From a virus (lineage: Duplodnaviria > Caudoviricetes), in the IMG/VR virus record IMGVR_UViG_3300020187_001966: a DNA stretch of 64,000 nt. One strand, written 5' to 3'. The position numbers and the translations under genes are program-made. A model generated the notes under the pieces. It did not search any database. It was not told the origin of the DNA and saw only the letters and a list, made by a program, of their open reading frames with translations. The stretch's first letter is position 1. Every line of letters begins with the position of its first letter. Below, in pieces: positions 1-64,000 of the stretch.

Positions 1-167
1 AATTGATGCCCTCGCAGAATTATGTAACAAATTAGGTCACTATGGTCTAAAATATAAAACAGATTTTTACTGGGAAGACTTCCAGTATGGTTCGCAAGGT
101 GGACAAACAATTAGGTTGACATTCCGTTCAAAGGATGTTATGTTAACGGCAAAGATAGGATTAATAA

Positions 168-674
168 ATGATTAAAAAACATTATTACAGTTGGACTGAC
201 ATTGAACGCATGTGTGTTAGTATTGTTAATCAAATGTACAAGGACAACTGGCGTCCTGATTACATTGTAGGACTTACTCGTGGAGGGAATGTACCTGCTA
301 CTATTATTAGTAACATGACAGGCATTCGTTGCGAAGCACTTAAAGTAAGTTTACGTGATGATGACAGTGAAAGCGAAAGTAACTGTTGGATGGCAGAAGA
401 TGCTTACGATGGAAAAAACATTCTTATTGTAGACGACATTAACGATACTGGTGCTACATTTAATTGGATTATAGATGATTGGCAAGCAGGATGTTTTCCA
501 AATGATGTCGCTGGTTGGAAATCAGCGTGGGGTCAAAATGTAAGATTTGCTACACTAACAGACAACTTAGCAAGTGAATTTAAAGGGCAGTGTGCGTACA
601 CTTGTCATGAAATTAATAAAGCAGAAGAGGATGTGTGGTTAGTTTATCCTTGGGAAAATGTAGGAGAATACTAA
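168..674 (+). CDS. Type I phosphoribosyltransferase (xanthine/guanine PRTase-like)
   Basis: IVGLTRGG motif and PRPP-binding loop ILIVDDINDTGAT. Confidence 0.85.
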   Translation: MIKKHYYSWTDIERMCVSIVNQMYKDNWRPDYIVGLTRGGNVPATIISNMTGIRCEALKVSLRDDDSESESNCWMAEDAYDGKNILIVDDINDTGATFNWIIDDWQAGCFPNDVAGWKSAWGQNVRFATLTDNLASEFKGQCAYTCHEINKAEEDVWLVYPWENVGEY

Positions 675-856
675 TGGGTAAAGCAGAAAAAACAGAAGAA
701 GACGCAAGATTAGTTAAAGAGTTTTTAGCTAAAAAAGGTAACAAGATAACTGTGTTACCAGCACACGCAAGAACAGATCCAGATGATATAGTGTATACTT
801 TTAAAGTAGGCAAGCGTGGAAGACCAGCTGCTAAGCCGCCAGCAAAAGACAAATAA
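674..856 (+). CDS. Small basic hypothetical protein (KRGRP motif)
   Basis: ATG at 674 overlaps the PRTase stop (TAATG); GGAG RBS upstream; start moved from 635. Confidence 0.65.
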   Translation: MGKAEKTEEDARLVKEFLAKKGNKITVLPAHARTDPDDIVYTFKVGKRGRPAAKPPAKDK

Positions 857-857
857 C

Positions 858-1109
858 ATGGCGTTTGAATGGAATAAAATACACAAGTATGAAGATAACT
901 TTGAACGTGAAATTATTGAATCAGTAGATGAATATGTTTTCGAATACTATGGTGTAGAAGAACTAGAAGAACTTACTGACAATCAAGTTTCTGAAATTGA
1001 AACATTTGCATCAGAACTAAATGAATACAGTGTTATGCAAATAGGTATAAACAACCTAATGATGCGATATGAAGATGTAAAATACGATCGGGAGAATAAT
1101 AATGACTAA
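858..1109 (+). CDS. Acidic hypothetical protein
   Basis: ATG directly after the previous stop; start moved from 816. Confidence 0.6.
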   Translation: MAFEWNKIHKYEDNFEREIIESVDEYVFEYYGVEELEELTDNQVSEIETFASELNEYSVMQIGINNLMMRYEDVKYDRENNND

Positions 1110-1845
1110 GAAATATTTTTTACGTGGTAGCAATTATGGCGGCGAAATGACCATTGGCACAGTGACCCCAGAGTTTGTTACTTACTGGCATGAACGTGAT
1201 CAAGATGAATTACTTGATCATCTTATGGCACTTGAATCTGGAGAAGATGCTGGAGAAGAAGAAGGATTTGATCCTGATAGTCCTGACATTTTACCAGAAG
1301 GCGAATACTATAATAGTTGGTATGATATTGAAGATATCCATCACCAAACTGCTTCAAATGGAACAGAAGTTATGGTATTTCCATGTACTACTGGAGAACA
1401 TGGCGAGCCAAACTATGAGTGGGAAGACCGTATCGATATAGAGCCATATCAGTTGTATGGTAGAGAATGTTATACACAAGAAGAACCAGCAGATGGTGAA
1501 GAAGATGACAGTGTACCTGTATTAGTATTTTATAGTTCAGAAAAAGGCGACTTTGGCGGATGGACTCTTGAACTAGCTGATGATGAAGAGTTTAATAAAG
1601 ACTTGATTACTGTCAGTATTGTGGAAACAGATCATGGCGAAATGATTGAACGATTATGGTATAACAAAACAGAAATTGAGAAAGAATACGATTGGTGCGA
1701 TAGCCGAGGTAAAGGTTACTATGCTAGTGTATCTTGGTTCAACAAACGTTGGGAAGATCAGCCAATGGCTGAAGATAGCGACGAGTGGAAAGAAGCATGG
1801 GAATGGTACCAAGAAGAGCTAGACGAAAAAGAAGAATCAAAATAG
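1102..1845 (+). CDS. Acidic hypothetical protein
   Basis: 247-aa ORF with GGGAG RBS, overlapping the previous gene. Confidence 0.75.
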   Translation: MTKKYFLRGSNYGGEMTIGTVTPEFVTYWHERDQDELLDHLMALESGEDAGEEEGFDPDSPDILPEGEYYNSWYDIEDIHHQTASNGTEVMVFPCTTGEHGEPNYEWEDRIDIEPYQLYGRECYTQEEPADGEEDDSVPVLVFYSSEKGDFGGWTLELADDEEFNKDLITVSIVETDHGEMIERLWYNKTEIEKEYDWCDSRGKGYYASVSWFNKRWEDQPMAEDSDEWKEAWEWYQEELDEKEESK

Positions 1846-1851
1846 TATACG

Positions 1852-1859
1852 TATAAATA
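1852..1859 (+). promoter_or_regulatory. T4-type late promoter TATAAATA
   Basis: Exact T4 late consensus in an intergenic gap, 5 nt before ATG 1865. Confidence 0.7.
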
Positions 1860-1864
1860 ATAAC

Positions 1865-2971
1865 ATGAGATATACACAGTTTAAACCAGATAACATTAAT
1901 GAAGGCGGCAATAGTTCAGGAGTACGTTACAACAGTGAAGTAGGCTTACTACATACGTTTGCTGGAGCAAAAGAATTTGATCCTAATGATGTTGCTGGAA
2001 GTTTTGACTTATCAAAATTAGAAAACCCAGAAGCTGTTGTTGCTGGAATACAAAAGTTTTTAGTACCAGATTACAATGAGAAGATTTTTTCTGCTTGGAG
2101 AAATATTGGTGAACTGTATCAATCACATATGGCTAGTAAATTGTCTACTATGCCTACTCGCTTTGGTTGGGTAGGTGGTGCTAATGCTGGACCAGTTGCT
2201 GATGTAGAATTTATTGATCATGAATGTTCTGGTATTAGTGTTAAAGATGCTGGTGGTATTACACTTAAAAATCTAACTCCAAAATCACTAGGCATTGATG
2301 GCGAATACGGTATTGACGTATTTGCGTATCATGCTGAAGAAGATTATATTAAAATGAAGCAAGCAATCTTTAATGATGTTATGGATCTTGCACAGAAAAG
2401 TCCAGACACTCGCATTGCGCCAATAACAGACAAATACGCTATTACATATCTATCGCAACAAGATAAATTTTATTGCGAAGGTAAAAACAAAGTAGAACTA
2501 TCACGCAACGATATTTTAAATTCAGTATCAAAGAATGCCAAATGGCAACGTGTTTTTGGAGATTGGTTCCAAGCTAATTGGTCCACTAAGAAACAGTATG
2601 CTGAACCACTATACTTAGATATTGCCAAAACTTTTGAGAAAGTTATTGAAAACTCATTACAAGACAGATCTAAATTAACAACAACACTAGCATTTGAAGA
2701 CAAATCGTATTTTTATGCTACGCCTAAGAGCTTATTCTTTGTCCCAAGTGTTAATGACTTAGACGATATTTCCATTAAAAATTTAAAATATGGAGCACCA
2801 GACGGTACTTCACAAAAGTACCTTGCTGAAATTGGTATGCCAGGTAGTATAGAAAATGCCGCAATTATAATATACATTCGTTATGCTAATGGCATGTTTG
2901 AAACTAACCCAACAGTCAGAATACAGAGTTTAAGGAACCCTGAGTTTATTGGCTGGCAAAAACTAGTATAA
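1865..2971 (+). CDS. Putative PD-(D/E)XK nuclease-fold late protein, possibly capsid-packaged
   Basis: AD-x8-ISVK resembles the PD-(D/E)XK active site; N-terminus MRYTQF..INE resembles T4 capsid-targeting/gp21 cleavage leaders. Confidence 0.45.
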   Translation: MRYTQFKPDNINEGGNSSGVRYNSEVGLLHTFAGAKEFDPNDVAGSFDLSKLENPEAVVAGIQKFLVPDYNEKIFSAWRNIGELYQSHMASKLSTMPTRFGWVGGANAGPVADVEFIDHECSGISVKDAGGITLKNLTPKSLGIDGEYGIDVFAYHAEEDYIKMKQAIFNDVMDLAQKSPDTRIAPITDKYAITYLSQQDKFYCEGKNKVELSRNDILNSVSKNAKWQRVFGDWFQANWSTKKQYAEPLYLDIAKTFEKVIENSLQDRSKLTTTLAFEDKSYFYATPKSLFFVPSVNDLDDISIKNLKYGAPDGTSQKYLAEIGMPGSIENAAIIIYIRYANGMFETNPTVRIQSLRNPEFIGWQKLV

Positions 2972-2978
2972 AAATATC

Positions 2979-3007
2979 TTGACAATTAAAAGTTATCGTA
3001 GTATAGT
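2979..3007 (+). promoter_or_regulatory. sigma70-type promoter
   Basis: TTGACA-17 nt-TATAGT upstream of 3046. Confidence 0.75.
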
Positions 3008-3045
3008 GTTACTATACAAGGTGTCATAATGACTACAGGACAACA

Positions 3046-3969
3046 ATGCTTAAACCAGTTAATGAAAATCTAGACAGTGTTACAATAACAGATGTGGAAG
3101 ATCACAAACTGATTAGTAATGATGATCTAAATCGAGATCTTAAAAACTTAAAGAACTTTGATGCTGATGAGAATCGCAATAACTTTTATGGCAATCCTTT
3201 CCTATATCACTTTCAATTTAAAAACTTACTAAACTGTAAGCGTGAAAAAGGCAAAACTATTCATGAGCTGTATGCTGATAAACCAGCATGGAAAAAACTT
3301 ATAGATAGCGCACGTAAGCGTAACAGAGGCGGGCGTACTGCCGCAGGTAATATTTTTGAGTGCTTTAGAATTAATCTTGGTAGTATTGTAATGTTTAAAA
3401 GTACAACAGCCAAGTATCTATACAAGAAGTATTCAGTTAAAAGTGTATTAGATCCTACAGCAGGTTGGGGTGGACGTATGCTTGGTGCTTGGGCATTAGG
3501 CATTAACTATACTGGCATTGATACAAATACTAATATGAAATCAGCATATGATCGTATGATGAAGTATCTTAGCGGCTATAGTGAATTTAATAATCCACTA
3601 ATAGAAGAAGAACAATCTGGTAAATTAGAAATGATTTGGCAAAGCGCACTTGATGTAGACTTTAGTAAGTTAGAGTATGACTTTGTGTTAACAAGTCCTC
3701 CATATGTTAATCTAGAAATATATGAACACATGGAAGTATGGGATAGTGACGAAGCATTTTATAAAGGATTCTTCATTCCTATCTGGCAAAAGTGTGTTGA
3801 CAATATACAAGCAGGAGGACATGTGTGCTTTAACATTAGTCCTAAAATGTATGATGATGCTGTCGCAAACGGACTGCCAGTATGTGATGATGAAGAAGAC
3901 TTAAAGCAACAACTAGGCCAACAAACAGGCAAAAAGAAACAAGACAAAATATACATTTGGAAATGTTGA
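3046..3969 (+). CDS. DNA N4-C/N6-A methyltransferase
   Basis: SAM-binding motif LDPTAGWGGR and catalytic TSPPY. Confidence 0.85.
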   Translation: MLKPVNENLDSVTITDVEDHKLISNDDLNRDLKNLKNFDADENRNNFYGNPFLYHFQFKNLLNCKREKGKTIHELYADKPAWKKLIDSARKRNRGGRTAAGNIFECFRINLGSIVMFKSTTAKYLYKKYSVKSVLDPTAGWGGRMLGAWALGINYTGIDTNTNMKSAYDRMMKYLSGYSEFNNPLIEEEQSGKLEMIWQSALDVDFSKLEYDFVLTSPPYVNLEIYEHMEVWDSDEAFYKGFFIPIWQKCVDNIQAGGHVCFNISPKMYDDAVANGLPVCDDEEDLKQQLGQQTGKKKQDKIYIWKC

Positions 3970-4187
3970 AAGGAATTAACTTGACAAATAGTGAACCATA
4001 TCGTAAAATAGATAATAATAATTGGGTTATTACTGTACAAGAACAGGGCGAAACAAAAGAGCTGTTTGTAGAATTTCCTCCTGATGCGCTTAATCAAGTA
4101 GGATGGGATGTAGGAGATACTCTTGTATGGCAAGAACTTGACCATGGAGCATGGAGTTTAACAAAGAAGGATGAAGATGAAACTTAG
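3963..4187 (+). CDS. AbrB/SpoVT-like small protein
   Basis: FVEFPPDALNQVGWDVGDTLVW pattern of swapped-hairpin proteins; start moved from TTG 3957. Confidence 0.5.
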   Translation: MLKGINLTNSEPYRKIDNNNWVITVQEQGETKELFVEFPPDALNQVGWDVGDTLVWQELDHGAWSLTKKDEDET

Positions 4188-5070
4188 ATATAGTGAAGCG
4201 TTTTATAGCGTACAAGGCGAAGGTAAGTTTGTAGGAGTACCTAGTGTGTTCTTGCGTACTTTTGGTTGTAACTTTCGTTGTATGAACTTTGGCTTAAAGA
4301 ACGAGCCAATGCGTGATGTAAAACAAAAAGCAGGCATTATTCATAATGCTGAAGTACAAGGATTACTTGACGCAGGTGTACATGAAACAACTAAAGAGTT
4401 TACAGACCTGCCTATTATCCACACAGGTTGCGATACATACGCAAGTATCTATCCAGAGTTTAAACACTTTAATCGACAAGCAACTGTAGATGAAGTAGTT
4501 GAACACTTACTTAGTCTATTACCCGAAGGCAAATGGACAATGGACAATGGTCAAGACGTACATTTGATTATGACAGGCGGCGAACCATTGTTAGCATGGC
4601 AACGCCTGTATGTAGAACTATTTGAGCATCCACGCATGAAAGATTTAAAAAATGTTACATTTGAAACAAACACTACACAACATCTACACGACGAGTTATT
4701 CGAATATCTCAACAATAGCGACAGAATTACAGTCACTTGGAGTTGTTCCCCAAAACTTAGTGTCAGTGGAGAACCTTGGGAAACTGCTATTAAACCTGAT
4801 GTTGCTAGTGAGTACCAGTGTGTTACTGATAGCGACCTTTATCTTAAGTTTGTTGTGGCTACTGCTGACGACTTTGACGAAGTTACGAGGGCTGTGGAGG
4901 CTTACAGAAGTGCCGGGGTGGAATGTCCAGTATATCTTATGCCAATGGGCGGTCGCAGTGAAGAATATTCCCTCAACGTTAAAGACGTGGCTGAAGCGTG
5001 TATGGAAAGAGGATGGAGATTCACACCCAGACTACACATATCACTCTTCGGAAATGCCTGGGGAACTTAA
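4177..5070 (+). CDS. queE: 7-carboxy-7-deazaguanine synthase-like radical SAM enzyme
   Basis: FYSVQGEG..GVPSVFLRTFGCNFRC...GCDT, TGGEPLL, ETN, SCSPKL, PRLH motifs; second ATG has the better RBS spacing. Confidence 0.85.
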   Translation: MKLRYSEAFYSVQGEGKFVGVPSVFLRTFGCNFRCMNFGLKNEPMRDVKQKAGIIHNAEVQGLLDAGVHETTKEFTDLPIIHTGCDTYASIYPEFKHFNRQATVDEVVEHLLSLLPEGKWTMDNGQDVHLIMTGGEPLLAWQRLYVELFEHPRMKDLKNVTFETNTTQHLHDELFEYLNNSDRITVTWSCSPKLSVSGEPWETAIKPDVASEYQCVTDSDLYLKFVVATADDFDEVTRAVEAYRSAGVECPVYLMPMGGRSEEYSLNVKDVAEACMERGWRFTPRLHISLFGNAWGT

Positions 5071-5139
5071 ACAAAACGAACAGTTACGTAGGGCAATGGA
5101 AGCACCAATTAATTATGAGAAGATACGTAAAGAACTATA

Positions 5140-6246
5140 ATGATCGACGAGATATATAAATTCTGGAATATAACACCTGAGTATATCTTTAGTGACGAGT
5201 TTACAGGGTACGAAGACTTGTATCCTGAATTCGACAAACACACAAAAGAAACTTATGAACGTGATCCAGACGGTACCATAAATGCCGTCTTTGCTCTGTA
5301 TCGTACAAGAGGTATTGTTCCTATTATATACTATACTGAGACAGGACTAAAGACTGCTATACGTGAATTCTGTAATAAGTCATACAACAATGTCCAAGGA
5401 GATAGATTAGGGTTAGGCAATAATGCTGGACAAACTATCAATCGCTTTATCTTTACAAACATGCAAACAGCAGAGCCCAAGGGTCGTGGAAGTAACAGTC
5501 TTAAAGATAGGTTTTTTGATGATGCTAAACTAAAACGTGCTATACGTATTTGTTTTGAGTTTAGAGAAGGCAACAAGTTGTGTTATCCTACAGCAATGCG
5601 CAGAAGTCTAGAGCTAGTTACTGGAGAAAATGTAACTAACTTTAAAGCACAAAACGCCAAAAGTATTGTTGAGCGTCTGTGTCCAGTTATATGGGGTAAT
5701 GTATACGACTATAGTTGTGGTTATGGCGGACGTTTACTTGGTATTACTAGCAGTAACATGCGGTATAAGTATATTGGTACAGACCCAAACACAGAAACAT
5801 ATCAATATTTAAATTACTTAAACAGTATAATTGGCGGTAACGCAGAGATACATTGCCAAACATCACAGGACTTTCAACCAGAAGATATAGACTTAGCATT
5901 TAGTAGTCCTCCTTACTTTAACTTAGAAAAGTACAGTGATGAGCCTACACAGTGTATGGTACAATTTAATACACTGGACGAATGGTTTGATGGATATACT
6001 GTTCCTACTATGGAAAATATATACCGTGGATTAAATAATGATGGTATTTTTGCTACTAACATAGCAGATTACAAAACTACAAAAGATGAATTCAAAGTTG
6101 TAGATAGATGGATACAAACCGCAGAGAAGGTTGGGTTCAAACATACAGAAACAATTAAGATGATGCTTAACACACGGCCTGGTGTTGGCAATGATAAACT
6201 AGCAGGTCGAGAAAAGTGGGAAGGCGTATACGTCTTCACCAAATAA
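5140..6246 (+). CDS. DNA N4-C/N6-A methyltransferase (second copy)
   Basis: YDYSCGYGGR motif I and FSSPPY motif IV. Confidence 0.85.
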   Translation: MIDEIYKFWNITPEYIFSDEFTGYEDLYPEFDKHTKETYERDPDGTINAVFALYRTRGIVPIIYYTETGLKTAIREFCNKSYNNVQGDRLGLGNNAGQTINRFIFTNMQTAEPKGRGSNSLKDRFFDDAKLKRAIRICFEFREGNKLCYPTAMRRSLELVTGENVTNFKAQNAKSIVERLCPVIWGNVYDYSCGYGGRLLGITSSNMRYKYIGTDPNTETYQYLNYLNSIIGGNAEIHCQTSQDFQPEDIDLAFSSPPYFNLEKYSDEPTQCMVQFNTLDEWFDGYTVPTMENIYRGLNNDGIFATNIADYKTTKDEFKVVDRWIQTAEKVGFKHTETIKMMLNTRPGVGNDKLAGREKWEGVYVFTK

Positions 6247-6258
6247 AAAGGTTAATAA

Positions 6259-7350
6259 ATGAACAACTATATTTTTACAAGCGAAAGTGTAAGTGACGGT
6301 CATCCAGATAAAGTAGCAGATCAGATATCTGATGCCCTGGTGGATGCTGGACTAGCTAATGGCGACGAGACAACTCGTGTTGCTGTTGAAACACTTGTAA
6401 CCACTAACCATGTAACGGTAGCGGGTGAAGTAAAGAACTTTAATGTAAACAACGTAAAAGAGATTATACGTGACAAAGTTAAAGAAATCGGATACGAACA
6501 AGACGGGTTCCATTGGGACAACTTAAACATCTACAATGAGATACACGCACAAAGTGGAGACATTGCTCTAGGCACAGACGACTTTGGAGCAGGAGATCAA
6601 GGACTAATGTTTGGCTATGCTTGTAATCATACAGACAGTATGATGCCAGCACCTATTCATTACAGTCACGAGATCTTAAAGAACTTGAAAAGCAAGCGTG
6701 GTAATATACTAGGACCAGATGCTAAGAGTCAAGTAAGTGTAGAGTACTATGGTGCTAGACGTGACGGTGTAATCAAACGCATTGATCAAGTCGTGATAAG
6801 TACTCAGCACACAGAAGGCAATGTACAAGAGGCTCGACACCTTTGTAAACTTGCCGCAATGGAAGAATTAGGAGATTTAGTCGATGAAAGAACTACATGG
6901 CATCTTAACCCTACTGGAAATTTCGTTATTGGCGGTCCTGACGGTGATGCTGGTGTTACTGGGCGAAAAATTATTGTTGATACTTATGGGGGTTTTGCTC
7001 CTCATGGTGGCGGTGCGTTTAGTGGCAAAGACCCAACAAAAGTCGACAGAAGTGCAGCCTACATGGCCAGATGGCTTGCGAAGAATGTAGTAGCAGACAG
7101 CATGGCAGACTGGTGTAATATCCAGTTATCTTATGCTATTGGTGTAAAAGAACCTACAAGCATTTATGTTGACAGTAATGGACACAATGCTAGTATTGCT
7201 AACTTTATTGAGCGTGAAATTGACTTAACCCCAAAAGGAATCATTGACAGATTTGATTTATTCAACTATACTAACTATAGCGAAAACTGCACATACGGAC
7301 ACTTTGGAAACAAAGATGTACCATGGGAAAGGATTGGATGGAATGCTTAA
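6259..7350 (+). CDS. metK: S-adenosylmethionine synthetase
   Basis: FTSESVSDGHPDK, GAGDQG, GGPDGDAGVTGRKIIVDTYGG, GGGAFSGKDPTKVDRSAAY signatures. Confidence 0.98.
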   Translation: MNNYIFTSESVSDGHPDKVADQISDALVDAGLANGDETTRVAVETLVTTNHVTVAGEVKNFNVNNVKEIIRDKVKEIGYEQDGFHWDNLNIYNEIHAQSGDIALGTDDFGAGDQGLMFGYACNHTDSMMPAPIHYSHEILKNLKSKRGNILGPDAKSQVSVEYYGARRDGVIKRIDQVVISTQHTEGNVQEARHLCKLAAMEELGDLVDERTTWHLNPTGNFVIGGPDGDAGVTGRKIIVDTYGGFAPHGGGAFSGKDPTKVDRSAAYMARWLAKNVVADSMADWCNIQLSYAIGVKEPTSIYVDSNGHNASIANFIEREIDLTPKGIIDRFDLFNYTNYSENCTYGHFGNKDVPWERIGWNA

Positions 7351-7606
7351 TAAACTAAAAAACGTTTTTTCCAAAAGTAAAGAAGTAACAAAAGAGACTG
7401 CTATTGGTCCTTGGGTTAAAGTTATTGAAGTACATTTTGATAAAGAGAACCCAACACAAGGTTACTTTGAACTAGATTGGAACGAAGATTTTGTAGGACT
7501 GCTAGGAGAAGCTGGCTATGCTGGTGAGACACCTGAAAAAATTGTTGACTTATGGTTTAACGATTTGTGCCGCAGTGTCGCACTAGACGCTACTGGCGAA
7601 GACTAG
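7343..7606 (+). CDS. Hypothetical protein
   Basis: ATG overlapping the metK end; YFELDWNEDF motif; start moved from 7244. Confidence 0.6.
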   Translation: MLNKLKNVFSKSKEVTKETAIGPWVKVIEVHFDKENPTQGYFELDWNEDFVGLLGEAGYAGETPEKIVDLWFNDLCRSVALDATGED

Positions 7607-7610
7607 AGCT

Positions 7611-7847
7611 ATGACGCCAATAGAGATATTCGAATATAAAAAGAACTGGCAACGTGGAACGTGCTACAGTGTACGTCTACATTCTGATCTCAGAGATCGT
7701 GGAAAAGAATGGTGCAAGGTTCAATTACTGTCGACACAATGGGACTTTAAAAAATACACTGATAACTATGAGGACACTTATATGTTTGAATATAAACAAG
7801 ATGCGGATAACTTTTCCACACAATGGCCGGAGTTTACTAACCAATGA
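7611..7847 (+). CDS. Hypothetical protein
   Basis: 78-aa ORF tightly packed, ATGA overlap with the next gene. Confidence 0.65.
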   Translation: MTPIEIFEYKKNWQRGTCYSVRLHSDLRDRGKEWCKVQLLSTQWDFKKYTDNYEDTYMFEYKQDADNFSTQWPEFTNQ

Positions 7848-8314
7848 AAGTTAAAATTGGAAAATATCCTACTCATAGGTTCTATCACAACTGGTTATAC
7901 AACTGGTTTGGTTATAGTCAACAGCAACGAACAAGTATAAAGATTCACAAGTATGATACCTGGAGCATGGATAATACTCTTGCTCCTATTATCCTACCTA
8001 TGCTAGTACAACTAAACGCTACAAAAATTGGCGCTCCGATAGTAGATATGAAGGACGTTCCTAAAGAACTACGTGCTACTAAAAAAGAACTATCTGTATA
8101 CAGTAAAGGCGGTGAGACTGATCCAAAACATTTCGAACGTTGGGATTGGATCTTAGATGAAATGATCTGGGCATTTGAACAAAAGTGTCGTGATGATTGG
8201 ATGGAAAATTACGATTACAACAAGTGGGATAGCGAAGGAGTTAAGGCACATCAAGACCGTATGTCAAACGGATTTAAACTATTTGGAAAGTATTACGAAA
8301 ATTTATGGACGTAA
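7844..8314 (+). CDS. Hypothetical protein
   Basis: 156-aa ORF, ATGA-coupled. Confidence 0.7.
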   Translation: MKVKIGKYPTHRFYHNWLYNWFGYSQQQRTSIKIHKYDTWSMDNTLAPIILPMLVQLNATKIGAPIVDMKDVPKELRATKKELSVYSKGGETDPKHFERWDWILDEMIWAFEQKCRDDWMENYDYNKWDSEGVKAHQDRMSNGFKLFGKYYENLWT

Positions 8315-8983
8315 CTTACAATGCTTGTTATGGTTTCTATAGAAGTTAGGTGATTGTTTAGTAGTATGTCCACATTTAGTACAAGTAACAAGTTTAGGAT
8401 CTTTGTCAGTAAGGCGATTAGGATTATGCTTACAGCGATCCATATGCCAACGATTCATATTCTTATAGTCACCAGTTTTGTCGCAATGTGGGCAAGTAAG
8501 CGTAGTAGTATCCTGTAGACGATTACGCATATTGGCAATGTGTTCCTCAGATTTAGGAACACCTGCATGAGCAAGTCGTATTTTGTCTTTAGTTTCGCTA
8601 CTATGTGTCTTTCCAGTCATTGTGCCTCTACCTTGCATAGTGCGTTTGAAACTTGCTACTCTGTTAACAATATGCTCTTCAGACATAGGACCAGTAGGAA
8701 GGAACATGCCGTTGATATTCTTGTTTAACCATTTATCGCTTTTAAGTACGTTCAACTTCTCAAGGGCTTTACGCTCATGAAGTTTACACTTATTATCATC
8801 ATTGAACACTGTGCGAACTTGTATAATATCAGGTTCTCCGTGTTCTTTACGAAACGCTTTAACGTGTTTAGAGGAAGTGAAATATGTATTCCATAAATCG
8901 TCAGGTGAGCAATCTTTTGCCCAGCGAGCACCGTAGTAAAACTTATCGTGTTTGCTCCATCCTATTAGATATGTGTAAGCCAT
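8303..8983 (-). mobile_element. Free-standing GIY-YIG (Seg-like) homing endonuclease with NUMOD3-like repeats and Cys/His tail
   Basis: N-terminal YTYLIGW..KFYYG..YFTSS, basic repeats GKTHSSETKDKI/GVPKSEEHIANM, C-terminal CPHC and CTKC; antisense to neighbours; GGAGA RBS. Confidence 0.75.
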
Positions 8984-9011
8984 TGACAATCTCCTTTAAC
9001 CGTGTTATAGT

Positions 9012-9019
9012 TATTTATC
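9012..9019 (-). promoter_or_regulatory. Late-promoter-like GATAAATA for the endonuclease
   Basis: 1 mismatch to TATAAATA, about 30 nt upstream of ATG 8983. Confidence 0.45.
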
Positions 9020-9091
9020 ATTTGCGTAAGAAAATTTGTGGGACTAATAGTTCCAGCCAAAACTACACATATAATTTATGGGATTAAAGAT

Positions 9092-9388
9092 ATGAATGAA
9101 CAACAAAAAACCGACATTCAACAACAACTTAAACAAGGAGAAGTTGTTATTGAGTTTACTAAGATAAACGGCGACTATCGCAAGATGACATGTACACTTA
9201 GTAAAGATATTATTCCAAAAGCAACTAAGAAAGATCCGCTTACTGAAGAAAAAGTACGTAAGATTAATCCAGAAGTATGTGTTGTATATGATACCAATGC
9301 CAATGGCTGGCGCAGTTTTCGATGGGATACTTTAATTGATGCGTTGCCGGCAGAAGAAGATAGTTTAGATTTTGATGTACAAGATTAA
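9092..9388 (+). CDS. SH3/WYL-like beta-barrel phage protein (DUF2693-like)
   Basis: FTKINGDYRKMTCTL...VYD...WRSFR motif; start moved from 9038. Confidence 0.65.
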   Translation: MNEQQKTDIQQQLKQGEVVIEFTKINGDYRKMTCTLSKDIIPKATKKDPLTEEKVRKINPEVCVVYDTNANGWRSFRWDTLIDALPAEEDSLDFDVQD

Positions 9389-9396
9389 AATAGTGC

Positions 9397-9425
9397 TTGA
9401 CAAACTACAAAATTTGTTTAATAAT
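9397..9425 (+). promoter_or_regulatory. Possible sigma70-type promoter
   Basis: GTGC-TTGACA with a weak -10 (AATAAT at 17 nt). Confidence 0.45.
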
Positions 9426-9457
9426 ACACAAGAACAATAACAACAAGGACGATACCG

Positions 9458-9790
9458 ATGCCGATGATGTATAAGCAGCCTGTTTGCAGCAGGCGGTATG
9501 ACAGGTACAGTGCATATATGTTTCGTGACAAAAATGAAATGGATATGCGATTCAATCCAAGAAACTTGTTGTTAGAATTTTTACAGTATGATGCTGTAAA
9601 CTGGTTTGTTGAAAACGGTATTCCCCTAAGTGTTGAAACACACGAAGTACCTAAAACTATGGAGATGCAAGCCGATTTATTTGCTTCGTTTACAGCAGAG
9701 CAGCATAACCAGTGGCGTGAGAAAAAAATCATTGACAAACTGCAAAATTCGTATAATAATAAACAAGACAAAACAGATTATCCATTTTAA
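9458..9790 (+). CDS. Hypothetical protein
   Basis: 110-aa ORF with AAGGA RBS. Confidence 0.65.
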   Translation: MPMMYKQPVCSRRYDRYSAYMFRDKNEMDMRFNPRNLLLEFLQYDAVNWFVENGIPLSVETHEVPKTMEMQADLFASFTAEQHNQWREKKIIDKLQNSYNNKQDKTDYPF

Positions 9791-9799
9791 GGACACAAT

Positions 9800-10780
9800 A
9801 TGACTTATATCCTAGTAGACTCGCTTAACATGTTTTATCGTGCACGTCACGTAGTACGTGGCGATGACATTGAAACTAAAATTGGCATGGCATATCACAT
9901 TATGTTTAGTGCTATCAACAAAGCATGGCGTGACTTTGACGGTACACATGTTGTATTTTGTTTTGAAGGACGTAGCTGGCGTAAGGATCATTATATTCCA
10001 TATAAAGATAATCGTAAAGTAGCTCGAGATGCTCTTACTCCACGTGAGCAAGAAGAGGACCAAAAGTTCTTTGCGGCATTTGATGAGCTTAAAGGCTTTA
10101 TTGAAAAACGTTCTAATTGTACAGTATTACAACATAAGCAATGTGAAGCAGATGACTTCATTGCACGTTGGATACAGAATCATCCTGATGATAAGCATGT
10201 TATTATTAGTAGTGACAGTGACTTTTATCAGCTAATTAATGAGAATGTAACACAGTATAATGGTATTACTAATCAACATATTTGTTTAGACGGTGTTTAT
10301 AATGACCGTGGTAAGCCTGTTATGGACAAGACGACTAAAGAGCAAAAGCAAATTGGCGACCCTTCATGGATACTATTTGAGAAGTGTATACGTGGCGACA
10401 CAAGTGATAATGTGTTTAGTGCGTATCCTGGTGCTCGTAAGAAAGGTACTAAGAACAAGATTGGATTACTGGAAGCATTTGCTGATAAAAACGACAAAGG
10501 CTTTAACTGGAATAACTTTATGTTACAAAAGTGGGTAGACCATGAAGGTGTAGAGCATCGTGTACTAGATGATTATCAACGTAATATGGAATTAATTGAC
10601 TTAACAGCACAGCCTGTAGGTATTAAAGAAGCACTTGATGAAACAATTGTTGAGCAAGTACAAAAAGATCCTAAAGCACAAGTAGGTATACACTTTATGA
10701 AGTTCTGTGGCAAGCATGACTTACAACGTGTAAGTCAACAAGCAGAAGCACATTCAGAATATCTGAATGCGTCCTACTAA
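9800..10780 (+). CDS. rnh: 5'-3' exonuclease / T4 RNase H-like flap nuclease
   Basis: ILVDSLNM, FEGRSWRK, EADDFIA, SSDSDF, GDTSDNV acidic motifs of the FEN/5'-nuclease family. Confidence 0.9.
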   Translation: MTYILVDSLNMFYRARHVVRGDDIETKIGMAYHIMFSAINKAWRDFDGTHVVFCFEGRSWRKDHYIPYKDNRKVARDALTPREQEEDQKFFAAFDELKGFIEKRSNCTVLQHKQCEADDFIARWIQNHPDDKHVIISSDSDFYQLINENVTQYNGITNQHICLDGVYNDRGKPVMDKTTKEQKQIGDPSWILFEKCIRGDTSDNVFSAYPGARKKGTKNKIGLLEAFADKNDKGFNWNNFMLQKWVDHEGVEHRVLDDYQRNMELIDLTAQPVGIKEALDETIVEQVQKDPKAQVGIHFMKFCGKHDLQRVSQQAEAHSEYLNASY

Positions 10781-11024
10781 GACTAAAGTAGCAGTGTTTC
10801 CACTTAGTGGAGATGCTGATCATTTTGATGTATGGTTAGAAAGTGAAGTAGGGTTGTGGATACAACTCAACGGAACAAACATAACCTATCATATGGAAGT
10901 AGATACAGACAATGCCAATTTTACCTCGATAATTGAGGCTGAATTAGATACTGAAACATATATAAAATATAGATTAATGTGGCCAGAAAATGAAATACAA
11001 AGCAAAGACAGTAATAGAAAATAA
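10767..11024 (+). CDS. Hypothetical protein
   Basis: 85-aa ORF overlapping both neighbours. Confidence 0.5.
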   Translation: MRPTKTKVAVFPLSGDADHFDVWLESEVGLWIQLNGTNITYHMEVDTDNANFTSIIEAELDTETYIKYRLMWPENEIQSKDSNRK

Positions 11025-11460
11025 ATTTTGGATTGTAGAATCCAAAGGCAGTAAAGTTGGAACACTAAAAAGTTCTAATGATGGCTACGTATTTTATAAT
11101 AATATAAATAGTACAGAGACACTATACGCAGATATGTCTAGTTTCACAGTAGAAGAAAAGAAAACTAGAACCTACATTAACGACACTGTTTATGGATACT
11201 CTGCTAATACCGAACAAGCGCACGATATTTCACTACAAGATACAGTGCCTATTTTTAAGAAGACAGCCACAAGTACACAACATTTTGCGGCTGGTTACTA
11301 TGGGATTAAGTTCCCACGTCTTGGATGGAGCGATGCTTTTTGTCCTAGACTAAAGACATTAGACACATACCAATTTATTGGTCCGTTTAAGTCACAAACA
11401 GACGTCAACATGGCGATAAAAAGGAAAGCACAGGAGAATGAAATATCTAATAGCACTTAG
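10990..11460 (+). CDS. Hypothetical phage protein
   Basis: 156-aa ORF in the co-oriented run. Confidence 0.7.
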   Translation: MKYKAKTVIENKFWIVESKGSKVGTLKSSNDGYVFYNNINSTETLYADMSSFTVEEKKTRTYINDTVYGYSANTEQAHDISLQDTVPIFKKTATSTQHFAAGYYGIKFPRLGWSDAFCPRLKTLDTYQFIGPFKSQTDVNMAIKRKAQENEISNST

Positions 11461-11803
11461 CGCATGGTTACTATTGGTATTCACAGTAAGCAGTGCAAGT
11501 ACACAAGAACCAAATAATATGAAAACATTTATTACAAAACAGCCCTGTGCGCCAGTTGCAGATATGTTAAGAACACCAGCAAAGTATGGTGAAAGAATGT
11601 TGTTTACTGGAGAAGGAGTACAATTTAGTGCGGAAGATGGACGCCCATATAACGGCGGTGCTTTTTTCTTTACAAATCAAGATACAGGAACATGGACATT
11701 AATTAGTGTATATGGTGATGGTATTGCTTGTTTAGTAGCAAATGGAAAAAACTTCGAACCATATGTAGGCAAACAACCTTATGCTCCAAAGGATAATCTT
11801 TAA
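11438..11803 (+). CDS. Putative secreted/membrane-anchored protein
   Basis: Signal-peptide-like N-terminus, GGAG RBS, two Cys. Confidence 0.65.
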   Translation: MKYLIALSAWLLLVFTVSSASTQEPNNMKTFITKQPCAPVADMLRTPAKYGERMLFTGEGVQFSAEDGRPYNGGAFFFTNQDTGTWTLISVYGDGIACLVANGKNFEPYVGKQPYAPKDNL

Positions 11804-12000
11804 TGTGGGCATTAGTTTTTATATACTTCTATGACAGAACTCCTTATATTGAACCTATTACATTACACACAAGTATGGTAGAATGTTTCCATGCTAGAGA
11901 GGCATTAGCAGGCGAAGTAGGTAAAGGCGACGGTCATTTCAAAGCAGGACAACAGGCAATTTGTATTAACCTAATTGACGAAGAAGACGAAGAGCTATAA
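11803..12000 (+). CDS. Hypothetical protein
   Basis: TAATG coupling; hydrophobic N-terminus. Confidence 0.6.
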   Translation: MWALVFIYFYDRTPYIEPITLHTSMVECFHAREALAGEVGKGDGHFKAGQQAICINLIDEEDEEL

Positions 12001-12051
12001 TTTAGTGCTACTTTAATAAATACTATTAACATAGTATAAAAAGGAAGCAAC

Positions 12052-12360
12052 ATGGCTAGACCCAAACCAACAATTTTAATGGAGTTTACTGATCCTAAAT
12101 CATTTCGCAGTGAACAGTTACTAGCCGCTGAAGCAATCTACGCAGTATTTCATGAGAATAAGCCTATTAATCTACGCAGTCTAAATAGCTTAACAAACTA
12201 TCCAGGCCCTAAGTATAAAAAAGTTAGCTTTAGTAACAGTGGTCATGCGTTTAATTTGGCGGAAAGACTCAACAAGTTATTTAAAACAACTGGATTTACA
12301 GTTGTTAAACTTACAGATGGAACAGTAGTTAAAGAGGATGATGACACCGGATTTTTATAA
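12052..12360 (+). CDS. Hypothetical phage protein (MARPKPT N-terminus)
   Basis: AAGGA RBS; AATAAATA late-like element at 12015-12022. Confidence 0.75.
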   Translation: MARPKPTILMEFTDPKSFRSEQLLAAEAIYAVFHENKPINLRSLNSLTNYPGPKYKKVSFSNSGHAFNLAERLNKLFKTTGFTVVKLTDGTVVKEDDDTGFL

Positions 12361-12697
12361 GCAAGTACTAGCACATGCTAAAACTATGCAATATGGTGAA
12401 CGATTCAATCTACGAAACATTTTCAAAAACTACCGCAATGGTAAAGGCCTCAGCTTAACTAAGTTTGGGGTCGTTGTCTTGATGGATATGGGGGTAGAAG
12501 CTGAAAGGTTTATACTCAAAGAGCCAGCAGTGTTTACTGCCAAGCTCAGAACATTACTGGATAGATATAACCAGTATCCTTATTATATTACTAGACATGA
12601 ATTAATTTTATATGGAAGTGAAGATCGTATGTTGTATAAATTATACGGTCATGATTTAGACGCTTGGGTAGAACATATGGAAGCAAACTTAGATTAA
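12338..12697 (+). CDS. Hypothetical protein
   Basis: 119-aa ORF, GAGG RBS. Confidence 0.65.
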   Translation: MMTPDFYKQVLAHAKTMQYGERFNLRNIFKNYRNGKGLSLTKFGVVVLMDMGVEAERFILKEPAVFTAKLRTLLDRYNQYPYYITRHELILYGSEDRMLYKLYGHDLDAWVEHMEANLD

Positions 12698-12702
12698 AGT
12701 GG

Positions 12703-12730
12703 GGCTGATTTCCTATACAGGTTTTCAGCC
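12703..12730. terminator. Hairpin between convergent genes
   Basis: GGCTGA..CCT-ATAC-AGG..TCAGCC stem with a 3x3 internal loop; no clear U-tract. Confidence 0.35.
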
Positions 12731-12742
12731 AAGTAGGGTTAA

Positions 12743-12976
12743 TTACTTACGGTTCCAAATTCCCCATAAGACCCATATTGCGATCAGACCCATAACGCCC
12801 TGAGCACCTAGAGATGCTAACATTGCACTTACGTTGTCTACTACAGATAGTCCTGATGGCATGAATGGCATATTGCCCATACCTAGTACTTCTGCGATGA
12901 TCACTAGAGCCGCTAAACTAACACCAACTTCTGCTAATGCGCCTGCCCACTCTTTTACTTTGTTCAAAATATCCAT
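12743..12976 (-). CDS. Small two-TM membrane protein
   Basis: Two hydrophobic helices; GGGAGAAG RBS; GATAAGTA late-like element at 13035-13042. Confidence 0.75.
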   Translation of the reverse strand: MDILNKVKEWAGALAEVGVSLAALVIIAEVLGMGNMPFMPSGLSVVDNVSAMLASLGAQGVMGLIAIWVLWGIWNRK

Positions 12977-13083
12977 GATACTTCTCCCTTTCTCTTTCGT
13001 TGTACAAAAAGCGATATTCTGCTTTCTGTACTACTACTTATCTGATTTCAGCAAAAAAAGTGAAAAAAAGTGCCTTTTAGGGC

Positions 13084-13112
13084 TTGACACCAAGACGTAT
13101 TGGTGCTATAGT
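13084..13112 (+). promoter_or_regulatory. sigma70-type (early) promoter
   Basis: TTGACA-17 nt-TATAGT. Confidence 0.8.
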
Positions 13113-13144
13113 ATATGTATAAGTTAAGCAAACAGGAGTTACAC

Positions 13145-13375
13145 ATGTTTAGAATCCCTTCATTTTACAAAGATACAGTAGACTTTAAAACTGCTTGGAA
13201 CACAATTACTAACTTTGGTCGTGGCGATGCTCTTGAAGGTATGAACGCTATGAACCGTGTTTGGGAAGAGCATTGTGCTAGTGGTGAAGAAGATGATACG
13301 TTTTTTGAGAACTACGAATATGAAGTAAATGCTTACAATGCTGTATTTTCAAATATGAATAAACTTTTTGCTTGA
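13145..13375 (+). CDS. Hypothetical early protein
   Basis: CAGGAG RBS before ATG 13145; start moved from 13115. Confidence 0.7.
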   Translation: MFRIPSFYKDTVDFKTAWNTITNFGRGDALEGMNAMNRVWEEHCASGEEDDTFFENYEYEVNAYNAVFSNMNKLFA

Positions 13376-13400
13376 CACCGTCCGCCAATGTCTATATACT
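13372..13400 (+). promoter_or_regulatory. sigma70-type (early) promoter
   Basis: TTGACA-17 nt-TATACT. Confidence 0.8.
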
Positions 13401-13431
13401 GTAGACATAACATCCAACCAGGAGATATAAA

Positions 13432-14523
13432 ATGGATTTACAAACACGCACCGTAAAACTTTCAGAACTTCAAAAGTATGTAAAGCATCACTTTCGTACT
13501 AAACGTCCTATGATGGTCTGGGGACCACCAGGTATTGGCAAGTCTGAAACGTTTCAACAGATTACAGATTCCTATATTGCTGAAGGCAAAAAAGCCAAGC
13601 TAATTGATGCTCGCTTGTCACTATGGGATCCAACCGACCTTAAAGGTTATCCTTACTACAATAAGGAAACTAACCGGATGAGCTTTAGCTCTCCAGATGA
13701 ACTTCCTACAGAAGCTGAAGCCGCAGAGTACGATATTATTGTACTGTTCCTAGACGAACTTAACGGTGCCGCTCCTGCTACACAGGCTGCTGCTTACCAG
13801 TTGATCCTTAACCGTGCTATTGGCAAATACAAACTACCAGACAATGTAGTTATTGCCGCCGCAGGTAACCGTGAGACTGACAAGGGTGTTACATATCGTA
13901 TGCCTAAGCCGCTTGCTAACCGCTTCCTACACTATGAAGTACGTGTTGACTTTCAAGACTGGTTTGACTGGGCTATTAAAAACAACCAGCATCCTGACGT
14001 AATTGGTTATGTTACTACGTTTAAAGACGACTTGTATAACTTTGATGCTAGCAGTGCTGAACGTTCGTTTGCTACACCACGTACTTGGGCGTTTATCTCA
14101 GATACTATTGAGGATGTAGAAGGATTTAATGAAGAAGAAGTAACTGATATGGTTGCCGCTGGTATTGGTGAAGGACTTGCTCTCAAGTTTAAAGCACACC
14201 GCCAAGTTGCCGCTCAGTTGCCTAACCCTACAGACATTCTGGACGGTAAGGTCAAAGAACTGAAAACAGATAACATTAGTGCCAAGTATTCACTTACTAC
14301 TGCGCTATGTTACGAGCTTAAAGATAGCTTTGATAATAAAAAGGACGAAATGACACGTTTTGATAACTTCCTTGAGTTTGTACAAAACAACTTTGAAGCA
14401 GAAATGGTTGTTATGGCATGTACAATTGCGCTAGGCAAGTATGCTATTCGTCCAAAGTTTAATCAGCTAAAGAACTGGAAAGGCTTTATTGCCAAGTACG
14501 GTACGCTGATTGAAATGGCGTAA
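13432..14523 (+). CDS. MoxR-like AAA+ ATPase
   Basis: Walker A GPPGIGKS, Walker B LFLDE, AAGNR, LANRF arginine finger. Confidence 0.85.
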   Translation: MDLQTRTVKLSELQKYVKHHFRTKRPMMVWGPPGIGKSETFQQITDSYIAEGKKAKLIDARLSLWDPTDLKGYPYYNKETNRMSFSSPDELPTEAEAAEYDIIVLFLDELNGAAPATQAAAYQLILNRAIGKYKLPDNVVIAAAGNRETDKGVTYRMPKPLANRFLHYEVRVDFQDWFDWAIKNNQHPDVIGYVTTFKDDLYNFDASSAERSFATPRTWAFISDTIEDVEGFNEEEVTDMVAAGIGEGLALKFKAHRQVAAQLPNPTDILDGKVKELKTDNISAKYSLTTALCYELKDSFDNKKDEMTRFDNFLEFVQNNFEAEMVVMACTIALGKYAIRPKFNQLKNWKGFIAKYGTLIEMA

Positions 14524-14545
14524 CACAGTTACGTCACTCCTGGTG

Positions 14546-14580
14546 AAGTAGGGTGTCGGCGGGCGCCCTACTTCTTTCTT
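14546..14580 (+). terminator. Intrinsic terminator
   Basis: AAGTAGGGTGTC-GGCG-GGCGCCCTACTT 12-bp stem (2 G:U) followed by CTTTCTT. Confidence 0.7.
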
Positions 14581-14599
14581 AAATAATTAAACTTAGTGC

Positions 14600-14628
14600 T
14601 TGACATACAGTATATTATCGTTTATAGT
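14600..14628 (+). promoter_or_regulatory. sigma70-type (early) promoter
   Basis: GTGC-TTGACA-17 nt-TATAGT. Confidence 0.8.
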
Positions 14629-14653
14629 GTATGTATAACAACCGGAGAATACT

Positions 14654-15874
14654 ATGCAAACTTTTAAATCAGCAAAAGAAAAACTAGTAACAGCTCGTGT
14701 AAAAATGCTGTTTAAGCAGCCATTTTTTGGTAACATTGCCTGTCGTCTACAGTTAGTAGAAGTAGAACCAGACGGCTGGTGTACTACTGCCGCTGTTGAT
14801 GGGCGTAACTTTTACTATAACGCAGAGTTTGTTAACAAGTTAGATTTAGATGAAACAGTATTCCTAGTTGGACATGAAGTTGGACACTGTGTATATGAAC
14901 ACTTTCTCCGCAGAGGTGATCGTGATCCTCAAATCTGGAACATGGCTGGCGATTATAAAATTAATGCGATGCTAGTACGTGAAAAGATTGGACGTTTAAT
15001 TGATAAAGTTAAACCACTTTATGACAAAAAATATGAGTCAGACGAGTGGTGGACTGAAAATGTATATGACCAATTAAAGAAAGACGGTGTTGCTCCACAA
15101 CAAACACTAGATATTCACTTGGATATCGAAGGTGATGGAGACAATGGTACTAGTGGTAACGGCACTAAAGACGGTAAAAGCAAACCTACTATCACTAAAG
15201 ATGACGCAAAGGCTATCGCAGATGAACTTAAAAATGCTGTAATACAAGCGGCGCAAAGTGTAGGTGCTGGTAATGTACCAGGCGATATACGCCGTATGAT
15301 TGGCGAACTTACAGAGCCTAAAATGGACTGGCGTCAAATGATCCGTGTTACACTGGAGAGCAACCTTACTAGCGACTTTACTTTTATGACACCTAACCGC
15401 AAGAGCCAGTTTAACAATGTAGTGCTACCTGGCATGTTAAAAGATCAACAGATCGATATTGCTATTGCGCTAGACGTTAGTGGATCAATTAGCGATACTG
15501 ATACTCGTGACTTCCTAAGTGAAGTACAAGGTATCATGGATCAGTTTCAAAGCTATAAGATTCGTATCTGGTGCTTTGATACAGAAGTTAGCGGTTACGA
15601 TGAGTTTACAGATGACGATGGACGTTCGATTACAGAGTTCGAAATGACTGGTGGTGGCGGTACTAAATTTATGCCTAACTGGGACTTTATGAAGGCACGT
15701 GGTATTGAGCCAGATCAGTTTATTATGTTTACAGATGGTGAACCTTGGAAAAGTTGGGGAGATCCAGACTATTGCGATACAATGTTCCTTATTAAAAACC
15801 CATGGAGCAAACCTGTTGCGCCATTTGGACAAAGTGTTTACTATGAAGCACAATCACAAAAACAGGCAGCATAA
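14654..15874 (+). CDS. Metallopeptidase-like + vWA domain protein (DUF2201-like), MoxR partner
   Basis: HEVGH zinc motif, TAAVDGR, MIDAS DVSGS, GGGGT, FTDG. Confidence 0.85.
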   Translation: MQTFKSAKEKLVTARVKMLFKQPFFGNIACRLQLVEVEPDGWCTTAAVDGRNFYYNAEFVNKLDLDETVFLVGHEVGHCVYEHFLRRGDRDPQIWNMAGDYKINAMLVREKIGRLIDKVKPLYDKKYESDEWWTENVYDQLKKDGVAPQQTLDIHLDIEGDGDNGTSGNGTKDGKSKPTITKDDAKAIADELKNAVIQAAQSVGAGNVPGDIRRMIGELTEPKMDWRQMIRVTLESNLTSDFTFMTPNRKSQFNNVVLPGMLKDQQIDIAIALDVSGSISDTDTRDFLSEVQGIMDQFQSYKIRIWCFDTEVSGYDEFTDDDGRSITEFEMTGGGGTKFMPNWDFMKARGIEPDQFIMFTDGEPWKSWGDPDYCDTMFLIKNPWSKPVAPFGQSVYYEAQSQKQAA

Positions 15875-15877
15875 ATA
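15870..15877 (+). promoter_or_regulatory. Late-promoter-like CATAAATA
   Basis: 1 mismatch to the T4 late consensus, 3 nt before ATG 15881. Confidence 0.45.
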
Positions 15878-15880
15878 ATA

Positions 15881-16162
15881 ATGAAGATAATAAAACAAAA
15901 ATATGCCTTGAGCGAACAAGACATGATGATGTTAGATACACGTATAATTTCAGCTATGATGAAACATCGGTACGTTGTAGAGTTTGATGATACTCCTGAC
16001 ATTGACAGTTTAGATTTTAATGGTTGCCAAGGTTTCTATCATATAAAAAGTTTAAAGAGTAAATTGTATCAGTTTTGGTTTGAAAAACCCACTGATGGTG
16101 AAGCATTTTACTCTACCATAATTGCGTATAAGATGAGCATGTCTTCTGACAATGATAAATAA
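15881..16162 (+). CDS. Hypothetical protein
   Basis: 93-aa ORF with no SD sequence upstream. Confidence 0.6.
   Translation: MKIIKQKYALSEQDMMMLDTRIISAMMKHRYVVEFDDTPDIDSLDFNGCQGFYHIKSLKSKLYQFWFEKPTDGEAFYSTIIAYKMSMSSDNDK
16154..16161 (+). promoter_or_regulatory. Late-promoter-like GATAAATA
   Basis: About 40 nt upstream of ATG 16202, which has a strong AGGAG RBS. Confidence 0.45.
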
Positions 16163-16201
16163 ATGCGTATATAATAAAGTAAGTCAATATAGGAGAATAA
16201 T

Positions 16202-16495
16202 ATGACTAATGAAAACCAAACAGCTGAAGAGCCAATCACAACAGATGGTGCGACACCTGAACTACCAGAAGTAGAACAAGCAGAACCAGTAACACTGGGC
16301 GTTGCTGATCTACAAAATGCGGCGCAAGTAATTGACGTTGCTGTATCACGTGGCGCATTTCGTGCGGCAGAAGCGGCACAGGTTGGAACAGTATTCAACC
16401 GTCTTGCGGCATTTATCCAAAGTGTCCAAGAACAACAAGGTGACGGAGAATCAGCTGAAGCTGATGCTGCTGCTCCAACAACGGAAGCACAGTAA
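16202..16495 (+). CDS. Acidic hypothetical phage protein
   Basis: AGGAG RBS; helical core DVAVSRGAFRAAE. Confidence 0.75.
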   Translation: MTNENQTAEEPITTDGATPELPEVEQAEPVTLGVADLQNAAQVIDVAVSRGAFRAAEAAQVGTVFNRLAAFIQSVQEQQGDGESAEADAAAPTTEAQ

Positions 16496-16507
16496 GGAGG
16501 CATCCCA

Positions 16508-17164
16508 ATGGCGAAGAATATGAAACATATAGGAAAAATTGCTAATACTGGACTAAAGTGTGTTGTAGTTTTCCGTGAAATCTACGATGAAAGAGGAAAT
16601 GTCATTGATGACAAAAACTGTCTTATTGTAGAAACTGAACGTCTTCCAGATATGGAACACGATGATGTAGTACGAGTAGTACAATCACCTGAAGCACAAG
16701 ATGCAATTGAATTTTATCAAATTGCGCATCGTAGTTTGTTTAGTGATGGTGAAAATATGCTTAAACGACTTCATGATAAAGGTTACTTGAAAAAGTATCC
16801 AACAGATCAAATTAACATGACACCAAATAATCATACTAGTGTCAAGTTAAGTGATATCAATCATATCGTTCGTAAGCAATCATCTGGTATGAGTGAACGT
16901 GATATTGCTAATTCAATGGTAGATGATACTGACTCTCCGCCACGGACGCAAACCACATTTGATCCAACACAAACTATTGACCAAGCGGTTAATACTAGTG
17001 AGCAAGTATTGGACGAAACATCTATTGCCAAAAATTTATTAAGCCAAGCTGATACTTTTTTAGCAGAAGCAGAACGTCTTAGAGATGAAGCATACGATAT
17101 GGCTCCTGACTTAAAGCCAAAGCGTGGGCGTCCTAAGAAGGCAACTGTTAGTGCCAATACGTAA
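16508..17164 (+). CDS. Hypothetical phage protein with C-terminal KRGRPKK
   Basis: AAGGAGG RBS; 218 aa. Confidence 0.8.
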   Translation: MAKNMKHIGKIANTGLKCVVVFREIYDERGNVIDDKNCLIVETERLPDMEHDDVVRVVQSPEAQDAIEFYQIAHRSLFSDGENMLKRLHDKGYLKKYPTDQINMTPNNHTSVKLSDINHIVRKQSSGMSERDIANSMVDDTDSPPRTQTTFDPTQTIDQAVNTSEQVLDETSIAKNLLSQADTFLAEAERLRDEAYDMAPDLKPKRGRPKKATVSANT

Positions 17165-17486
17165 AAAGGATCGCACTTTTCAGAATATAATACGTGATGT
17201 TGACATTGGTAATGTTCCACTAGACTACATTGAACGTCTTATACTAGTATTGGAAAACGGAGATAGAGTTATCTTCGAAGGTGAAGATATTAGAGACATT
17301 GAAGAGGATAACATAATCCTTTTCATTTTAGCTGCTGTAGATGATTTGGCTGAAGATTACCAAAGCCCAGTTCAAGATTTAGAAATAGTCATTGACTATA
17401 ATAAACTAGAAGCTGAAGTACGTGGTCTTACAGAAAAATTATTAAACAAGGAAAAAGATGATGATCCGAGCGATACTAGCGTGTGA
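17151..17486 (+). CDS. Acidic hypothetical protein
   Basis: GTG start overlapping the previous gene; start moved from 17124. Confidence 0.6.
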   Translation: MPIRKKDRTFQNIIRDVDIGNVPLDYIERLILVLENGDRVIFEGEDIRDIEEDNIILFILAAVDDLAEDYQSPVQDLEIVIDYNKLEAEVRGLTEKLLNKEKDDDPSDTSV

Positions 17487-17931
17487 TGAAAATTGGGGCA
17501 TCGGTAAATCCGGTGCCCTTCCTTGGCCACACAACCCTGCTGACCTAAAATGGTTTAAAGCATCAACATTAAATCATACTATAGTAATGGGCAAGGCAAC
17601 ATGGGATAGTTTACCCGTCAAGCCGTTGTCCAATCGTGTCAATGTTGTTGTTTCTAGTTCTGATATACTTGCTAAGGTTGATGTATTATCAATCAGTGAC
17701 TTACGCCGCCGTCTATCGTCGATGGATGCTGAACAAGATGTATGGATTATTGGTGGTGCTAGATTGATTGAAGGTATGATGGACTATATTGACGAGTTCC
17801 ATTTAAGCCAAATCAAAGGCAATTACAATTGTGACACATTTTTACCAAGTACACTGATTCAAGAAAACTATAGTCTAACATCAAGTCAATTTCAAGGCGA
17901 TGTTTATGTTGATGTATGGAGTAAACGTTGA
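17458..17931 (+). CDS. folA: Dihydrofolate reductase
   Basis: IGKSGALPW..DLKWFK, IVMGKATWDS, PLSNRVNVV, WIIGG, CDTF. Confidence 0.92.
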   Translation: MMIRAILACDENWGIGKSGALPWPHNPADLKWFKASTLNHTIVMGKATWDSLPVKPLSNRVNVVVSSSDILAKVDVLSISDLRRRLSSMDAEQDVWIIGGARLIEGMMDYIDEFHLSQIKGNYNCDTFLPSTLIQENYSLTSSQFQGDVYVDVWSKR

Positions 17932-18359
17932 AGATATTAATATTTGGATTGCCTGGTAGTGGCAAAAGTACACTGGCAAAACCTTTCGCAGAGCTAATTG
18001 GCGGTGTACACATAAATGCTGACGCAGTTAGAACACAATATAACGACTGGGACTTTAGTCTTGAAGGTCGAAACAGACAAGCATCAAGAATAAAATACTT
18101 GGCAGATGGTGTAGTTATGGCAGGTAAGATTGCTGTTGCTGACTTTGTTTGTCCAACACACCTTACACGTATGGAGTTTAATCCTGACTACACAGTGTGG
18201 ATGGATACTATTTCTCGAGGTAGATTTGAAGATACGAATGATATGTTTGAAACACCTGAGCTTGTAGACTACCATGTTGAGAAATGGTTTGACAACGCAC
18301 ATGAACAACTAATGCCAGTAGTACAGCGTTGGATGAGTATTAATAATAAGAAAGAATAA
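17928..18359 (+). CDS. Adenylylsulfate kinase-like P-loop kinase (short)
   Basis: GLPGSGKST, NADAVR, DFSLEGRNRQ resemble CysC motifs; TTG start. Confidence 0.65.
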   Translation: MKILIFGLPGSGKSTLAKPFAELIGGVHINADAVRTQYNDWDFSLEGRNRQASRIKYLADGVVMAGKIAVADFVCPTHLTRMEFNPDYTVWMDTISRGRFEDTNDMFETPELVDYHVEKWFDNAHEQLMPVVQRWMSINNKKE

Positions 18360-18362
18360 AGA

Positions 18363-18539
18363 GTGAATAGAACACTTCAAGATGGTACTATAGTACCTGC
18401 TATAGACATGGCAGTAGAACTTAAAGTAGTTACAAAATGTCCAACTAAATGGCGTCTAATAGACGAAGAAACAGGAGTTGAGTACCGAGGAAAACTTCCA
18501 CAAGATGGTGGGTTACACTGGCAAAGGATAGAAGATTAA
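18363..18539 (+). CDS. 58-aa hypothetical protein (not in the ORF track)
   Basis: GTG..TAA frame MNRTLQDGT..TKCPTKWRLIDEETG..; fills the gap and overlaps the thyA start (TAATG). Confidence 0.6.
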   Translation: MNRTLQDGTIVPAIDMAVELKVVTKCPTKWRLIDEETGVEYRGKLPQDGGLHWQRIED

Positions 18540-19435
18540 TGTACCAATATTTAGAAGCACTACAATGTATTATGGATGACGGAGAAGATGTCAATGACCG
18601 TACTGGCGTTGGCACTCGTACTATTTTTGGATACCAGATGCGGGTTCCATTATCTTACAGTAATTTTCCAGCCGTAACAACAAAGAAACTAGCATGGAAG
18701 AGTGTAGTAGGAGAGCTGTTATGGTTCTTAGAAGGCAATACAGATGAACGTAGATTAGCAGAGATCACATTTGAGAAAGATCGAGAACAACTGTCGGATA
18801 AGAATACCATCTGGACTGCCAACGCTAACAAACAAGCAAAAGAATTAGGCTATGTAAAAGATGACGATCAAGACTATAAAGTTCTTGGTCCAGTATATGG
18901 ACATCAATGGCGTAACTTCGACGGAGAGTATTGGGTTAGTACACCACACCTTAAAGGTACAGATCAGATTAGCTGGATCATTAATGAGATTAAAACTAAT
19001 CCAGATAGTAGACGTATTATACTAAGTGCTTGGAACCCTAATCAACTTGATAAAATGACGTTGCCTCCTTGTCATACACTGGCACAGTTTAGGGTAATGA
19101 ACGGCAAACTAAGTTGTCAATTGTATCAGCGTAGTGCTGACATGTTCTTGGGAGTGCCGTTTAACATTGCTAGTTATAGTTTGCTTACTCACATGCTAGC
19201 GCAAATATGTGATTTAGAAGTAGGTACATTTATATGGACTGGCGGCGATTGCCACATATACAATAACCACATGGAGCAAGTAAAGCAACAACTAGAACGT
19301 ACACCTGCGGATGGTCCTATACTAGAGATGCCAGAGTTCAGTACACTAGAAGAATTACTAGCTACTAAACCAAGTGATTATAATCTTGTAGGATATGATC
19401 CAATGCCAACTATTAAAGCACCAATGGCGGTATAA
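18539..19435 (+). CDS. thyA: Thymidylate synthase
   Basis: DRTGVGT, ELLWFL, LGPVYGHQWR, LPPCH, YQRSADMFLGVPFNIASY, HIYNNH. Confidence 0.98.
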   Translation: MYQYLEALQCIMDDGEDVNDRTGVGTRTIFGYQMRVPLSYSNFPAVTTKKLAWKSVVGELLWFLEGNTDERRLAEITFEKDREQLSDKNTIWTANANKQAKELGYVKDDDQDYKVLGPVYGHQWRNFDGEYWVSTPHLKGTDQISWIINEIKTNPDSRRIILSAWNPNQLDKMTLPPCHTLAQFRVMNGKLSCQLYQRSADMFLGVPFNIASYSLLTHMLAQICDLEVGTFIWTGGDCHIYNNHMEQVKQQLERTPADGPILEMPEFSTLEELLATKPSDYNLVGYDPMPTIKAPMAV

Positions 19436-20115
19436 TGAACCATAAAATTCTTTATAAATTAGAAGAGCTAATACATACTAGTCCACAATTATTGCGACAA
19501 CGATTAACATTAAAGCAAGCCATACAAGGTACGTTTGATGTAGAAATTGACGATGTAGACTATGACACCATTGGTGAACTAGTAGACAGAATTGATGATA
19601 AGGTACTAAGTCATTACTTTTGCAATGTATGGCAAAGTGAAATGAAAAAATACAAGTACAGTGGGCTTACATTAATTGACGAAGTAAACAAATTAAAGCC
19701 TAGAGCAGTGTTAGATATTGGGTGTGGATATCACGAGTTTAAAGGCAAAATAGATAATTTAGTAGGCATTGATCCGTATAACGATAAATCAGATGTAAAA
19801 GTAAAATTACTAGATTATAGACCATCTCAAAAGTTTGATGCAACACTAGCACTGGGTAGTATTAATTTTGGTAGTACTGATAAAATATTTGCAGAACTAG
19901 AACATGCTGTTAGTTTGTGCAATCCTGGTGCTGTTATGTTTTTTAGAGTTAATCCAGGCTTACCACATGAAGCAGACGAAAGTAATTGGATTAGCTTTTA
20001 TCCATGGGATAGTAACTTTGTTGTTAACTGTGCTAGTCAGCTTAACGTTGACATATTAGATTTAAGAACAGATTCACACAAGAACAGAATGTATTTTGTG
20101 TGGCGGACTAAATAA
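19435..20115 (+). CDS. Class I SAM-dependent methyltransferase with an acidic N-terminal domain
   Basis: VLDIGCG, VGID motifs; TAATG coupling to thyA. Confidence 0.7.
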   Translation: MNHKILYKLEELIHTSPQLLRQRLTLKQAIQGTFDVEIDDVDYDTIGELVDRIDDKVLSHYFCNVWQSEMKKYKYSGLTLIDEVNKLKPRAVLDIGCGYHEFKGKIDNLVGIDPYNDKSDVKVKLLDYRPSQKFDATLALGSINFGSTDKIFAELEHAVSLCNPGAVMFFRVNPGLPHEADESNWISFYPWDSNFVVNCASQLNVDILDLRTDSHKNRMYFVWRTK

Positions 20116-20118
20116 GTA
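20111..20118 (+). promoter_or_regulatory. Late-promoter-like AATAAGTA upstream of tctA
   Basis: ATAAGTA variant also seen at 13035 and 35985. Confidence 0.35.
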
Positions 20119-20216
20119 TACAATATTGCTAACGCTCTGATCAAAAAGAAGTTCAGTAATATAACCCCCAATATTTTTAATTTAAGGAGCAGCTAGATTC
20201 TAGCTGTTGTATTTCT

Positions 20217-21668
20217 ATGGACTATTACATTGTTGTATTATTATTAGGTGTGTTTTACGGATTTTTCGTAGGGCTCGTTCCTGTGGCTGGTGCTACAACT
20301 GGACTGATTGCAGTTTACAGTTTTGTAGGCTACTTTGAAGATCCTTACATGCTAGTTGTGTTTACTACAGCCATTGTAGTTACTAGCAGTATAGGAGATA
20401 CATTTTGCGGTGTTGTTATGAATATACCAGGAGCAGGCGGTGCCGCCGCTACTATGGTAGATGGATTTCCAATGTCAAGAAGAGGTGAAGCCGCTAGAGC
20501 ACTTAGTGCTGCAATTAGTACAAGTTGGATAAACGGATTAATATGGGGCTTGGCTGTGTTCTTGTTTCTGCCTTACTATACTAAAATTGTACTGTATTTT
20601 GGTACAGCAGAAATGTTTTCGTTCTTGATATTTGCTATGACTTGTGTTATATTTGTTAGTAGTAAGTATTGGTTCCGTGGCGCTGTAGCATTAGTTGCTG
20701 GCGTTGCTGTTGGGCATATTGGTATGGATCCAAATACTGCTAGTGTACGTTGGACTATGGATTGGGAATATCTTGGAGCAGGTGTACAAATAATACCATT
20801 AATGGCAGGAGTGTTAGCATTTCCAGAACTAGTAAGTGCATATCGTATGCGAGCAGAAAAGATAAAATTAACTAATGGTGTTATTGTTGAACAACTAATA
20901 CAAGGTGTTCGAGACACTTGGCGTTATAAGTGGGATGGATTACGTGGAGGTCTAATAGGAGGCTTTATCGGACTAGTACCAGGCATAGGCGGAGCAATTG
21001 CTGATTGGTTTGCATATAGCCAAACTGTTGCACTTGGAAAACGTGATGGAGAAAATGTTGGACAAGGTCATGTTAGAGGAGTAATAGGTTGTGAAGGTGC
21101 AAACAATGCACAAAAGGCAACCAGTTATGTTCCTACAGTGTTGTTTGGTATCCCTGGCGCACCATTTGAAGTTATAGTAATGGGACTGTTGATGTATGTT
21201 GGACTTGAGCTAGGTACACCAAGTGTACTAGAAGATCAAAGATTTTTTGATGTACTACTCAGTAGTTACTTGTGGAGTTTGTTACTCATACTGCCTATTA
21301 GTTATGGGTTTATCAAGTATGCAGTGTATATAACAAACCTTCCGTTTAAGTATTACTTCTGGCCTATACTAGCAAGTTTAGTTTGGGCTAGTACACAGTA
21401 CACAGGCATGATAGATGATTATGCTATGTTAGCTATTTGTTGTGTTGTAGGCATGGCAATGAAGTATCTGAAGTTCAGTAGAGTGAGCTTCTTGATTGGT
21501 TTTATTCTTAGTGCTAGATTAGAATCAAGTTGGGTACAGTTTGATACATTTGGTTATGGGTGGCAAGATTTGCTACTAAAACCACTACCAGCTGTATTCA
21601 TAACCCTAGCAATTGCAGCCGCAATTTGGGGAATATTTTTTAATAAAGCACGTATTGATTTTGTATAG
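20217..21668 (+). CDS. tctA: Tripartite tricarboxylate transporter permease TctA
   Basis: NIPG..AAATMVDGFPMSRRGEAARAL, GLVPGIGG, EGANNA, LFGIPG motifs; many TM helices. Confidence 0.88.
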   Translation: MDYYIVVLLLGVFYGFFVGLVPVAGATTGLIAVYSFVGYFEDPYMLVVFTTAIVVTSSIGDTFCGVVMNIPGAGGAAATMVDGFPMSRRGEAARALSAAISTSWINGLIWGLAVFLFLPYYTKIVLYFGTAEMFSFLIFAMTCVIFVSSKYWFRGAVALVAGVAVGHIGMDPNTASVRWTMDWEYLGAGVQIIPLMAGVLAFPELVSAYRMRAEKIKLTNGVIVEQLIQGVRDTWRYKWDGLRGGLIGGFIGLVPGIGGAIADWFAYSQTVALGKRDGENVGQGHVRGVIGCEGANNAQKATSYVPTVLFGIPGAPFEVIVMGLLMYVGLELGTPSVLEDQRFFDVLLSSYLWSLLLILPISYGFIKYAVYITNLPFKYYFWPILASLVWASTQYTGMIDDYAMLAICCVVGMAMKYLKFSRVSFLIGFILSARLESSWVQFDTFGYGWQDLLLKPLPAVFITLAIAAAIWGIFFNKARIDFV

Positions 21669-21671
21669 GAG

Positions 21672-22736
21672 ATGAAAATGAAAATCAGAAATTTAGTATT
21701 AGGCGCAGTTGCGTCACTGGCAATCGCTACAGTAGCATTTGCTGAAATCACAATGGTAGTACCACAGAAGCCTGGTCAAGGCACAACTGTATGGGCAGAG
21801 ATTGTAAAGAAAGAACTTGAAAAACACTTAGGTGAAAAAATTACATTACGATTAATTCCAGGTGCTCGTGACATTCCAGGATTTAATGAGTATCATAATA
21901 ATTTACGCTTTGATGAGAATACTATTATGGTATCACACGGTGGTAACGGTGTTAGTTTCTTACAAGAGGATGTAGCTTATGATTACGCAGAGTATGAATC
22001 AATTGCACTTATGAACTTAAATATTATCGCAGGTAAACGTATTGGCGATGACATGAGTAAGCCACGTTTTCCAGCAGGTTCAGGAATGGTGCCAGAAGCA
22101 TTTGCTATGACACTTATGTTATGCGGACCAGACAAGAGTGTAGACGAATATATTCAATGCTTTAAAGAAAATGTAGTATGGGTTAAAGGCATGAGTGGTA
22201 GTGAAAGACGTTTAGCATTTAAACGTGGAGATCTAAACGGTACTCGTGAGAACCCAGCAACATATCAAAAACACGTAGAGCCAGATGAAAATGCAGAGTT
22301 ATGGTTCCATCATGGTCTACTTGATCCAGCAACTGGAACACACAGTGACGATACAAACTACCCAGCAGGATATCAAGTAGAACAATTATTTGAAGCACGT
22401 TGGGGTGTAGCACCAAGTGGAGAGTTTTATGATGCGTATGTACTTGTAAAAAGTTTCCGTGACGGTTTACAAAAAGCAATTTGGATTAACAAAGGCAATC
22501 CAGAACTTCGTGATCGTTTACGTGCGGCAATGACAGCATTAGATAATGATCCTAAAAGTATGGCTGCTATTGAAGCAAAGAACGGCAATTACGAATGGTT
22601 TATTGGAGAACAAGGTGACCAAATGCGTGACACATTGATGGGCTTTATTACTGAAGATGCTCTCAAGAACTTAGTTAAGTTTAACAGTGAAGCACTAGGA
22701 CTTAAAAGTATCTATAAAGCAGATTTGGTTAAGTAA
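21672..22736 (+). CDS. tctC: Tripartite tricarboxylate transporter substrate-binding protein (TctC/Bug-like)
   Basis: Signal peptide, ITMVVPQKPGQGT (cf. IVP..PGG.TD), adjacent to tctA. Confidence 0.7.
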   Translation: MKMKIRNLVLGAVASLAIATVAFAEITMVVPQKPGQGTTVWAEIVKKELEKHLGEKITLRLIPGARDIPGFNEYHNNLRFDENTIMVSHGGNGVSFLQEDVAYDYAEYESIALMNLNIIAGKRIGDDMSKPRFPAGSGMVPEAFAMTLMLCGPDKSVDEYIQCFKENVVWVKGMSGSERRLAFKRGDLNGTRENPATYQKHVEPDENAELWFHHGLLDPATGTHSDDTNYPAGYQVEQLFEARWGVAPSGEFYDAYVLVKSFRDGLQKAIWINKGNPELRDRLRAAMTALDNDPKSMAAIEAKNGNYEWFIGEQGDQMRDTLMGFITEDALKNLVKFNSEALGLKSIYKADLVK

Positions 22737-23398
22737 TGAACAGCAATTGGGACAAATTGAAGCCTCGTACAAGCTATCATTATGACTCATTTAAAATGGA
22801 CCCGGCATACGATTCAATGCGCTATGCCGGGCGTTTTATTGGACAATGGCAAAAAGAACTAGAAACTGTTGTAAAAAGTAGTACAGCTATTACATGGCGT
22901 AACCGTAATCCAATAGATGGCACAAGTCCAGACATTGAGTCAGAAGAGTATGATCTAATGCGAGCAGGTGCAGATCCTAGACTTAGTTTAACTAATTTAG
23001 AATACCAATTGCATCCTGTATTTCAACATATGACAGATGCATTAGGACTAGTAGAAGGTGAGAAGCCGATACAAAGTCGTGTACACATACAACATCCTGG
23101 TCAAGTTTGGAACTTACACATTGATAAATTAGAAAAATGGAACAAAGCAGATCCGCACAGTGTTTATAGATTTATGGTAATGCTAAACGATTGGGAGCCA
23201 GGTCACTTTATACAGTACGGAAACTTTGTTCACACTGGTTATCGGGCTGGAGAAATATACAGTTTTGATTGGTATAATGTACCACATTGTACAGCAAACG
23301 CTGGAAATGGTCCAAGATGTACACTGTTAGTTACAGGTGTTGCTACTGAACATACTCGTAACTTATTCAGCACATATAATAATCAAATACCTGTATAA
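22736..23398 (+). CDS. Putative Fe(II)/2OG-type (cupin) oxygenase
   Basis: LHID ... PHCTANAG facial-triad pattern. Confidence 0.55.
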   Translation: MNSNWDKLKPRTSYHYDSFKMDPAYDSMRYAGRFIGQWQKELETVVKSSTAITWRNRNPIDGTSPDIESEEYDLMRAGADPRLSLTNLEYQLHPVFQHMTDALGLVEGEKPIQSRVHIQHPGQVWNLHIDKLEKWNKADPHSVYRFMVMLNDWEPGHFIQYGNFVHTGYRAGEIYSFDWYNVPHCTANAGNGPRCTLLVTGVATEHTRNLFSTYNNQIPV

Positions 23399-23401
23399 AT
23401 A
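23394..23401 (+). promoter_or_regulatory. T4-type late promoter TATAAATA
   Basis: Exact consensus 22 nt upstream of ATG 23424. Confidence 0.7.
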
Positions 23402-23423
23402 AATGTACTAACAGGAGAATAAC

Positions 23424-23684
23424 ATGGCTTATACACATGTAAGTAGACTTACAACTACATCAAGTGATACATTTGACACGGTGGAGGCTTGGTTAACTGC
23501 ACACGGAAGTTGTGGTCAAAATAGCGAAGGTCATACTAGTTGGAATGCTGTACTAGACGAAGGCGGCGCATCAATTACACGGACTGTAGTTTGGCCAATG
23601 AAAGCAGTAAGAGAATTTGAACGTAGCGAACGTCCAGATAATCCTACATTTGATGGTGTAGTAATTAGTGAATCTGAAGACTAA
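23424..23684 (+). CDS. Small acidic late protein
   Basis: CAGGAG RBS and its own late promoter; stop overlaps the convergent gene (CTAA). Confidence 0.75.
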   Translation: MAYTHVSRLTTTSSDTFDTVEAWLTAHGSCGQNSEGHTSWNAVLDEGGASITRTVVWPMKAVREFERSERPDNPTFDGVVISESED

Positions 23685-24355
23685 AGAACACCAGTATAAA
23701 TTCGTTGAACAGTGTCGTTTAGAACTCGATCAATAGATTTATTTTTTGCAAGATCTTGGAACTTTGTATCTCGTTTACAAAGTTCTTTTTCTTTGTGTAA
23801 TTGATTATCTAGTCCTAGTTTATGTAATAGTTCTACTAGACTATTTTGTTGTAAATCAAAATGTTGTTGAATAAATTTATTCTCTATAGCAATTTTTTCT
23901 CTCATACGCTTGTCATTCTCATACCAAGTATAGTGAGGATAAGTTATATTCCAACCTCCTACTTGATGCCACCAATCAAAACAAAAGTCATCTGGCATCC
24001 AAAATGCCAAGAACTTTGCTTCAGGAAACCATTCACGTAGTTGAGGTATATGATAACTAAACCAATGACTTTTAACGATCTTAATACCAGTATCCCAATC
24101 ATCGAAAGGTTCCTGAAATTGTGCTATTACATCGTCACGATTTAATTGATCCAGACGATCAAACTCTAAACCATAATCGTGTCCTGGTCCCCAATATGCA
24201 CCTCTGTGCCAACCTTTAGCGCCGTTAGTATAACTATCAGTGTTTACTTCATCTGACGTATTGATGTCTACTTGACTTTGTATACATCGAATTGCTCCGC
24301 TCCAACGACTGCCTGGTGTACCAGTTGCTATGATTAAATCTTTACCTTTATACAT
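23681..24355 (-). CDS. Sulfotransferase/P-loop-like protein
   Basis: IIATGTPGSRWSG; shares WHRGAYWGPG / VKSHWF with 26091; start moved from GTG 24364. Confidence 0.45.
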   Translation of the reverse strand: MYKGKDLIIATGTPGSRWSGAIRCIQSQVDINTSDEVNTDSYTNGAKGWHRGAYWGPGHDYGLEFDRLDQLNRDDVIAQFQEPFDDWDTGIKIVKSHWFSYHIPQLREWFPEAKFLAFWMPDDFCFDWWHQVGGWNITYPHYTWYENDKRMREKIAIENKFIQQHFDLQQNSLVELLHKLGLDNQLHKEKELCKRDTKFQDLAKNKSIDRVLNDTVQRIYTGVL

Positions 24356-25010
24356 AATTGCCACCCAAACTAGAACTTAGCAAAACTGTATTGCCAGTAG
24401 TAATACCTACTTGTGTACCAAGAGCACTCATTGTTCTAGTAGTACTAAATGCCCATTCTCTTTCTGCACACCACCAACAATCTTCACACGGTGGGTAACT
24501 AGTTTCGCAACTTACTGTTAGATCCTGTAATGCTTTTAAGTTATATTTTTTATATATCATTGCTAGATGGCTTTTATTAACATCATAAAACGGACGATAG
24601 AAATGATTATGAATTACTCTAGACAGTAACACATCTCTATCTTTTTTTCTTTGTTCATGATACTTTAACTTTACATCTGGGTTACGGGTTTTTCCACTTA
24701 CCCAGCAACTTAAATTGTATTGCTCAGTTAAATTATTAGTAGCTTGATCTCTATATTCTTTGCGTAATTCTAAGTTTGGCGCTATTGTTACACAATGCTC
24801 TAGTATTTTTACTGATGTATAGCACTGAATCCACCTGCTTACTGCTAGCGCAGGCTCTATATTATATTTCTTATCATCACTAGCAACTGTAAGTAACACA
24901 ACGTCATGCTGTCTTTGTGACGCTATTAACCAAAACAATATTGCGCTGTCACTACCGCCACTTAGATATATGCCTATAGGCCCTGTGGGTAATTTTATTT
25001 CGTCTGCCAC
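24348..25010 (-). CDS. QueC-like PP-loop ATPase #1
   Basis: LSGGSDS and C-terminal SC..CEDCWWCAER. Confidence 0.7.
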   Translation of the reverse strand: MADEIKLPTGPIGIYLSGGSDSAILFWLIASQRQHDVVLLTVASDDKKYNIEPALAVSRWIQCYTSVKILEHCVTIAPNLELRKEYRDQATNNLTEQYNLSCWVSGKTRNPDVKLKYHEQRKKDRDVLLSRVIHNHFYRPFYDVNKSHLAMIYKKYNLKALQDLTVSCETSYPPCEDCWWCAEREWAFSTTRTMSALGTQVGITTGNTVLLSSSLGGNYV

Positions 25011-26089
25011 AATAATTCTCTACTATTATTTTCTGCTACTAACTCAGCTACTGTACTTGCTAGTTCGCCATTAAATTGACGGCTACAATGATCGCTTCCA
25101 TAACATATTGTATTTGGATTATGCTCTGCTATTGTTCGTACAAATTCAATAGCTGACTGATGACTGGCATTACTGTCTTTTAGTAAGTTTCCTGGCATGC
25201 GTTTTAATGCTCCATTCCACCATATTACACCATTGCCTTGTTTAATTAGTAACAACAATTTATCGATGTCTGATCGGTTACTGATATTTACTCGATGATA
25301 GTGATGCTCTAAACTTTGGTATTGTTGCCAATGTGAGCTCCAATCAGCAAATTCAGCTTGTAGATTTTCCCAGATAATCATGTAATCATTATCTCTATCA
25401 GTAAACTTGTGTCTATTAAATAACTGCATGCTTGGATATTTTTGTTGTAGGTGTTTGATCCAACTTTTTATATCTGTACCATCCCATTCTTGAATGGTAT
25501 ATTTTCTAACAGCTAAACTTATCTTGCTTATGTCTATATGATGTACTACAGTGTCTGAGTGCATGCCATGATGATTTAATATCCCATTAATAAAGAATCC
25601 ACTACTCACTGTTATGGCCCAATCAACAGCCGTACTAGTTGCTCCGTATTCTGGGATTTCATTGTGCATCAAATAACTTATATTACTATCGTCTATTAAG
25701 TTAGTCACAGCGGCGCTATGACTGTGTGTAAATGTGTTTGCAGTAAAAGGATCAATTGATTGTATATTCATTTTTAAATCTATAGTACCTTCGCCCTGTG
25801 GTTGCCAGACGTCAGCACCACTACAAATGTTTATGTTCTCATAATTTTTTAATCTAGGAATAATGTTCTTTTCGTAGTTTCCCCATACTAATATAGTACC
25901 TGCTTGTATAATTAAAACACGATCGTACTTTGTATAATCAACTTGTTTAAAAACATCAATGACATGGTAATCATATTTGCTTTGACTATATCTACTGCTC
26001 ACACTGTGATCAATACTTAACTGACTATAGTTAAGTGCGATATCATCCCACCACGCATCTCCTGATTTAACTATTACAACACAATCCAT
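24995..26089 (-). CDS. Hypothetical protein
   Basis: 364-aa ORF within the coupled array; no motif recognised. Confidence 0.75.
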   Translation of the reverse strand: MDCVVIVKSGDAWWDDIALNYSQLSIDHSVSSRYSQSKYDYHVIDVFKQVDYTKYDRVLIIQAGTILVWGNYEKNIIPRLKNYENINICSGADVWQPQGEGTIDLKMNIQSIDPFTANTFTHSHSAAVTNLIDDSNISYLMHNEIPEYGATSTAVDWAITVSSGFFINGILNHHGMHSDTVVHHIDISKISLAVRKYTIQEWDGTDIKSWIKHLQQKYPSMQLFNRHKFTDRDNDYMIIWENLQAEFADWSSHWQQYQSLEHHYHRVNISNRSDIDKLLLLIKQGNGVIWWNGALKRMPGNLLKDSNASHQSAIEFVRTIAEHNPNTICYGSDHCSRQFNGELASTVAELVAENNSRELLWQTK

Positions 26090-26090
26090 T

Positions 26091-26798
26091 TTAGATCATC
26101 TCAAAATTATAGTAACTCATTTGTACATCATATCTCAATCGTTCAGTTGGATTATCATTTTTATGATGATATCCTATGAGACTATGACTGTACCGACGAT
26201 TTTCATCAGTATCATCTAACTTCCAAACGTCACGCCAGTGTCTAGGTGTACTAGTGTGTACTGCTAAATCACGTTCATAAATCCATTTACGTGCTAACAT
26301 ACACTCGTGGTTAATTAACTCTTTTGCCTGTTCAGTTGTTTTGTAAAACGTAGTATAATCAGGATATGGAATTTTAATACCACCTACTCCATGCCAACCA
26401 TCCCAACATGCTTCTGGATGTCGCATAACAATCATAATTTTACTTTCAGGAAACGTTTCAGCAATCCAATCTAAACTGTAAACAAACTGATGACACTTTA
26501 CTATAATATATCCGTCATGATTTGTATAAGCTAATTCTATTTCAGCAATCACTTGTTCACGTGTATATTTTCCAGTGTGTAGTTCATGAAACCATTCACC
26601 AAACTCAAATCCTGGACCAAAATATGCGCCCAAGTGTTTAACGCCATTAAACTCTGGACCATGATCATACCCACGCTCTGGTGATCGGTCACTGATGTTT
26701 ATATCAATTACTGGAGTATTAGCTAGTAATACACTAGTGGCACTCCATTTACTTCCTGGTGCTCCAGTAAAGAATATTATTTTATTTGTATCTATCAT
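26091..26798 (-). CDS. Sulfotransferase/P-loop-like protein, paralog of 23681
   Basis: IFFTGAPGSKWSA, HLGAYFGPG, IVKCHQF. Confidence 0.45.
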   Translation of the reverse strand: MIDTNKIIFFTGAPGSKWSATSVLLANTPVIDINISDRSPERGYDHGPEFNGVKHLGAYFGPGFEFGEWFHELHTGKYTREQVIAEIELAYTNHDGYIIVKCHQFVYSLDWIAETFPESKIMIVMRHPEACWDGWHGVGGIKIPYPDYTTFYKTTEQAKELINHECMLARKWIYERDLAVHTSTPRHWRDVWKLDDTDENRRYSHSLIGYHHKNDNPTERLRYDVQMSYYNFEMI

Positions 26799-27211
26799 GC
26801 TATTGTAATCGCAAAGCGCCTTTCTTCTATGTTCATAACTGTGTGATATGAATCAACTTCTAATATGTGCCACTGATGTTTATCTAGTACAACATCACAT
26901 GTGGGGGTTACCTGATCTTCATCATACCAAATAGTGTGTACATTAGCGCCGCCTGGGTCAATAATATAGTTTAACGCTGTCGTTCGTCCTCTGTCTTTGT
27001 GTACAGGTACACCATGTACTAGTGTTTGATAACGAAACTTTGTATATTCAGGAAACTGTTCTTGAAGATAGTCCGCCAATTCCGCTTGACATTCGTGTAT
27101 AGTGTAATTAGGGCTACGTCCGCCAAATATATTTTCAAGTTCTAATACTTGTTCAACTGGTAATATTAAATGCTCTGGCACAGCAGGCAAGTCTAAAAAT
27201 TTATATTTCAT
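26795..27211 (-). CDS. Putative cupin / Fe(II)-2OG oxygenase
   Basis: PVHKD ... SYHTV pattern. Confidence 0.5.
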   Translation of the reverse strand: MKYKFLDLPAVPEHLILPVEQVLELENIFGGRSPNYTIHECQAELADYLQEQFPEYTKFRYQTLVHGVPVHKDRGRTTALNYIIDPGGANVHTIWYDEDQVTPTCDVVLDKHQWHILEVDSYHTVMNIEERRFAITIA

Positions 27212-27945
27212 ACGATAAACTCTTTCATCTTTCGGTATTCTCTATAGCTAACATTAAGTACACGGCTGTTATTAGTCTGATTCCTCAATGCCATATTATT
27301 TTTTATTTGTGTTTCTATATGTTGATAAAAACTTCCACTGTTTAAATGCTCCCAAACATCTTGTACTGTAAAAAACAATCCCCAACGTTTACTTAATTGA
27401 TATAGCATTTTTCCATATTTAGTTTTGCTACCATTCATCCACTCAAGTTTAAGATAGGCAGGAAAATGCGCCGTTGTGTGCATATATCTATTTACTATAT
27501 CATCAGCATCTGCTACAATATTAATTACACGACTGTTGGGAAACTGTGTTAGTATTTCTTCTGGTAAACTATGCGTACAGTATAATAACCGATGTGTGTT
27601 TAGATATTGTTGACCTTGGGCTTTTTCAAACTGTGCTGGAAATAAGTCACGATAATATGTATCACAATCAACAAAATCTTTTACATAATCCCAGACTGGA
27701 GGCAATACTTCTCCGTTGGGCATAGTCCTATCAAAATGTTTGGGGGCTACTCGACGTTGAATTATCCAATCACACTTGTGCGATATGTTCCAAGGATTAA
27801 TACCGTTGTCTGAATTACTATACCAATACACTTCTGGTAAACTGCACAAGACACGCCCGATAGTGTGTCCTCTACTACCAGGTTCAAAACTTACAAAAAC
27901 AAAGTTTGGATTATTGTATACGTCCGAGATAATAGTAAACTCCAT
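27208..27945 (-). CDS. Hypothetical protein, possible sulfotransferase-like fold
   Basis: FVSFEPGSRGHTI loop, CTH, RVINI. Confidence 0.35.
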   Translation of the reverse strand: MEFTIISDVYNNPNFVFVSFEPGSRGHTIGRVLCSLPEVYWYSNSDNGINPWNISHKCDWIIQRRVAPKHFDRTMPNGEVLPPVWDYVKDFVDCDTYYRDLFPAQFEKAQGQQYLNTHRLLYCTHSLPEEILTQFPNSRVINIVADADDIVNRYMHTTAHFPAYLKLEWMNGSKTKYGKMLYQLSKRWGLFFTVQDVWEHLNSGSFYQHIETQIKNNMALRNQTNNSRVLNVSYREYRKMKEFIV

Positions 27946-28597
27946 TATTATATGTTACTAGGTCACCAGTGTGATACCAATCGTCATATACACAAATGTC
28001 ACCTTTAACTAGCAATTCATTGTCTACAATCTTTGTATCACAATGTGTTTGCTCGCCCATTATACTTTCAGTTAAACTGACTACGTCACCAGGATTAAAC
28101 GTACTATTAATTGCTACTGGGCCTACTTCTGTCATACCCCAATTAGCAATAAACGTGGCGCCACGATCAATAAATGATTGAATAATACGACTGTGTACTC
28201 TATCACTACCACACATAATAGTTATGCCACTCAAATTTACACTACTAAATCCTCGAGTTTTTATTACAGCACGAGCCATGTCTGGTGTTAAATGACTGTG
28301 TGTATAATCTGTAATTTGTCTAACCCAACTATAAGGATTAAACTTTTGTATGTCAACCAGGGCACCAACTTCTACGGCAGGTAATGTTTGCGCAAGTAAT
28401 CCGCCAGCATGTGTTAGTGTACACACTGTTAGTATACGACTATTAACAGTAATATCTTGTACTTGTCTAGCTACACTATTAGCGGCTTGTAGTTTATGTG
28501 GGGGTTGAAATATACGTCTAGGCGCACCAGTAGTACCACTGGTTGGCAATGCCGTACCAGTATTAATTATCTTTTTTAAAGTTTCGTTCAGTGCCAT
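27911..28597 (-). CDS. Truncated ANL-family adenylating enzyme (AMP-binding)
   Basis: TSGTTGAP, WGMTEVGP, YHTGDL, YLGR core motifs; only 228 aa. Confidence 0.75.
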   Translation of the reverse strand: MALNETLKKIINTGTALPTSGTTGAPRRIFQPPHKLQAANSVARQVQDITVNSRILTVCTLTHAGGLLAQTLPAVEVGALVDIQKFNPYSWVRQITDYTHSHLTPDMARAVIKTRGFSSVNLSGITIMCGSDRVHSRIIQSFIDRGATFIANWGMTEVGPVAINSTFNPGDVVSLTESIMGEQTHCDTKIVDNELLVKGDICVYDDWYHTGDLVTYNNGVYYYLGRIQ

Positions 28598-28784
28598 CTA
28601 CAATCCTCTTAGCTAGATAGTAAGGGGTAAACGGAAATAGCCACGGTATAAAACTGTGAATTATTCCTGTTACTAACACACCTAATGCTAGTATATTATA
28701 ATATGTAGCCAATGTCAAGTGTTTAAAATAACCGGCACCAGCCTTTTTAAGATGTTTAAAGTCGAATATTTTTGTATTTTTCAT
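28563..28784 (-). CDS. Small membrane-associated protein (DUF6356-like)
   Basis: GYFKHL...IIHSFIPWLF pattern. Confidence 0.5.
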   Translation of the reverse strand: MKNTKIFDFKHLKKAGAGYFKHLTLATYYNILALGVLVTGIIHSFIPWLFPFTPYYLAKRIVDGTERNFKKDN

Positions 28785-29262
28785 TATTTAATTTCCATAT
28801 ATTTTGTTGTGTATAAAATACTTCATCAGCTCTTACAAAATCTACAATACCATATTTGGCTAAATGATAAAATGTTCGATTAACACTTCCCATTTTACCG
28901 CTGGCATCGTTGTCTATATTTGTAGTGATGTACACAGGCTTATCTTGAGCGTATTCTAATTGTAATGGCAACTGTGTACTAAAACAGTAACTTTGCATGT
29001 GGTATCTGTTTAGTCCAACGTTACGTGAACGTAATTGTGCACCACGAAATAAAGCTCTATATCCATCTTCAAAAGGGTGTATACCACTTAAACTTATAAT
29101 TTCGTCATCAATGTATGTGGCAAACCAAGCACCAGATTCCAAACACCAATCCCATTTCATATTTTGTAGACTGGAGTTATTGTTGTATCCAAGTTTTTCA
29201 CATTGGCGTACAAACTCGCCTACTTGTACAATATGTTGATTGTCAATACGTTTAGACAGCAT
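28756..29262 (-). CDS. Possible GNAT-fold acyltransferase
   Basis: IISLSGI..RALFRG beta-strand pattern and size; weak. Confidence 0.35.
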   Translation of the reverse strand: MLSKRIDNQHIVQVGEFVRQCEKLGYNNNSSLQNMKWDWCLESGAWFATYIDDEIISLSGIHPFEDGYRALFRGAQLRSRNVGLNRYHMQSYCFSTQLPLQLEYAQDKPVYITTNIDNDASGKMGSVNRTFYHLAKYGIVDFVRADEVFYTQQNIWKLNNEKYKNIRL

Positions 29263-29836
29263 TTCTAACCACCGCCACTAAGTGAATTCTATTGTCTGTA
29301 CTAGCATTAAATGCTGTGTGTTTATGATGCTCAGTTTGTGTTAACCACCAAGTATTTTCTGGCATGTGCAAAACTTCATCTTCAATTACCATTTGACATC
29401 CTGGATCAGTAACTAGTGGGTAGTGTATTCTATTAGTACTATCTTGATGCCAAGTTAAACATGTTTTAGGAAGACTAGTCATTAATCTAACTCTACCAAG
29501 TGTATACTGACTGCTTAACTGTTGGTATACTTTAGCAAATATAGTATTTTCAAATACCGTACATAACTGAGTAAAGTGCTTTTCTCTTAAATGTTTATCT
29601 CGCAATGGTACAGTAAAGTGTGTTATATTACCGTCTTTATCTGCTTTATCAATTGTATTATTCCAATCATATTTTAAACTAGCATCTCCATGATGATAGT
29701 TGTCGGGCTGATCAGGTGTAGTATTAATACAAATTTGTCTGTGTGTACCCCAGTCAATTTTTTCTTGTTGTAATAACTCGTTCATACAACTGAGTAAATC
29801 ATATTGCGGTAAATCTAGTGGTGTGAAATATTTCAT
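29252..29836 (-). CDS. Aspartyl/asparaginyl beta-hydroxylase-like Fe(II)/2OG oxygenase
   Basis: RVRLM..LTWHQD..RIHYPL..HTAFNAS..RIHLV. Confidence 0.75.
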   Translation of the reverse strand: MKYFTPLDLPQYDLLSCMNELLQQEKIDWGTHRQICINTTPDQPDNYHHGDASLKYDWNNTIDKADKDGNITHFTVPLRDKHLREKHFTQLCTVFENTIFAKVYQQLSSQYTLGRVRLMTSLPKTCLTWHQDSTNRIHYPLVTDPGCQMVIEDEVLHMPENTWWLTQTEHHKHTAFNASTDNRIHLVAVVRNAV

Positions 29837-30513
29837 AATTTTAATTGTTGTATAGTTTCGTAACTTTTATCTCTGTCAAAGCTAAGAAAGAATTGATATG
29901 TATTGTTGGCATAACTATGCGCATCGTGTATAATGTTTGTGTCAATTAAATACATACGCCCAGCTTCAATTTCACAGTCTGGTGCGGCTAAATCAAACAC
30001 AGTGTTGTCTACATCTCTGGGATTGCTTCTAGCACTATTACGATCAAAACGTAACTTAACCATATCTGGTCTATCTGTACCCCATAGTCGCAGTATACGT
30101 CCTTGAAGTTTGGTATCAGTATGAGGATAAAACATACTGTTATCCATCCATTTTAGTATGCAACTACGTAATATACAATCTTTAAGTGGCTCTAAAAAAT
30201 CAAATGCTCGATGAGAAAGTATTTCTGTTGGTACTTGAAAGCTATGATCCCTAACACGGTCAGCATCTGCTAGCTGTGCATTCCACTGGTCTAGCGGATA
30301 GCAAACTGGTTCTGGATTGTTATGTAACTGCCCATTGGCATTTACTAATGGTAATCCATAACGTTGATGTTCTAAATGTCTGACACCCCATGCTCTAAAC
30401 GCATGTTGGTATTCACGCATACACTCTGAAAACAAGGTCATATTTGCTTTCATGTCAAGTGGAATCAAGGGTGCAGTGTGCATTTCCAAGTACTGTTGTT
30501 CAGTTTTTGTCAT
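29833..30513 (-). CDS. Putative Fe(II)/2OG (cupin) oxygenase
   Basis: FYPHTD ... MYLIDTNIIHDA. Confidence 0.55.
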   Translation of the reverse strand: MTKTEQQYLEMHTAPLIPLDMKANMTLFSECMREYQHAFRAWGVRHLEHQRYGLPLVNANGQLHNNPEPVCYPLDQWNAQLADADRVRDHSFQVPTEILSHRAFDFLEPLKDCILRSCILKWMDNSMFYPHTDTKLQGRILRLWGTDRPDMVKLRFDRNSARSNPRDVDNTVFDLAAPDCEIEAGRMYLIDTNIIHDAHSYANNTYQFFLSFDRDKSYETIQQLKL

Positions 30514-30514
30514 A

Positions 30515-31132
30515 TTATGTTATATAAGTTACCGCTATATCTTCTTTTGGGATTGCAGGGAATGTTAAACTATTATCTGCGTGGTGTATTCTTCTAGGAA
30601 TGTCGCCTTTATGACCAACACCCATAAGCAATACAATCTCGTCTTCAGTATTTAATATTTCTTGTATCTCGTCGCCTTCAAAACATGCACAACACCCTGT
30701 GTTATACCCCATTAGACTTGAGGTTAAATTTAAATATCCTGCCGCAATGCCAGTTGCCATATGTAAATCTCTACCAACACTGGCTTCATTGTCGCCATAA
30801 CTGTCACGTTTTTTATTTAATCTATTACTTTTTTCTGTATTGTTAGTGAACACAAATAATACATTAGCAAGGGTTTGACTATTGCTAACCATTTTCTCTT
30901 CATCTCTATGATAGAACCCTTCAGTTTTCTCATGGATACGCTCAATTGTGTCTCTGTCAGTAATAGTATATACATTATAGAAGGCGGCGTTTTGCTTACT
31001 AGGACAATTTGTAATAGCATGCACCATTGTTTGTAAATCCTCTTGTGGGATTTCTTTTTCTAAATTCCAATTACGTTGGCAATGTTGCGATCTAATTACA
31101 GCTTTTTTAATGCTTGATTCAGTTAATTCCAT
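30515..31132 (-). CDS. Nitroreductase-fold flavoprotein #1
   Basis: RSQHCQRNW, NCPSKQN, ATGIAAGYLNLTSSLMGYNTGCC, LLMGVG. Confidence 0.75.
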   Translation of the reverse strand: MELTESSIKKAVIRSQHCQRNWNLEKEIPQEDLQTMVHAITNCPSKQNAAFYNVYTITDRDTIERIHEKTEGFYHRDEEKMVSNSQTLANVLFVFTNNTEKSNRLNKKRDSYGDNEASVGRDLHMATGIAAGYLNLTSSLMGYNTGCCACFEGDEIQEILNTEDEIVLLMGVGHKGDIPRRIHHADNSLTFPAIPKEDIAVTYIT

Positions 31133-31155
31133 ACTAAATTCTCCTATATATATTA

Positions 31156-31163
31156 TATTTATA
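31156..31163 (-). promoter_or_regulatory. T4-type late promoter TATAAATA
   Basis: Exact consensus 23 nt upstream of ATG 31132, followed by an AGGAG RBS. Confidence 0.75.
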
Positions 31164-32271
31164 GTTTACGTTTGGGAATTTTGCTATCAGCACTGCTTAC
31201 ACAATTATCGCTAATACAAGGCATGGGCTTATCAAACAGTTTAAATCCTGTTTCAATATTACCCAATGGTACATCAGCACAGCTATAACTACGCTTTACA
31301 CTGCCATCTGGTTCACGTATAATAATACCTTGATAGCCAGCATTACAACTCCAGCCTTTAAACTTATTAAAATTAAATGCATTAAAACGTTCTGCTTGAT
31401 CCATGTACCATTTTTTGCCAGTTGAATCTTTAAATTCAATCTGCATGTGCCAGGGCACACTTTTATCATTATCACCTATTGTATACGGCGGCAGTTCGAA
31501 ACTAGGCCTTGGACGATCTGCCCACTTGCGTTTTTCCTCAGTATACGCCATTTGCGGCATGCCGTTCCACAATCGCTGTAACATCTCGTCCGTATAACCT
31601 TCCACGACTCTTGACGCCGTTGGATCGCTTTGTGGCTTGAGTGTGACGTTGATTCCTTGCTCGTGGAAGAACAAGGCATTTTCCCAATCCCTTTCGAACC
31701 ATTCCGGAACCATAACCATATTGATGGTAACCTGTACATCATGCTCCTGACATAATATGAGCTTGTCTGCAAACTCTTGTAGCTTGTCAAGTGTATTTAA
31801 GTGTTCTGTGTGTAAACTAGCGGTTATACTAGCTCTATGGAAAGGTTTTACCCGTTCTACATAGTCTTCGAACCATCGCATATTGCGACTACAGTTTGAT
31901 GTCATATGCACAGAGGTATAATTAGTGTTAGTAACATCATCAGCCAAATGACGCAAAATATCCAGATATCCTGGATGAAAAGTAGGCTCACCGCCAGACA
32001 GACTAAAATGAAAGCTATTAAAACCATTGCCACGTGCTTGTCTCTTTATCTCATCAATTGTGCTAAGACATAGCTCTGTTGGTCTATGATCTTTTCTATC
32101 TGAACGTGCGTAAGGCCAACAGTAACTACATCTGTAATTACAAAATCTACCAAGTAGCCAACTGACAGTAAATAAGTCACGATACAGCAGAGTACGCTGA
32201 CCAACACTAACAAGGTCGTCAAAGGGTATTTTAGTAAAGTCATATTCACTCCATTTTAAATCGTCAGTCAT
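31159..32271 (-). CDS. Radical SAM enzyme with C-terminal SPASM/twitch-like domain
   Basis: CNYRCSYC, SGGEP, C-terminal WSCNAG..SC..C..C. Confidence 0.88.
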   Translation of the reverse strand: MTDDLKWSEYDFTKIPFDDLVSVGQRTLLYRDLFTVSWLLGRFCNYRCSYCWPYARSDRKDHRPTELCLSTIDEIKRQARGNGFNSFHFSLSGGEPTFHPGYLDILRHLADDVTNTNYTSVHMTSNCSRNMRWFEDYVERVKPFHRASITASLHTEHLNTLDKLQEFADKLILCQEHDVQVTINMVMVPEWFERDWENALFFHEQGINVTLKPQSDPTASRVVEGYTDEMLQRLWNGMPQMAYTEEKRKWADRPRPSFELPPYTIGDNDKSVPWHMQIEFKDSTGKKWYMDQAERFNAFNFNKFKGWSCNAGYQGIIIREPDGSVKRSYSCADVPLGNIETGFKLFDKPMPCISDNCVSSADSKIPKRKL

Positions 32272-32542
32272 TTAATGTCTTTCTGGAACACTGCATTGTA
32301 CATATAGGAACAGGACTAGTTGTTGACCAACTGTCTTCAATATATTTTTCCCATAAGTCCATTATACTATAAGGATTGTTATTTGTCAAAAACAAAAGGT
32401 CATAATCATCGCCTAATTTTTCACGTAGATAATCAATACTTTCACGATGTGTGGCTAGCCAACAGCATGGTAAAAACATTCCGTTTATTTCAATATGGTA
32501 ATTAACGTCAGTCGTTTGACATTTTGGATCAATATTACTCAC
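32264..32542 (-). CDS. Stand-alone SPASM/twitch-like Fe-S domain
   Basis: PKC..FLPCCW..PICTMQC; GTG start with AAAGGTGG RBS; start moved from 32587. Confidence 0.65.
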   Translation of the reverse strand: MSNIDPKCQTTDVNYHIEINGMFLPCCWLATHRESIDYLREKLGDDYDLLFLTNNNPYSIMDLWEKYIEDSWSTTSPVPICTMQCSRKTLND

Positions 32543-33209
32543 GATGTCCACCTTTCTCTGTAAACAACACCTCAAAATCTGTGCCACGATATGATGGTTC
32601 TAGATGTGGATTTTCTTCAACAATAGGATATTTTACTCTAATTACATCAAAGCCTAGTTGTCTACTTTGGTCAATAATTTTAAGAATGTTGTTTTCGTTA
32701 TAACTGAATACTAAAAGTTTTTGTACTACTAATGGTCTTGTTTTAGGTGGCATACTGACAAGTGTCTGAACTCCCAACTGTCTGCTCCGAGCATCGTTAT
32801 TAACACGATACTGGTCGTCTTCTAATAGACCGTCAATACTAAACAATATTTGGTCCAGTGGTTGTAGTACTGCTCCTAACTGACGCCAAAAGTCAGCATC
32901 TTTGTAACTTCCGTTTGTATGAATATAGATAGGCACATCAGTAACAGTTTTAATATAAGCGATAAACTCTATTAGATCAGGATAGTATATTGGATCTCCC
33001 CAATTACCACAAAATAGTATTGATTGGTATGATAAATCTTTAATAACTCCACGATATTGATGCCAATCAATTTGTCGTTGCTCTTTAATATCACGCCATA
33101 ATGTATTAATCGTAGGATTGCTCATTGTACGTACACACTCTGGACAAGACAGAGTGCATTTACTTGTCAGACCAAAATGTAAATAGCTAATATCTTTACT
33201 AAAGGGCAT
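32535..33209 (-). CDS. Radical SAM core domain (split from its SPASM domain)
   Basis: CTLSCPEC, CGNWGDP, HTNGS, FSIDG; start moved from 33239. Confidence 0.85.
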   Translation of the reverse strand: MPFSKDISYLHFGLTSKCTLSCPECVRTMSNPTINTLWRDIKEQRQIDWHQYRGVIKDLSYQSILFCGNWGDPIYYPDLIEFIAYIKTVTDVPIYIHTNGSYKDADFWRQLGAVLQPLDQILFSIDGLLEDDQYRVNNDARSRQLGVQTLVSMPPKTRPLVVQKLLVFSYNENNILKIIDQSRQLGFDVIRVKYPIVEENPHLEPSYRGTDFEVLFTEKGGHRE

Positions 33210-33756
33210 ACCAATAGGCATCCTGTACAGGGTCAACACTTAATTCATTTATATTAATATGTGCTGGTTGATCTATTATCCATTTAATGTAATCTGCGGC
33301 TGTATCAATCGCCATACATCGTCTATCAGGGTGTTTATGTTCATTATTACTAAGTGTACCAAAACTAATGTAGCTTACTTTGGGCATACGACTCCATACA
33401 CCTCCAATGCTAAGTGTATTACTGTAATCACGTAGTGCTTTCTTTTCAGCGTTGTATAACCAGGCCTTGCCGTTCTTAACACGGTCCGTGGTACTACCAA
33501 TGACTACTATATGTGCTAGTTTCTTGGCATCCTTTAGGCTCTTGTACACTGTATCTAGTAGCACAGTTTGTTGAAACTGCCATAGTGCGCTGTTAACTAT
33601 AATAACATCATGATTGAGTGCTTCAGCGGCAAATGCGTCTCTTCCTGATCTTTCTACCAAGTCATGTCCGGTACTTCTACTCATAAAAGTGGCATCTGGA
33701 TATAACTGGGATAACGATTGCGCTATCCCTTGTGTAGGATTACCTGATATTAGCAT
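33199..33756 (-). CDS. Short-chain dehydrogenase/reductase-like protein
   Basis: Rossmann-like start, IVNSA, IGST, YNAEK (YxxxK). Confidence 0.65.
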   Translation of the reverse strand: MLISGNPTQGIAQSLSQLYPDATFMSRSTGHDLVERSGRDAFAAEALNHDVIIVNSALWQFQQTVLLDTVYKSLKDAKKLAHIVVIGSTTDRVKNGKAWLYNAEKKALRDYSNTLSIGGVWSRMPKVSYISFGTLSNNEHKHPDRRCMAIDTAADYIKWIIDQPAHININELSVDPVQDAYWYAL

Positions 33757-34858
33757 TTATTATCTCCCATGCTTGTTTATTTACACTAGTAAAATCTGTT
33801 TTTTGATGTCGATCCATAATATTAATATAATCACGAGTTGTGGTTAACTGATTATCAATCGTAATGTCTGCTGTTAGTATGCGGTCTAACTCCGTGTTAC
33901 CAGTTACAAATTGTTCTCTAACTGATAATGGTAATTGATATATACTTAAATGTTTTGGAAACGTTAATTCACTAAACGAAACTTTTATATTGTAACGTTT
34001 AAGATAATCTTGTAATGTCCATAACTTATTAAAATTAAGTATACTTACTGTACAACTGGCGTAAAGATTAATGTCGGTTTCAGCAAAACGTCGAATGTTA
34101 CTGTCAATTGTATTCCAACTTATTCCAAACCTGGTGGTCTCTGCTAGCTCATGAGTGCCATCTAAACTAAATGATATAACACTGTTTGGAAAGTATTTTA
34201 ATTGTTGTATAACTTTTTCATCTGGGTATACACTACCGTTTGTTGTAATATTTAAAAATAGTTTATTAGGGGTCTGTACTTCTTGGTGTAGTTTATCTAT
34301 AAACCAACTTAAATGTTTAGCATAAAAAGGTTCGCCACCTTCTATTTTTATATGTCTGGCTTGACTTAAATCAGTATTACCCAACACCACTCGCATACGT
34401 TCTTGGTAATTACGGTAATTATTGGCTGGGTCATAATTAATACCAGCCGCATCTAACTCCGCCAACAAGCTGGAGTTATTCCATTTACTACTAGCACCAG
34501 GGTTACATATTTGGCATCTCATGTTACAGGTATAATCCAGTGCTATTTCTAAATCTTGTATAGTGGCTGGTTGGAATAAATTATGCTGTCCATAAAACTT
34601 ATTTGACCAAACTCTTCGACTTTCAGCACCACCTTGTTCTGCTAACTGACACATCTGACATCCACTGGGCCATTGCCCATGGTTAAGGTTACGTTTTATA
34701 TTATGATAAGGTGGTGTTTGATGTAACCCGTCTAAACTATCTATGTCAAATATAGTAGGCAAGTCTACAGGGTCTGAAAACTTACAACAAGGACGGACGG
34801 TGCCACCACTATCAACAACGCTAACGCCTACTTGGCTATGTACACAAAAATTAGTCAT
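33740..34858 (-). CDS. Radical SAM enzyme with N-terminal twitch-like domain
   Basis: FC..VRPCC, CQMC, CNMRCQIC, GGEP. Confidence 0.88.
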   Translation of the reverse strand: MTNFCVHSQVGVSVVDSGGTVRPCCKFSDPVDLPTIFDIDSLDGLHQTPPYHNIKRNLNHGQWPSGCQMCQLAEQGGAESRRVWSNKFYGQHNLFQPATIQDLEIALDYTCNMRCQICNPGASSKWNNSSLLAELDAAGINYDPANNYRNYQERMRVVLGNTDLSQARHIKIEGGEPFYAKHLSWFIDKLHQEVQTPNKLFLNITTNGSVYPDEKVIQQLKYFPNSVISFSLDGTHELAETTRFGISWNTIDSNIRRFAETDINLYASCTVSILNFNKLWTLQDYLKRYNIKVSFSELTFPKHLSIYQLPLSVREQFVTGNTELDRILTADITIDNQLTTTRDYINIMDRHQKTDFTSVNKQAWEIINANIR

Positions 34859-35979
34859 AATAATTTACTTAAATCTTGATTTTTTATCTGTTGTTTGTCT
34901 AGTATAAAATCTGTAACAGTTGTATGACTAAAACCAGTACCTATTCTATCATGCATACTTTGCAAGTATTGTTCAAATCTTTTAGCATTTTGTAACTTTG
35001 TATGTTGGTTATGGTATCTAGCATAAACTTCTTGTGCTCTTACTATATGTTTTCGATAATCGGTATCTAAGTTCTTTATATCAATTACACTGGGTATGGT
35101 GATATAACTTCCATGCCAACTAAATGACTTATCAGGTGCAACAGTTAACATTGTTTCATGCACCCATTCAATATAATCAGCTAGTCCTCTTATACTAAGT
35201 GCATTAGTAGTAGGTGCTAGTGTAATACTTTCGACTTCTGGTGTGGTTGCATACGTAATAAAATTAGTTTTAAATCTTTCCCAATCTAGTCCATACCTTG
35301 ACAACTCTGCATCAGTACCAAATGTTTCATTACTAATAGCAATATTCCAAGGTTTGCCACTGCCACGTATAGTTTTTAATAATCGTTCCATCATAGGTGC
35401 TTTTGTATTACAATTTGTACAGATTTCAAACTGCGCATCAACAGGCAATGTGTTTATATACTCTACCATTGGAGCGAAACGTTTACTAGCAGTTGGTTCA
35501 CCACCTAAAAAATTAAATACTATACTACCACTAAGTGTTGATACCCAACGTTTAAATGTTTCAAAGTCACGCTCAGTACCGTCATCACGTATAGGCACAC
35601 CTTCTTCTTGAGCTATTTGACTACTAGCATCTGCGGCACAGTATAAACAGCTCTGGTCACATATAGTATCAAGTGTTACGTCAATATAAGTTGTGTGTGG
35701 ATCACGAGTTACTGTACTAAAGTCTTGCCACGTATTTTGTTGTGAACGATAACTGGGTATGCCAGCGTTTTCACTTTCCCAACAGTGTGTACAATCTGGG
35801 TGTTGTTCACCAGACAGTGTGCTAGATCTTCTTTGCTGTATTTGAGGACTGTTATTAAAAAAATCTATGTCGTATTCATCAGGCATTGGGTATGCCTTGG
35901 ACCTACAACAGTTTCTTATTAATCTATTTGCAAAATCTATGTTTACATCAGTCCAGCTTTTGCTGCATGCTGTTTTCAT
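34855..35979 (-). CDS. Radical SAM enzyme with N-terminal twitch-like domain
   Basis: CSKSW..NCC, CTHCW, CDQSCLYC, GGEP; start moved from 36012, which lies inside a terminator hairpin. Confidence 0.85.
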   Translation of the reverse strand: MKTACSKSWTDVNIDFANRLIRNCCRSKAYPMPDEYDIDFFNNSPQIQQRRSSTLSGEQHPDCTHCWESENAGIPSYRSQQNTWQDFSTVTRDPHTTYIDVTLDTICDQSCLYCAADASSQIAQEEGVPIRDDGTERDFETFKRWVSTLSGSIVFNFLGGEPTASKRFAPMVEYINTLPVDAQFEICTNCNTKAPMMERLLKTIRGSGKPWNIAISNETFGTDAELSRYGLDWERFKTNFITYATTPEVESITLAPTTNALSIRGLADYIEWVHETMLTVAPDKSFSWHGSYITIPSVIDIKNLDTDYRKHIVRAQEVYARYHNQHTKLQNAKRFEQYLQSMHDRIGTGFSHTTVTDFILDKQQIKNQDLSKLL

Positions 35980-35984
35980 AATAT

Positions 35985-35992
35985 TACTTATA
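35985..35992 (-). promoter_or_regulatory. Late-promoter variant TATAAGTA
   Basis: 1 mismatch to TATAAATA, just after a terminator and 5 nt before ATG 35979. Confidence 0.55.
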
Positions 35993-35998
35993 CTCGTG

Positions 35999-36024
35999 AA
36001 AACAGCCGCCATAACGGCGACTGT
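35999..36024 (-). terminator. Intrinsic terminator after nitroreductase #2
   Basis: ACAGTCGCC-GTTAT-GGCGGCTGT stem (1 G:U) followed by TTT on the - strand. Confidence 0.65.
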
Positions 36025-36042
36025 GTTCTAGTTCTTTAGCTG

Positions 36043-36675
36043 TTAAATGCGATTAACAGCAATATCTTCTTTTTTGTTTGTTGGAAACATAAATCCAGTT
36101 TCGTGATGTAAACGTCTGTTACGTGTTGAGTCTTTAATACCCACACCTTGTAACATTGCTGGACGGTTTTTAAGTCCTAGTACGTCACGAATGGCATCCA
36201 TTTTACCACACTGACAACAACCAGTACTATATCCAAGAATACTTGCTGTTAAGTTAATATATCCACCTGCAATACCAATTGCTGTCGATACATCTCTCTT
36301 AAATACTTCACGGTCAGCAGCATCTTTTTGCTCCCATCGTGCACGACTTTTATCTGTTAAGTCTTCAATTTCGTTTGGCTCAAATACAAATAAGACATTT
36401 GCTAGTACTTGACTGTTTGTACTCTCAATTTGGTTATTGTCTTTGTCATAAGTGTGTGTGCCTGTTGCCAAAGCATGTACTTGTTCAATAAGTGAACGAT
36501 CAGTAATGACGTGTAACTTATAAAAAGCAACATTTTGCTTACTTGGGCAGTTTGTTGCAGCATGTACTAGTGTATCAATATCAGCTTCAGGAATACTTTG
36601 ATCTAAATCAAAGTTTCTTTGACAATGTTGACTGCGTATAACTGCTTTTTTAATATCTACGGTTGTTAATTCCAT
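36043..36675 (-). CDS. Nitroreductase-fold flavoprotein #2
   Basis: RSQHCQRNF, NCPSKQN, TAIGIAGGYINLTASILGYSTGCC; close paralog of 30515. Confidence 0.75.
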   Translation of the reverse strand: MELTTVDIKKAVIRSQHCQRNFDLDQSIPEADIDTLVHAATNCPSKQNVAFYKLHVITDRSLIEQVHALATGTHTYDKDNNQIESTNSQVLANVLFVFEPNEIEDLTDKSRARWEQKDAADREVFKRDVSTAIGIAGGYINLTASILGYSTGCCQCGKMDAIRDVLGLKNRPAMLQGVGIKDSTRNRRLHHETGFMFPTNKKEDIAVNRI

Positions 36676-36702
36676 TGATGTTTTCCTCCTATACGATATA
36701 TG

Positions 36703-36710
36703 TATTTATA
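36703..36710 (-). promoter_or_regulatory. T4-type late promoter TATAAATA
   Basis: Exact consensus 27 nt upstream of ATG 36675; AGGAGG RBS. Confidence 0.75.
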
Positions 36711-36713
36711 CAA

Positions 36714-37916
36714 TTAACCAATAAGTTTATTGTTATAAACATAATCAGCAATTCTTGGTAGTTTTTTCTCACCAGTTTTAAAATAAAGTTGATCTTGCAA
36801 ACGTACAATTGTTTTAAATAGTTCAGCGTCAGCAGTTTGTGGTGTTTGCATGTACTTTATAATAGGATTATCAGGGCCATGCAATTCAGTTAAAAAGCTC
36901 TTGACATTATCTGGTAAATTTGCTATATCTAAACCTGCAGGATAGTGTACAAATGTGGCATCAGTATGAGCTGAAATGCCCATGGCTTGTATTTGGTCTA
37001 CTAATTTGTTTAAGTCGTGAAACGTCTCACTGGCGTAGAATGCATGGTAAGCGGTACTGGTACACACCAAGTATACACCAAGTATATTGCTACTTGCACT
37101 GAGTATTTTAAACAAGTTATCAACAACCTGATCGTAATCGCCACCTTGCCTAAAATAATTAAACAGTTCATGTGTGCCATCCATACTAACTGTTAAGTCT
37201 ACTCCACCAAAGTGGTTCCACAACTCACTTAGTTTATAACTCTTAAACTCTATCATACTCATGTTTGTGTTGTATGCAATAGTAAGTTTACTAGTATCAA
37301 TGTCTGGCTCACTGATAAGTCTCTCTAAAAAGCGATAATGTCCTATATGATATAATGGTTCACCACCACTAAATGTAATCCTTTTAACACCCTGAATTAT
37401 ATTTTGTATAATGTCTTCCAAATGTTCAGCGGTTATTGTTTGTATTGGTGAGTCAGCAGGTCCAATATGATCAAAGCCTGCACGTAACAACATTTCATGT
37501 GTTTCAGTATTTTTCTTGCCTAGTTGTTCAAACTGACTATTACTATCTGCCATACAGTGTCTACAAAAATAATTACAAGTACGACTAAATTTAAGTTCTA
37601 AATCTAGTATACCTGTTGAAACTGGAGTAGTATAGTCTATTGAACTGTCGTCCCAGTGTTTGTTATTGAGACTTTTTTGTCTATAACTTTTTACACCGTT
37701 TTCTTCTTTGTATTGGCAGTCTTCACATCCAGCTGGAAACTCGCCATTAATTAAGCTATTGCGCACTGCTAGCATATTTGGATGATTAACTGCTTCGCTT
37801 GGCAGTGTATCACGCATACTAGCAATAGGCTGACGTTTAACTTTGTATCTAAAGCAAGGTGCGTATTCTCCTTGAAGAAAGTCTAAATGACTCCAAGCAT
37901 ACTTACATTTCAGCAT
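36714..37916 (-). CDS. Radical SAM enzyme with N-terminal twitch-like domain
   Basis: CKYAW..APC, CEDC, CNYFCRHC, SGGEP. Confidence 0.88.
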   Translation of the reverse strand: MLKCKYAWSHLDFLQGEYAPCFRYKVKRQPIASMRDTLPSEAVNHPNMLAVRNSLINGEFPAGCEDCQYKEENGVKSYRQKSLNNKHWDDSSIDYTTPVSTGILDLELKFSRTCNYFCRHCMADSNSQFEQLGKKNTETHEMLLRAGFDHIGPADSPIQTITAEHLEDIIQNIIQGVKRITFSGGEPLYHIGHYRFLERLISEPDIDTSKLTIAYNTNMSMIEFKSYKLSELWNHFGGVDLTVSMDGTHELFNYFRQGGDYDQVVDNLFKILSASSNILGVYLVCTSTAYHAFYASETFHDLNKLVDQIQAMGISAHTDATFVHYPAGLDIANLPDNVKSFLTELHGPDNPIIKYMQTPQTADAELFKTIVRLQDQLYFKTGEKKLPRIADYVYNNKLIG

Positions 37917-39393
37917 CTCTATGCTTCCTCATACCGTTCTTTTCAATTTCTCTAACATGCTTTTTTTGTAACCAACTTGATTCAACTCCACTTAGTTCTT
38001 GTACTAGTTCATGTATTTCTCGATGTCTCTGCAAACGTTCATCAAGAGTATTATCTCGATAACTCCAGTCATTGTCGCCTACACAGTCTATATAATCTGG
38101 ATCGTCCTTGAGCATTTTATATATTTTATAATCAGGTTGTATCAACATTGTATTTCCAAAACTTAAATATGCTGTACTAGTGCTATTTCCTCTAGGAGTT
38201 AAGTAACCTAATTCAGACATACGCTTAATACTAGCTAGTGTATGATGATGATCTTCAAGTGTTTCTGTTGGGTATCCAGTAATCATTAACAGTGTATAAT
38301 GTATGTTATACTTGTGCATCATTTCTAAATTCCACCACAAGTCATCATCAGTAAACTTTTTACCCATATGCCATCTGACACTTTCACTAAAACTTTCTAA
38401 TCCAATGTCTAATTCATTGACATTGCTCTGCTTCATAAGTTCAAAGTCTTCTTCCAACATTTGTCCACGGGCTCGGACAATCCACTGACTCCACCATTTA
38501 ATTTGATCTATGTCATATTTTTTGTCACTATTAAACTTTTTAATCATATCTAAAAATATTCTAAATTGACTCATGCTTCCATTTATTAAGCTATCTGTAA
38601 ATCTAAACATTCGTCTACCATACTCATGGTACAATAGCTCTACTTCACTGAAAAGATGCTCAGCACTCCGCCATTTGTATTTGGGCCACAGTAGTGGAAC
38701 ATCACAAAATGTACAACGCTTAACACATCCACGTGATCCTGTTACATATATAGGTGCATATTGCGCTTCAAATTCATAATGTGTCCAGTTTATATCACTG
38801 TAGTTAGGCATTAATATTGTGTTTAAATCTTCAACTTGATGAGGGTACCGACTATTAACTCCAGGTGCTTGTGTATTACCTTTTAATAATTCCACAATGC
38901 TAAATTCACCGTCACCAAATATAAAATAATCTATCCATCCTTCATCAAGCCACATTTGATTTTCTTTACGCACAGCAGCGCCGCCAATAACTATTTTTAT
39001 TTGTGGTGCATGCTCACGTAATAATTCACACATTTTCCTACCAACGCAAACACTAGCACTACTCAACATACTTAATCCTACCCATGTGGGATTTATATGT
39101 TTAATTTCCTTTATCCAATCCAGCAACTTAGGTTCAATGACATCATACAGTTCATACCATTCTTCAGGGTATACAAATTTGCGATCAAACCAAGTAATAA
39201 ATCCACTATCGTCATCATGAAAATATTGTTCGTGAAGACCTTTCTTTTTAAGCCAGTTATACAAGTCAATATTATAGTCACGTACTGTGGCTGTCAAGCC
39301 ACCAGCTTCACAATGTGATTTTAATAGTGCTGGACCAGTCGTTGGTGCGAATGGTTCTAGCTTGGGTATAATCGCAAATAAAATATCTATCAA
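37903..39393 (-). CDS. Cobalamin-binding radical SAM enzyme (class B methyltransferase-like)
   Basis: N-terminal B12-type domain (VGLS, IVIGG, GDGE), GSRGCVKRCTFC, GLES. Confidence 0.85.
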   Translation of the reverse strand: MIDILFAIIPKLEPFAPTTGPALLKSHCEAGGLTATVRDYNIDLYNWLKKKGLHEQYFHDDDSGFITWFDRKFVYPEEWYELYDVIEPKLLDWIKEIKHINPTWVGLSMLSSASVCVGRKMCELLREHAPQIKIVIGGAAVRKENQMWLDEGWIDYFIFGDGEFSIVELLKGNTQAPGVNSRYPHQVEDLNTILMPNYSDINWTHYEFEAQYAPIYVTGSRGCVKRCTFCDVPLLWPKYKWRSAEHLFSEVELLYHEYGRRMFRFTDSLINGSMSQFRIFLDMIKKFNSDKKYDIDQIKWWSQWIVRARGQMLEEDFELMKQSNVNELDIGLESFSESVRWHMGKKFTDDDLWWNLEMMHKYNIHYTLLMITGYPTETLEDHHHTLASIKRMSELGYLTPRGNSTSTAYLSFGNTMLIQPDYKIYKMLKDDPDYIDCVGDNDWSYRDNTLDERLQRHREIHELVQELSGVESSWLQKKHVREIEKNGMRKHRDAEM

Positions 39394-40073
39394 ACAAGTA
39401 ATTCCTCAACTGTGCCTTCAAAGTTTATAAGTAAACCCATCTTCCATGGACCAACTAACTTTCCAGTACAGTGTAGGTTATTACTGTTAAAAACTACCAT
39501 ATTACCTGGACGCCAATCATATGCTGTGCCAGTTAACCCATGAAATAGTTCTGGTGTGTGGTTATTAAACTCTAAATAGTCACTATAAAACTTTTCGTCT
39601 ATTGGATCTTCAGTACAATCATATACTCTTGGATCTTCGTATGGTGCCATTGGTACTTTTTTATTACGATCAAAATTGTAGTTGTTGATATCTTTGCGTT
39701 TACCATACCAAGTTTGTCCAAACCCATTGTCAGTATACTGGTCAAACACCATGAAGTGTTGTGGTGGATCTGTTACTTCCAGATGTATTGGAATGTTTAC
39801 GTTAATCATTTGTGTGGGCTCATCACTATCAACGTGTAGACTGTACAAGTTGGTGTGCCGGTATATATTACCGCCACTGCCTTTATTTGGATTAAAATAC
39901 TTGCTTACTATTGGTCTTAATAAGTCCTCTAAGTGTCGCCAAGGATGATTAATTTTAATTACATTTGGATTGTTGGGTTTGTGTATCTGTAAATCAGGAT
40001 TATTGTCAAAGAAATCTTTAATCTCTCGACAGACTTCTAAAGGTATAGCATTTTCAAATACTGTGTGTTTCAT
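39390..40073 (-). CDS. Putative Fe(II)/2OG-type oxygenase
   Basis: LHVD ... VFNSNNLHC. Confidence 0.5.
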   Translation of the reverse strand: MKHTVFENAIPLEVCREIKDFFDNNPDLQIHKPNNPNVIKINHPWRHLEDLLRPIVSKYFNPNKGSGGNIYRHTNLYSLHVDSDEPTQMINVNIPIHLEVTDPPQHFMVFDQYTDNGFGQTWYGKRKDINNYNFDRNKKVPMAPYEDPRVYDCTEDPIDEKFYSDYLEFNNHTPELFHGLTGTAYDWRPGNMVVFNSNNLHCTGKLVGPWKMGLLINFEGTVEELLV

Positions 40074-41193
40074 ATAATTTCTCGTGTAATAAGGGGTTAG
40101 CGTCCTTCAATGGGAGGCTATAATAGTCATCTAGTAGTTTAGTATTATTTAATAACTTTTGCCATTCGTCTTTATTATATACACTATTACTTATATAATT
40201 TTCTATCAGCTTAGTGGCAAATACGTGATCACGATTTTGTTCTAGTACCCAGTCTTTAAAACTTTTAGGTGCTATGCTTAAACTTTGCCATAATGGATCA
40301 CGTACCCAGTCTACACTAACGTCATTGTTTTCCTCATCCATTAAAAATTTGAGTGTTGTTCCAAGTTTGTCTGCTGTATATACACTAACAACTGTGTGAA
40401 AGTTTACATGACTGTTTGACAATTGACCTCGATACCATAGAGCATTTTTATATACATCTGTATATACACCTCCTACACGTTGGTAATCGTTTACAGGATG
40501 CCAAGCATCTAAACTTACATTTATTTCTATTTTACCGAATTGTTTTAATTTATTTAATAACTCTGGTCGTGGTTGTTTACTGCCATTTGTGCTTATTTGT
40601 AGACGTATGTTATCAAACTTGGCTCCTTTAGATGACAAATAGTCCAAGAAAGGTCCAAAGTTTGGACTCATAAATGGCTCGCCACCCAGTAGTTTTATAT
40701 ATTCTAAATTACTTAAATCTTTATCATCAAATTTAGTAAAGTTTGGTTCTAGTTTCTTATGTATACGCTGTCCCATATATGCGTCACGCTTTTGTAATTG
40801 ACTACTAAACTTACTATCACACATACGGCACTGGAAATTACACAGGTTGTCTATGCTCATTTCTATATAACGTATACAGTCTGGGTCATCTGTTAGCGTA
40901 TTTTTATCAATATGTGGAAACAAACTGTTCATCCAGTGACGTAAACTTTTACTACGCTTGTGTCCTTTAAGTACACGCTCTTGTTCATAGCATTTAGTAC
41001 ACTCTGCTCTAGGCTTATTAGATAACATATCACTACGAAGTTGTTGCCAAAATTCTGTACTCATATCAAAGTTGTCTAGTGTTGGAGCAGATTCAGCATC
41101 TCCCTCACTATATTGAAATCTACAACAGGGTTTGATCTGCTCATTGGGACGTACACAAACATGAACCCAAGGTAATACGCACCATGTACTCAT
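40054..41193 (-). CDS. Radical SAM enzyme with N-terminal twitch-like domain
   Basis: CVLPW..KPCC, CTKC, CNFQCRMC, GGEP. Confidence 0.9.
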   Translation of the reverse strand: MSTWCVLPWVHVCVRPNEQIKPCCRFQYSEGDAESAPTLDNFDMSTEFWQQLRSDMLSNKPRAECTKCYEQERVLKGHKRSKSLRHWMNSLFPHIDKNTLTDDPDCIRYIEMSIDNLCNFQCRMCDSKFSSQLQKRDAYMGQRIHKKLEPNFTKFDDKDLSNLEYIKLLGGEPFMSPNFGPFLDYLSSKGAKFDNIRLQISTNGSKQPRPELLNKLKQFGKIEINVSLDAWHPVNDYQRVGGVYTDVYKNALWYRGQLSNSHVNFHTVVSVYTADKLGTTLKFLMDEENNDVSVDWVRDPLWQSLSIAPKSFKDWVLEQNRDHVFATKLIENYISNSVYNKDEWQKLLNNTKLLDDYYSLPLKDANPLLHEKLYETHSI

Positions 41194-41927
41194 CTATCTA
41201 CATCTATACTTGCAAAGCCAATTATACTACGTTTGTATTCAGTACTTACATCTGGCATTCGTTTATCACTAAGGAACCAACTACTACTGTGCCAACGTCT
41301 GGTATCAAATACTATACAACTTCCAAGATCCCATTCGTATGCGCTATGGAATTTTAAGTCTGCATATTCTTTATGATATTGTGTTTCTTTTGGATTGTAT
41401 TTTAATACTTCTGGATCATAATCCCAGTGTGAACGATAATCGTATACACTATTATTATCCAAGTATCGCATTTCGCCTTGGCGGTACATTAACTTACGTG
41501 GCTCATCAGATACAATATCATAATTTACGGTGTATGGTTGCTTACAGTTCCATTCCAATGGAATAATAATACCCAATACAACAAAACAATCGTGAGTAAT
41601 CTTATCCTTATTAGGTTTCCAACTGTTGGGGAAACTTAAATAGTCAGTATGTAATCCAGCTGGCTCCCCACTGTGGAAATATTCCCAGTTCCAGTCATAA
41701 TCTATACCTAGTTGATTATTCCAGTACGTGCGTAACCATTTTTTTGTATCTGGACTAACATTGTTAAACCTATTAAAATTGTTTCTACCACTTGTCTTTG
41801 CTGTCGGGCTATCATATACAGTGTGCGCCTCTGATAAAAATTGGAGTGGATCAAAGTCTAAACTGTAAGTACCAAATTCTGGTCTATCAACATCATAATC
41901 TTCTATACTTTTATAACCTGTTATCAT
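41190..41927 (-). CDS. Putative Fe(II)/2OG-type oxygenase
   Basis: GLHTD ... VFDTRRWHSS; start moved from 41984. Confidence 0.5.
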   Translation of the reverse strand: MITGYKSIEDYDVDRPEFGTYSLDFDPLQFLSEAHTVYDSPTAKTSGRNNFNRFNNVSPDTKKWLRTYWNNQLGIDYDWNWEYFHSGEPAGLHTDYLSFPNSWKPNKDKITHDCFVVLGIIIPLEWNCKQPYTVNYDIVSDEPRKLMYRQGEMRYLDNNSVYDYRSHWDYDPEVLKYNPKETQYHKEYADLKFHSAYEWDLGSCIVFDTRRWHSSSWFLSDKRMPDVSTEYKRSIIGFASIDVDR

Positions 41928-42625
41928 TATACTAACCTTCCAAATGCCCAATATCGTTCTAAACAAAAGAAGCAATAACCACAATGAGTGAGATCACTGT
42001 CTTCTGGGATAACCTTTTCGCAACTATATGTATATGGATAAAGCTCTTGCTGTATATTTTCCAGATCATATAATTGTCTTGTTGCTACTTTATTTAAGTT
42101 AGCAAATGGAATTACTTGCTGTAGTTTGCCATCATATATTGTTAATACCTCTGGCTCAACTTGATCATCTCGTTCTGTATCTCTGTCAATAATATAACTG
42201 TATACTGTCTCCTGATCCAAATTGTGCTTTTTACAAAATTCTGTAGTAAAATATTCTTTCATCTCTTGCGCTGGCGGATTGCAAGTAAGTCCAATATAAA
42301 TTGCATCCAAGTTATATTTTTTATGTGCTTGCTCACTTAAATGGTCAACTGCGTCAACGTAACTTTCATCTGTGTGTGGTGTTTGGTCACGGTACACATA
42401 ATGTTCTGATGTTTTAGTTCCCAGTAATTCATCTACACGATCAATTACTATCTGTGCACCTTTTGCATACCACCAGTTTCGTGGAGTAGTCATTGTTAGT
42501 GGAATTATTTTAGTATCAGTATTTAAAAAATGTCGGCATAATGCGTAATATAATATACTACTATCAGCACCTCCGCTAAGTCGGACGCCTATGCGTTTCC
42601 AGTTATCGTCTATATATAAATCCAC
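41927..42625 (-). CDS. QueC-like PP-loop ATPase #2
   Basis: LSGGADS and SCE..CGYCFFCLER; GTG start, moved from 42664. Confidence 0.7.
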   Translation of the reverse strand: MDLYIDDNWKRIGVRLSGGADSSILYYALCRHFLNTDTKIIPLTMTTPRNWWYAKGAQIVIDRVDELLGTKTSEHYVYRDQTPHTDESYVDAVDHLSEQAHKKYNLDAIYIGLTCNPPAQEMKEYFTTEFCKKHNLDQETVYSYIIDRDTERDDQVEPEVLTIYDGKLQQVIPFANLNKVATRQLYDLENIQQELYPYTYSCEKVIPEDSDLTHCGYCFFCLERYWAFGRLV

Positions 42626-43689
42626 GGAAATACCTCTTTCATTTGTTGTTGACTCGCTCCCCATACAAGTTCATTACGATCTTTTATTTTATTTTTTACT
42701 AGCTGATTGGGCTCTTGATACTCGTACATTAGTTTTTCTTTAAACACTATCCAGTCTGGCGTAGCATTTAACAGTGGCATGTCAGAAAATTCACTCCATA
42801 ATCTTTCACGATCTTCCAGTGGCACATGCCTAAAGTTTAAATAATCTGGTTCAGTTATTTCATTAAATGCAACATGTACTTGTGGATATTGGTTAGCCCA
42901 TTTAAAAAAATCAGGTATCCCTAATAAATTTATACTGCCAATACACGGCACTAACTGTATTGTAATGTTACTATTATATATCCTGTCAAAATTGTTGTGC
43001 ACTGTATCCCAACGAGCTGGTGCCCTTTGAAACTCAAACCATTCACCAACACTGTCAATACTAGCCATAATTAATACTTTACGAAATTGGGTTAGTGTTT
43101 TTATTAAACTAGGTTTAACACTAGTACAGTTAGTAATAATTTCTATCTCAATATCAATACGTCCTAGAATAACAAGTTTATCTAAAAAGTCAATAACTTC
43201 TGGCATAACAAAAGGTTCACCCCCTGCAAAACGTATGCTTTTTAAGTCAGGAAGGTCTATAACTAACTCCATAAGACGCTGAGTATCCCCTACTGGAATG
43301 TCTATACCTTCTATTTTTGCAATTTGACTACTATCATGGGCATTGCACATACGACATGCTAAATTACATTTATTGCTTAGTCGTAAATCAACATGTGTAA
43401 TTTTGGGAGTTAAATCATAAACATTATTAAAGTAAGTGTTCACCTGTCGCATACTTTTAATACCACTATGTTCTGCCGCCCAACATGTATTACACGCTGA
43501 CGGAGTTTTACCTTGCTCAAGTTCAGTTCTTATTTGTGAGAAGTTAGGCAATTGATAGAACTGGTTTAAGTCTGATACATCACTCCAGTCAAGTTTTAGC
43601 TCATCAAACAATGGTGTTTGTAAGCAACATTGTGATATGTTACCTTTGTTATAAAAGAAACTATTATATGCAAACTGACAGTGTGTCAT
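42610..43689 (-). CDS. Radical SAM enzyme with N-terminal twitch-like domain
   Basis: CQFAY..QCC, CNTCW, CNLACRMC, AGGEP. Confidence 0.9.
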   Translation of the reverse strand: MTHCQFAYNSFFYNKGNISQCCLQTPLFDELKLDWSDVSDLNQFYQLPNFSQIRTELEQGKTPSACNTCWAAEHSGIKSMRQVNTYFNNVYDLTPKITHVDLRLSNKCNLACRMCNAHDSSQIAKIEGIDIPVGDTQRLMELVIDLPDLKSIRFAGGEPFVMPEVIDFLDKLVILGRIDIEIEIITNCTSVKPSLIKTLTQFRKVLIMASIDSVGEWFEFQRAPARWDTVHNNFDRIYNSNITIQLVPCIGSINLLGIPDFFKWANQYPQVHVAFNEITEPDYLNFRHVPLEDRERLWSEFSDMPLLNATPDWIVFKEKLMYEYQEPNQLVKNKIKDRNELVWGASQQQMKEVFPWIYI

Positions 43690-44618
43690 TTTCTCTCAGC
43701 TCTTTCAATAGCGTTTAATCCAAGATCGGTTCCACGCTCATCAAATATACCTTCTATTAAGTAACGCAGTGGTGTGCGTACACCAAACTGATGTGTTCCA
43801 TTATCATCAGTAATCCAACCAACATGTATACTATTACTCTCAGCTAATCCAAAATCAGCACAAACACGAGTGTATAAGTCTTCATAATTACTCCACCAAT
43901 AATCAACTCCAAAGTGTCGCATTGCCTCAACGCCTAACCACATATCACTTACGTTAGCATAGTTAAAATCATTCATAACACTAATTGGTCCAGGTGTCTT
44001 TTCACGAGTATAACGAATACCTATACGCTGACTGCCCATACCTAATGCTTTACTTAAACTTACACTAACACTTTGTATAGCTGGATGTGTAACATCAAGT
44101 TCGAAGTTACGGCATTGTCCAAACCATGCGCCGTCTATGTGTACTGGTATACTATATTCAGCACAATGATCAAGCAGTTTATCAAATTCGTCGTGTAATC
44201 CAGTTGTAATACAACTAGGATAGCTTGCTATGAAAACATCGCCAGGCTGTAGCTCAGTATAATGACTAATTTGCGATACTTTAAAATCAGTTAAACGTCT
44301 GTGATATTTGTACTCGCCCTTCATTACACTTATACTAAGACCGTACAATTGATGTAGTTCATCTAACTGGTGTGTTGTACCCAGTATTGCGTCACGACGG
44401 CCAAATGTTTCTAAACCTGTATATCTTACTCTAGTGTGTTCGTTAATCCAACGATCAATTTCTGTTAAAAAGGTTTCAGTGTAAGCATGTGGATCTTTTG
44501 GATATGATCGCATATCCAAATTCTGTCTAAACTTAGTAAATTTACTCAAGTACATTGGACGCTGGCGTCTTGTACCCAGCATATCAAATGTTATATCTTC
44601 GTATTGTTTTATATCCAT
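43686..44618 (-). CDS. PLP-dependent fold-type I enzyme (aminotransferase/decarboxylase-like)
   Basis: VHIDGAW and SVSLSK (Schiff-base Lys), RIG. Confidence 0.7.
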   Translation of the reverse strand: MDIKQYEDITFDMLGTRRQRPMYLSKFTKFRQNLDMRSYPKDPHAYTETFLTEIDRWINEHTRVRYTGLETFGRRDAILGTTHQLDELHQLYGLSISVMKGEYKYHRRLTDFKVSQISHYTELQPGDVFIASYPSCITTGLHDEFDKLLDHCAEYSIPVHIDGAWFGQCRNFELDVTHPAIQSVSVSLSKALGMGSQRIGIRYTREKTPGPISVMNDFNYANVSDMWLGVEAMRHFGVDYWWSNYEDLYTRVCADFGLAESNSIHVGWITDDNGTHQFGVRTPLRYLIEGIFDERGTDLGLNAIERAERK

Positions 44619-45502
44619 TTTTCTACAATCGCATCTAGTTTACAAGGACATGCTGTATAGTTACAAACTATAGGGCTAATAGGTAGTTCATAGTCCTCAA
44701 ATATATTTCCAATAACACCACCTACTCTTTTAGTACACCGTTTGATGTCGCCATTGGGATCTACCATAAAGCGTTTAAGTCCTGCTGTACAGGTATAGCC
44801 TTCAAACTTGTGCATCTCTTTGTCAAGCACTGTCATGAACTTTACTTTCTCACCATCAAAGTGTAAGTTACGTGGTATCTCCCAGTTAATACCAAAGTCA
44901 CGCATACGATGAAAGTAATTGTTTTGTATCCAGTCACGTTGCTCATCAGTGTATTGGAAATATTCAGTTCCGTGAATAGACTTCCTTACAAACTTTGGTG
45001 TTATTTCTACTCGTAGTGTCTTTAATCTTTCGTATAATGTTTTTGCACGTTCAAAGTTATCAGGCACAATCATAAGAGGAATACTAACACTTGCTTTGTC
45101 TTGCATAATTTTAGCAACCTCATAAAAGTGATCGTCATCTGCTTCTTCGTAATGCCAACTTAAAAACACAAATGCTTTACGTGTTTTAAATTCTTCCCAA
45201 TAACGCAATGTACGACTAGCATTAGTACCAAACTCAACAAACGTTCTATCGTCACTGATAGTATCAACAAACTCCTGAAACTTGGGCCATACTGTTGGTT
45301 CACCACCTAATACTTCTACATACAAGTTCTTGTTAGTTTGTTTAACACGATCCAAGAAGTTAATATAGGGTTGCCAGTCGTCTGGCCAACGACTGCTACC
45401 GTCTCTATGAAAGTCACTGCAATAGCTACAATTGTAATTACATACATTATGTATAAACAATGTGACTACGGCACAGTCTAGATTTTCATTTGTTATCCGC
45501 AT
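44609..45502 (-). CDS. Radical SAM enzyme with C-terminal SPASM/twitch-like domain
   Basis: CNYNCSYC, GGEPT, CTAG..GDIKRC..C..C.C; start moved from 45529. Confidence 0.88.
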   Translation of the reverse strand: MRITNENLDCAVVTLFIHNVCNYNCSYCSDFHRDGSSRWPDDWQPYINFLDRVKQTNKNLYVEVLGGEPTVWPKFQEFVDTISDDRTFVEFGTNASRTLRYWEEFKTRKAFVFLSWHYEEADDDHFYEVAKIMQDKASVSIPLMIVPDNFERAKTLYERLKTLRVEITPKFVRKSIHGTEYFQYTDEQRDWIQNNYFHRMRDFGINWEIPRNLHFDGEKVKFMTVLDKEMHKFEGYTCTAGLKRFMVDPNGDIKRCTKRVGGVIGNIFEDYELPISPIVCNYTACPCKLDAIVEKWI

Positions 45503-46853
45503 CAAATAGCGCCTTGTATTGTGGAACAATATCTAATACGTTTTGTTTACGTATTGTATCTAACTTATTAGTAATTGAGACAAATTCTCCCAGCCATTCC
45601 TCACTATAGTCCTCACTTAGCATAAACTTTTCCACACTGTTTAAATGTTGTACAAAATATTTCTTTACATTATCTATATGATCGCTAGCCATAATCCACG
45701 TTCTGTATTCGGTATAATGTTCTGAAACCATTTGTTTTATATGTGGTGGCAAGACTTTAATATTATAATACTTTGGGCTGTGGCACATATGGTAACTTAC
45801 AAGGGGTCGGTGGCAATGTATAGGATTAAACAATGTTAGATCACTCTCTTCCAATTTCCACTTCATAAACTCAGGAAAGTGAAAAACATTAAACGGTGTA
45901 ATTGTAAATGCGTACCAACCTTTAAAGTTTATTTCATCACGGTGTGCTTCGATCTTTTTTAAATTCTCATATACTTGTGTCCATTTTGCTGGAGCTCGTT
46001 GGTAATCAAATACTTCATTACATGCGTCAATACTTGCGCCAATACGTATTTCTTTAAACTCCTTCCAGAGTTTTAACATTCTAGGTGTAATGTTTGTAAG
46101 GTTAGTATTATACTCAATTTGCATATTTTTAGCTGCGCCACTGTGTATCATTCTTTCTAAACTGTCAACATGCTCTTCGATAATAAGTGGCTCACCACCA
46201 ACTATGTATAACTTTTTTGCATCCTGCGTATATTGTTCAAAATTATTCCAATATGTATTAGATCCTTTAAACCAATCGTATTGGTCAGTACTCCACTTTC
46301 CTTTTTCATTTTTAGTAAGTTGTATTTTTTCGTGAGTATCCTTGTAGTGTGTGCGACCGGTTAGTTTAACATGATCCTCATACCACATATGACTGTCTGT
46401 TGGACCACACATACGACATTTTAAATTACAAAAATTACCATAACGTATATCAAAGAACTCCAGTGGGTGTTCTTCAGGCACAATAGTACCATCATCTTCG
46501 GTTGTAGCGGCGGCTTTTTCTAAATTAACATCCCAATCACTATGTTCCATTTGGCGGCGGCTCAACACACCATTGCTTTCTTCTTGTCTACATCGTTCAC
46601 ACTCACTATGCCATTTATTATCCAGCATCGTTTTACGAACGTCTTTCATTAGTTCGGAATTGCGACTCTCTTTCAAGTCATCAACCGCAGCATTGTACGG
46701 TGTTCCGTCTTCTTTCCTTACAATACCTTTATTTTTAGTATAACTATTGGCATTACAACAAATTCTAATATCACCATTATTTCTAATGTTAATACTATTC
46801 CAAGGTAATGGACAAAATGTTGTTTTTCTATCAAATCCTTCATCTTCACTCAT
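45486..46853 (-). CDS. Radical SAM enzyme with N-terminal twitch-like domain
   Basis: CPLPW..RICC, CERC, CNLKCRMC, VGGEP. Confidence 0.9.
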   Translation of the reverse strand: MSEDEGFDRKTTFCPLPWNSINIRNNGDIRICCNANSYTKNKGIVRKEDGTPYNAAVDDLKESRNSELMKDVRKTMLDNKWHSECERCRQEESNGVLSRRQMEHSDWDVNLEKAAATTEDDGTIVPEEHPLEFFDIRYGNFCNLKCRMCGPTDSHMWYEDHVKLTGRTHYKDTHEKIQLTKNEKGKWSTDQYDWFKGSNTYWNNFEQYTQDAKKLYIVGGEPLIIEEHVDSLERMIHSGAAKNMQIEYNTNLTNITPRMLKLWKEFKEIRIGASIDACNEVFDYQRAPAKWTQVYENLKKIEAHRDEINFKGWYAFTITPFNVFHFPEFMKWKLEESDLTLFNPIHCHRPLVSYHMCHSPKYYNIKVLPPHIKQMVSEHYTEYRTWIMASDHIDNVKKYFVQHLNSVEKFMLSEDYSEEWLGEFVSITNKLDTIRKQNVLDIVPQYKALFDADNK

Positions 46854-46900
46854 TGAATGTAATCCTTTATTTCTAATAATGTGTCAGTTTTTTGTGTCAT
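46850..46900 (-). CDS. 16-aa minigene MTQKTDTLLEIKDYIQ
   Basis: ATGA overlap with both the upstream stop (46897) and the downstream start (46853). Confidence 0.45.
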   Translation of the reverse strand: MTQKTDTLLEIKDYIQ

Positions 46901-47562
46901 AATCGACCAAAGCCCCATTTTCTTTCTCCACAGAACCAACAGTTATTGCAATGCTGTGTAAAATCGTCTGTGTATTGTTCACAACTTCTTGTAAGTGGAA
47001 ACAATGTGTTTTGTAAATCAAAGTAATCATATAGTTCACTCACATGTTGTTTATTAAAATTAATTAATGGCAAGCAACGGTTTGAGTCAACATATATACT
47101 TTTTAAAAATTTTGACGGATCTCTATCTGGTGGTTCAAGAAATCCTTGATCGTATATGCGTTGTTCTATACTGCCTTGTGGTGGGTTTGCTGTAATACCA
47201 GCAAAATGAAACTGTATTTTGTTTTCGGCATATAGGCGTTTTGTAACTTTGTCTTGTGCGATGACATAATTTTCTTCTTCTGGCATAGGACTAAACCCAG
47301 TATAATGTTCTGTATAGATGTCGCCAAACACCGTCTTATAGTATTCAATTACATTCTTCGCAAATTGTATTTGGTATGCTTTACCTTCTTGATCAACTGT
47401 AATCGGAGTAATACCAACATCAGGACGCTCTTCTGTAACATACTTGCTTAGTATATATCCTACAATTGCACTATCTAATCCCCCAGATATTTTCAGTCCA
47501 ACATTAATTACATCTCGTGGAATACGTATATCAAGTTCTTGTTTACTGTGTGGTATAATCAT
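46897..47562 (-). CDS. QueC-like PP-loop ATPase #3
   Basis: ISGGLDS and RSCE..CNNCWFCGER. Confidence 0.7.
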   Translation of the reverse strand: MIIPHSKQELDIRIPRDVINVGLKISGGLDSAIVGYILSKYVTEERPDVGITPITVDQEGKAYQIQFAKNVIEYYKTVFGDIYTEHYTGFSPMPEEENYVIAQDKVTKRLYAENKIQFHFAGITANPPQGSIEQRIYDQGFLEPPDRDPSKFLKSIYVDSNRCLPLINFNKQHVSELYDYFDLQNTLFPLTRSCEQYTDDFTQHCNNCWFCGERKWGFGRL

Positions 47563-48965
47563 TAAAGTGTTTCCCTTTTAAATATATCTTTCATTTCTGG
47601 GAATGTATCAGTAAAACTATTATTACGTTGTCTATCACATAAACTTAAATATTCTTTTAGTTCAGGTAAACGAACACTCCAGTCTTCGCTTTCCATAAAC
47701 GTTAACATTCCTTGTAATCTTTTAATACCATAATCAGCATTACGCCATTCATCATATGTTACTTTATCTTTGTGCCAAGCTGGTATACATTTCTCCCAGT
47801 TCGCTTCCCACCAGGGATAAAACTCTTCGTATTTTTTACGACACTCAGCTTTAAACCAGTCTGGTAATACTTTAACGTTTAAGTGTCCTGGATGATAAAC
47901 AAAGTGATAGTTAATACCACCAGCACCAAACGGCCACATATTAATTTTATTAAAGTTTTGTTCTAGTTTCCATTTAATAAAGTCCGGCAAGTAGTATACA
48001 TTAAGAGCTTGTACAGCACAAGCAACAGTTATCTCTACATTGTTGGATGTTTGTGTATCTAATATATGGAATACTTCTTGTTGTCGTTTCCATTCACTAG
48101 GGTAACGTATATAATCATTCATAGCGTGTATGCTGTCTACCGAATAATGGAAACGCACCAGCTTGAATTCTCGCCATAGATCAAATAGATCCTCTCGCCA
48201 TTCAACTCCATTTGAGTTATAACGTAACTCAAGGTCTTTTGCGTAACCCATTTTAATTGCGTGTTCAAGTATCTCATAGTGTTCCTCAATGATTAAACTT
48301 TCGCCGCCAGCAAAATATATCTGTTGCATTGTAGGCATTTGTTCATAAAACTGTTGCCAGAATATATCGTTTTGTTTGTGCCAGTTGTAACTGCTTCCGT
48401 TAGTACTACCCTTGTCCTGCCACTGCATTGTTTCTTTGAGAGATTCATTTTTTACTTCAGGAAAGATCTTTTTATAATCTTTAATCCAACCACTGCTGTC
48501 ATGTGGTGAACACATTACACATGCCAACTGACACTTGGTTCCAAAGCGTAAATCAATATATGCCAAGTTGGGTGGCACTTCGCCGTCGGCTTCTGTATTG
48601 GCAATAAGGTTGTCAACATCAACACGCTGGCTCCAGTAAGCAGTCTCCCACTGTCGTTTACTACGGTGTCCTGCGGCTTCTTCTTTAAAACATTTAGTAC
48701 AACTAGCTGGTACTTCGCCATTAAGCATTTGTTTACGAACATTACGCATATACTTTGAATTCCATGCGCTCTGAAAATCTGTTACATTTAAGTTGTTGGG
48801 ACGGCCTAGGTCGTCTTTAAGTACGCCTACCATGCCTCCCCATTCACTTTTATCGTTTGTAGGGCCTACACTACTAGCATTAGCTGTACAGCATACTCGC
48901 ATACTACCGTCTGGTCTTGTACTAAGGTGTACCCAAGGTAAAATACAAAATGTGTCACTCTTCAT
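47562..48965 (-). CDS. Radical SAM enzyme with N-terminal twitch-like domain
   Basis: CILPW..RVCC, CTKC, CQLACVMC, AGGE. Confidence 0.9.
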   Translation of the reverse strand: MKSDTFCILPWVHLSTRPDGSMRVCCTANASSVGPTNDKSEWGGMVGVLKDDLGRPNNLNVTDFQSAWNSKYMRNVRKQMLNGEVPASCTKCFKEEAAGHRSKRQWETAYWSQRVDVDNLIANTEADGEVPPNLAYIDLRFGTKCQLACVMCSPHDSSGWIKDYKKIFPEVKNESLKETMQWQDKGSTNGSSYNWHKQNDIFWQQFYEQMPTMQQIYFAGGESLIIEEHYEILEHAIKMGYAKDLELRYNSNGVEWREDLFDLWREFKLVRFHYSVDSIHAMNDYIRYPSEWKRQQEVFHILDTQTSNNVEITVACAVQALNVYYLPDFIKWKLEQNFNKINMWPFGAGGINYHFVYHPGHLNVKVLPDWFKAECRKKYEEFYPWWEANWEKCIPAWHKDKVTYDEWRNADYGIKRLQGMLTFMESEDWSVRLPELKEYLSLCDRQRNNSFTDTFPEMKDIFKRETL

Positions 48966-49776
48966 GTTTAATATCCAAATTCATATAATTTTTATGTGCC
49001 CAATCTCTCTCTAAACACCACCAACACTCGCCACATACCTTTGTAAAGTTTTCAGTTTCAACTGGACCACCTTCACAACTACGAGTCATGTCTAACATAT
49101 CGTCAAGTACACCTTCTTGATCCGCTACCCAAAATACAATTCTTTTATCAGCGTTGCGCCAACACTGGTACTCATTAAAGTCAAACGAAAATTTACCAAC
49201 CTGGCGGCTGCCTTCAAAATAAACAGTAGCTATATCTGGATCGTTTTGCTCTGGGTGTAATTTATCACGATGCTGTTCTTCACTGTCAGGAATACATCCT
49301 GGTGGTGGGTTACGTGTAACACCATTATATGTAGTTATGCTATTATTAAAGTTGTCATTGGAAATAGTAAACGTGTGTTTTTTATGACGCCATACTATAT
49401 ATCTCATGGCTGTGTCTTGTGCTTTTGTGTATGAACTAATATTAGCACCATTTACATTTTCAGCAACCCAATGATAGTTTGCTACTTCTATTACACTATC
49501 TTTTATTGTAACCCTTGGAAACTTTTCTCTTACATATTTTACAATACGTCTAACATAAGGAATAATATGCACCCTGTCATATTCTTTATTAGTAGTAGGG
49601 TTCCCTCGTTGAACAGTGTATGGATAGATAACAGCATCCGAAAATTTGTCATTGAGTGTTTTTGCTAAACAGTATAGTAATACGGCGCTATCAAATCCGC
49701 CACTAAGCGCAATTATATTTTGTTTAGAGTCTGTGTTAATATACCCATCTCCATAAGGTGTTTTATATGTCTTCAT
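48955..49776 (-). CDS. QueC-like PP-loop ATPase #4
   Basis: LSGGFDS and RSCE..CGECWWCLER. Confidence 0.7.
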   Translation of the reverse strand: MKTYKTPYGDGYINTDSKQNIIALSGGFDSAVLLYCLAKTLNDKFSDAVIYPYTVQRGNPTTNKEYDRVHIIPYVRRIVKYVREKFPRVTIKDSVIEVANYHWVAENVNGANISSYTKAQDTAMRYIVWRHKKHTFTISNDNFNNSITTYNGVTRNPPPGCIPDSEEQHRDKLHPEQNDPDIATVYFEGSRQVGKFSFDFNEYQCWRNADKRIVFWVADQEGVLDDMLDMTRSCEGGPVETENFTKVCGECWWCLERDWAHKNYMNLDIKHEE

Positions 49777-50855
49777 TTAAATTGCTCCGCAAATGGGTCA
49801 AACTCTGTTCCACATTTTTGTGCACAGACTCCTAGTTTACCTTCTGTAATACTTTGTTTACTCCAACTATCAGTAATACTTTCCAATATTCCGCTGTTGA
49901 ATACTGTTTCAAGTTCAATGTTAATAGCGTCTATTTTGTCTTTGCCGCCAGCCATATCAATATGATCCCATATTTGTTCTACACGGTAATCTTTGTGCCA
50001 CCACTTGTACATACGTCCAGCAGTCCAACAGCAAGGCATTAATAAACCTTCTGCTGTAATAAAGATTTCTTTTTTCTCTACGGCTTTACATCGTATACTA
50101 CAAGTATTATAATATTCAGTCATACTTCCGTATGTTTTTTCAATCTCTTTTTGTTTTAGCAGTGCTAAGTTTTGGTTATCTAACTTTTGTGGCTTTTGTA
50201 GTAGTTGTGTTTCTTGACCTTTACGATTTTGTGCTTGGTGCTTGTCTTTACCTTTGTTACTTGCTGTAAAGAATCTACCGCTTTTCTTACGCTGAAACTT
50301 TTCACATCCCCATTCAGCGGCAAGTGCTTCAGCTTCCGCTACTTGATGCTCGTTGTGTCCGAAGATGATAAAATCCCATCTTGCTCTACCACCGGCTGCA
50401 ATAAAAGCCCGCATGTTTCGTTCCACTTTGTCCCACACCACGTTCTGTCTATAAAGATGATTAGTATCATCAAGGCCATCCACACTAAAAATAACAGCGC
50501 CATGACGACCAATCGTTCCCGCCAGTCCAGTCCACCATTCTTCATTCTTTGCTCCACCATTTGTATTCATACTTAGCCACATTGTGGAGTTGTGTTCACG
50601 GAAGTAACGGAATATTTCTAGGGTGTCACGAGCAACAATAGGATCTCCCAAGTTGCCGCACATGTACATTGTTTTTAATTGACGAATGAATTCAGGCTTA
50701 AAGATACGTTTACAGTCTGCTAAACTTAATTCAGCATTATTAATATGTCTATTGTCGACACCGCCGTTTTCATTACGATCACACATAGGACATGCCGCTT
50801 GGCAGCGTTGTGTAACTTCAAGGTGTACCATTTCTATTTCACTGTAATTATACAT
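49773..50855 (-). CDS. Radical SAM enzyme with C-terminal SPASM/twitch-like domain
   Basis: CQAACPMC, CGNLGDP, FSVDG, RC..LMPCCW..CAQKC; start moved from 50891. Confidence 0.9.
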   Translation of the reverse strand: MYNYSEIEMVHLEVTQRCQAACPMCDRNENGGVDNRHINNAELSLADCKRIFKPEFIRQLKTMYMCGNLGDPIVARDTLEIFRYFREHNSTMWLSMNTNGGAKNEEWWTGLAGTIGRHGAVIFSVDGLDDTNHLYRQNVVWDKVERNMRAFIAAGGRARWDFIIFGHNEHQVAEAEALAAEWGCEKFQRKKSGRFFTASNKGKDKHQAQNRKGQETQLLQKPQKLDNQNLALLKQKEIEKTYGSMTEYYNTCSIRCKAVEKKEIFITAEGLLMPCCWTAGRMYKWWHKDYRVEQIWDHIDMAGGKDKIDAINIELETVFNSGILESITDSWSKQSITEGKLGVCAQKCGTEFDPFAEQFK

Positions 50856-51765
50856 TAATTTCCCATTTAGGTATTGATACATCGGCTCCACAACTACAGT
50901 GTTGTCTAGTACATGATATTGGAGCAGTAGGCAACACTACATTATTAATATCATTAACATTACCGTATGGTTCTGTAATATAACATGTTGATCCGTATAT
51001 ATCTCCGTTTGGATTTATACACAATCTATCTATACCAACATTACATTTCCAATTAAGGAATTGATCTTGTTTAGTATTAATTAAATCTTGTGCTGAAATT
51101 TTATCTCCATTGTATAAAACTGTTGATGTATCAATTGTTTTTACTTTATTATACTTAGTACGATTGATTCTTTGTACAGAAAAATCATGGTGTTCAGGCG
51201 TGTACCCGTCAACCAATCCAGTACCATCATGATGTTTTATAAGTTTAGTTGCTACATCTATTTGTAAATCTGATTGTTCTAGTCTATCATAAAACTCTCG
51301 CATTTCAGTTAACCTATTGGGCGGCATCATTAAGAATATTTTTGTATTATAACGCAAATGAAGTGATTTTGCAATCTGATAAAAATGTTCTGTGTCAGCA
51401 TATTCAGTATGAAAGCTAAAAGCCATTTCATCGATCGGGGCGCTAAATCTGTCCCAATATCTTACACTCCTGGATCCGTTTGATGTAAATTGAATACTAG
51501 TTTTGTTTTTATGACTATCAACTAAATCTGTACAGAACGTTTCGAATTCAGGCCACAGTGTAGGCTCTCCGCCAGTAATATCTACTATTAGTGGGTCACC
51601 TTTTCTAAATCTATTAATCATGTCTATTACTGGGTAATAGTTTTCAGGCCATCTATTTTTATTATCGTGTAGGTTTGGCGCACAGTATGTACAATTGTAA
51701 TTACACACAGTAGTAGCAACCCAAACTAATTTTTTCCAAGGTTCACTTAGTGATATTCTACTCAT
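50848..51765 (-). CDS. Radical SAM enzyme with C-terminal SPASM/twitch-like domain
   Basis: CNYNCTYC, TGGEPT, WKCNVG..TC..C..C.C. Confidence 0.88.
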   Translation of the reverse strand: MSRISLSEPWKKLVWVATTVCNYNCTYCAPNLHDNKNRWPENYYPVIDMINRFRKGDPLIVDITGGEPTLWPEFETFCTDLVDSHKNKTSIQFTSNGSRSVRYWDRFSAPIDEMAFSFHTEYADTEHFYQIAKSLHLRYNTKIFLMMPPNRLTEMREFYDRLEQSDLQIDVATKLIKHHDGTGLVDGYTPEHHDFSVQRINRTKYNKVKTIDTSTVLYNGDKISAQDLINTKQDQFLNWKCNVGIDRLCINPNGDIYGSTCYITEPYGNVNDINNVVLPTAPISCTRQHCSCGADVSIPKWEINV

Positions 51766-51985
51766 TATCCAGCACTAACTTTATGTCTTTACCAGGACCA
51801 TACTTGCTGGGCAAGTCGCCATATTCTTCTACGTACCATTCAATTACAGCACAATACCATTTTTGACTGTCGTGGTGTGCCAATTTGTTAAACTTGTAAA
51901 TGTTGTTATTAGTTGCTGACATTGTACTTAGAGCTCTAGCACTTTCAGTTTGTAACTGTCGCAATGTTAAATCATTTATATCCAA
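51758..51985 (-). CDS. Small hypothetical protein
   Basis: 75-aa ORF overlapping both neighbours. Confidence 0.65.
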   Translation of the reverse strand: MDINDLTLRQLQTESARALSTMSATNNNIYKFNKLAHHDSQKWYCAVIEWYVEEYGDLPSKYGPGKDIKLVLDNE

Positions 51986-53042
51986 TTAACATAAACCTTT
52001 TGTATTTGGGCAGGTCTAAATTGCCTGCGTATAACGTATTTGACATAGGTGACATATTACTAAACTCAGTAATGTCTTTAACACAGTTAACATGCTCCAG
52101 GACATCAAAAAAGTTATTACTTTGTAGTATTACTAGTTTACCATCTGGTATCTTGGCATACCATTCAGCAAAGTTTTCTATATGCTCACAACTTGTGTTT
52201 ATAATTGTATCAGGATTATCTGCTATAGGTCGACTCATTCGATTATTAGCATTGCTCCAGAACTGCCATGTGTGTTCGTTATAATCTATGTCCATTATAT
52301 CTTGTGTAATACTTTTGAATCGCCATTGTTCCATAAACCACGGCTTGTTGAATGTTTCAGCAATGTCTACACAAGTAGGATCAATATCAAAACTTCTAAC
52401 TTTATCTACTTTAATGTCACTTTCAAATAACATTGTAGCAAGGGTAGCATACCATCCGGCGCACAAGAATACTGTGCCTAGTTCTACATCAAGTTTTCCT
52501 AGTTCAGTTACTAACCATTGTTTGCTTTGTAGTTGTCCTCTACTAAAACAGTCAGTGTCAATAACTGTATTGTTTATAAAGAAACTTTTAAACGCACTAG
52601 TAAATTGTGTATCTACATAACTGTTGAGGATAGGCCATAATTTATATATATTATCTTCTGTAATTAGTTTGCGTAAGTCTTCGTTGTCCACTAACTTAAA
52701 AATACTTCGAATATTTTTGTTTACTATAGCAGTTCTATATAGCTGTATTGTTTCGTCTTCTTCTGAAAACAATCTAAACAAACTGTATAAATTGTTTTCA
52801 ACAATAGCTCGCCTTAAATCGTCACTATGTCCGCTTACATCCCATTCACTAGCTATTCTAAAGATACTGTGTAAATTTTCTTCTAATACTGCGCTGCGTA
52901 AGTCACTGTCTATATCGTCACATAATCTAAAAATACTGCTTAAATCTTGATCAATAACCGCACGTCTTAGATCAGCAAGCTCATCTATTTGTGGATACAG
53001 TATTTCGTATCTGTCTAATATTTCGTGTAATTCTAAACTCAT
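51972..53042 (-). CDS. Helical-repeat N-terminus fused to a class I methyltransferase-like domain
   Basis: Five repeats, then FLCAGWYATL, RSFDID, INTSCEH. Confidence 0.6.
   Translation of the reverse strand: MSLELHEILDRYEILYPQIDELADLRRAVIDQDLSSIFRLCDDIDSDLRSAVLEENLHSIFRIASEWDVSGHSDDLRRAIVENNLYSLFRLFSEEDETIQLYRTAIVNKNIRSIFKLVDNEDLRKLITEDNIYKLWPILNSYVDTQFTSAFKSFFINNTVIDTDCFSRGQLQSKQWLVTELGKLDVELGTVFLCAGWYATLATMLFESDIKVDKVRSFDIDPTCVDIAETFNKPWFMEQWRFKSITQDIMDIDYNEHTWQFWSNANNRMSRPIADNPDTIINTSCEHIENFAEWYAKIPDGKLVILQSNNFFDVLEHVNCVKDITEFSNMSPMSNTLYAGNLDLPKYKRFMLIGYK
52635..52973 (-). repeat. Five tandem 22-28-aa protein repeats, consensus DLRxA(I/V)xxxNLxSIFR(L/I)
   Basis: Visible in the translation of 51972..53042, residues about 24-136. 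Confidence 0.75.
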
Positions 53043-53752
53043 TATGTTTTTGTTGCATCGTCAAACATAGTATGTAGCCATGTAAAATCATTAATTTTGT
53101 TTAATACATTAATATTTTTAGCATAGTGTGTGCCAAACTCTCGACCCTGATTGGCTCCCATCATACAGTATTCACCATATGGTCGAGATTTGCCACGAGT
53201 ACACCAAATATCTAAACGATATTCGTTATCAATGTTATCGCCATATTCAATAATACTACTAGATAGTTTTGTACATTCTCTAAAGGCGCTTTTCCAAGCA
53301 TCAAATGGGCTAGTATTAAAGGCAGTAATATTACTAATCTGAAACTTTGGTACAAAAGTACAACCAATACTAGTAGTCATATCTACTCGCCAGTCTTTGG
53401 CATCAAGTAGTGCTTTACGTGGAAACAACTTTGCTCCGCCATATCCATATACTAAATCATTAACTGGGTTACGGCTACGCCACACATAAACACACTCTGT
53501 TTGTGGTATGGAATCGTATTCTAATTTATTTGCCATTGGCTTAAAGCGAAAACTAAACTCTTCTTCAATTACAGCATCAGCATCAATCACATAAAAGTGA
53601 CTAGTTTCACTAAGTTCAGCCGCAGCTTTATGAGCATTGAATATACCCTTTACTCCTTGTACACGTTTAGCATGTGGTGCGTGGTGTTGTAGGATCTCAA
53701 AGTTTTCATCAGCATCAGCTTCATTATAGCTGATTTGTATTACGTCTAGCAA
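53042..53752 (-). CDS. GT-A-like glycosyltransferase
   Basis: FYVIDADA (DxD), VYGYGGAKLF; TTG start with CAGGAG RBS. Confidence 0.55.
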   Translation of the reverse strand: MLDVIQISYNEADADENFEILQHHAPHAKRVQGVKGIFNAHKAAAELSETSHFYVIDADAVIEEEFSFRFKPMANKLEYDSIPQTECVYVWRSRNPVNDLVYGYGGAKLFPRKALLDAKDWRVDMTTSIGCTFVPKFQISNITAFNTSPFDAWKSAFRECTKLSSSIIEYGDNIDNEYRLDIWCTRGKSRPYGEYCMMGANQGREFGTHYAKNINVLNKINDFTWLHTMFDDATKT

Positions 53753-53780
53753 TCGGTATTCTCCTGTGGTGTTCTGTATA

Positions 53781-53809
53781 ATAATATACGATTATATACG
53801 ATTTGTCAA
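53781..53809 (-). promoter_or_regulatory. sigma70-type promoter inside the - strand array
   Basis: TTGACA-17 nt-TATTAT upstream of 53752. Confidence 0.75.
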
Positions 53810-53812
53810 TAG

Positions 53813-53902
53813 TTATTCGTATATAAAAGGATCACGTTTACGTAATTCTTCTAATCGTTTTTTTATCTTCTTTTTTTGTTGATAACGATCCCATGGATAC
53901 AT
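53813..53902 (-). CDS. 29-aa basic peptide MYPWDRYQQKKKIKKRLEELRKRDPFIYE
   Basis: TAATG-coupled to the carbamoyltransferase stop; below the ORF-track cutoff. Confidence 0.6.
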   Translation of the reverse strand: MYPWDRYQQKKKIKKRLEELRKRDPFIYE

Positions 53903-55413
53903 TATAAAATTTCTAATTCTGGTAAGCATACCTTTACTCCATATTGTTGTTCCCAACGTAGCGCATCTTGTTTAGTATTTACTAGGGGTTCGCCTTTGAT
54001 GTTTAAACTTGTGTTAAGCAACATAGGACAACCTGTTTTCATTGCCCAACTCTTTAGTAAGGTATAAATCCAGCCATTTGACTCATCCACTGTTTGTACT
54101 CTTGATGTATCATCATAATGTACAATAGCAGGAAATAAATGTGGTTGACGACATTTAAGTGTGTACTGCATAAATGGTGACTCAGTAAAGTTTTTGGGTA
54201 ACTCAAAGTAATCTGACAAATGCTCTTTTAATATCATAGGAGCAAATGGTCTAAATGCTTCACGATGCTTGATTGTATTAACACGGTCCTTTACATCTAC
54301 TCCCCTAGGATCAGCAAAAATGCTTCTGTTTCCGAGAGACCTTGGGCCAAATTCACTTCTACCGCTGGCAACGGCGCAGATTTTTTTGTTTGTAAGCTCG
54401 TTAATAATAGCTTTGACGGGGTATTCTCCGTCGATGTCGTGTCCGGTGTAGGCATGTGTAAACTCCATAAATTGTTTCTTGTGTGCTAGTACACATCCTA
54501 TTGCGCTACCAGCATCACCAGGATTAGGCATAATCCATACGCTATCAAAATATTTATAAGCAATGGGATTAGCTACACAATTGAGCGCACAGCCTCCCAT
54601 TAGTACTAAATTTTTACACTTAGTTTTGTTGGCTGTTATTAAACAATATGCTTCAAATATTTCTTCGTATATACGTTGGGTGGCCGCAGCGATATCAGCA
54701 TAGTCTTGTACACTATTCAAGTCAGTACGCCAATCTTGACATCCTCTGTGACAGTTACGCTTGAATATAATACGTGGATCTTTTAAACTAGGCATCTGTT
54801 TGATAAAGTCATGTTTAATAAGATCATAATACTTGCTGGAATCGCCTATAGCAGCCATGCCCATGAGGATGTATTCGTGTTCCTGTGGCTTTAGTCCTAT
54901 ACGCTGTGTCATAGCACTGTACCATATACCCACACTGTGTGGATAGTTCTGGCTCCAACGCTTACGTAGTTTACCACCAGTGCCTTGCCATATACTGATA
55001 GTATTCCATTCTCCGATACTATCTAATACAAGTATAGCACTGTCTTTCTCACCTGGATTGGTGTAATAACCTGCGGCTGCATGACTTAAATGATGACTAA
55101 CTGTAGTGCTTCTAGGGGCATCTGGCAAGTATCTGCGCATATATCTAGTAGGTGATTCCTTGCCAAGTAGTGTGTATTGCTTTGCGTATAACTGTCGTGT
55201 TTTTTTAAGTAACGGACGTTCATAGTAGTATATACGGTCTGGTTTACCAAACTCTAGTGCTTCAGCGATTAAATCAGGATGTAAGTTTTTGTCGTTTTTA
55301 ATGCGACTATAGCGTTCACTATGACTGGCGAACTCTAATCCAGTTTTACTAAACACTGCTAAACTAGCATCATGTGCTTGTCCTGTCCATCCCCAAGTTA
55401 TATTATTTTTCAT
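53902..55413 (-). CDS. Carbamoyltransferase (CmcH/NodU/TobZ family)
   Basis: HDASLA, SERYSR, HHLSHAA, DSIGE, MGGCALNC, DAGSAIG, EFGPRSLGNRS, FRPFAP, LNTSLN; start moved from 55473. Confidence 0.95.
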   Translation of the reverse strand: MKNNITWGWTGQAHDASLAVFSKTGLEFASHSERYSRIKNDKNLHPDLIAEALEFGKPDRIYYYERPLLKKTRQLYAKQYTLLGKESPTRYMRRYLPDAPRSTTVSHHLSHAAAGYYTNPGEKDSAILVLDSIGEWNTISIWQGTGGKLRKRWSQNYPHSVGIWYSAMTQRIGLKPQEHEYILMGMAAIGDSSKYYDLIKHDFIKQMPSLKDPRIIFKRNCHRGCQDWRTDLNSVQDYADIAAATQRIYEEIFEAYCLITANKTKCKNLVLMGGCALNCVANPIAYKYFDSVWIMPNPGDAGSAIGCVLAHKKQFMEFTHAYTGHDIDGEYPVKAIINELTNKKICAVASGRSEFGPRSLGNRSIFADPRGVDVKDRVNTIKHREAFRPFAPMILKEHLSDYFELPKNFTESPFMQYTLKCRQPHLFPAIVHYDDTSRVQTVDESNGWIYTLLKSWAMKTGCPMLLNTSLNIKGEPLVNTKQDALRWEQQYGVKVCLPELEIL

Positions 55414-57529
55414 TATGATTATTAACAAAATCGTAGAGATTAGTATCACAAAACGATATAGTATCACGTTCAAAACTTGCGTTATGATACTGTCCTAGTC
55501 CTGTGCGCATCTCTGTTTCTGCTTTCTCTGTATATTCATGTACCAAGTCAAAATTCATAATACCCTGGTCATTGACTGACGCATAGAATCTTGCATTATA
55601 GTTATTAGTCAAACTTGGTCCAAACTCTGCCATATCTCTTATTTTATCAAAATTTAAATCTATACTAAATGCTCCAAACACACTATATAATGCCCAAACA
55701 AATGCTATATACTCATGAGTTAAACCATATTTAATTCTTGTTGGAGTATCTACCATAGAGTCAATAAAATAGTCAAAGTCAGCATCCATTTGTTCTACAA
55801 ATTCATTAGGCGTATCATTTTCAAATTCTATACTATAAAAGTCTTTAATATTTTTATATGATTGTGTATTAATTACATATGAATTATGATCTTTCATAAG
55901 ATCTAGGAAAATTGCCATAAACTTAATACGCAATGAACGGTGTAATATAGTATTACGATAATCTTCAGTATACCATTCATCTTCAAAATAACTTTTATTA
56001 ACGTCGACTATCTGATATCTTTCGTATCCATTGGCTTCAATATCACTAAATTGTGCTATCCCACATCCAAATCCAGGACTTATAGCATATAAATCATTAC
56101 GTATATTCCATAAAAACTGCAAGCTCTGAGCAGCATGTATATTATGCTCACTAGGGAATCCAACAATCCAATTCCCATGACAATTTACACCAGCTAGTTT
56201 TGAATCTTTAAGGTTTGCTACCATTGATTCAATCTTTACATTTTTTTTCATACTATCTAATACTTTTTGGCTTCCGCTTTCTAAACCAAAACTCAAACTC
56301 ATACATCCGCTTTGTTTTAATTTGTGAAAGAAATCTAAATCCATACGGGCGTCACATCTAGCATAACTATTCCAGCGAATCCGCATACCACTTTCGATAA
56401 TGCCGTCAACTAGATCTTTAAACTCTTTCATATTACCGTTAACTAAACTGTCAACAAACCAGAAGCGCCGTGTACCATATTTGTTGTATTGATATTTCAT
56501 TTCTTCTACAACTCGGTTAGGTTCTCTCCAACGAAACTTCCAAAAATGTGTCTCACTACAAAACGTACATTTCGCAACGCATCCACGGCTAGTTTCTAGA
56601 CTTACTCCATCACTATAGTCATACCAACTGAGATCGTAATCATCATAGTCAGGAAATGGCAATTTGTTTAAGTCCAAGTTGCCTTTAAACCCACCATATA
56701 TTTGTGTTGTAGTGGATTTAGGTGTTGATCTATAATTTTCCATTATTGTAAGAAGTTCTTGTTCACCTTCGCCAGTAATAGCATAATCAAACAACAGAAT
56801 ATCTGTATTGTTTTGTTTGTTATACCAATTCTGTTCATGTGTTAATCTATTGTGGTCAAAGGCTCCAGGGCCGCCTACTACTACAGTAACATCTGGACAT
56901 TGTAGTTTAAGTTGGTGTACAAAATACATAGTAGGCTGTAGATTTGTCCAATATACACTTAACCCAACAATGTTGGGTCGACGTTTAGCAATAACTGCTA
57001 CGTGTCGATCAATTATTGGCTTTAAACTTTCGTGAATATGTTGCCAATATTGTTCTTCTACCCAGTATTCAGTTTTAGTACTATTCCACCAGTCTGGGTG
57101 TTCTTGATCTGGTGATGCAATTTTTTTCTGATTAAAATGTCTATACGAGTTGATATTAATGTCAGTGACACTGACTTGATAATCATACGATCTCAACAAC
57201 CCAGACAGTCTAGCAATATTGTAAGGAGGAAAAATTACTCCCCAACTTGGCAGTATTACTAGCTCAATACTGTCTTTAAATATAGTTTGTGTTTTACTTT
57301 TAAAATCACTATAATACGATGGTCGCCGTTCGCTATTATTATAAATTTCACTCCAGTACCCCACACGAGTACTTTTTGCGTCAATCCCACCTAAATGACT
57401 GCTGTCATGCTTAATAACATCACGAGCCATCATTTTCTTTAAAACCATATCTCGGTCAGCTGTAAAATCTTCATCATCGTCATGAATTACAACACCGCCG
57501 GTTGAGATTTTAATATCAGGTTCATTCAT
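55403..57529 (-). CDS. Large cobalamin-binding radical SAM enzyme (708 aa)
   Basis: VGLSVY, VVVGGP, GEGE B12-type domain; TSRGCVAKCTFC; FGLESGS. Confidence 0.85.
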   Translation of the reverse strand: MNEPDIKISTGGVVIHDDDEDFTADRDMVLKKMMARDVIKHDSSHLGGIDAKSTRVGYWSEIYNNSERRPSYYSDFKSKTQTIFKDSIELVILPSWGVIFPPYNIARLSGLLRSYDYQVSVTDININSYRHFNQKKIASPDQEHPDWWNSTKTEYWVEEQYWQHIHESLKPIIDRHVAVIAKRRPNIVGLSVYWTNLQPTMYFVHQLKLQCPDVTVVVGGPGAFDHNRLTHEQNWYNKQNNTDILLFDYAITGEGEQELLTIMENYRSTPKSTTTQIYGGFKGNLDLNKLPFPDYDDYDLSWYDYSDGVSLETSRGCVAKCTFCSETHFWKFRWREPNRVVEEMKYQYNKYGTRRFWFVDSLVNGNMKEFKDLVDGIIESGMRIRWNSYARCDARMDLDFFHKLKQSGCMSLSFGLESGSQKVLDSMKKNVKIESMVANLKDSKLAGVNCHGNWIVGFPSEHNIHAAQSLQFLWNIRNDLYAISPGFGCGIAQFSDIEANGYERYQIVDVNKSYFEDEWYTEDYRNTILHRSLRIKFMAIFLDLMKDHNSYVINTQSYKNIKDFYSIEFENDTPNEFVEQMDADFDYFIDSMVDTPTRIKYGLTHEYIAFVWALYSVFGAFSIDLNFDKIRDMAEFGPSLTNNYNARFYASVNDQGIMNFDLVHEYTEKAETEMRTGLGQYHNASFERDTISFCDTNLYDFVNNHNEK

Positions 57530-58913
57530 CTAATAAATTCCATTCATTAATTAATTCTGCTAGTCTAGGGTGTAGTGTATCATTAAATGATTCAATTCTA
57601 ATGCCATCGAACGCTATAGTTCTTTTAGCACATTGCTTACGTAATCGGTTAACATCATTAGGATCTACCAGTGGGTTACGCAACCTATCCAATAACAAAT
57701 GTATTCTAGTGCTTGCCATATAATTATCAAAGTCTTGATAAACATCAATTACACGACCCTTGTACTCAGCAGAATTAATATACTCATCAATTTCATCTGC
57801 AATTTGTAATCTATCCGACTCTGGTAATATTTCAATATTAAATTCATGTGGGTGTTCGATTAAATTTATTACTGGCTTGCCATGACGTTGTTGCATACCG
57901 TAATCATACCAATATTTTAGTGTATTTTTAATATTAAAAATATTATATATTCCAACTGCGCTCAAATAGTTCACAGTACAGTTTGGCAAATCCATAAATG
58001 CTAACATGTTATTATGCATAACTTCACTATTGGCATTCTTACGTTGATATTCATTTACTTTAGGATCTAAAACTAAATTACTATCACCACTAAAATCTAT
58101 TCTTACTTCAGTGAAATATTTAAGTAATCTAATAATTTTACCCTTCCCAATACTTCCATTTGTAGTAATAGCTAAAACAAAATCAGTGTTACCAGTTTCT
58201 ACACACCACTGTATTAATTGTATACATCCAGGGGTACTTAATGGTTCTCCTCCAACAAGTTTTAAAACAACAAAGTTATTATGACTGAGCCAGTTGTGTA
58301 AACTATTCTGTGTTTCTGGATTATTAACCCATTTGCTCATATCTTTAAATGTAAGTCCAGTAGTTGCTTTAGGATCAGCTGGATCAACTCCTGTTACATA
58401 AGCGCCAGTTTCTTTGTATACTTCTGTGTGTTCTATCTGTTCGTTATCAATACTATCACTAACACCAGGAGTACACATTCTACATTTGTAGTTACATATA
58501 TGTCCAGGACGGACGTCTGCCCACATTGGGGTATTATAGCTATTACCAGTTTCTACATTAATATCCCAATCATCATCAATGTGACCAGATACTGCCCAGT
58601 GTTGTGATATCATTTTATTTGCTATAGCTCTATCACTACCCGGACCTTGCGCATCCTGTTTCCAACATGTTCTACATTCTGGTAGTGCTTCACCATCTAG
58701 CATACGCTGTCGTCGTTCTTTATACCAATCACCAGTCCAATGTTTTTGTAAATCAGGTTCATCACGAACATTAGGACGATATCCTAACTCATGCCGGTAT
58801 GCTGCCAAACAACAAAGTGCTACTTCACCTTCAGTTGTGATATGTCCTTGAGTAAATGGTATTGAACAAAATCTAGGATTTTCTTCTATTTGTGTTTGAT
58901 ATAATTTTTTCAT
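57522..58913 (-). CDS. Radical SAM enzyme with N-terminal twitch-like domain
   Basis: CSIPF..ALCC, CRTCW, CNYKCRMC, VGGEP. Confidence 0.9.
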   Translation of the reverse strand: MKKLYQTQIEENPRFCSIPFTQGHITTEGEVALCCLAAYRHELGYRPNVRDEPDLQKHWTGDWYKERRQRMLDGEALPECRTCWKQDAQGPGSDRAIANKMISQHWAVSGHIDDDWDINVETGNSYNTPMWADVRPGHICNYKCRMCTPGVSDSIDNEQIEHTEVYKETGAYVTGVDPADPKATTGLTFKDMSKWVNNPETQNSLHNWLSHNNFVVLKLVGGEPLSTPGCIQLIQWCVETGNTDFVLAITTNGSIGKGKIIRLLKYFTEVRIDFSGDSNLVLDPKVNEYQRKNANSEVMHNNMLAFMDLPNCTVNYLSAVGIYNIFNIKNTLKYWYDYGMQQRHGKPVINLIEHPHEFNIEILPESDRLQIADEIDEYINSAEYKGRVIDVYQDFDNYMASTRIHLLLDRLRNPLVDPNDVNRLRKQCAKRTIAFDGIRIESFNDTLHPRLAELINEWNLLDE

Positions 58914-59947
58914 TTTTTAACTTTTTTCTTCTTCTTCTCAACATTTGATAATGTAACAGTAGTATCAGTAATTTGCAAAGTATCTGCGTATTCTAGTATA
59001 CGTTTTAATTCTGGAAAATAATCTTTCCAGTATTGGACTTGCTTGTCTCCTTGTAAAACAATATCTTTCTTAAATTGTAACATAGCCATCTTATCAGTAT
59101 CAATTGTAGTATTTAAATCTTCACTAATCTCTGCTAGTAATAGTTTAATACTGTTATCAGAATCTGTCCATACCTTTCGGTAATCATTATAAAATGCTGT
59201 GTACTGCGCATTTATATAGTCTACAATCTCACTCTCTAGTGGTACAATATCAATGTTTGATATAGAAAATTTGATATCAATATCTAATCGTTCTTTAAGG
59301 AACCAAATCAAATCCAATATATGTAAGATGTTCATTGTATTAACTGAAATAACAATACCAACTTCTGTGTTAGGCAAATCATAAGCATATTTAATAATAC
59401 TAAAAAGAGCAAACTCTTTGTCACTAGACCAAGTATTTGGATATTCCATGAAGTCAAAATGCTCATAAATTCCTGATAACTCTACTACAAATCTGATACT
59501 ATAGAATTTATCAAGTAATTCGTTACCAATTTCTGTTAGTGTAATATCAATATCATGTGTTGTGTTAACACGGAATACTAAAATAGTAGTGAGACTATCA
59601 GCAGACTCCACCATTTTTTCAAGTAATGACATTAATTTTTTAGTATCATGTAGTACATCATTGGGTACCACATATTCACAATCTTTCCAAAATGATTGCT
59701 TCATTTCAATTAGTTCTTGCTCAGTACTGCCTGTAATGTTAACTAATTTGTCTAGAAAGTAATCGCCTACTTCACGATTAAAGAAGCATCCAGTTTGAAC
59801 TTTTACATCACTATCATATCTAAATGTGCGGGCAATTAATTCTGTATGTTGACTATATCCGTATCCCATACTGCTTGCTCTAGCAACCATTGGTTTAACT
59901 CTGTCATCAGCAGCGCCAGCAAGTAATTTTGTTACATTTTTATTCAT
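58910..59947 (-). CDS. Degenerate radical-SAM-like protein lacking the Fe-S cysteines
   Basis: C-terminal half (VELSGIYEHFDFMEYPNTW, ISVNTMNILHI, DYFPEL) parallels the active paralogs; no CxxxCxxC. Confidence 0.45.
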   Translation of the reverse strand: MNKNVTKLLAGAADDRVKPMVARASSMGYGYSQHTELIARTFRYDSDVKVQTGCFFNREVGDYFLDKLVNITGSTEQELIEMKQSFWKDCEYVVPNDVLHDTKKLMSLLEKMVESADSLTTILVFRVNTTHDIDITLTEIGNELLDKFYSIRFVVELSGIYEHFDFMEYPNTWSSDKEFALFSIIKYAYDLPNTEVGIVISVNTMNILHILDLIWFLKERLDIDIKFSISNIDIVPLESEIVDYINAQYTAFYNDYRKVWTDSDNSIKLLLAEISEDLNTTIDTDKMAMLQFKKDIVLQGDKQVQYWKDYFPELKRILEYADTLQITDTTVTLSNVEKKKKKVKK

Positions 59948-60981
59948 ATTAATTCTACTATAGGTTTAATTTTGGTTAATAAGTTATAATCAGTTATTGT
60001 ATTTTCTACTATCTTACCCAATGGAGGAGATAGTACTTGAACGTCAGCAAGGCCATATCCTTTAGCCCATTTACTAAATGAGCTGTCAGTAAACGAAGAA
60101 TGAGCATTTCCAAAATGTAAAGTCATACATCCATTAATATGCTCTATATTACGTATATCTGCTTCACTGGCATCATCATACTGAGTATAACATGTTTCAT
60201 AATCTTTGCCGCCAATACTTTTATGAACTACAACATCGTATTCACTGTGATTTTCTGGAAAACTATCTAATAATTCTTGATAGGTAATAGTTCCTAAGAA
60301 GTTATCGTTACAGAATTCATCACGTAAACATACTTTATCTTCTGTAAATGTAAAGTCCTTGTCCCACTTTATATTAAATCTACTATTGGTTAAGGTATCT
60401 GATCCCATATCATTTAATACTTGCTGAGCAGCTAAACTGTGTCGGCGATCTTCGTAAATATGTACGTTAGCATTAATAATATGTATTTCTCGGTCAAATG
60501 CTGCCATATCAATTACAGTGTAATCTCGTGGAGCATGTTTTCTAACATACTGCCTTACTTCTATACTACTAAGTGTTTTGCATTCTAGTAATTGTTCTTC
60601 TGTTAATCCATGATGCCAACATGATGCGGTGAAAGAAGCTGTAGTAAAGCATCTATGAATTCGATTAGTTTGCATCCAACTCATACCTTCATATGCTCGA
60701 TATGGATACTTTTCACCATGTATTATCTGATTAACTTTGTCAATTGACTGGTTAATTTTTATAACTGCGTTTCGTTGTTGCTCAATAGCATCATCACATT
60801 GTGAATCATGTATTTTTCCAGTTTCCCCATAGCTAAACATATTTACAGGTTCTGCTACTGAGGGGATATTTAAATCTGTGTATCTGTTAAAAATAGTTAA
60901 CCATTTTTTTACTAGCGGTGTATCTAATAATTCAATGAGCAAATGCTCAGTGTTAAATGTTATCTTTACATATTGTGTCAT
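59944..60981 (-). CDS. Hypothetical protein
   Basis: 345 aa; NRIHRCF, IHIINANVHIYE, GKDYETC; resembles 63510. Confidence 0.7.
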   Translation of the reverse strand: MTQYVKITFNTEHLLIELLDTPLVKKWLTIFNRYTDLNIPSVAEPVNMFSYGETGKIHDSQCDDAIEQQRNAVIKINQSIDKVNQIIHGEKYPYRAYEGMSWMQTNRIHRCFTTASFTASCWHHGLTEEQLLECKTLSSIEVRQYVRKHAPRDYTVIDMAAFDREIHIINANVHIYEDRRHSLAAQQVLNDMGSDTLTNSRFNIKWDKDFTFTEDKVCLRDEFCNDNFLGTITYQELLDSFPENHSEYDVVVHKSIGGKDYETCYTQYDDASEADIRNIEHINGCMTLHFGNAHSSFTDSSFSKWAKGYGLADVQVLSPPLGKIVENTITDYNLLTKIKPIVELI

Positions 60982-62174
60982 CCAATTACCTCAAATTTTG
61001 GTGTACAGAAGATTAGTTTTCCGCCATCAGCAATCCAATCTTTCATTATACGATTGACAAATAAGTCTTTGAAATGGAATGGAAATACCAAAAAGTAATC
61101 AGCATCAGCTTTAGCATCATCTTCGTGTACAATTGGAATACTACTGCCTACTAGATACTTATCTATCTTATCTGGATGTATTTCTGCTGCTCCAGTAATG
61201 GTGTTACTGTCTAATCCATAATACTGCATAATAGTATTACCTTTAGTACTTGCGCCCATAATATAGATTTTTTTACCAGCTTCTACTTCTTGATTAATAA
61301 AATCCATAGTGCGTTGTCGATTTTCATCAATATTATCAGCCCATTCAGCTATACGAGTAGATGTAATATCTTCCGCATATTCAATACTACCAGTAGTATA
61401 GTGCCTAATGAATAACTGATAACTGCCGCCATTGATATCATTCTCACGTACTTTATATATTTCAAGACCATGTCTTTCCATTAATACTACTAAACTACGA
61501 TAGCTATAGTATTCAATATGTTCGTGAATTACATTACCCAAGTCGTTTGTTGATAGCATTGGCGCTGCAGTCATTAATTGACAAAGCCAAATTCCTTTGT
61601 CACTGAGTACTTGTTTAATGTCAGCAACAAAGCTATTAGGATCATCCAAGTCATAAAACATGGCAACTGTAGTAATAGCATCTGCTTTCTGTGCGCCTAC
61701 ATACTTGGACCAATTGTCGTAGTTAAAAAAGTCACCAATCATAGTATCACAATGGTTTTCTAGTTCACTGTGTATATTTTTAGCAGGGTCACAACCAACT
61801 CTCATATATAAATCACTATCATAATTACTAAGTAGTGTTCCGTCGTTTGCTCCAATATCTAATACAACTGAGTTAGGTTTTAAATCCGCTTCTTGTGTAA
61901 TATCTTGTACAATGCTTGCTAAATTGTCAACAATTTTTTTGTTTAGTCTTGACAGATACCAATAGTTCTCGTATAGTTCTTGCTCACGTACTGTATGACT
62001 TAATTGTATTAGGTCACATTCTTCACAGTGCATTAGTGTTAGTGGAGCGCTGCCCACATCTGTATTTGGTAATTTAGTAAACGCATTTATCTTTAGCTCA
62101 CCAATATCAAAAATAGTTTTATGTAAAGTTGCTGAACAGCTTCTACACTCTTTAACTTTTTTAACTTGTCTCAT
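60978..62174 (-). CDS. NDP-hexose C-methyltransferase-like enzyme
   Basis: N-terminal CRSC..C..C zinc site, DIGANDGTLL, HEHIEYYS, GASTKGNT. Confidence 0.88.
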   Translation of the reverse strand: MRQVKKVKECRSCSATLHKTIFDIGELKINAFTKLPNTDVGSAPLTLMHCEECDLIQLSHTVREQELYENYWYLSRLNKKIVDNLASIVQDITQEADLKPNSVVLDIGANDGTLLSNYDSDLYMRVGCDPAKNIHSELENHCDTMIGDFFNYDNWSKYVGAQKADAITTVAMFYDLDDPNSFVADIKQVLSDKGIWLCQLMTAAPMLSTNDLGNVIHEHIEYYSYRSLVVLMERHGLEIYKVRENDINGGSYQLFIRHYTTGSIEYAEDITSTRIAEWADNIDENRQRTMDFINQEVEAGKKIYIMGASTKGNTIMQYYGLDSNTITGAAEIHPDKIDKYLVGSSIPIVHEDDAKADADYFLVFPFHFKDLFVNRIMKDWIADGGKLIFCTPKFEVIG

Positions 62175-62877
62175 GTGCTTTATCTCCTGTTATGTGTTCG
62201 TATATACTGTGTGCGTAATGAAAGTGAGCTTGTTCGTTAGGATGATTATCATCTTTGCTTACTTTACCGTATTTCTCACGAAATTCTAAAATATATATAG
62301 ATGGCACTTGTACTCTATTAAACACTTCTTTGTCTGCTATATGGTCAGGGTATGTAACAAAATGATATACCTGCGGACACTTAAAAATATGCTTTATCAT
62401 TAGATCAATATGATTCATCATCATTGACATATCAACTATAGCATCATACTCATCATAAAGCAAGTTGTAATATGCGTCAGCTTGCTTTACTAGATGCTTA
62501 CTTATATTTCTTTTTGTACGTTCTTGTTTTGAATGTTTTTTCATAAGCCAAGGACGTAGTGTAGGGTTTTTCCTAATTTGTTTTCTATTACTACATTCTA
62601 TTTTATCATATTCAGCTTTGTCATGATCTACTGGGTTTGTTATTATAGTATGTCTTCCTATATGTGTCCAATTGAACACTACTATGTCTGATTCAGTAAA
62701 GTTTTGGTAGTTACATGCTGTATACCAAATTTGTTTATTACTACTTCCGCCATCACCTTGGTTATCTAAATCCAAACTAAGCAATTTGCTTAGTATACTA
62801 GGCCAAGGTTTATTAGGATCAGTAAATGTTCCCTGTGTATAACTACACCCAAATGTAACTAACTTAGTCAATGGCAC
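62161..62877 (-). CDS. SGNH/GDSL hydrolase-like protein
   Basis: FGCSYTQG block I, GSSN, D..HP block V. Confidence 0.65.
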   Translation of the reverse strand: MPLTKLVTFGCSYTQGTFTDPNKPWPSILSKLLSLDLDNQGDGGSSNKQIWYTACNYQNFTESDIVVFNWTHIGRHTIITNPVDHDKAEYDKIECSNRKQIRKNPTLRPWLMKKHSKQERTKRNISKHLVKQADAYYNLLYDEYDAIVDMSMMMNHIDLMIKHIFKCPQVYHFVTYPDHIADKEVFNRVQVPSIYILEFREKYGKVSKDDNHPNEQAHFHYAHSIYEHITGDKAHETS

Positions 62878-62908
62878 ACTCTCGATAAACTTTAATTATC
62901 TGTCTCAC
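62864..62908 (-). CDS. Possible 14-aa minigene MRQIIKVYRECAID
   Basis: GTGA overlap with the 62905 stop; overlaps the next start. Confidence 0.3.
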   Translation of the reverse strand: MRQIIKVYRECAID

Positions 62909-63519
62909 AATAGTTCCCAATCTGTTAATACTTGTTCAGCACGTTGTAATAGTTCTGGAGTATAGTGATTTAATTTTGTTGGCATATCATCTGTTTGTAC
63001 CAATCCCCATGGATTATTATCAATTAAGTCTTCATATTTAATCTGATAATCAAACATATGGTTGTACTTACGATATGTACACTGCTCATGAATTAAAATT
63101 GCTTCATAAGAAATTAAAGTATCTTCTTCAAACTTTAAATCAGTAGGAGTAGTATACGTTTCACCAGCGTTAGGGTACCATTGTCCTTTATGCCATGCGA
63201 TTGCGTTACTTAAAAAATGTTCTACTCTATTTTCTCTGTACAACCATACAAACTCAATTTTATCACGGTAAGGTTGAAATTTATTAAGATCAACATTTTC
63301 GTCAGTAAATATTTTAGTAACAAATGGATCGTGCTTAAACAAATCAACTATACGAGTATCTAAATCATATGTGTCATTTTTATTATTACTTTCACTTAAA
63401 CTAAGTGGTGCTCCAATATATCCAGTTCTTTCAAATGCGGAGACTAACCAACTGCTGCCAGACCTAGCTGGTGTTACAATGATTTTATTTTTGTAGTTAT
63501 CAATTATATTCATTTCCAT
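62905..63519 (-). CDS. Sulfotransferase-like protein
   Basis: TPARSGSSWL PAPS-binding loop, LYREN..FLS, IKYEDL. Confidence 0.65.
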   Translation of the reverse strand: MEMNIIDNYKNKIIVTPARSGSSWLVSAFERTGYIGAPLSLSESNNKNDTYDLDTRIVDLFKHDPFVTKIFTDENVDLNKFQPYRDKIEFVWLYRENRVEHFLSNAIAWHKGQWYPNAGETYTTPTDLKFEEDTLISYEAILIHEQCTYRKYNHMFDYQIKYEDLIDNNPWGLVQTDDMPTKLNHYTPELLQRAEQVLTDWELL

Positions 63520-64000
63520 TCCACTCTCAATACTGGTTCTTGTAATACACTATCCCAGTCAATATCTGCCTTGTTTGTACAAGTACCCAATGGTATTTTA
63601 CCAATACAAAAAGGATCAGTTGGTACTCCATGATCAATTAGCCATTTTTGAAATTCTGGGTGTTTTAATACTTCAACAGTCATACTGTTAGGTTGTAATT
63701 CCCAACCTGGACAGTAAGTTTTGTCAATATTTGTTATATCAAATTGAGCAGGATTATCCATATTTACCCAACATGTATAATACTCTTTACCTAGTACAGC
63801 AAATGGTAACCAAAGATCAGGTTCTGTATCGTAAGTACATAAACTACGCAATGTGTTGTCAATTTCGAATACATCAAAAGCAGTATCTTTGCCACTAGTA
63901 TATCTTTGAATGATGTGCCGGCCATCATTAATATCATAACCCCATGCCCGTAATTCATTAACTCTTGGACTATTGACCGTTTCTTCATACCAATGTATAT
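63510..64000 (-). CDS. Hypothetical protein, 5' end outside the window; resembles 59944
   Basis: Frame stays open from 63851 to the window edge (..IHWYEE..LPFAVLGKEYYTCWVNMDNP..). Confidence 0.65.
   Translation of the reverse strand, partial: IHWYEETVNSPRVNELRAWGYDINDGRHIIQRYTSGKDTAFDVFEIDNTLRSLCTYDTEPDLWLPFAVLGKEYYTCWVNMDNPAQFDITNIDKTYCPGWELQPNSMTVEVLKHPEFQKWLIDHGVPTDPFCIGKIPLGTCTNKADIDWDSVLQEPVLRVEWK

Follow-up and report, generated by a model that had tools for sequence, protein, structure and literature searches.

T4-type late promoters are recognized by gp55 acting with gp33 and the gp45 clamp. In T4 the late promoter box occupies positions -13 to -6 (PMC1524935). T4-like phages use the box TATAAATA, with the variants NATAAATA and CTAAATA in other members of the group, and in five T4-like genomes every late promoter identified preceded an orthologue of a T4 late gene (PMC1524935). 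In pelagimyophages, whose late promoters could not be predicted, the host recognition cluster is, as in cyanomyophages, a hypervariable tailoring island (PMC7029224); that study does not discuss nitroreductases.

We analyzed a window of 64,000 nucleotides from a 151-kb record (IMGVR_UViG_3300020187_001966) of a large uncultured marine jumbo T4-like phage, whose genome is 64% A+T. The window contains two nitroreductase-fold genes, copy 1 (30515-31132, 205 aa) and copy 2 (36043-36675, 210 aa); both, together with the promoter elements, terminator and neighboring genes discussed with them, lie on the minus strand. A first-pass annotation had assigned each gene a perfect T4 late promoter followed by a strong Shine-Dalgarno (SD) sequence, and inspection of the sequence bore this out. 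Exact TATAAATA boxes are present at 31156-31163 for copy 1 and 36703-36710 for copy 2, 23 nt and 27 nt from the respective start codons, with predicted transcript starts at ~31150 and ~36697. The SD of copy 1, AGGAG at 31145-31141, is separated by 8 nt from the ATG at 31132 and ranks 16 of 158 ORFs, while the AGGAGG of copy 2 (36685-36690), 9 nt from the ATG at 36675, has the second-ranking anti-SD duplex energy of the 158 ORFs in the record. Both genes have a -10-type box that matches the pattern of gp55 promoters, for which a -35 element is not required. The phage encodes a homologue of the late sigma factor gp55 (record positions 17693-18571; phrog_12791, E 1e-92; phrog_234, E 1e-22), adjoined by gp46 and gp47 homologues in the arrangement seen in T4; a gp45 clamp was not found by tblastn or PF09116 in the record, which is 41% complete. 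Host RNA polymerase with phage gp55 would start ~6 nt past each box, so that each mRNA would have a short leader (18-22 nt) and a strong ribosome-binding site.

A motif this short, in a genome so rich in A+T, could match intergenic DNA by chance and have no promoter activity, and the in-window copies at 11103 and 54551 do fall within reading frames; these two are probably not promoters. However, TATAAATA is rarer than chance in the window overall (6 seen versus 11.2 expected), and 10 of its 15 copies in the 151-kb record are followed within 45 nt by a start on the same strand. Of all strand-positions, 2.8% are so placed, giving an expectation of ~0.4 and an enrichment of ~24-fold, and the orientation of 14 of the 15 copies agrees with that of the local genes. 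In related phage contigs, 14 of 24 distinct homologues have [A/C]TAAATA at a distance of 17-35 nt upstream, compared to 41 of 405 other genes (10%; Fisher p=5e-8). The box is conserved before homologues that are 45-70% identical, and across loci its distances from the ATG form two sharply defined groups. The copy 2 box is retained upstream of the orthologues in contigs L009, L010 (as twin boxes) and L011, and [A/C]TAAATA also precedes further paralogues in L012, L014 and L022. With gp55 encoded by the phage as well, chance matches seem very improbable, and we are confident, from the pattern of the motif, that both boxes represent genuine T4-type late promoters.

Copy 2 had been described as a stand-alone transcript, and the flanking signals agree with this. 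A terminator-like hairpin and U run (35999-36024) directly follow the gene. The hairpin, at 36024-36002, has 9 pairs and a 5-nt loop, and the U run to 35999 is only 4 nt; the RNA has a fold energy of -18.5 kcal/mol (z -3.1), and none of 200 shuffles folded equally well. In L010 and L011 a hairpin and T run are present at the equivalent place, but the stems are not the same, and the differences include a T-A to G-C exchange; the terminator hairpin is conserved with compensatory change in relatives. A variant late-promoter-like box, TATAAGTA (35985-35992), then lies exactly 5 nt before the ATG at 35979 of a radical SAM gene. This is the true ATG, given that the NF033640 alignment begins at residue 13 of the long ORF, and [T/C]ATAAGTA-N5-ATG is retained in L009-L011 and L028. 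A leaderless restart at TATAAGTA is predicted as likely for this gene. The promoter, SD, gene and terminator of copy 2 would give a monocistronic mRNA of ~700 nt, and past the terminator TATAAGTA-N5-ATG would restart transcription for the radical SAM genes that follow. That the copy 2 transcript is monocistronic seems to us a reasonably safe prediction.

Copy 1 is differently placed. Directly upstream is a radical SAM gene of 370 aa (31159-32271; PF04055), whose stop codon is overlapped by the copy 1 box, and the ATAAATA version of this junction is kept in L009, L014 and L028. This radical SAM protein has 4853 database clusters and keeps 83-87% identity across loci between which the nitroreductase has ~50%. 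Downstream of copy 1, ORF lists and Pfam reveal eleven abutting or overlapping genes (23681-30513), including those for Asp/Asn-hydroxylase-like, AMP-binding, sulfotransferase-like and PP-loop/QueC-like proteins and a 73-aa membrane ORF; the latter (28563-28784) fills the single apparent gap, so that copy 1 does head a gap-free coupled row ending at 23681, as first proposed. Within 23681-30513 there is no additional ATAAATA box ahead of any gene, and the same-strand terminator-like matches are all inside reading frames. The copy 1 promoter would act as an internal late booster for this 12-gene translationally coupled row. A candidate early promoter with a 12/12 match to the sigma-70 consensus TTGACA-N17-TATAAT is located at 32361-32389, and orthologues have the same consensus 5-6 nt before the ATG; from its position, this promoter probably also reaches the copy 1 row via the radical SAM gene.

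The box-ATG and promoter-ATG spacings at these loci also predict leaderless mRNAs, both late and early, a prediction that is checkable in existing metatranscriptomes.

Assembled RNA-library contigs from four marine studies, which cannot give transcript ends, strand or level, cover copy 2 better than the neighboring genes. In three runs, from three of the studies, contigs span this gene almost end to end (36061-36666; 36067-36676; two overlapping contigs, 36068-36685), and the upper ends of these contigs (36666-36685) fall just inside the predicted start at 36697. The region 32510-35020 has no contig coverage in any of the four runs, an unevenness that argues against plain DNA carry-over. Another contig (36513-36723) runs across the copy 2 promoter, and thus read-through or contaminating DNA is possible there. 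The copy 2 coverage fits relatively high expression. The first-pass annotation had called the two proteins abundant and late, but late-only expression does not follow, given the sigma-70 promoter at 32389-32361 and the contig across the copy 2 promoter. A late promoter alone does not imply an abundant, late-only protein.

The assignment of both products to the nitroreductase fold held. They match PF00881 over the full profile length (copy 1, E 3e-11; copy 2, E 3e-12; 44.2 and 47.6 bits versus a gathering cut-off of 23.5), are 50% identical, and have RSQHCQRN, NCPSKQN and GY.TGCC in common. Structure prediction, which had been suggested as a check, gave an AlphaFold2 model of copy 2 with a pLDDT of 90.4. 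Foldseek matched this model to 184 PDB chains at E<=0.001; the top matches were all nitroreductase-type, the best being NfoR/NfsB-type enzymes, and the fold relatives include the enone reductase CLA-ER. The family alignment has 44 invariant columns, which include FMN-site-type residues, the C-terminal R187-R188, and P44-S45..N48 of a P-S-x-x-N helix motif. The canonical N-terminal flavin-phosphate motif R-x-S-x-[RK] is replaced by Q-H-C-Q-R, and five cysteines (C18, C43, C153, C154 and C156) are invariant or nearly so. The clade comprises more than 640 sequence clusters, nearly all viral. We infer that the two proteins are soluble FMN oxidoreductases from a cysteine-rich, phage-dominated clade near the NfsB/flavin-reductase enzymes. 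In NCBIfam at E<=0.001, copy 2 had no match and copy 1 had only a marginal RutE-type match (18.6 bits, cut-off 152). Identity as BluB or a SagB-type dehydrogenase was rejected because there was no NCBIfam equivalog match; a BluB-like PDB chain in the profile search aligned over the N-terminal third only.

The record contains ~16 radical SAM genes, and its tailoring island is at least 40 kb long. In many phage loci the homologue has twitch-type radical SAM genes beside it, as it does in contigs labelled Bdellovibrionales, where family members lie within radical SAM rows. Radical-SAM-rich loci have 2-3 nitroreductase paralogues; in about one third of the related loci the nitroreductase gene stands alone. 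In a complete 518-kb relative there are at least 22 radical SAM matches and three PF00881 genes, and no match to PF00258 flavodoxin.

On balance we lean toward the explanation that these are late-promoted FMN redox genes serving the island. The nitroreductases would cooperate with the radical SAM/Fe-2OG tailoring island late in infection, and we tentatively suggest that they do so as a shared NAD(P)H-linked redox helper, needed in larger amounts than the individual catalysts. In cells, radical SAM enzymes usually receive their electrons from flavodoxin with flavodoxin reductase. Nitroreductase-type flavoenzymes normally perform two-electron chemistry, and their potentials are too high to reduce radical SAM clusters; a helper role would consequently need special chemistry or a different acceptor. 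Supply of electrons to the radical SAM enzymes would fit the neighborhoods, but it is chemically strained for a two-electron flavoenzyme of this type. It is conceivable, if improbable, that the cysteines surrounding the flavin bind a metal or iron-sulfur center or form a redox relay, making a one-electron donor that powers radical SAM enzymes. Late bursts of the phage reductase would in that case stand in for host flavodoxin in supplying at least a dozen of them.

The nitroreductases might instead be pathway-specific tailoring enzymes (ene, enone or imine reductases, or FMN dehydrogenases) acting on one island intermediate, with the late promoters merely the internal late boosters of the island. 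Genes embedded in translationally coupled tailoring rows are what this would predict, CLA-ER is a fold relative, and the paralogues could reflect different substrates; moreover, Pelagibacter phage Mosig has a distant homologue next to VrlC, among sugar-tailoring genes. We nevertheless consider such a role rather unlikely, as the promoter accompanies the gene even when it is alone among opposite-strand genes, the promoter of copy 2, with a terminator behind the gene, serves that gene alone, and in the complete 518-kb phage the gene is distant from every radical SAM cluster.

In many phages the gene stands alone behind a promoter of its own, often with its own terminator as well, and this would also suit an autonomous late cassette that is unrelated to the island and is present because hypervariable regions collect cassettes. 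Its role could be, for example, flavin or ferric-iron reduction, detoxification of quinones or nitro compounds, or late redox balancing, and the closest solved relatives are indeed NAD(P)H:flavin, quinone and nitro reductases. The upstream regions of copies 1 and 2 resemble each other, as expected if promoter and gene were duplicated together. Yet an unrelated cassette would not account for the recurrent twitch-type radical SAM neighbors in settings as unlike as phage and Bdellovibrionales-labelled contigs or for the retained junction with a conserved radical SAM gene, and we think it unlikely.

The earlier suggestion of virion-associated or polymer-forming late structural proteins draws only on the late promoter, on the strong SD and on transcripts that look abundant, and is highly improbable: the proteins lack an N-terminal extension and a conserved cleavable leader (the Pfam domain begins at residue 13), N-termini vary across the family while active-site-type residues are invariant, homologues lie in enzyme rows of Bdellovibrionales-labelled contigs, and, among the neighbors listed, none stood out as resembling the small subunit of filament-forming cyclodipeptide oxidases. 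A T4 capsid-targeted internal protein was likewise rejected, since nothing precedes the first helix of the fold (residues 5-14) and the N-termini are unconserved.

This type of late promoter is itself textbook; what matters is that, in many uncultured marine phages of the jumbo and T4-like kinds, it is consistently paired with a single enzyme family. The pairing provides a marker for late transcription units where late promoters were previously unpredictable, and it picks out of large radical SAM islands one small, easily expressed protein as a candidate key component. With its rewritten, cysteine-rich flavin site and nearly all-viral membership, the clade may represent a new flavoenzyme. If it does feed electrons to radical SAM enzymes, it would solve in a new way a problem that such enzymes face generally.

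Compared with T4 late promoters, the elements described here have the exact 8-bp box, a gp55 encoded by the phage and enrichment of the box before genes, and the ATAAATA and CTAAATA variants known from T4-like phages occur in relatives of this phage. In contrast to the T4-like genomes surveyed previously (PMC1524935), the box precedes the gene of a redox enzyme and not a virion gene, and, unlike in T4, one subclass of boxes lies exactly 5 nt before the ATG, predicting leaderless late mRNAs. The island resembles the host recognition cluster (PMC7029224): in both, a marine T4-like phage carries a big, variable block of genes for radical SAM proteins, 2OG oxygenases and sugar tailoring, and the distant homologue in Mosig sits in such a block; the island here is larger, at 40 kb or more, with ~16 radical SAM genes in the record. 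The proteins are like NfsB, FRase I, NfoR and YdfN in their full-length PF00881 match and predicted fold (TM-score 0.6-0.68), and they retain the C-terminal Arg-Arg and the P-S-x-x-N helix motif of NfsB-type enzymes. However, identity to the solved enzymes of this group is only 11-21%, five cysteines replace flavin-lining residues, R-x-S-x-K has become Q-H-C-Q-R, and the clade is almost entirely viral. Like flavodoxin, the nitroreductases are predicted FMN proteins from genomes in which radical SAM genes abound; unlike flavodoxin, they have a nitroreductase fold, from which one-electron chemistry is not expected.

The two nitroreductase-fold genes (copy 1, 30515-31132, 205 aa; copy 2, 36043-36675, 210 aa; both minus strand) each follow an exact match to the 8-nt T4-type late promoter box TATAAATA on the coding (minus) strand, at 31163-31156 for copy 1 and at 36710-36703 for copy 2. 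After each box comes AGGAG or AGGAGG and then the ATG, 23 or 27 nt downstream of the box, and when 158 ORFs were ranked by anti-Shine-Dalgarno pairing energy, copy 2 was 2nd and copy 1 was 16th. The T4 late box occupies positions -13 to -6 and is recognised by the late sigma factor gp55, and NATAAATA or CTAAATA is used in other T4-like phages (PMC1524935). Overall, TATAAATA is under-represented, with 6 copies in the window versus 11.2 expected from shuffles, and its placement is non-random: of the 15 copies across the 151-kb record, 10 precede a gene start on their own strand by at most 45 nt. Positions of this kind make up 2.8% of all strand-positions and would be expected to hold ~0.4 copies. 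All but one of the 15 point the same way as the genes around them. Two exact copies in the window lie inside ORFs on the sense strand, at 11103-11110 (+) and 54551-54558 (-), one of them within a conserved carbamoyltransferase-like segment; these may be chance matches or internal late promoters.

The strongest evidence for the promoters is a comparison across homologues on IMG/VR contigs, whose proteins share 39-98% identity. The sequence [A/C]TAAATA was present 17-35 nt before the ATG in 14 of 24 distinct upstream regions of homologues, versus 41 of 405 for the remaining genes of those loci (odds ratio 12, p=5e-8). The boxed homologues include loci in which the gene is alone on its strand, and the box also precedes further paralogues in three loci (L012, L014, and L022). 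The late-promoter observation is real and generalises beyond the window, and from this sequence comparison we conclude that the late promoter probably belongs to the nitroreductase gene and travels with it. The statements about boxes, Shine-Dalgarno sites, fold, shared motifs, and hairpin that the first-pass annotation had read from the sequence all hold.

By its sequence, the phage is T4-like. The window is the reverse complement of positions 57221-121220 in a 150,961-bp IMG/VR record (CheckV completeness 41%), and near-identical DNA is present in marine metagenomes of many studies. The record carries homologues of gp46 and gp47 and, directly beside them, a 292-aa gp55 homologue (tblastn E 6e-4; phrog_12791 E 1e-92; phrog_234 E 1e-22), together with a T4-type portal and a baseplate wedge protein. 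Neither gp45 nor a flavodoxin (PF00258) was found in the record, which at 41% completeness is not informative. A megablast of 30000-37000 against the cultured phage collection gave no match. From 23681 to beyond 64000 runs one long co-directional minus-strand array in which radical SAM enzymes are abundant, several belonging to the N-terminal twitch type (NF033640) and one to the B12-binding class. The array also encodes QueC-like PP-loop proteins, an Asp/Asn-hydroxylase-like oxygenase, sulfotransferase-like proteins, and an AMP-binding fragment; the whole record has ~16 radical SAM genes. Two ORFs at 32264-33239 (-), one encoding a radical SAM core (234 aa) and the other a Cys-rich product of 107 aa, share 53 nt read in different frames, and the same split (228 + 103 aa) recurs in the related contig L010. 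Either two separate genes have been retained in this layout or a frameshift has been conserved.

Copy 2 is followed by a terminator-like hairpin (36024-36002) and a U run reaching 35999 (-18.5 kcal/mol, z -3.1). A hairpin and T run stand at the equivalent site in two relatives (L010 and L011), with altered stems; the differences include one T-A to G-C exchange and a TTCG loop. The next radical SAM gene truly starts at ATG 35979, since the NF033640 alignment begins at residue 13 of the longer ORF, and the variant box TATAAGTA at 35985-35992 (-) lies exactly 5 nt before it. This arrangement, [T/C]ATAAGTA-N5-ATG, is conserved in L009-L011 and L028. The fresh promoter proposed after the terminator is plausible, and the earlier regulatory reading of copy 2 is largely right. 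Among 584 distinct starts, the distance from ATAAATA to ATG falls into a broad peak at 17-30 nt and a sharp one of 9 cases at exactly 5 nt, none being found at 6-8 nt; for ATAA[A/G]TA, 13 of the 584 have the box exactly 5 nt before the ATG and again none at 6-8 nt. Since the box occupies -13 to -6, a gap of 5 nt makes the first base of the ATG position +1, and leaderless late mRNAs are predicted. The record itself has four such cases, each at the head of an ORF of 103-374 aa; they lie at 1852-1867 and 35979-35992 in the window and at L005:7439-7454 and L008:7886-7901 in the same record, and others occur in L013, L014, L025, L036, L038, and L044. Among relatives, twin TATAAATA boxes precede the copy 2 orthologue in L010 (L010:5941-6000), and some loci, such as L014:5289-8430 and L028:1739-6636, hold three nitroreductase-family paralogues within a few kilobases. 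Each of the three in L014 has its own ATAAATA box, one in the 5-nt class.

Copy 1 had been taken to lead a late operon running to 23681. Its promoter overlaps the stop codon of a 370-aa radical SAM gene (31159-32271, -), a junction kept in L009, L014, and L028, and from copy 1 down to 23681 twelve genes overlap or abut. The row's only apparent gap is filled by a 73-aa membrane ORF (28563-28784, -) that encodes a single strongly hydrophobic stretch and also contains a good sigma-70-like match (TTGACA-N17-TATACT, 28718-28690). No further late box was found ahead of any gene of the row, and the terminator-like matches on its strand all fall within reading frames. A perfect sigma-70 promoter (TTGACA-N17-TATAAT, 32389-32361, -, 12 of 12 match) lies 90 nt upstream of the radical SAM gene, inside the preceding ORF, and copy 1 is therefore also reachable by early read-through. 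The regulatory reading for copy 1 is right with this caveat. In five relatives (L012, L014, L022, L023, and L029), the perfect TTGACA-N17-TATAAT ends 5-6 nt before the ATG of the radical SAM orthologue, and leaderless early mRNAs are likely for these genes. The 370-aa protein shows 83-94% identity across thousands of metagenomic clusters; tblastn of the gene against the cultured phage collection gave no match.

Small parts of 30000-37500 were present as assembled contigs in four marine metatranscriptome runs from four studies; such contigs carry no information on ends, strand, level, or timing. Copy 2 was spanned in three runs (36061-36666; 36067-36676; and two overlapping contigs, 36068-36685), and its contigs had the highest depth in those three. 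One contig (36513-36723) runs across the copy 2 promoter. Copy 1 and the preceding radical SAM gene were covered in part in three runs, and 32510-35020 was uncovered in all four, although absence of cover is no evidence of silence. Such uneven cover speaks against simple DNA carry-over and fits copy 2 having a discrete and relatively abundant mRNA, which we take as a weak hint.

In Pfam, both proteins hit Nitroreductase along the entire profile, with scores above the gathering cut-off. They are 50% identical, with the motifs RSQHCQRN, NCPSKQN, and GY.TGCC in common. An AlphaFold2 model had a pLDDT of 90.4, and fold and profile matches were to NfoR, NfsB, FRase-type, and YdfN-type nitroreductases. 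NCBIfam (BluB, SagB-type, etc.) at E<=0.001 yielded only one marginal RutE-type match, for copy 1, and phmmer of copy 2 against PDB sequences returned nothing, nitroreductases being reached by family profile only. Among cultured phages, tblastn of copy 2 matched only Pelagibacter phage Mosig (27.5% identity). At least 646 clusters make up the family, many of them from contigs 100-518 kb long, and an ESM Atlas feature search retrieved only its own clusters, almost all viral. There are 44 invariant columns, including C43, C153, C154, and C156, while C18 is nearly invariant; Q-H-C-Q-R stands in place of the usual R-x-S-x-K. Judged by a profile alignment to NfsB-type chains and the flavin contacts of NfsB, these five cysteines presumably replace flavin-lining residues.

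In many phage loci, the homologues adjoin twitch-type radical SAM, SDR-like, and hydroxylase-like genes, with up to three paralogues in radical-SAM-rich loci; in about a third of loci the gene is alone. The same neighbours recur in contigs of Bdellovibrionales-labelled MAGs (L046-L052; GC 42-57%, up to 178 kb), and in one of these, L049, a member of the cysteine-rich clade is embedded among seven twitch-type radical SAM genes in a row. In a complete 518-kb phage with three PF00881 genes, PF00258 (flavodoxin) gave no match, and the gene lies far from the at least 22 radical SAM matches. We found nothing specific in the literature on a nitroreductase with pelagimyophage, radical SAM, or a late promoter.

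Taking together the neighbourhoods, the paralogues, and the settings in the 518-kb phage and Mosig, we prefer the reading of a soluble enzyme connected with the tailoring island, the radical SAM-rich array. For such an enzyme, the separate promoter, strong Shine-Dalgarno site, trans location, and paralogy fit a shared helper better than a single-step catalyst. Electron supply to the radical SAM enzymes had also been proposed; direct reduction of their clusters by a nitroreductase fold would be unusual chemistry. The suggested virion or polymer role is unsupported: the proteins lack a leader, their residues of catalytic type do not vary, and putatively cellular homologues occur within rows of enzyme genes. 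The distant homologue in Mosig is found among sugar-tailoring genes, adjoining VrlC, in the host recognition cluster described in PMC7029224.
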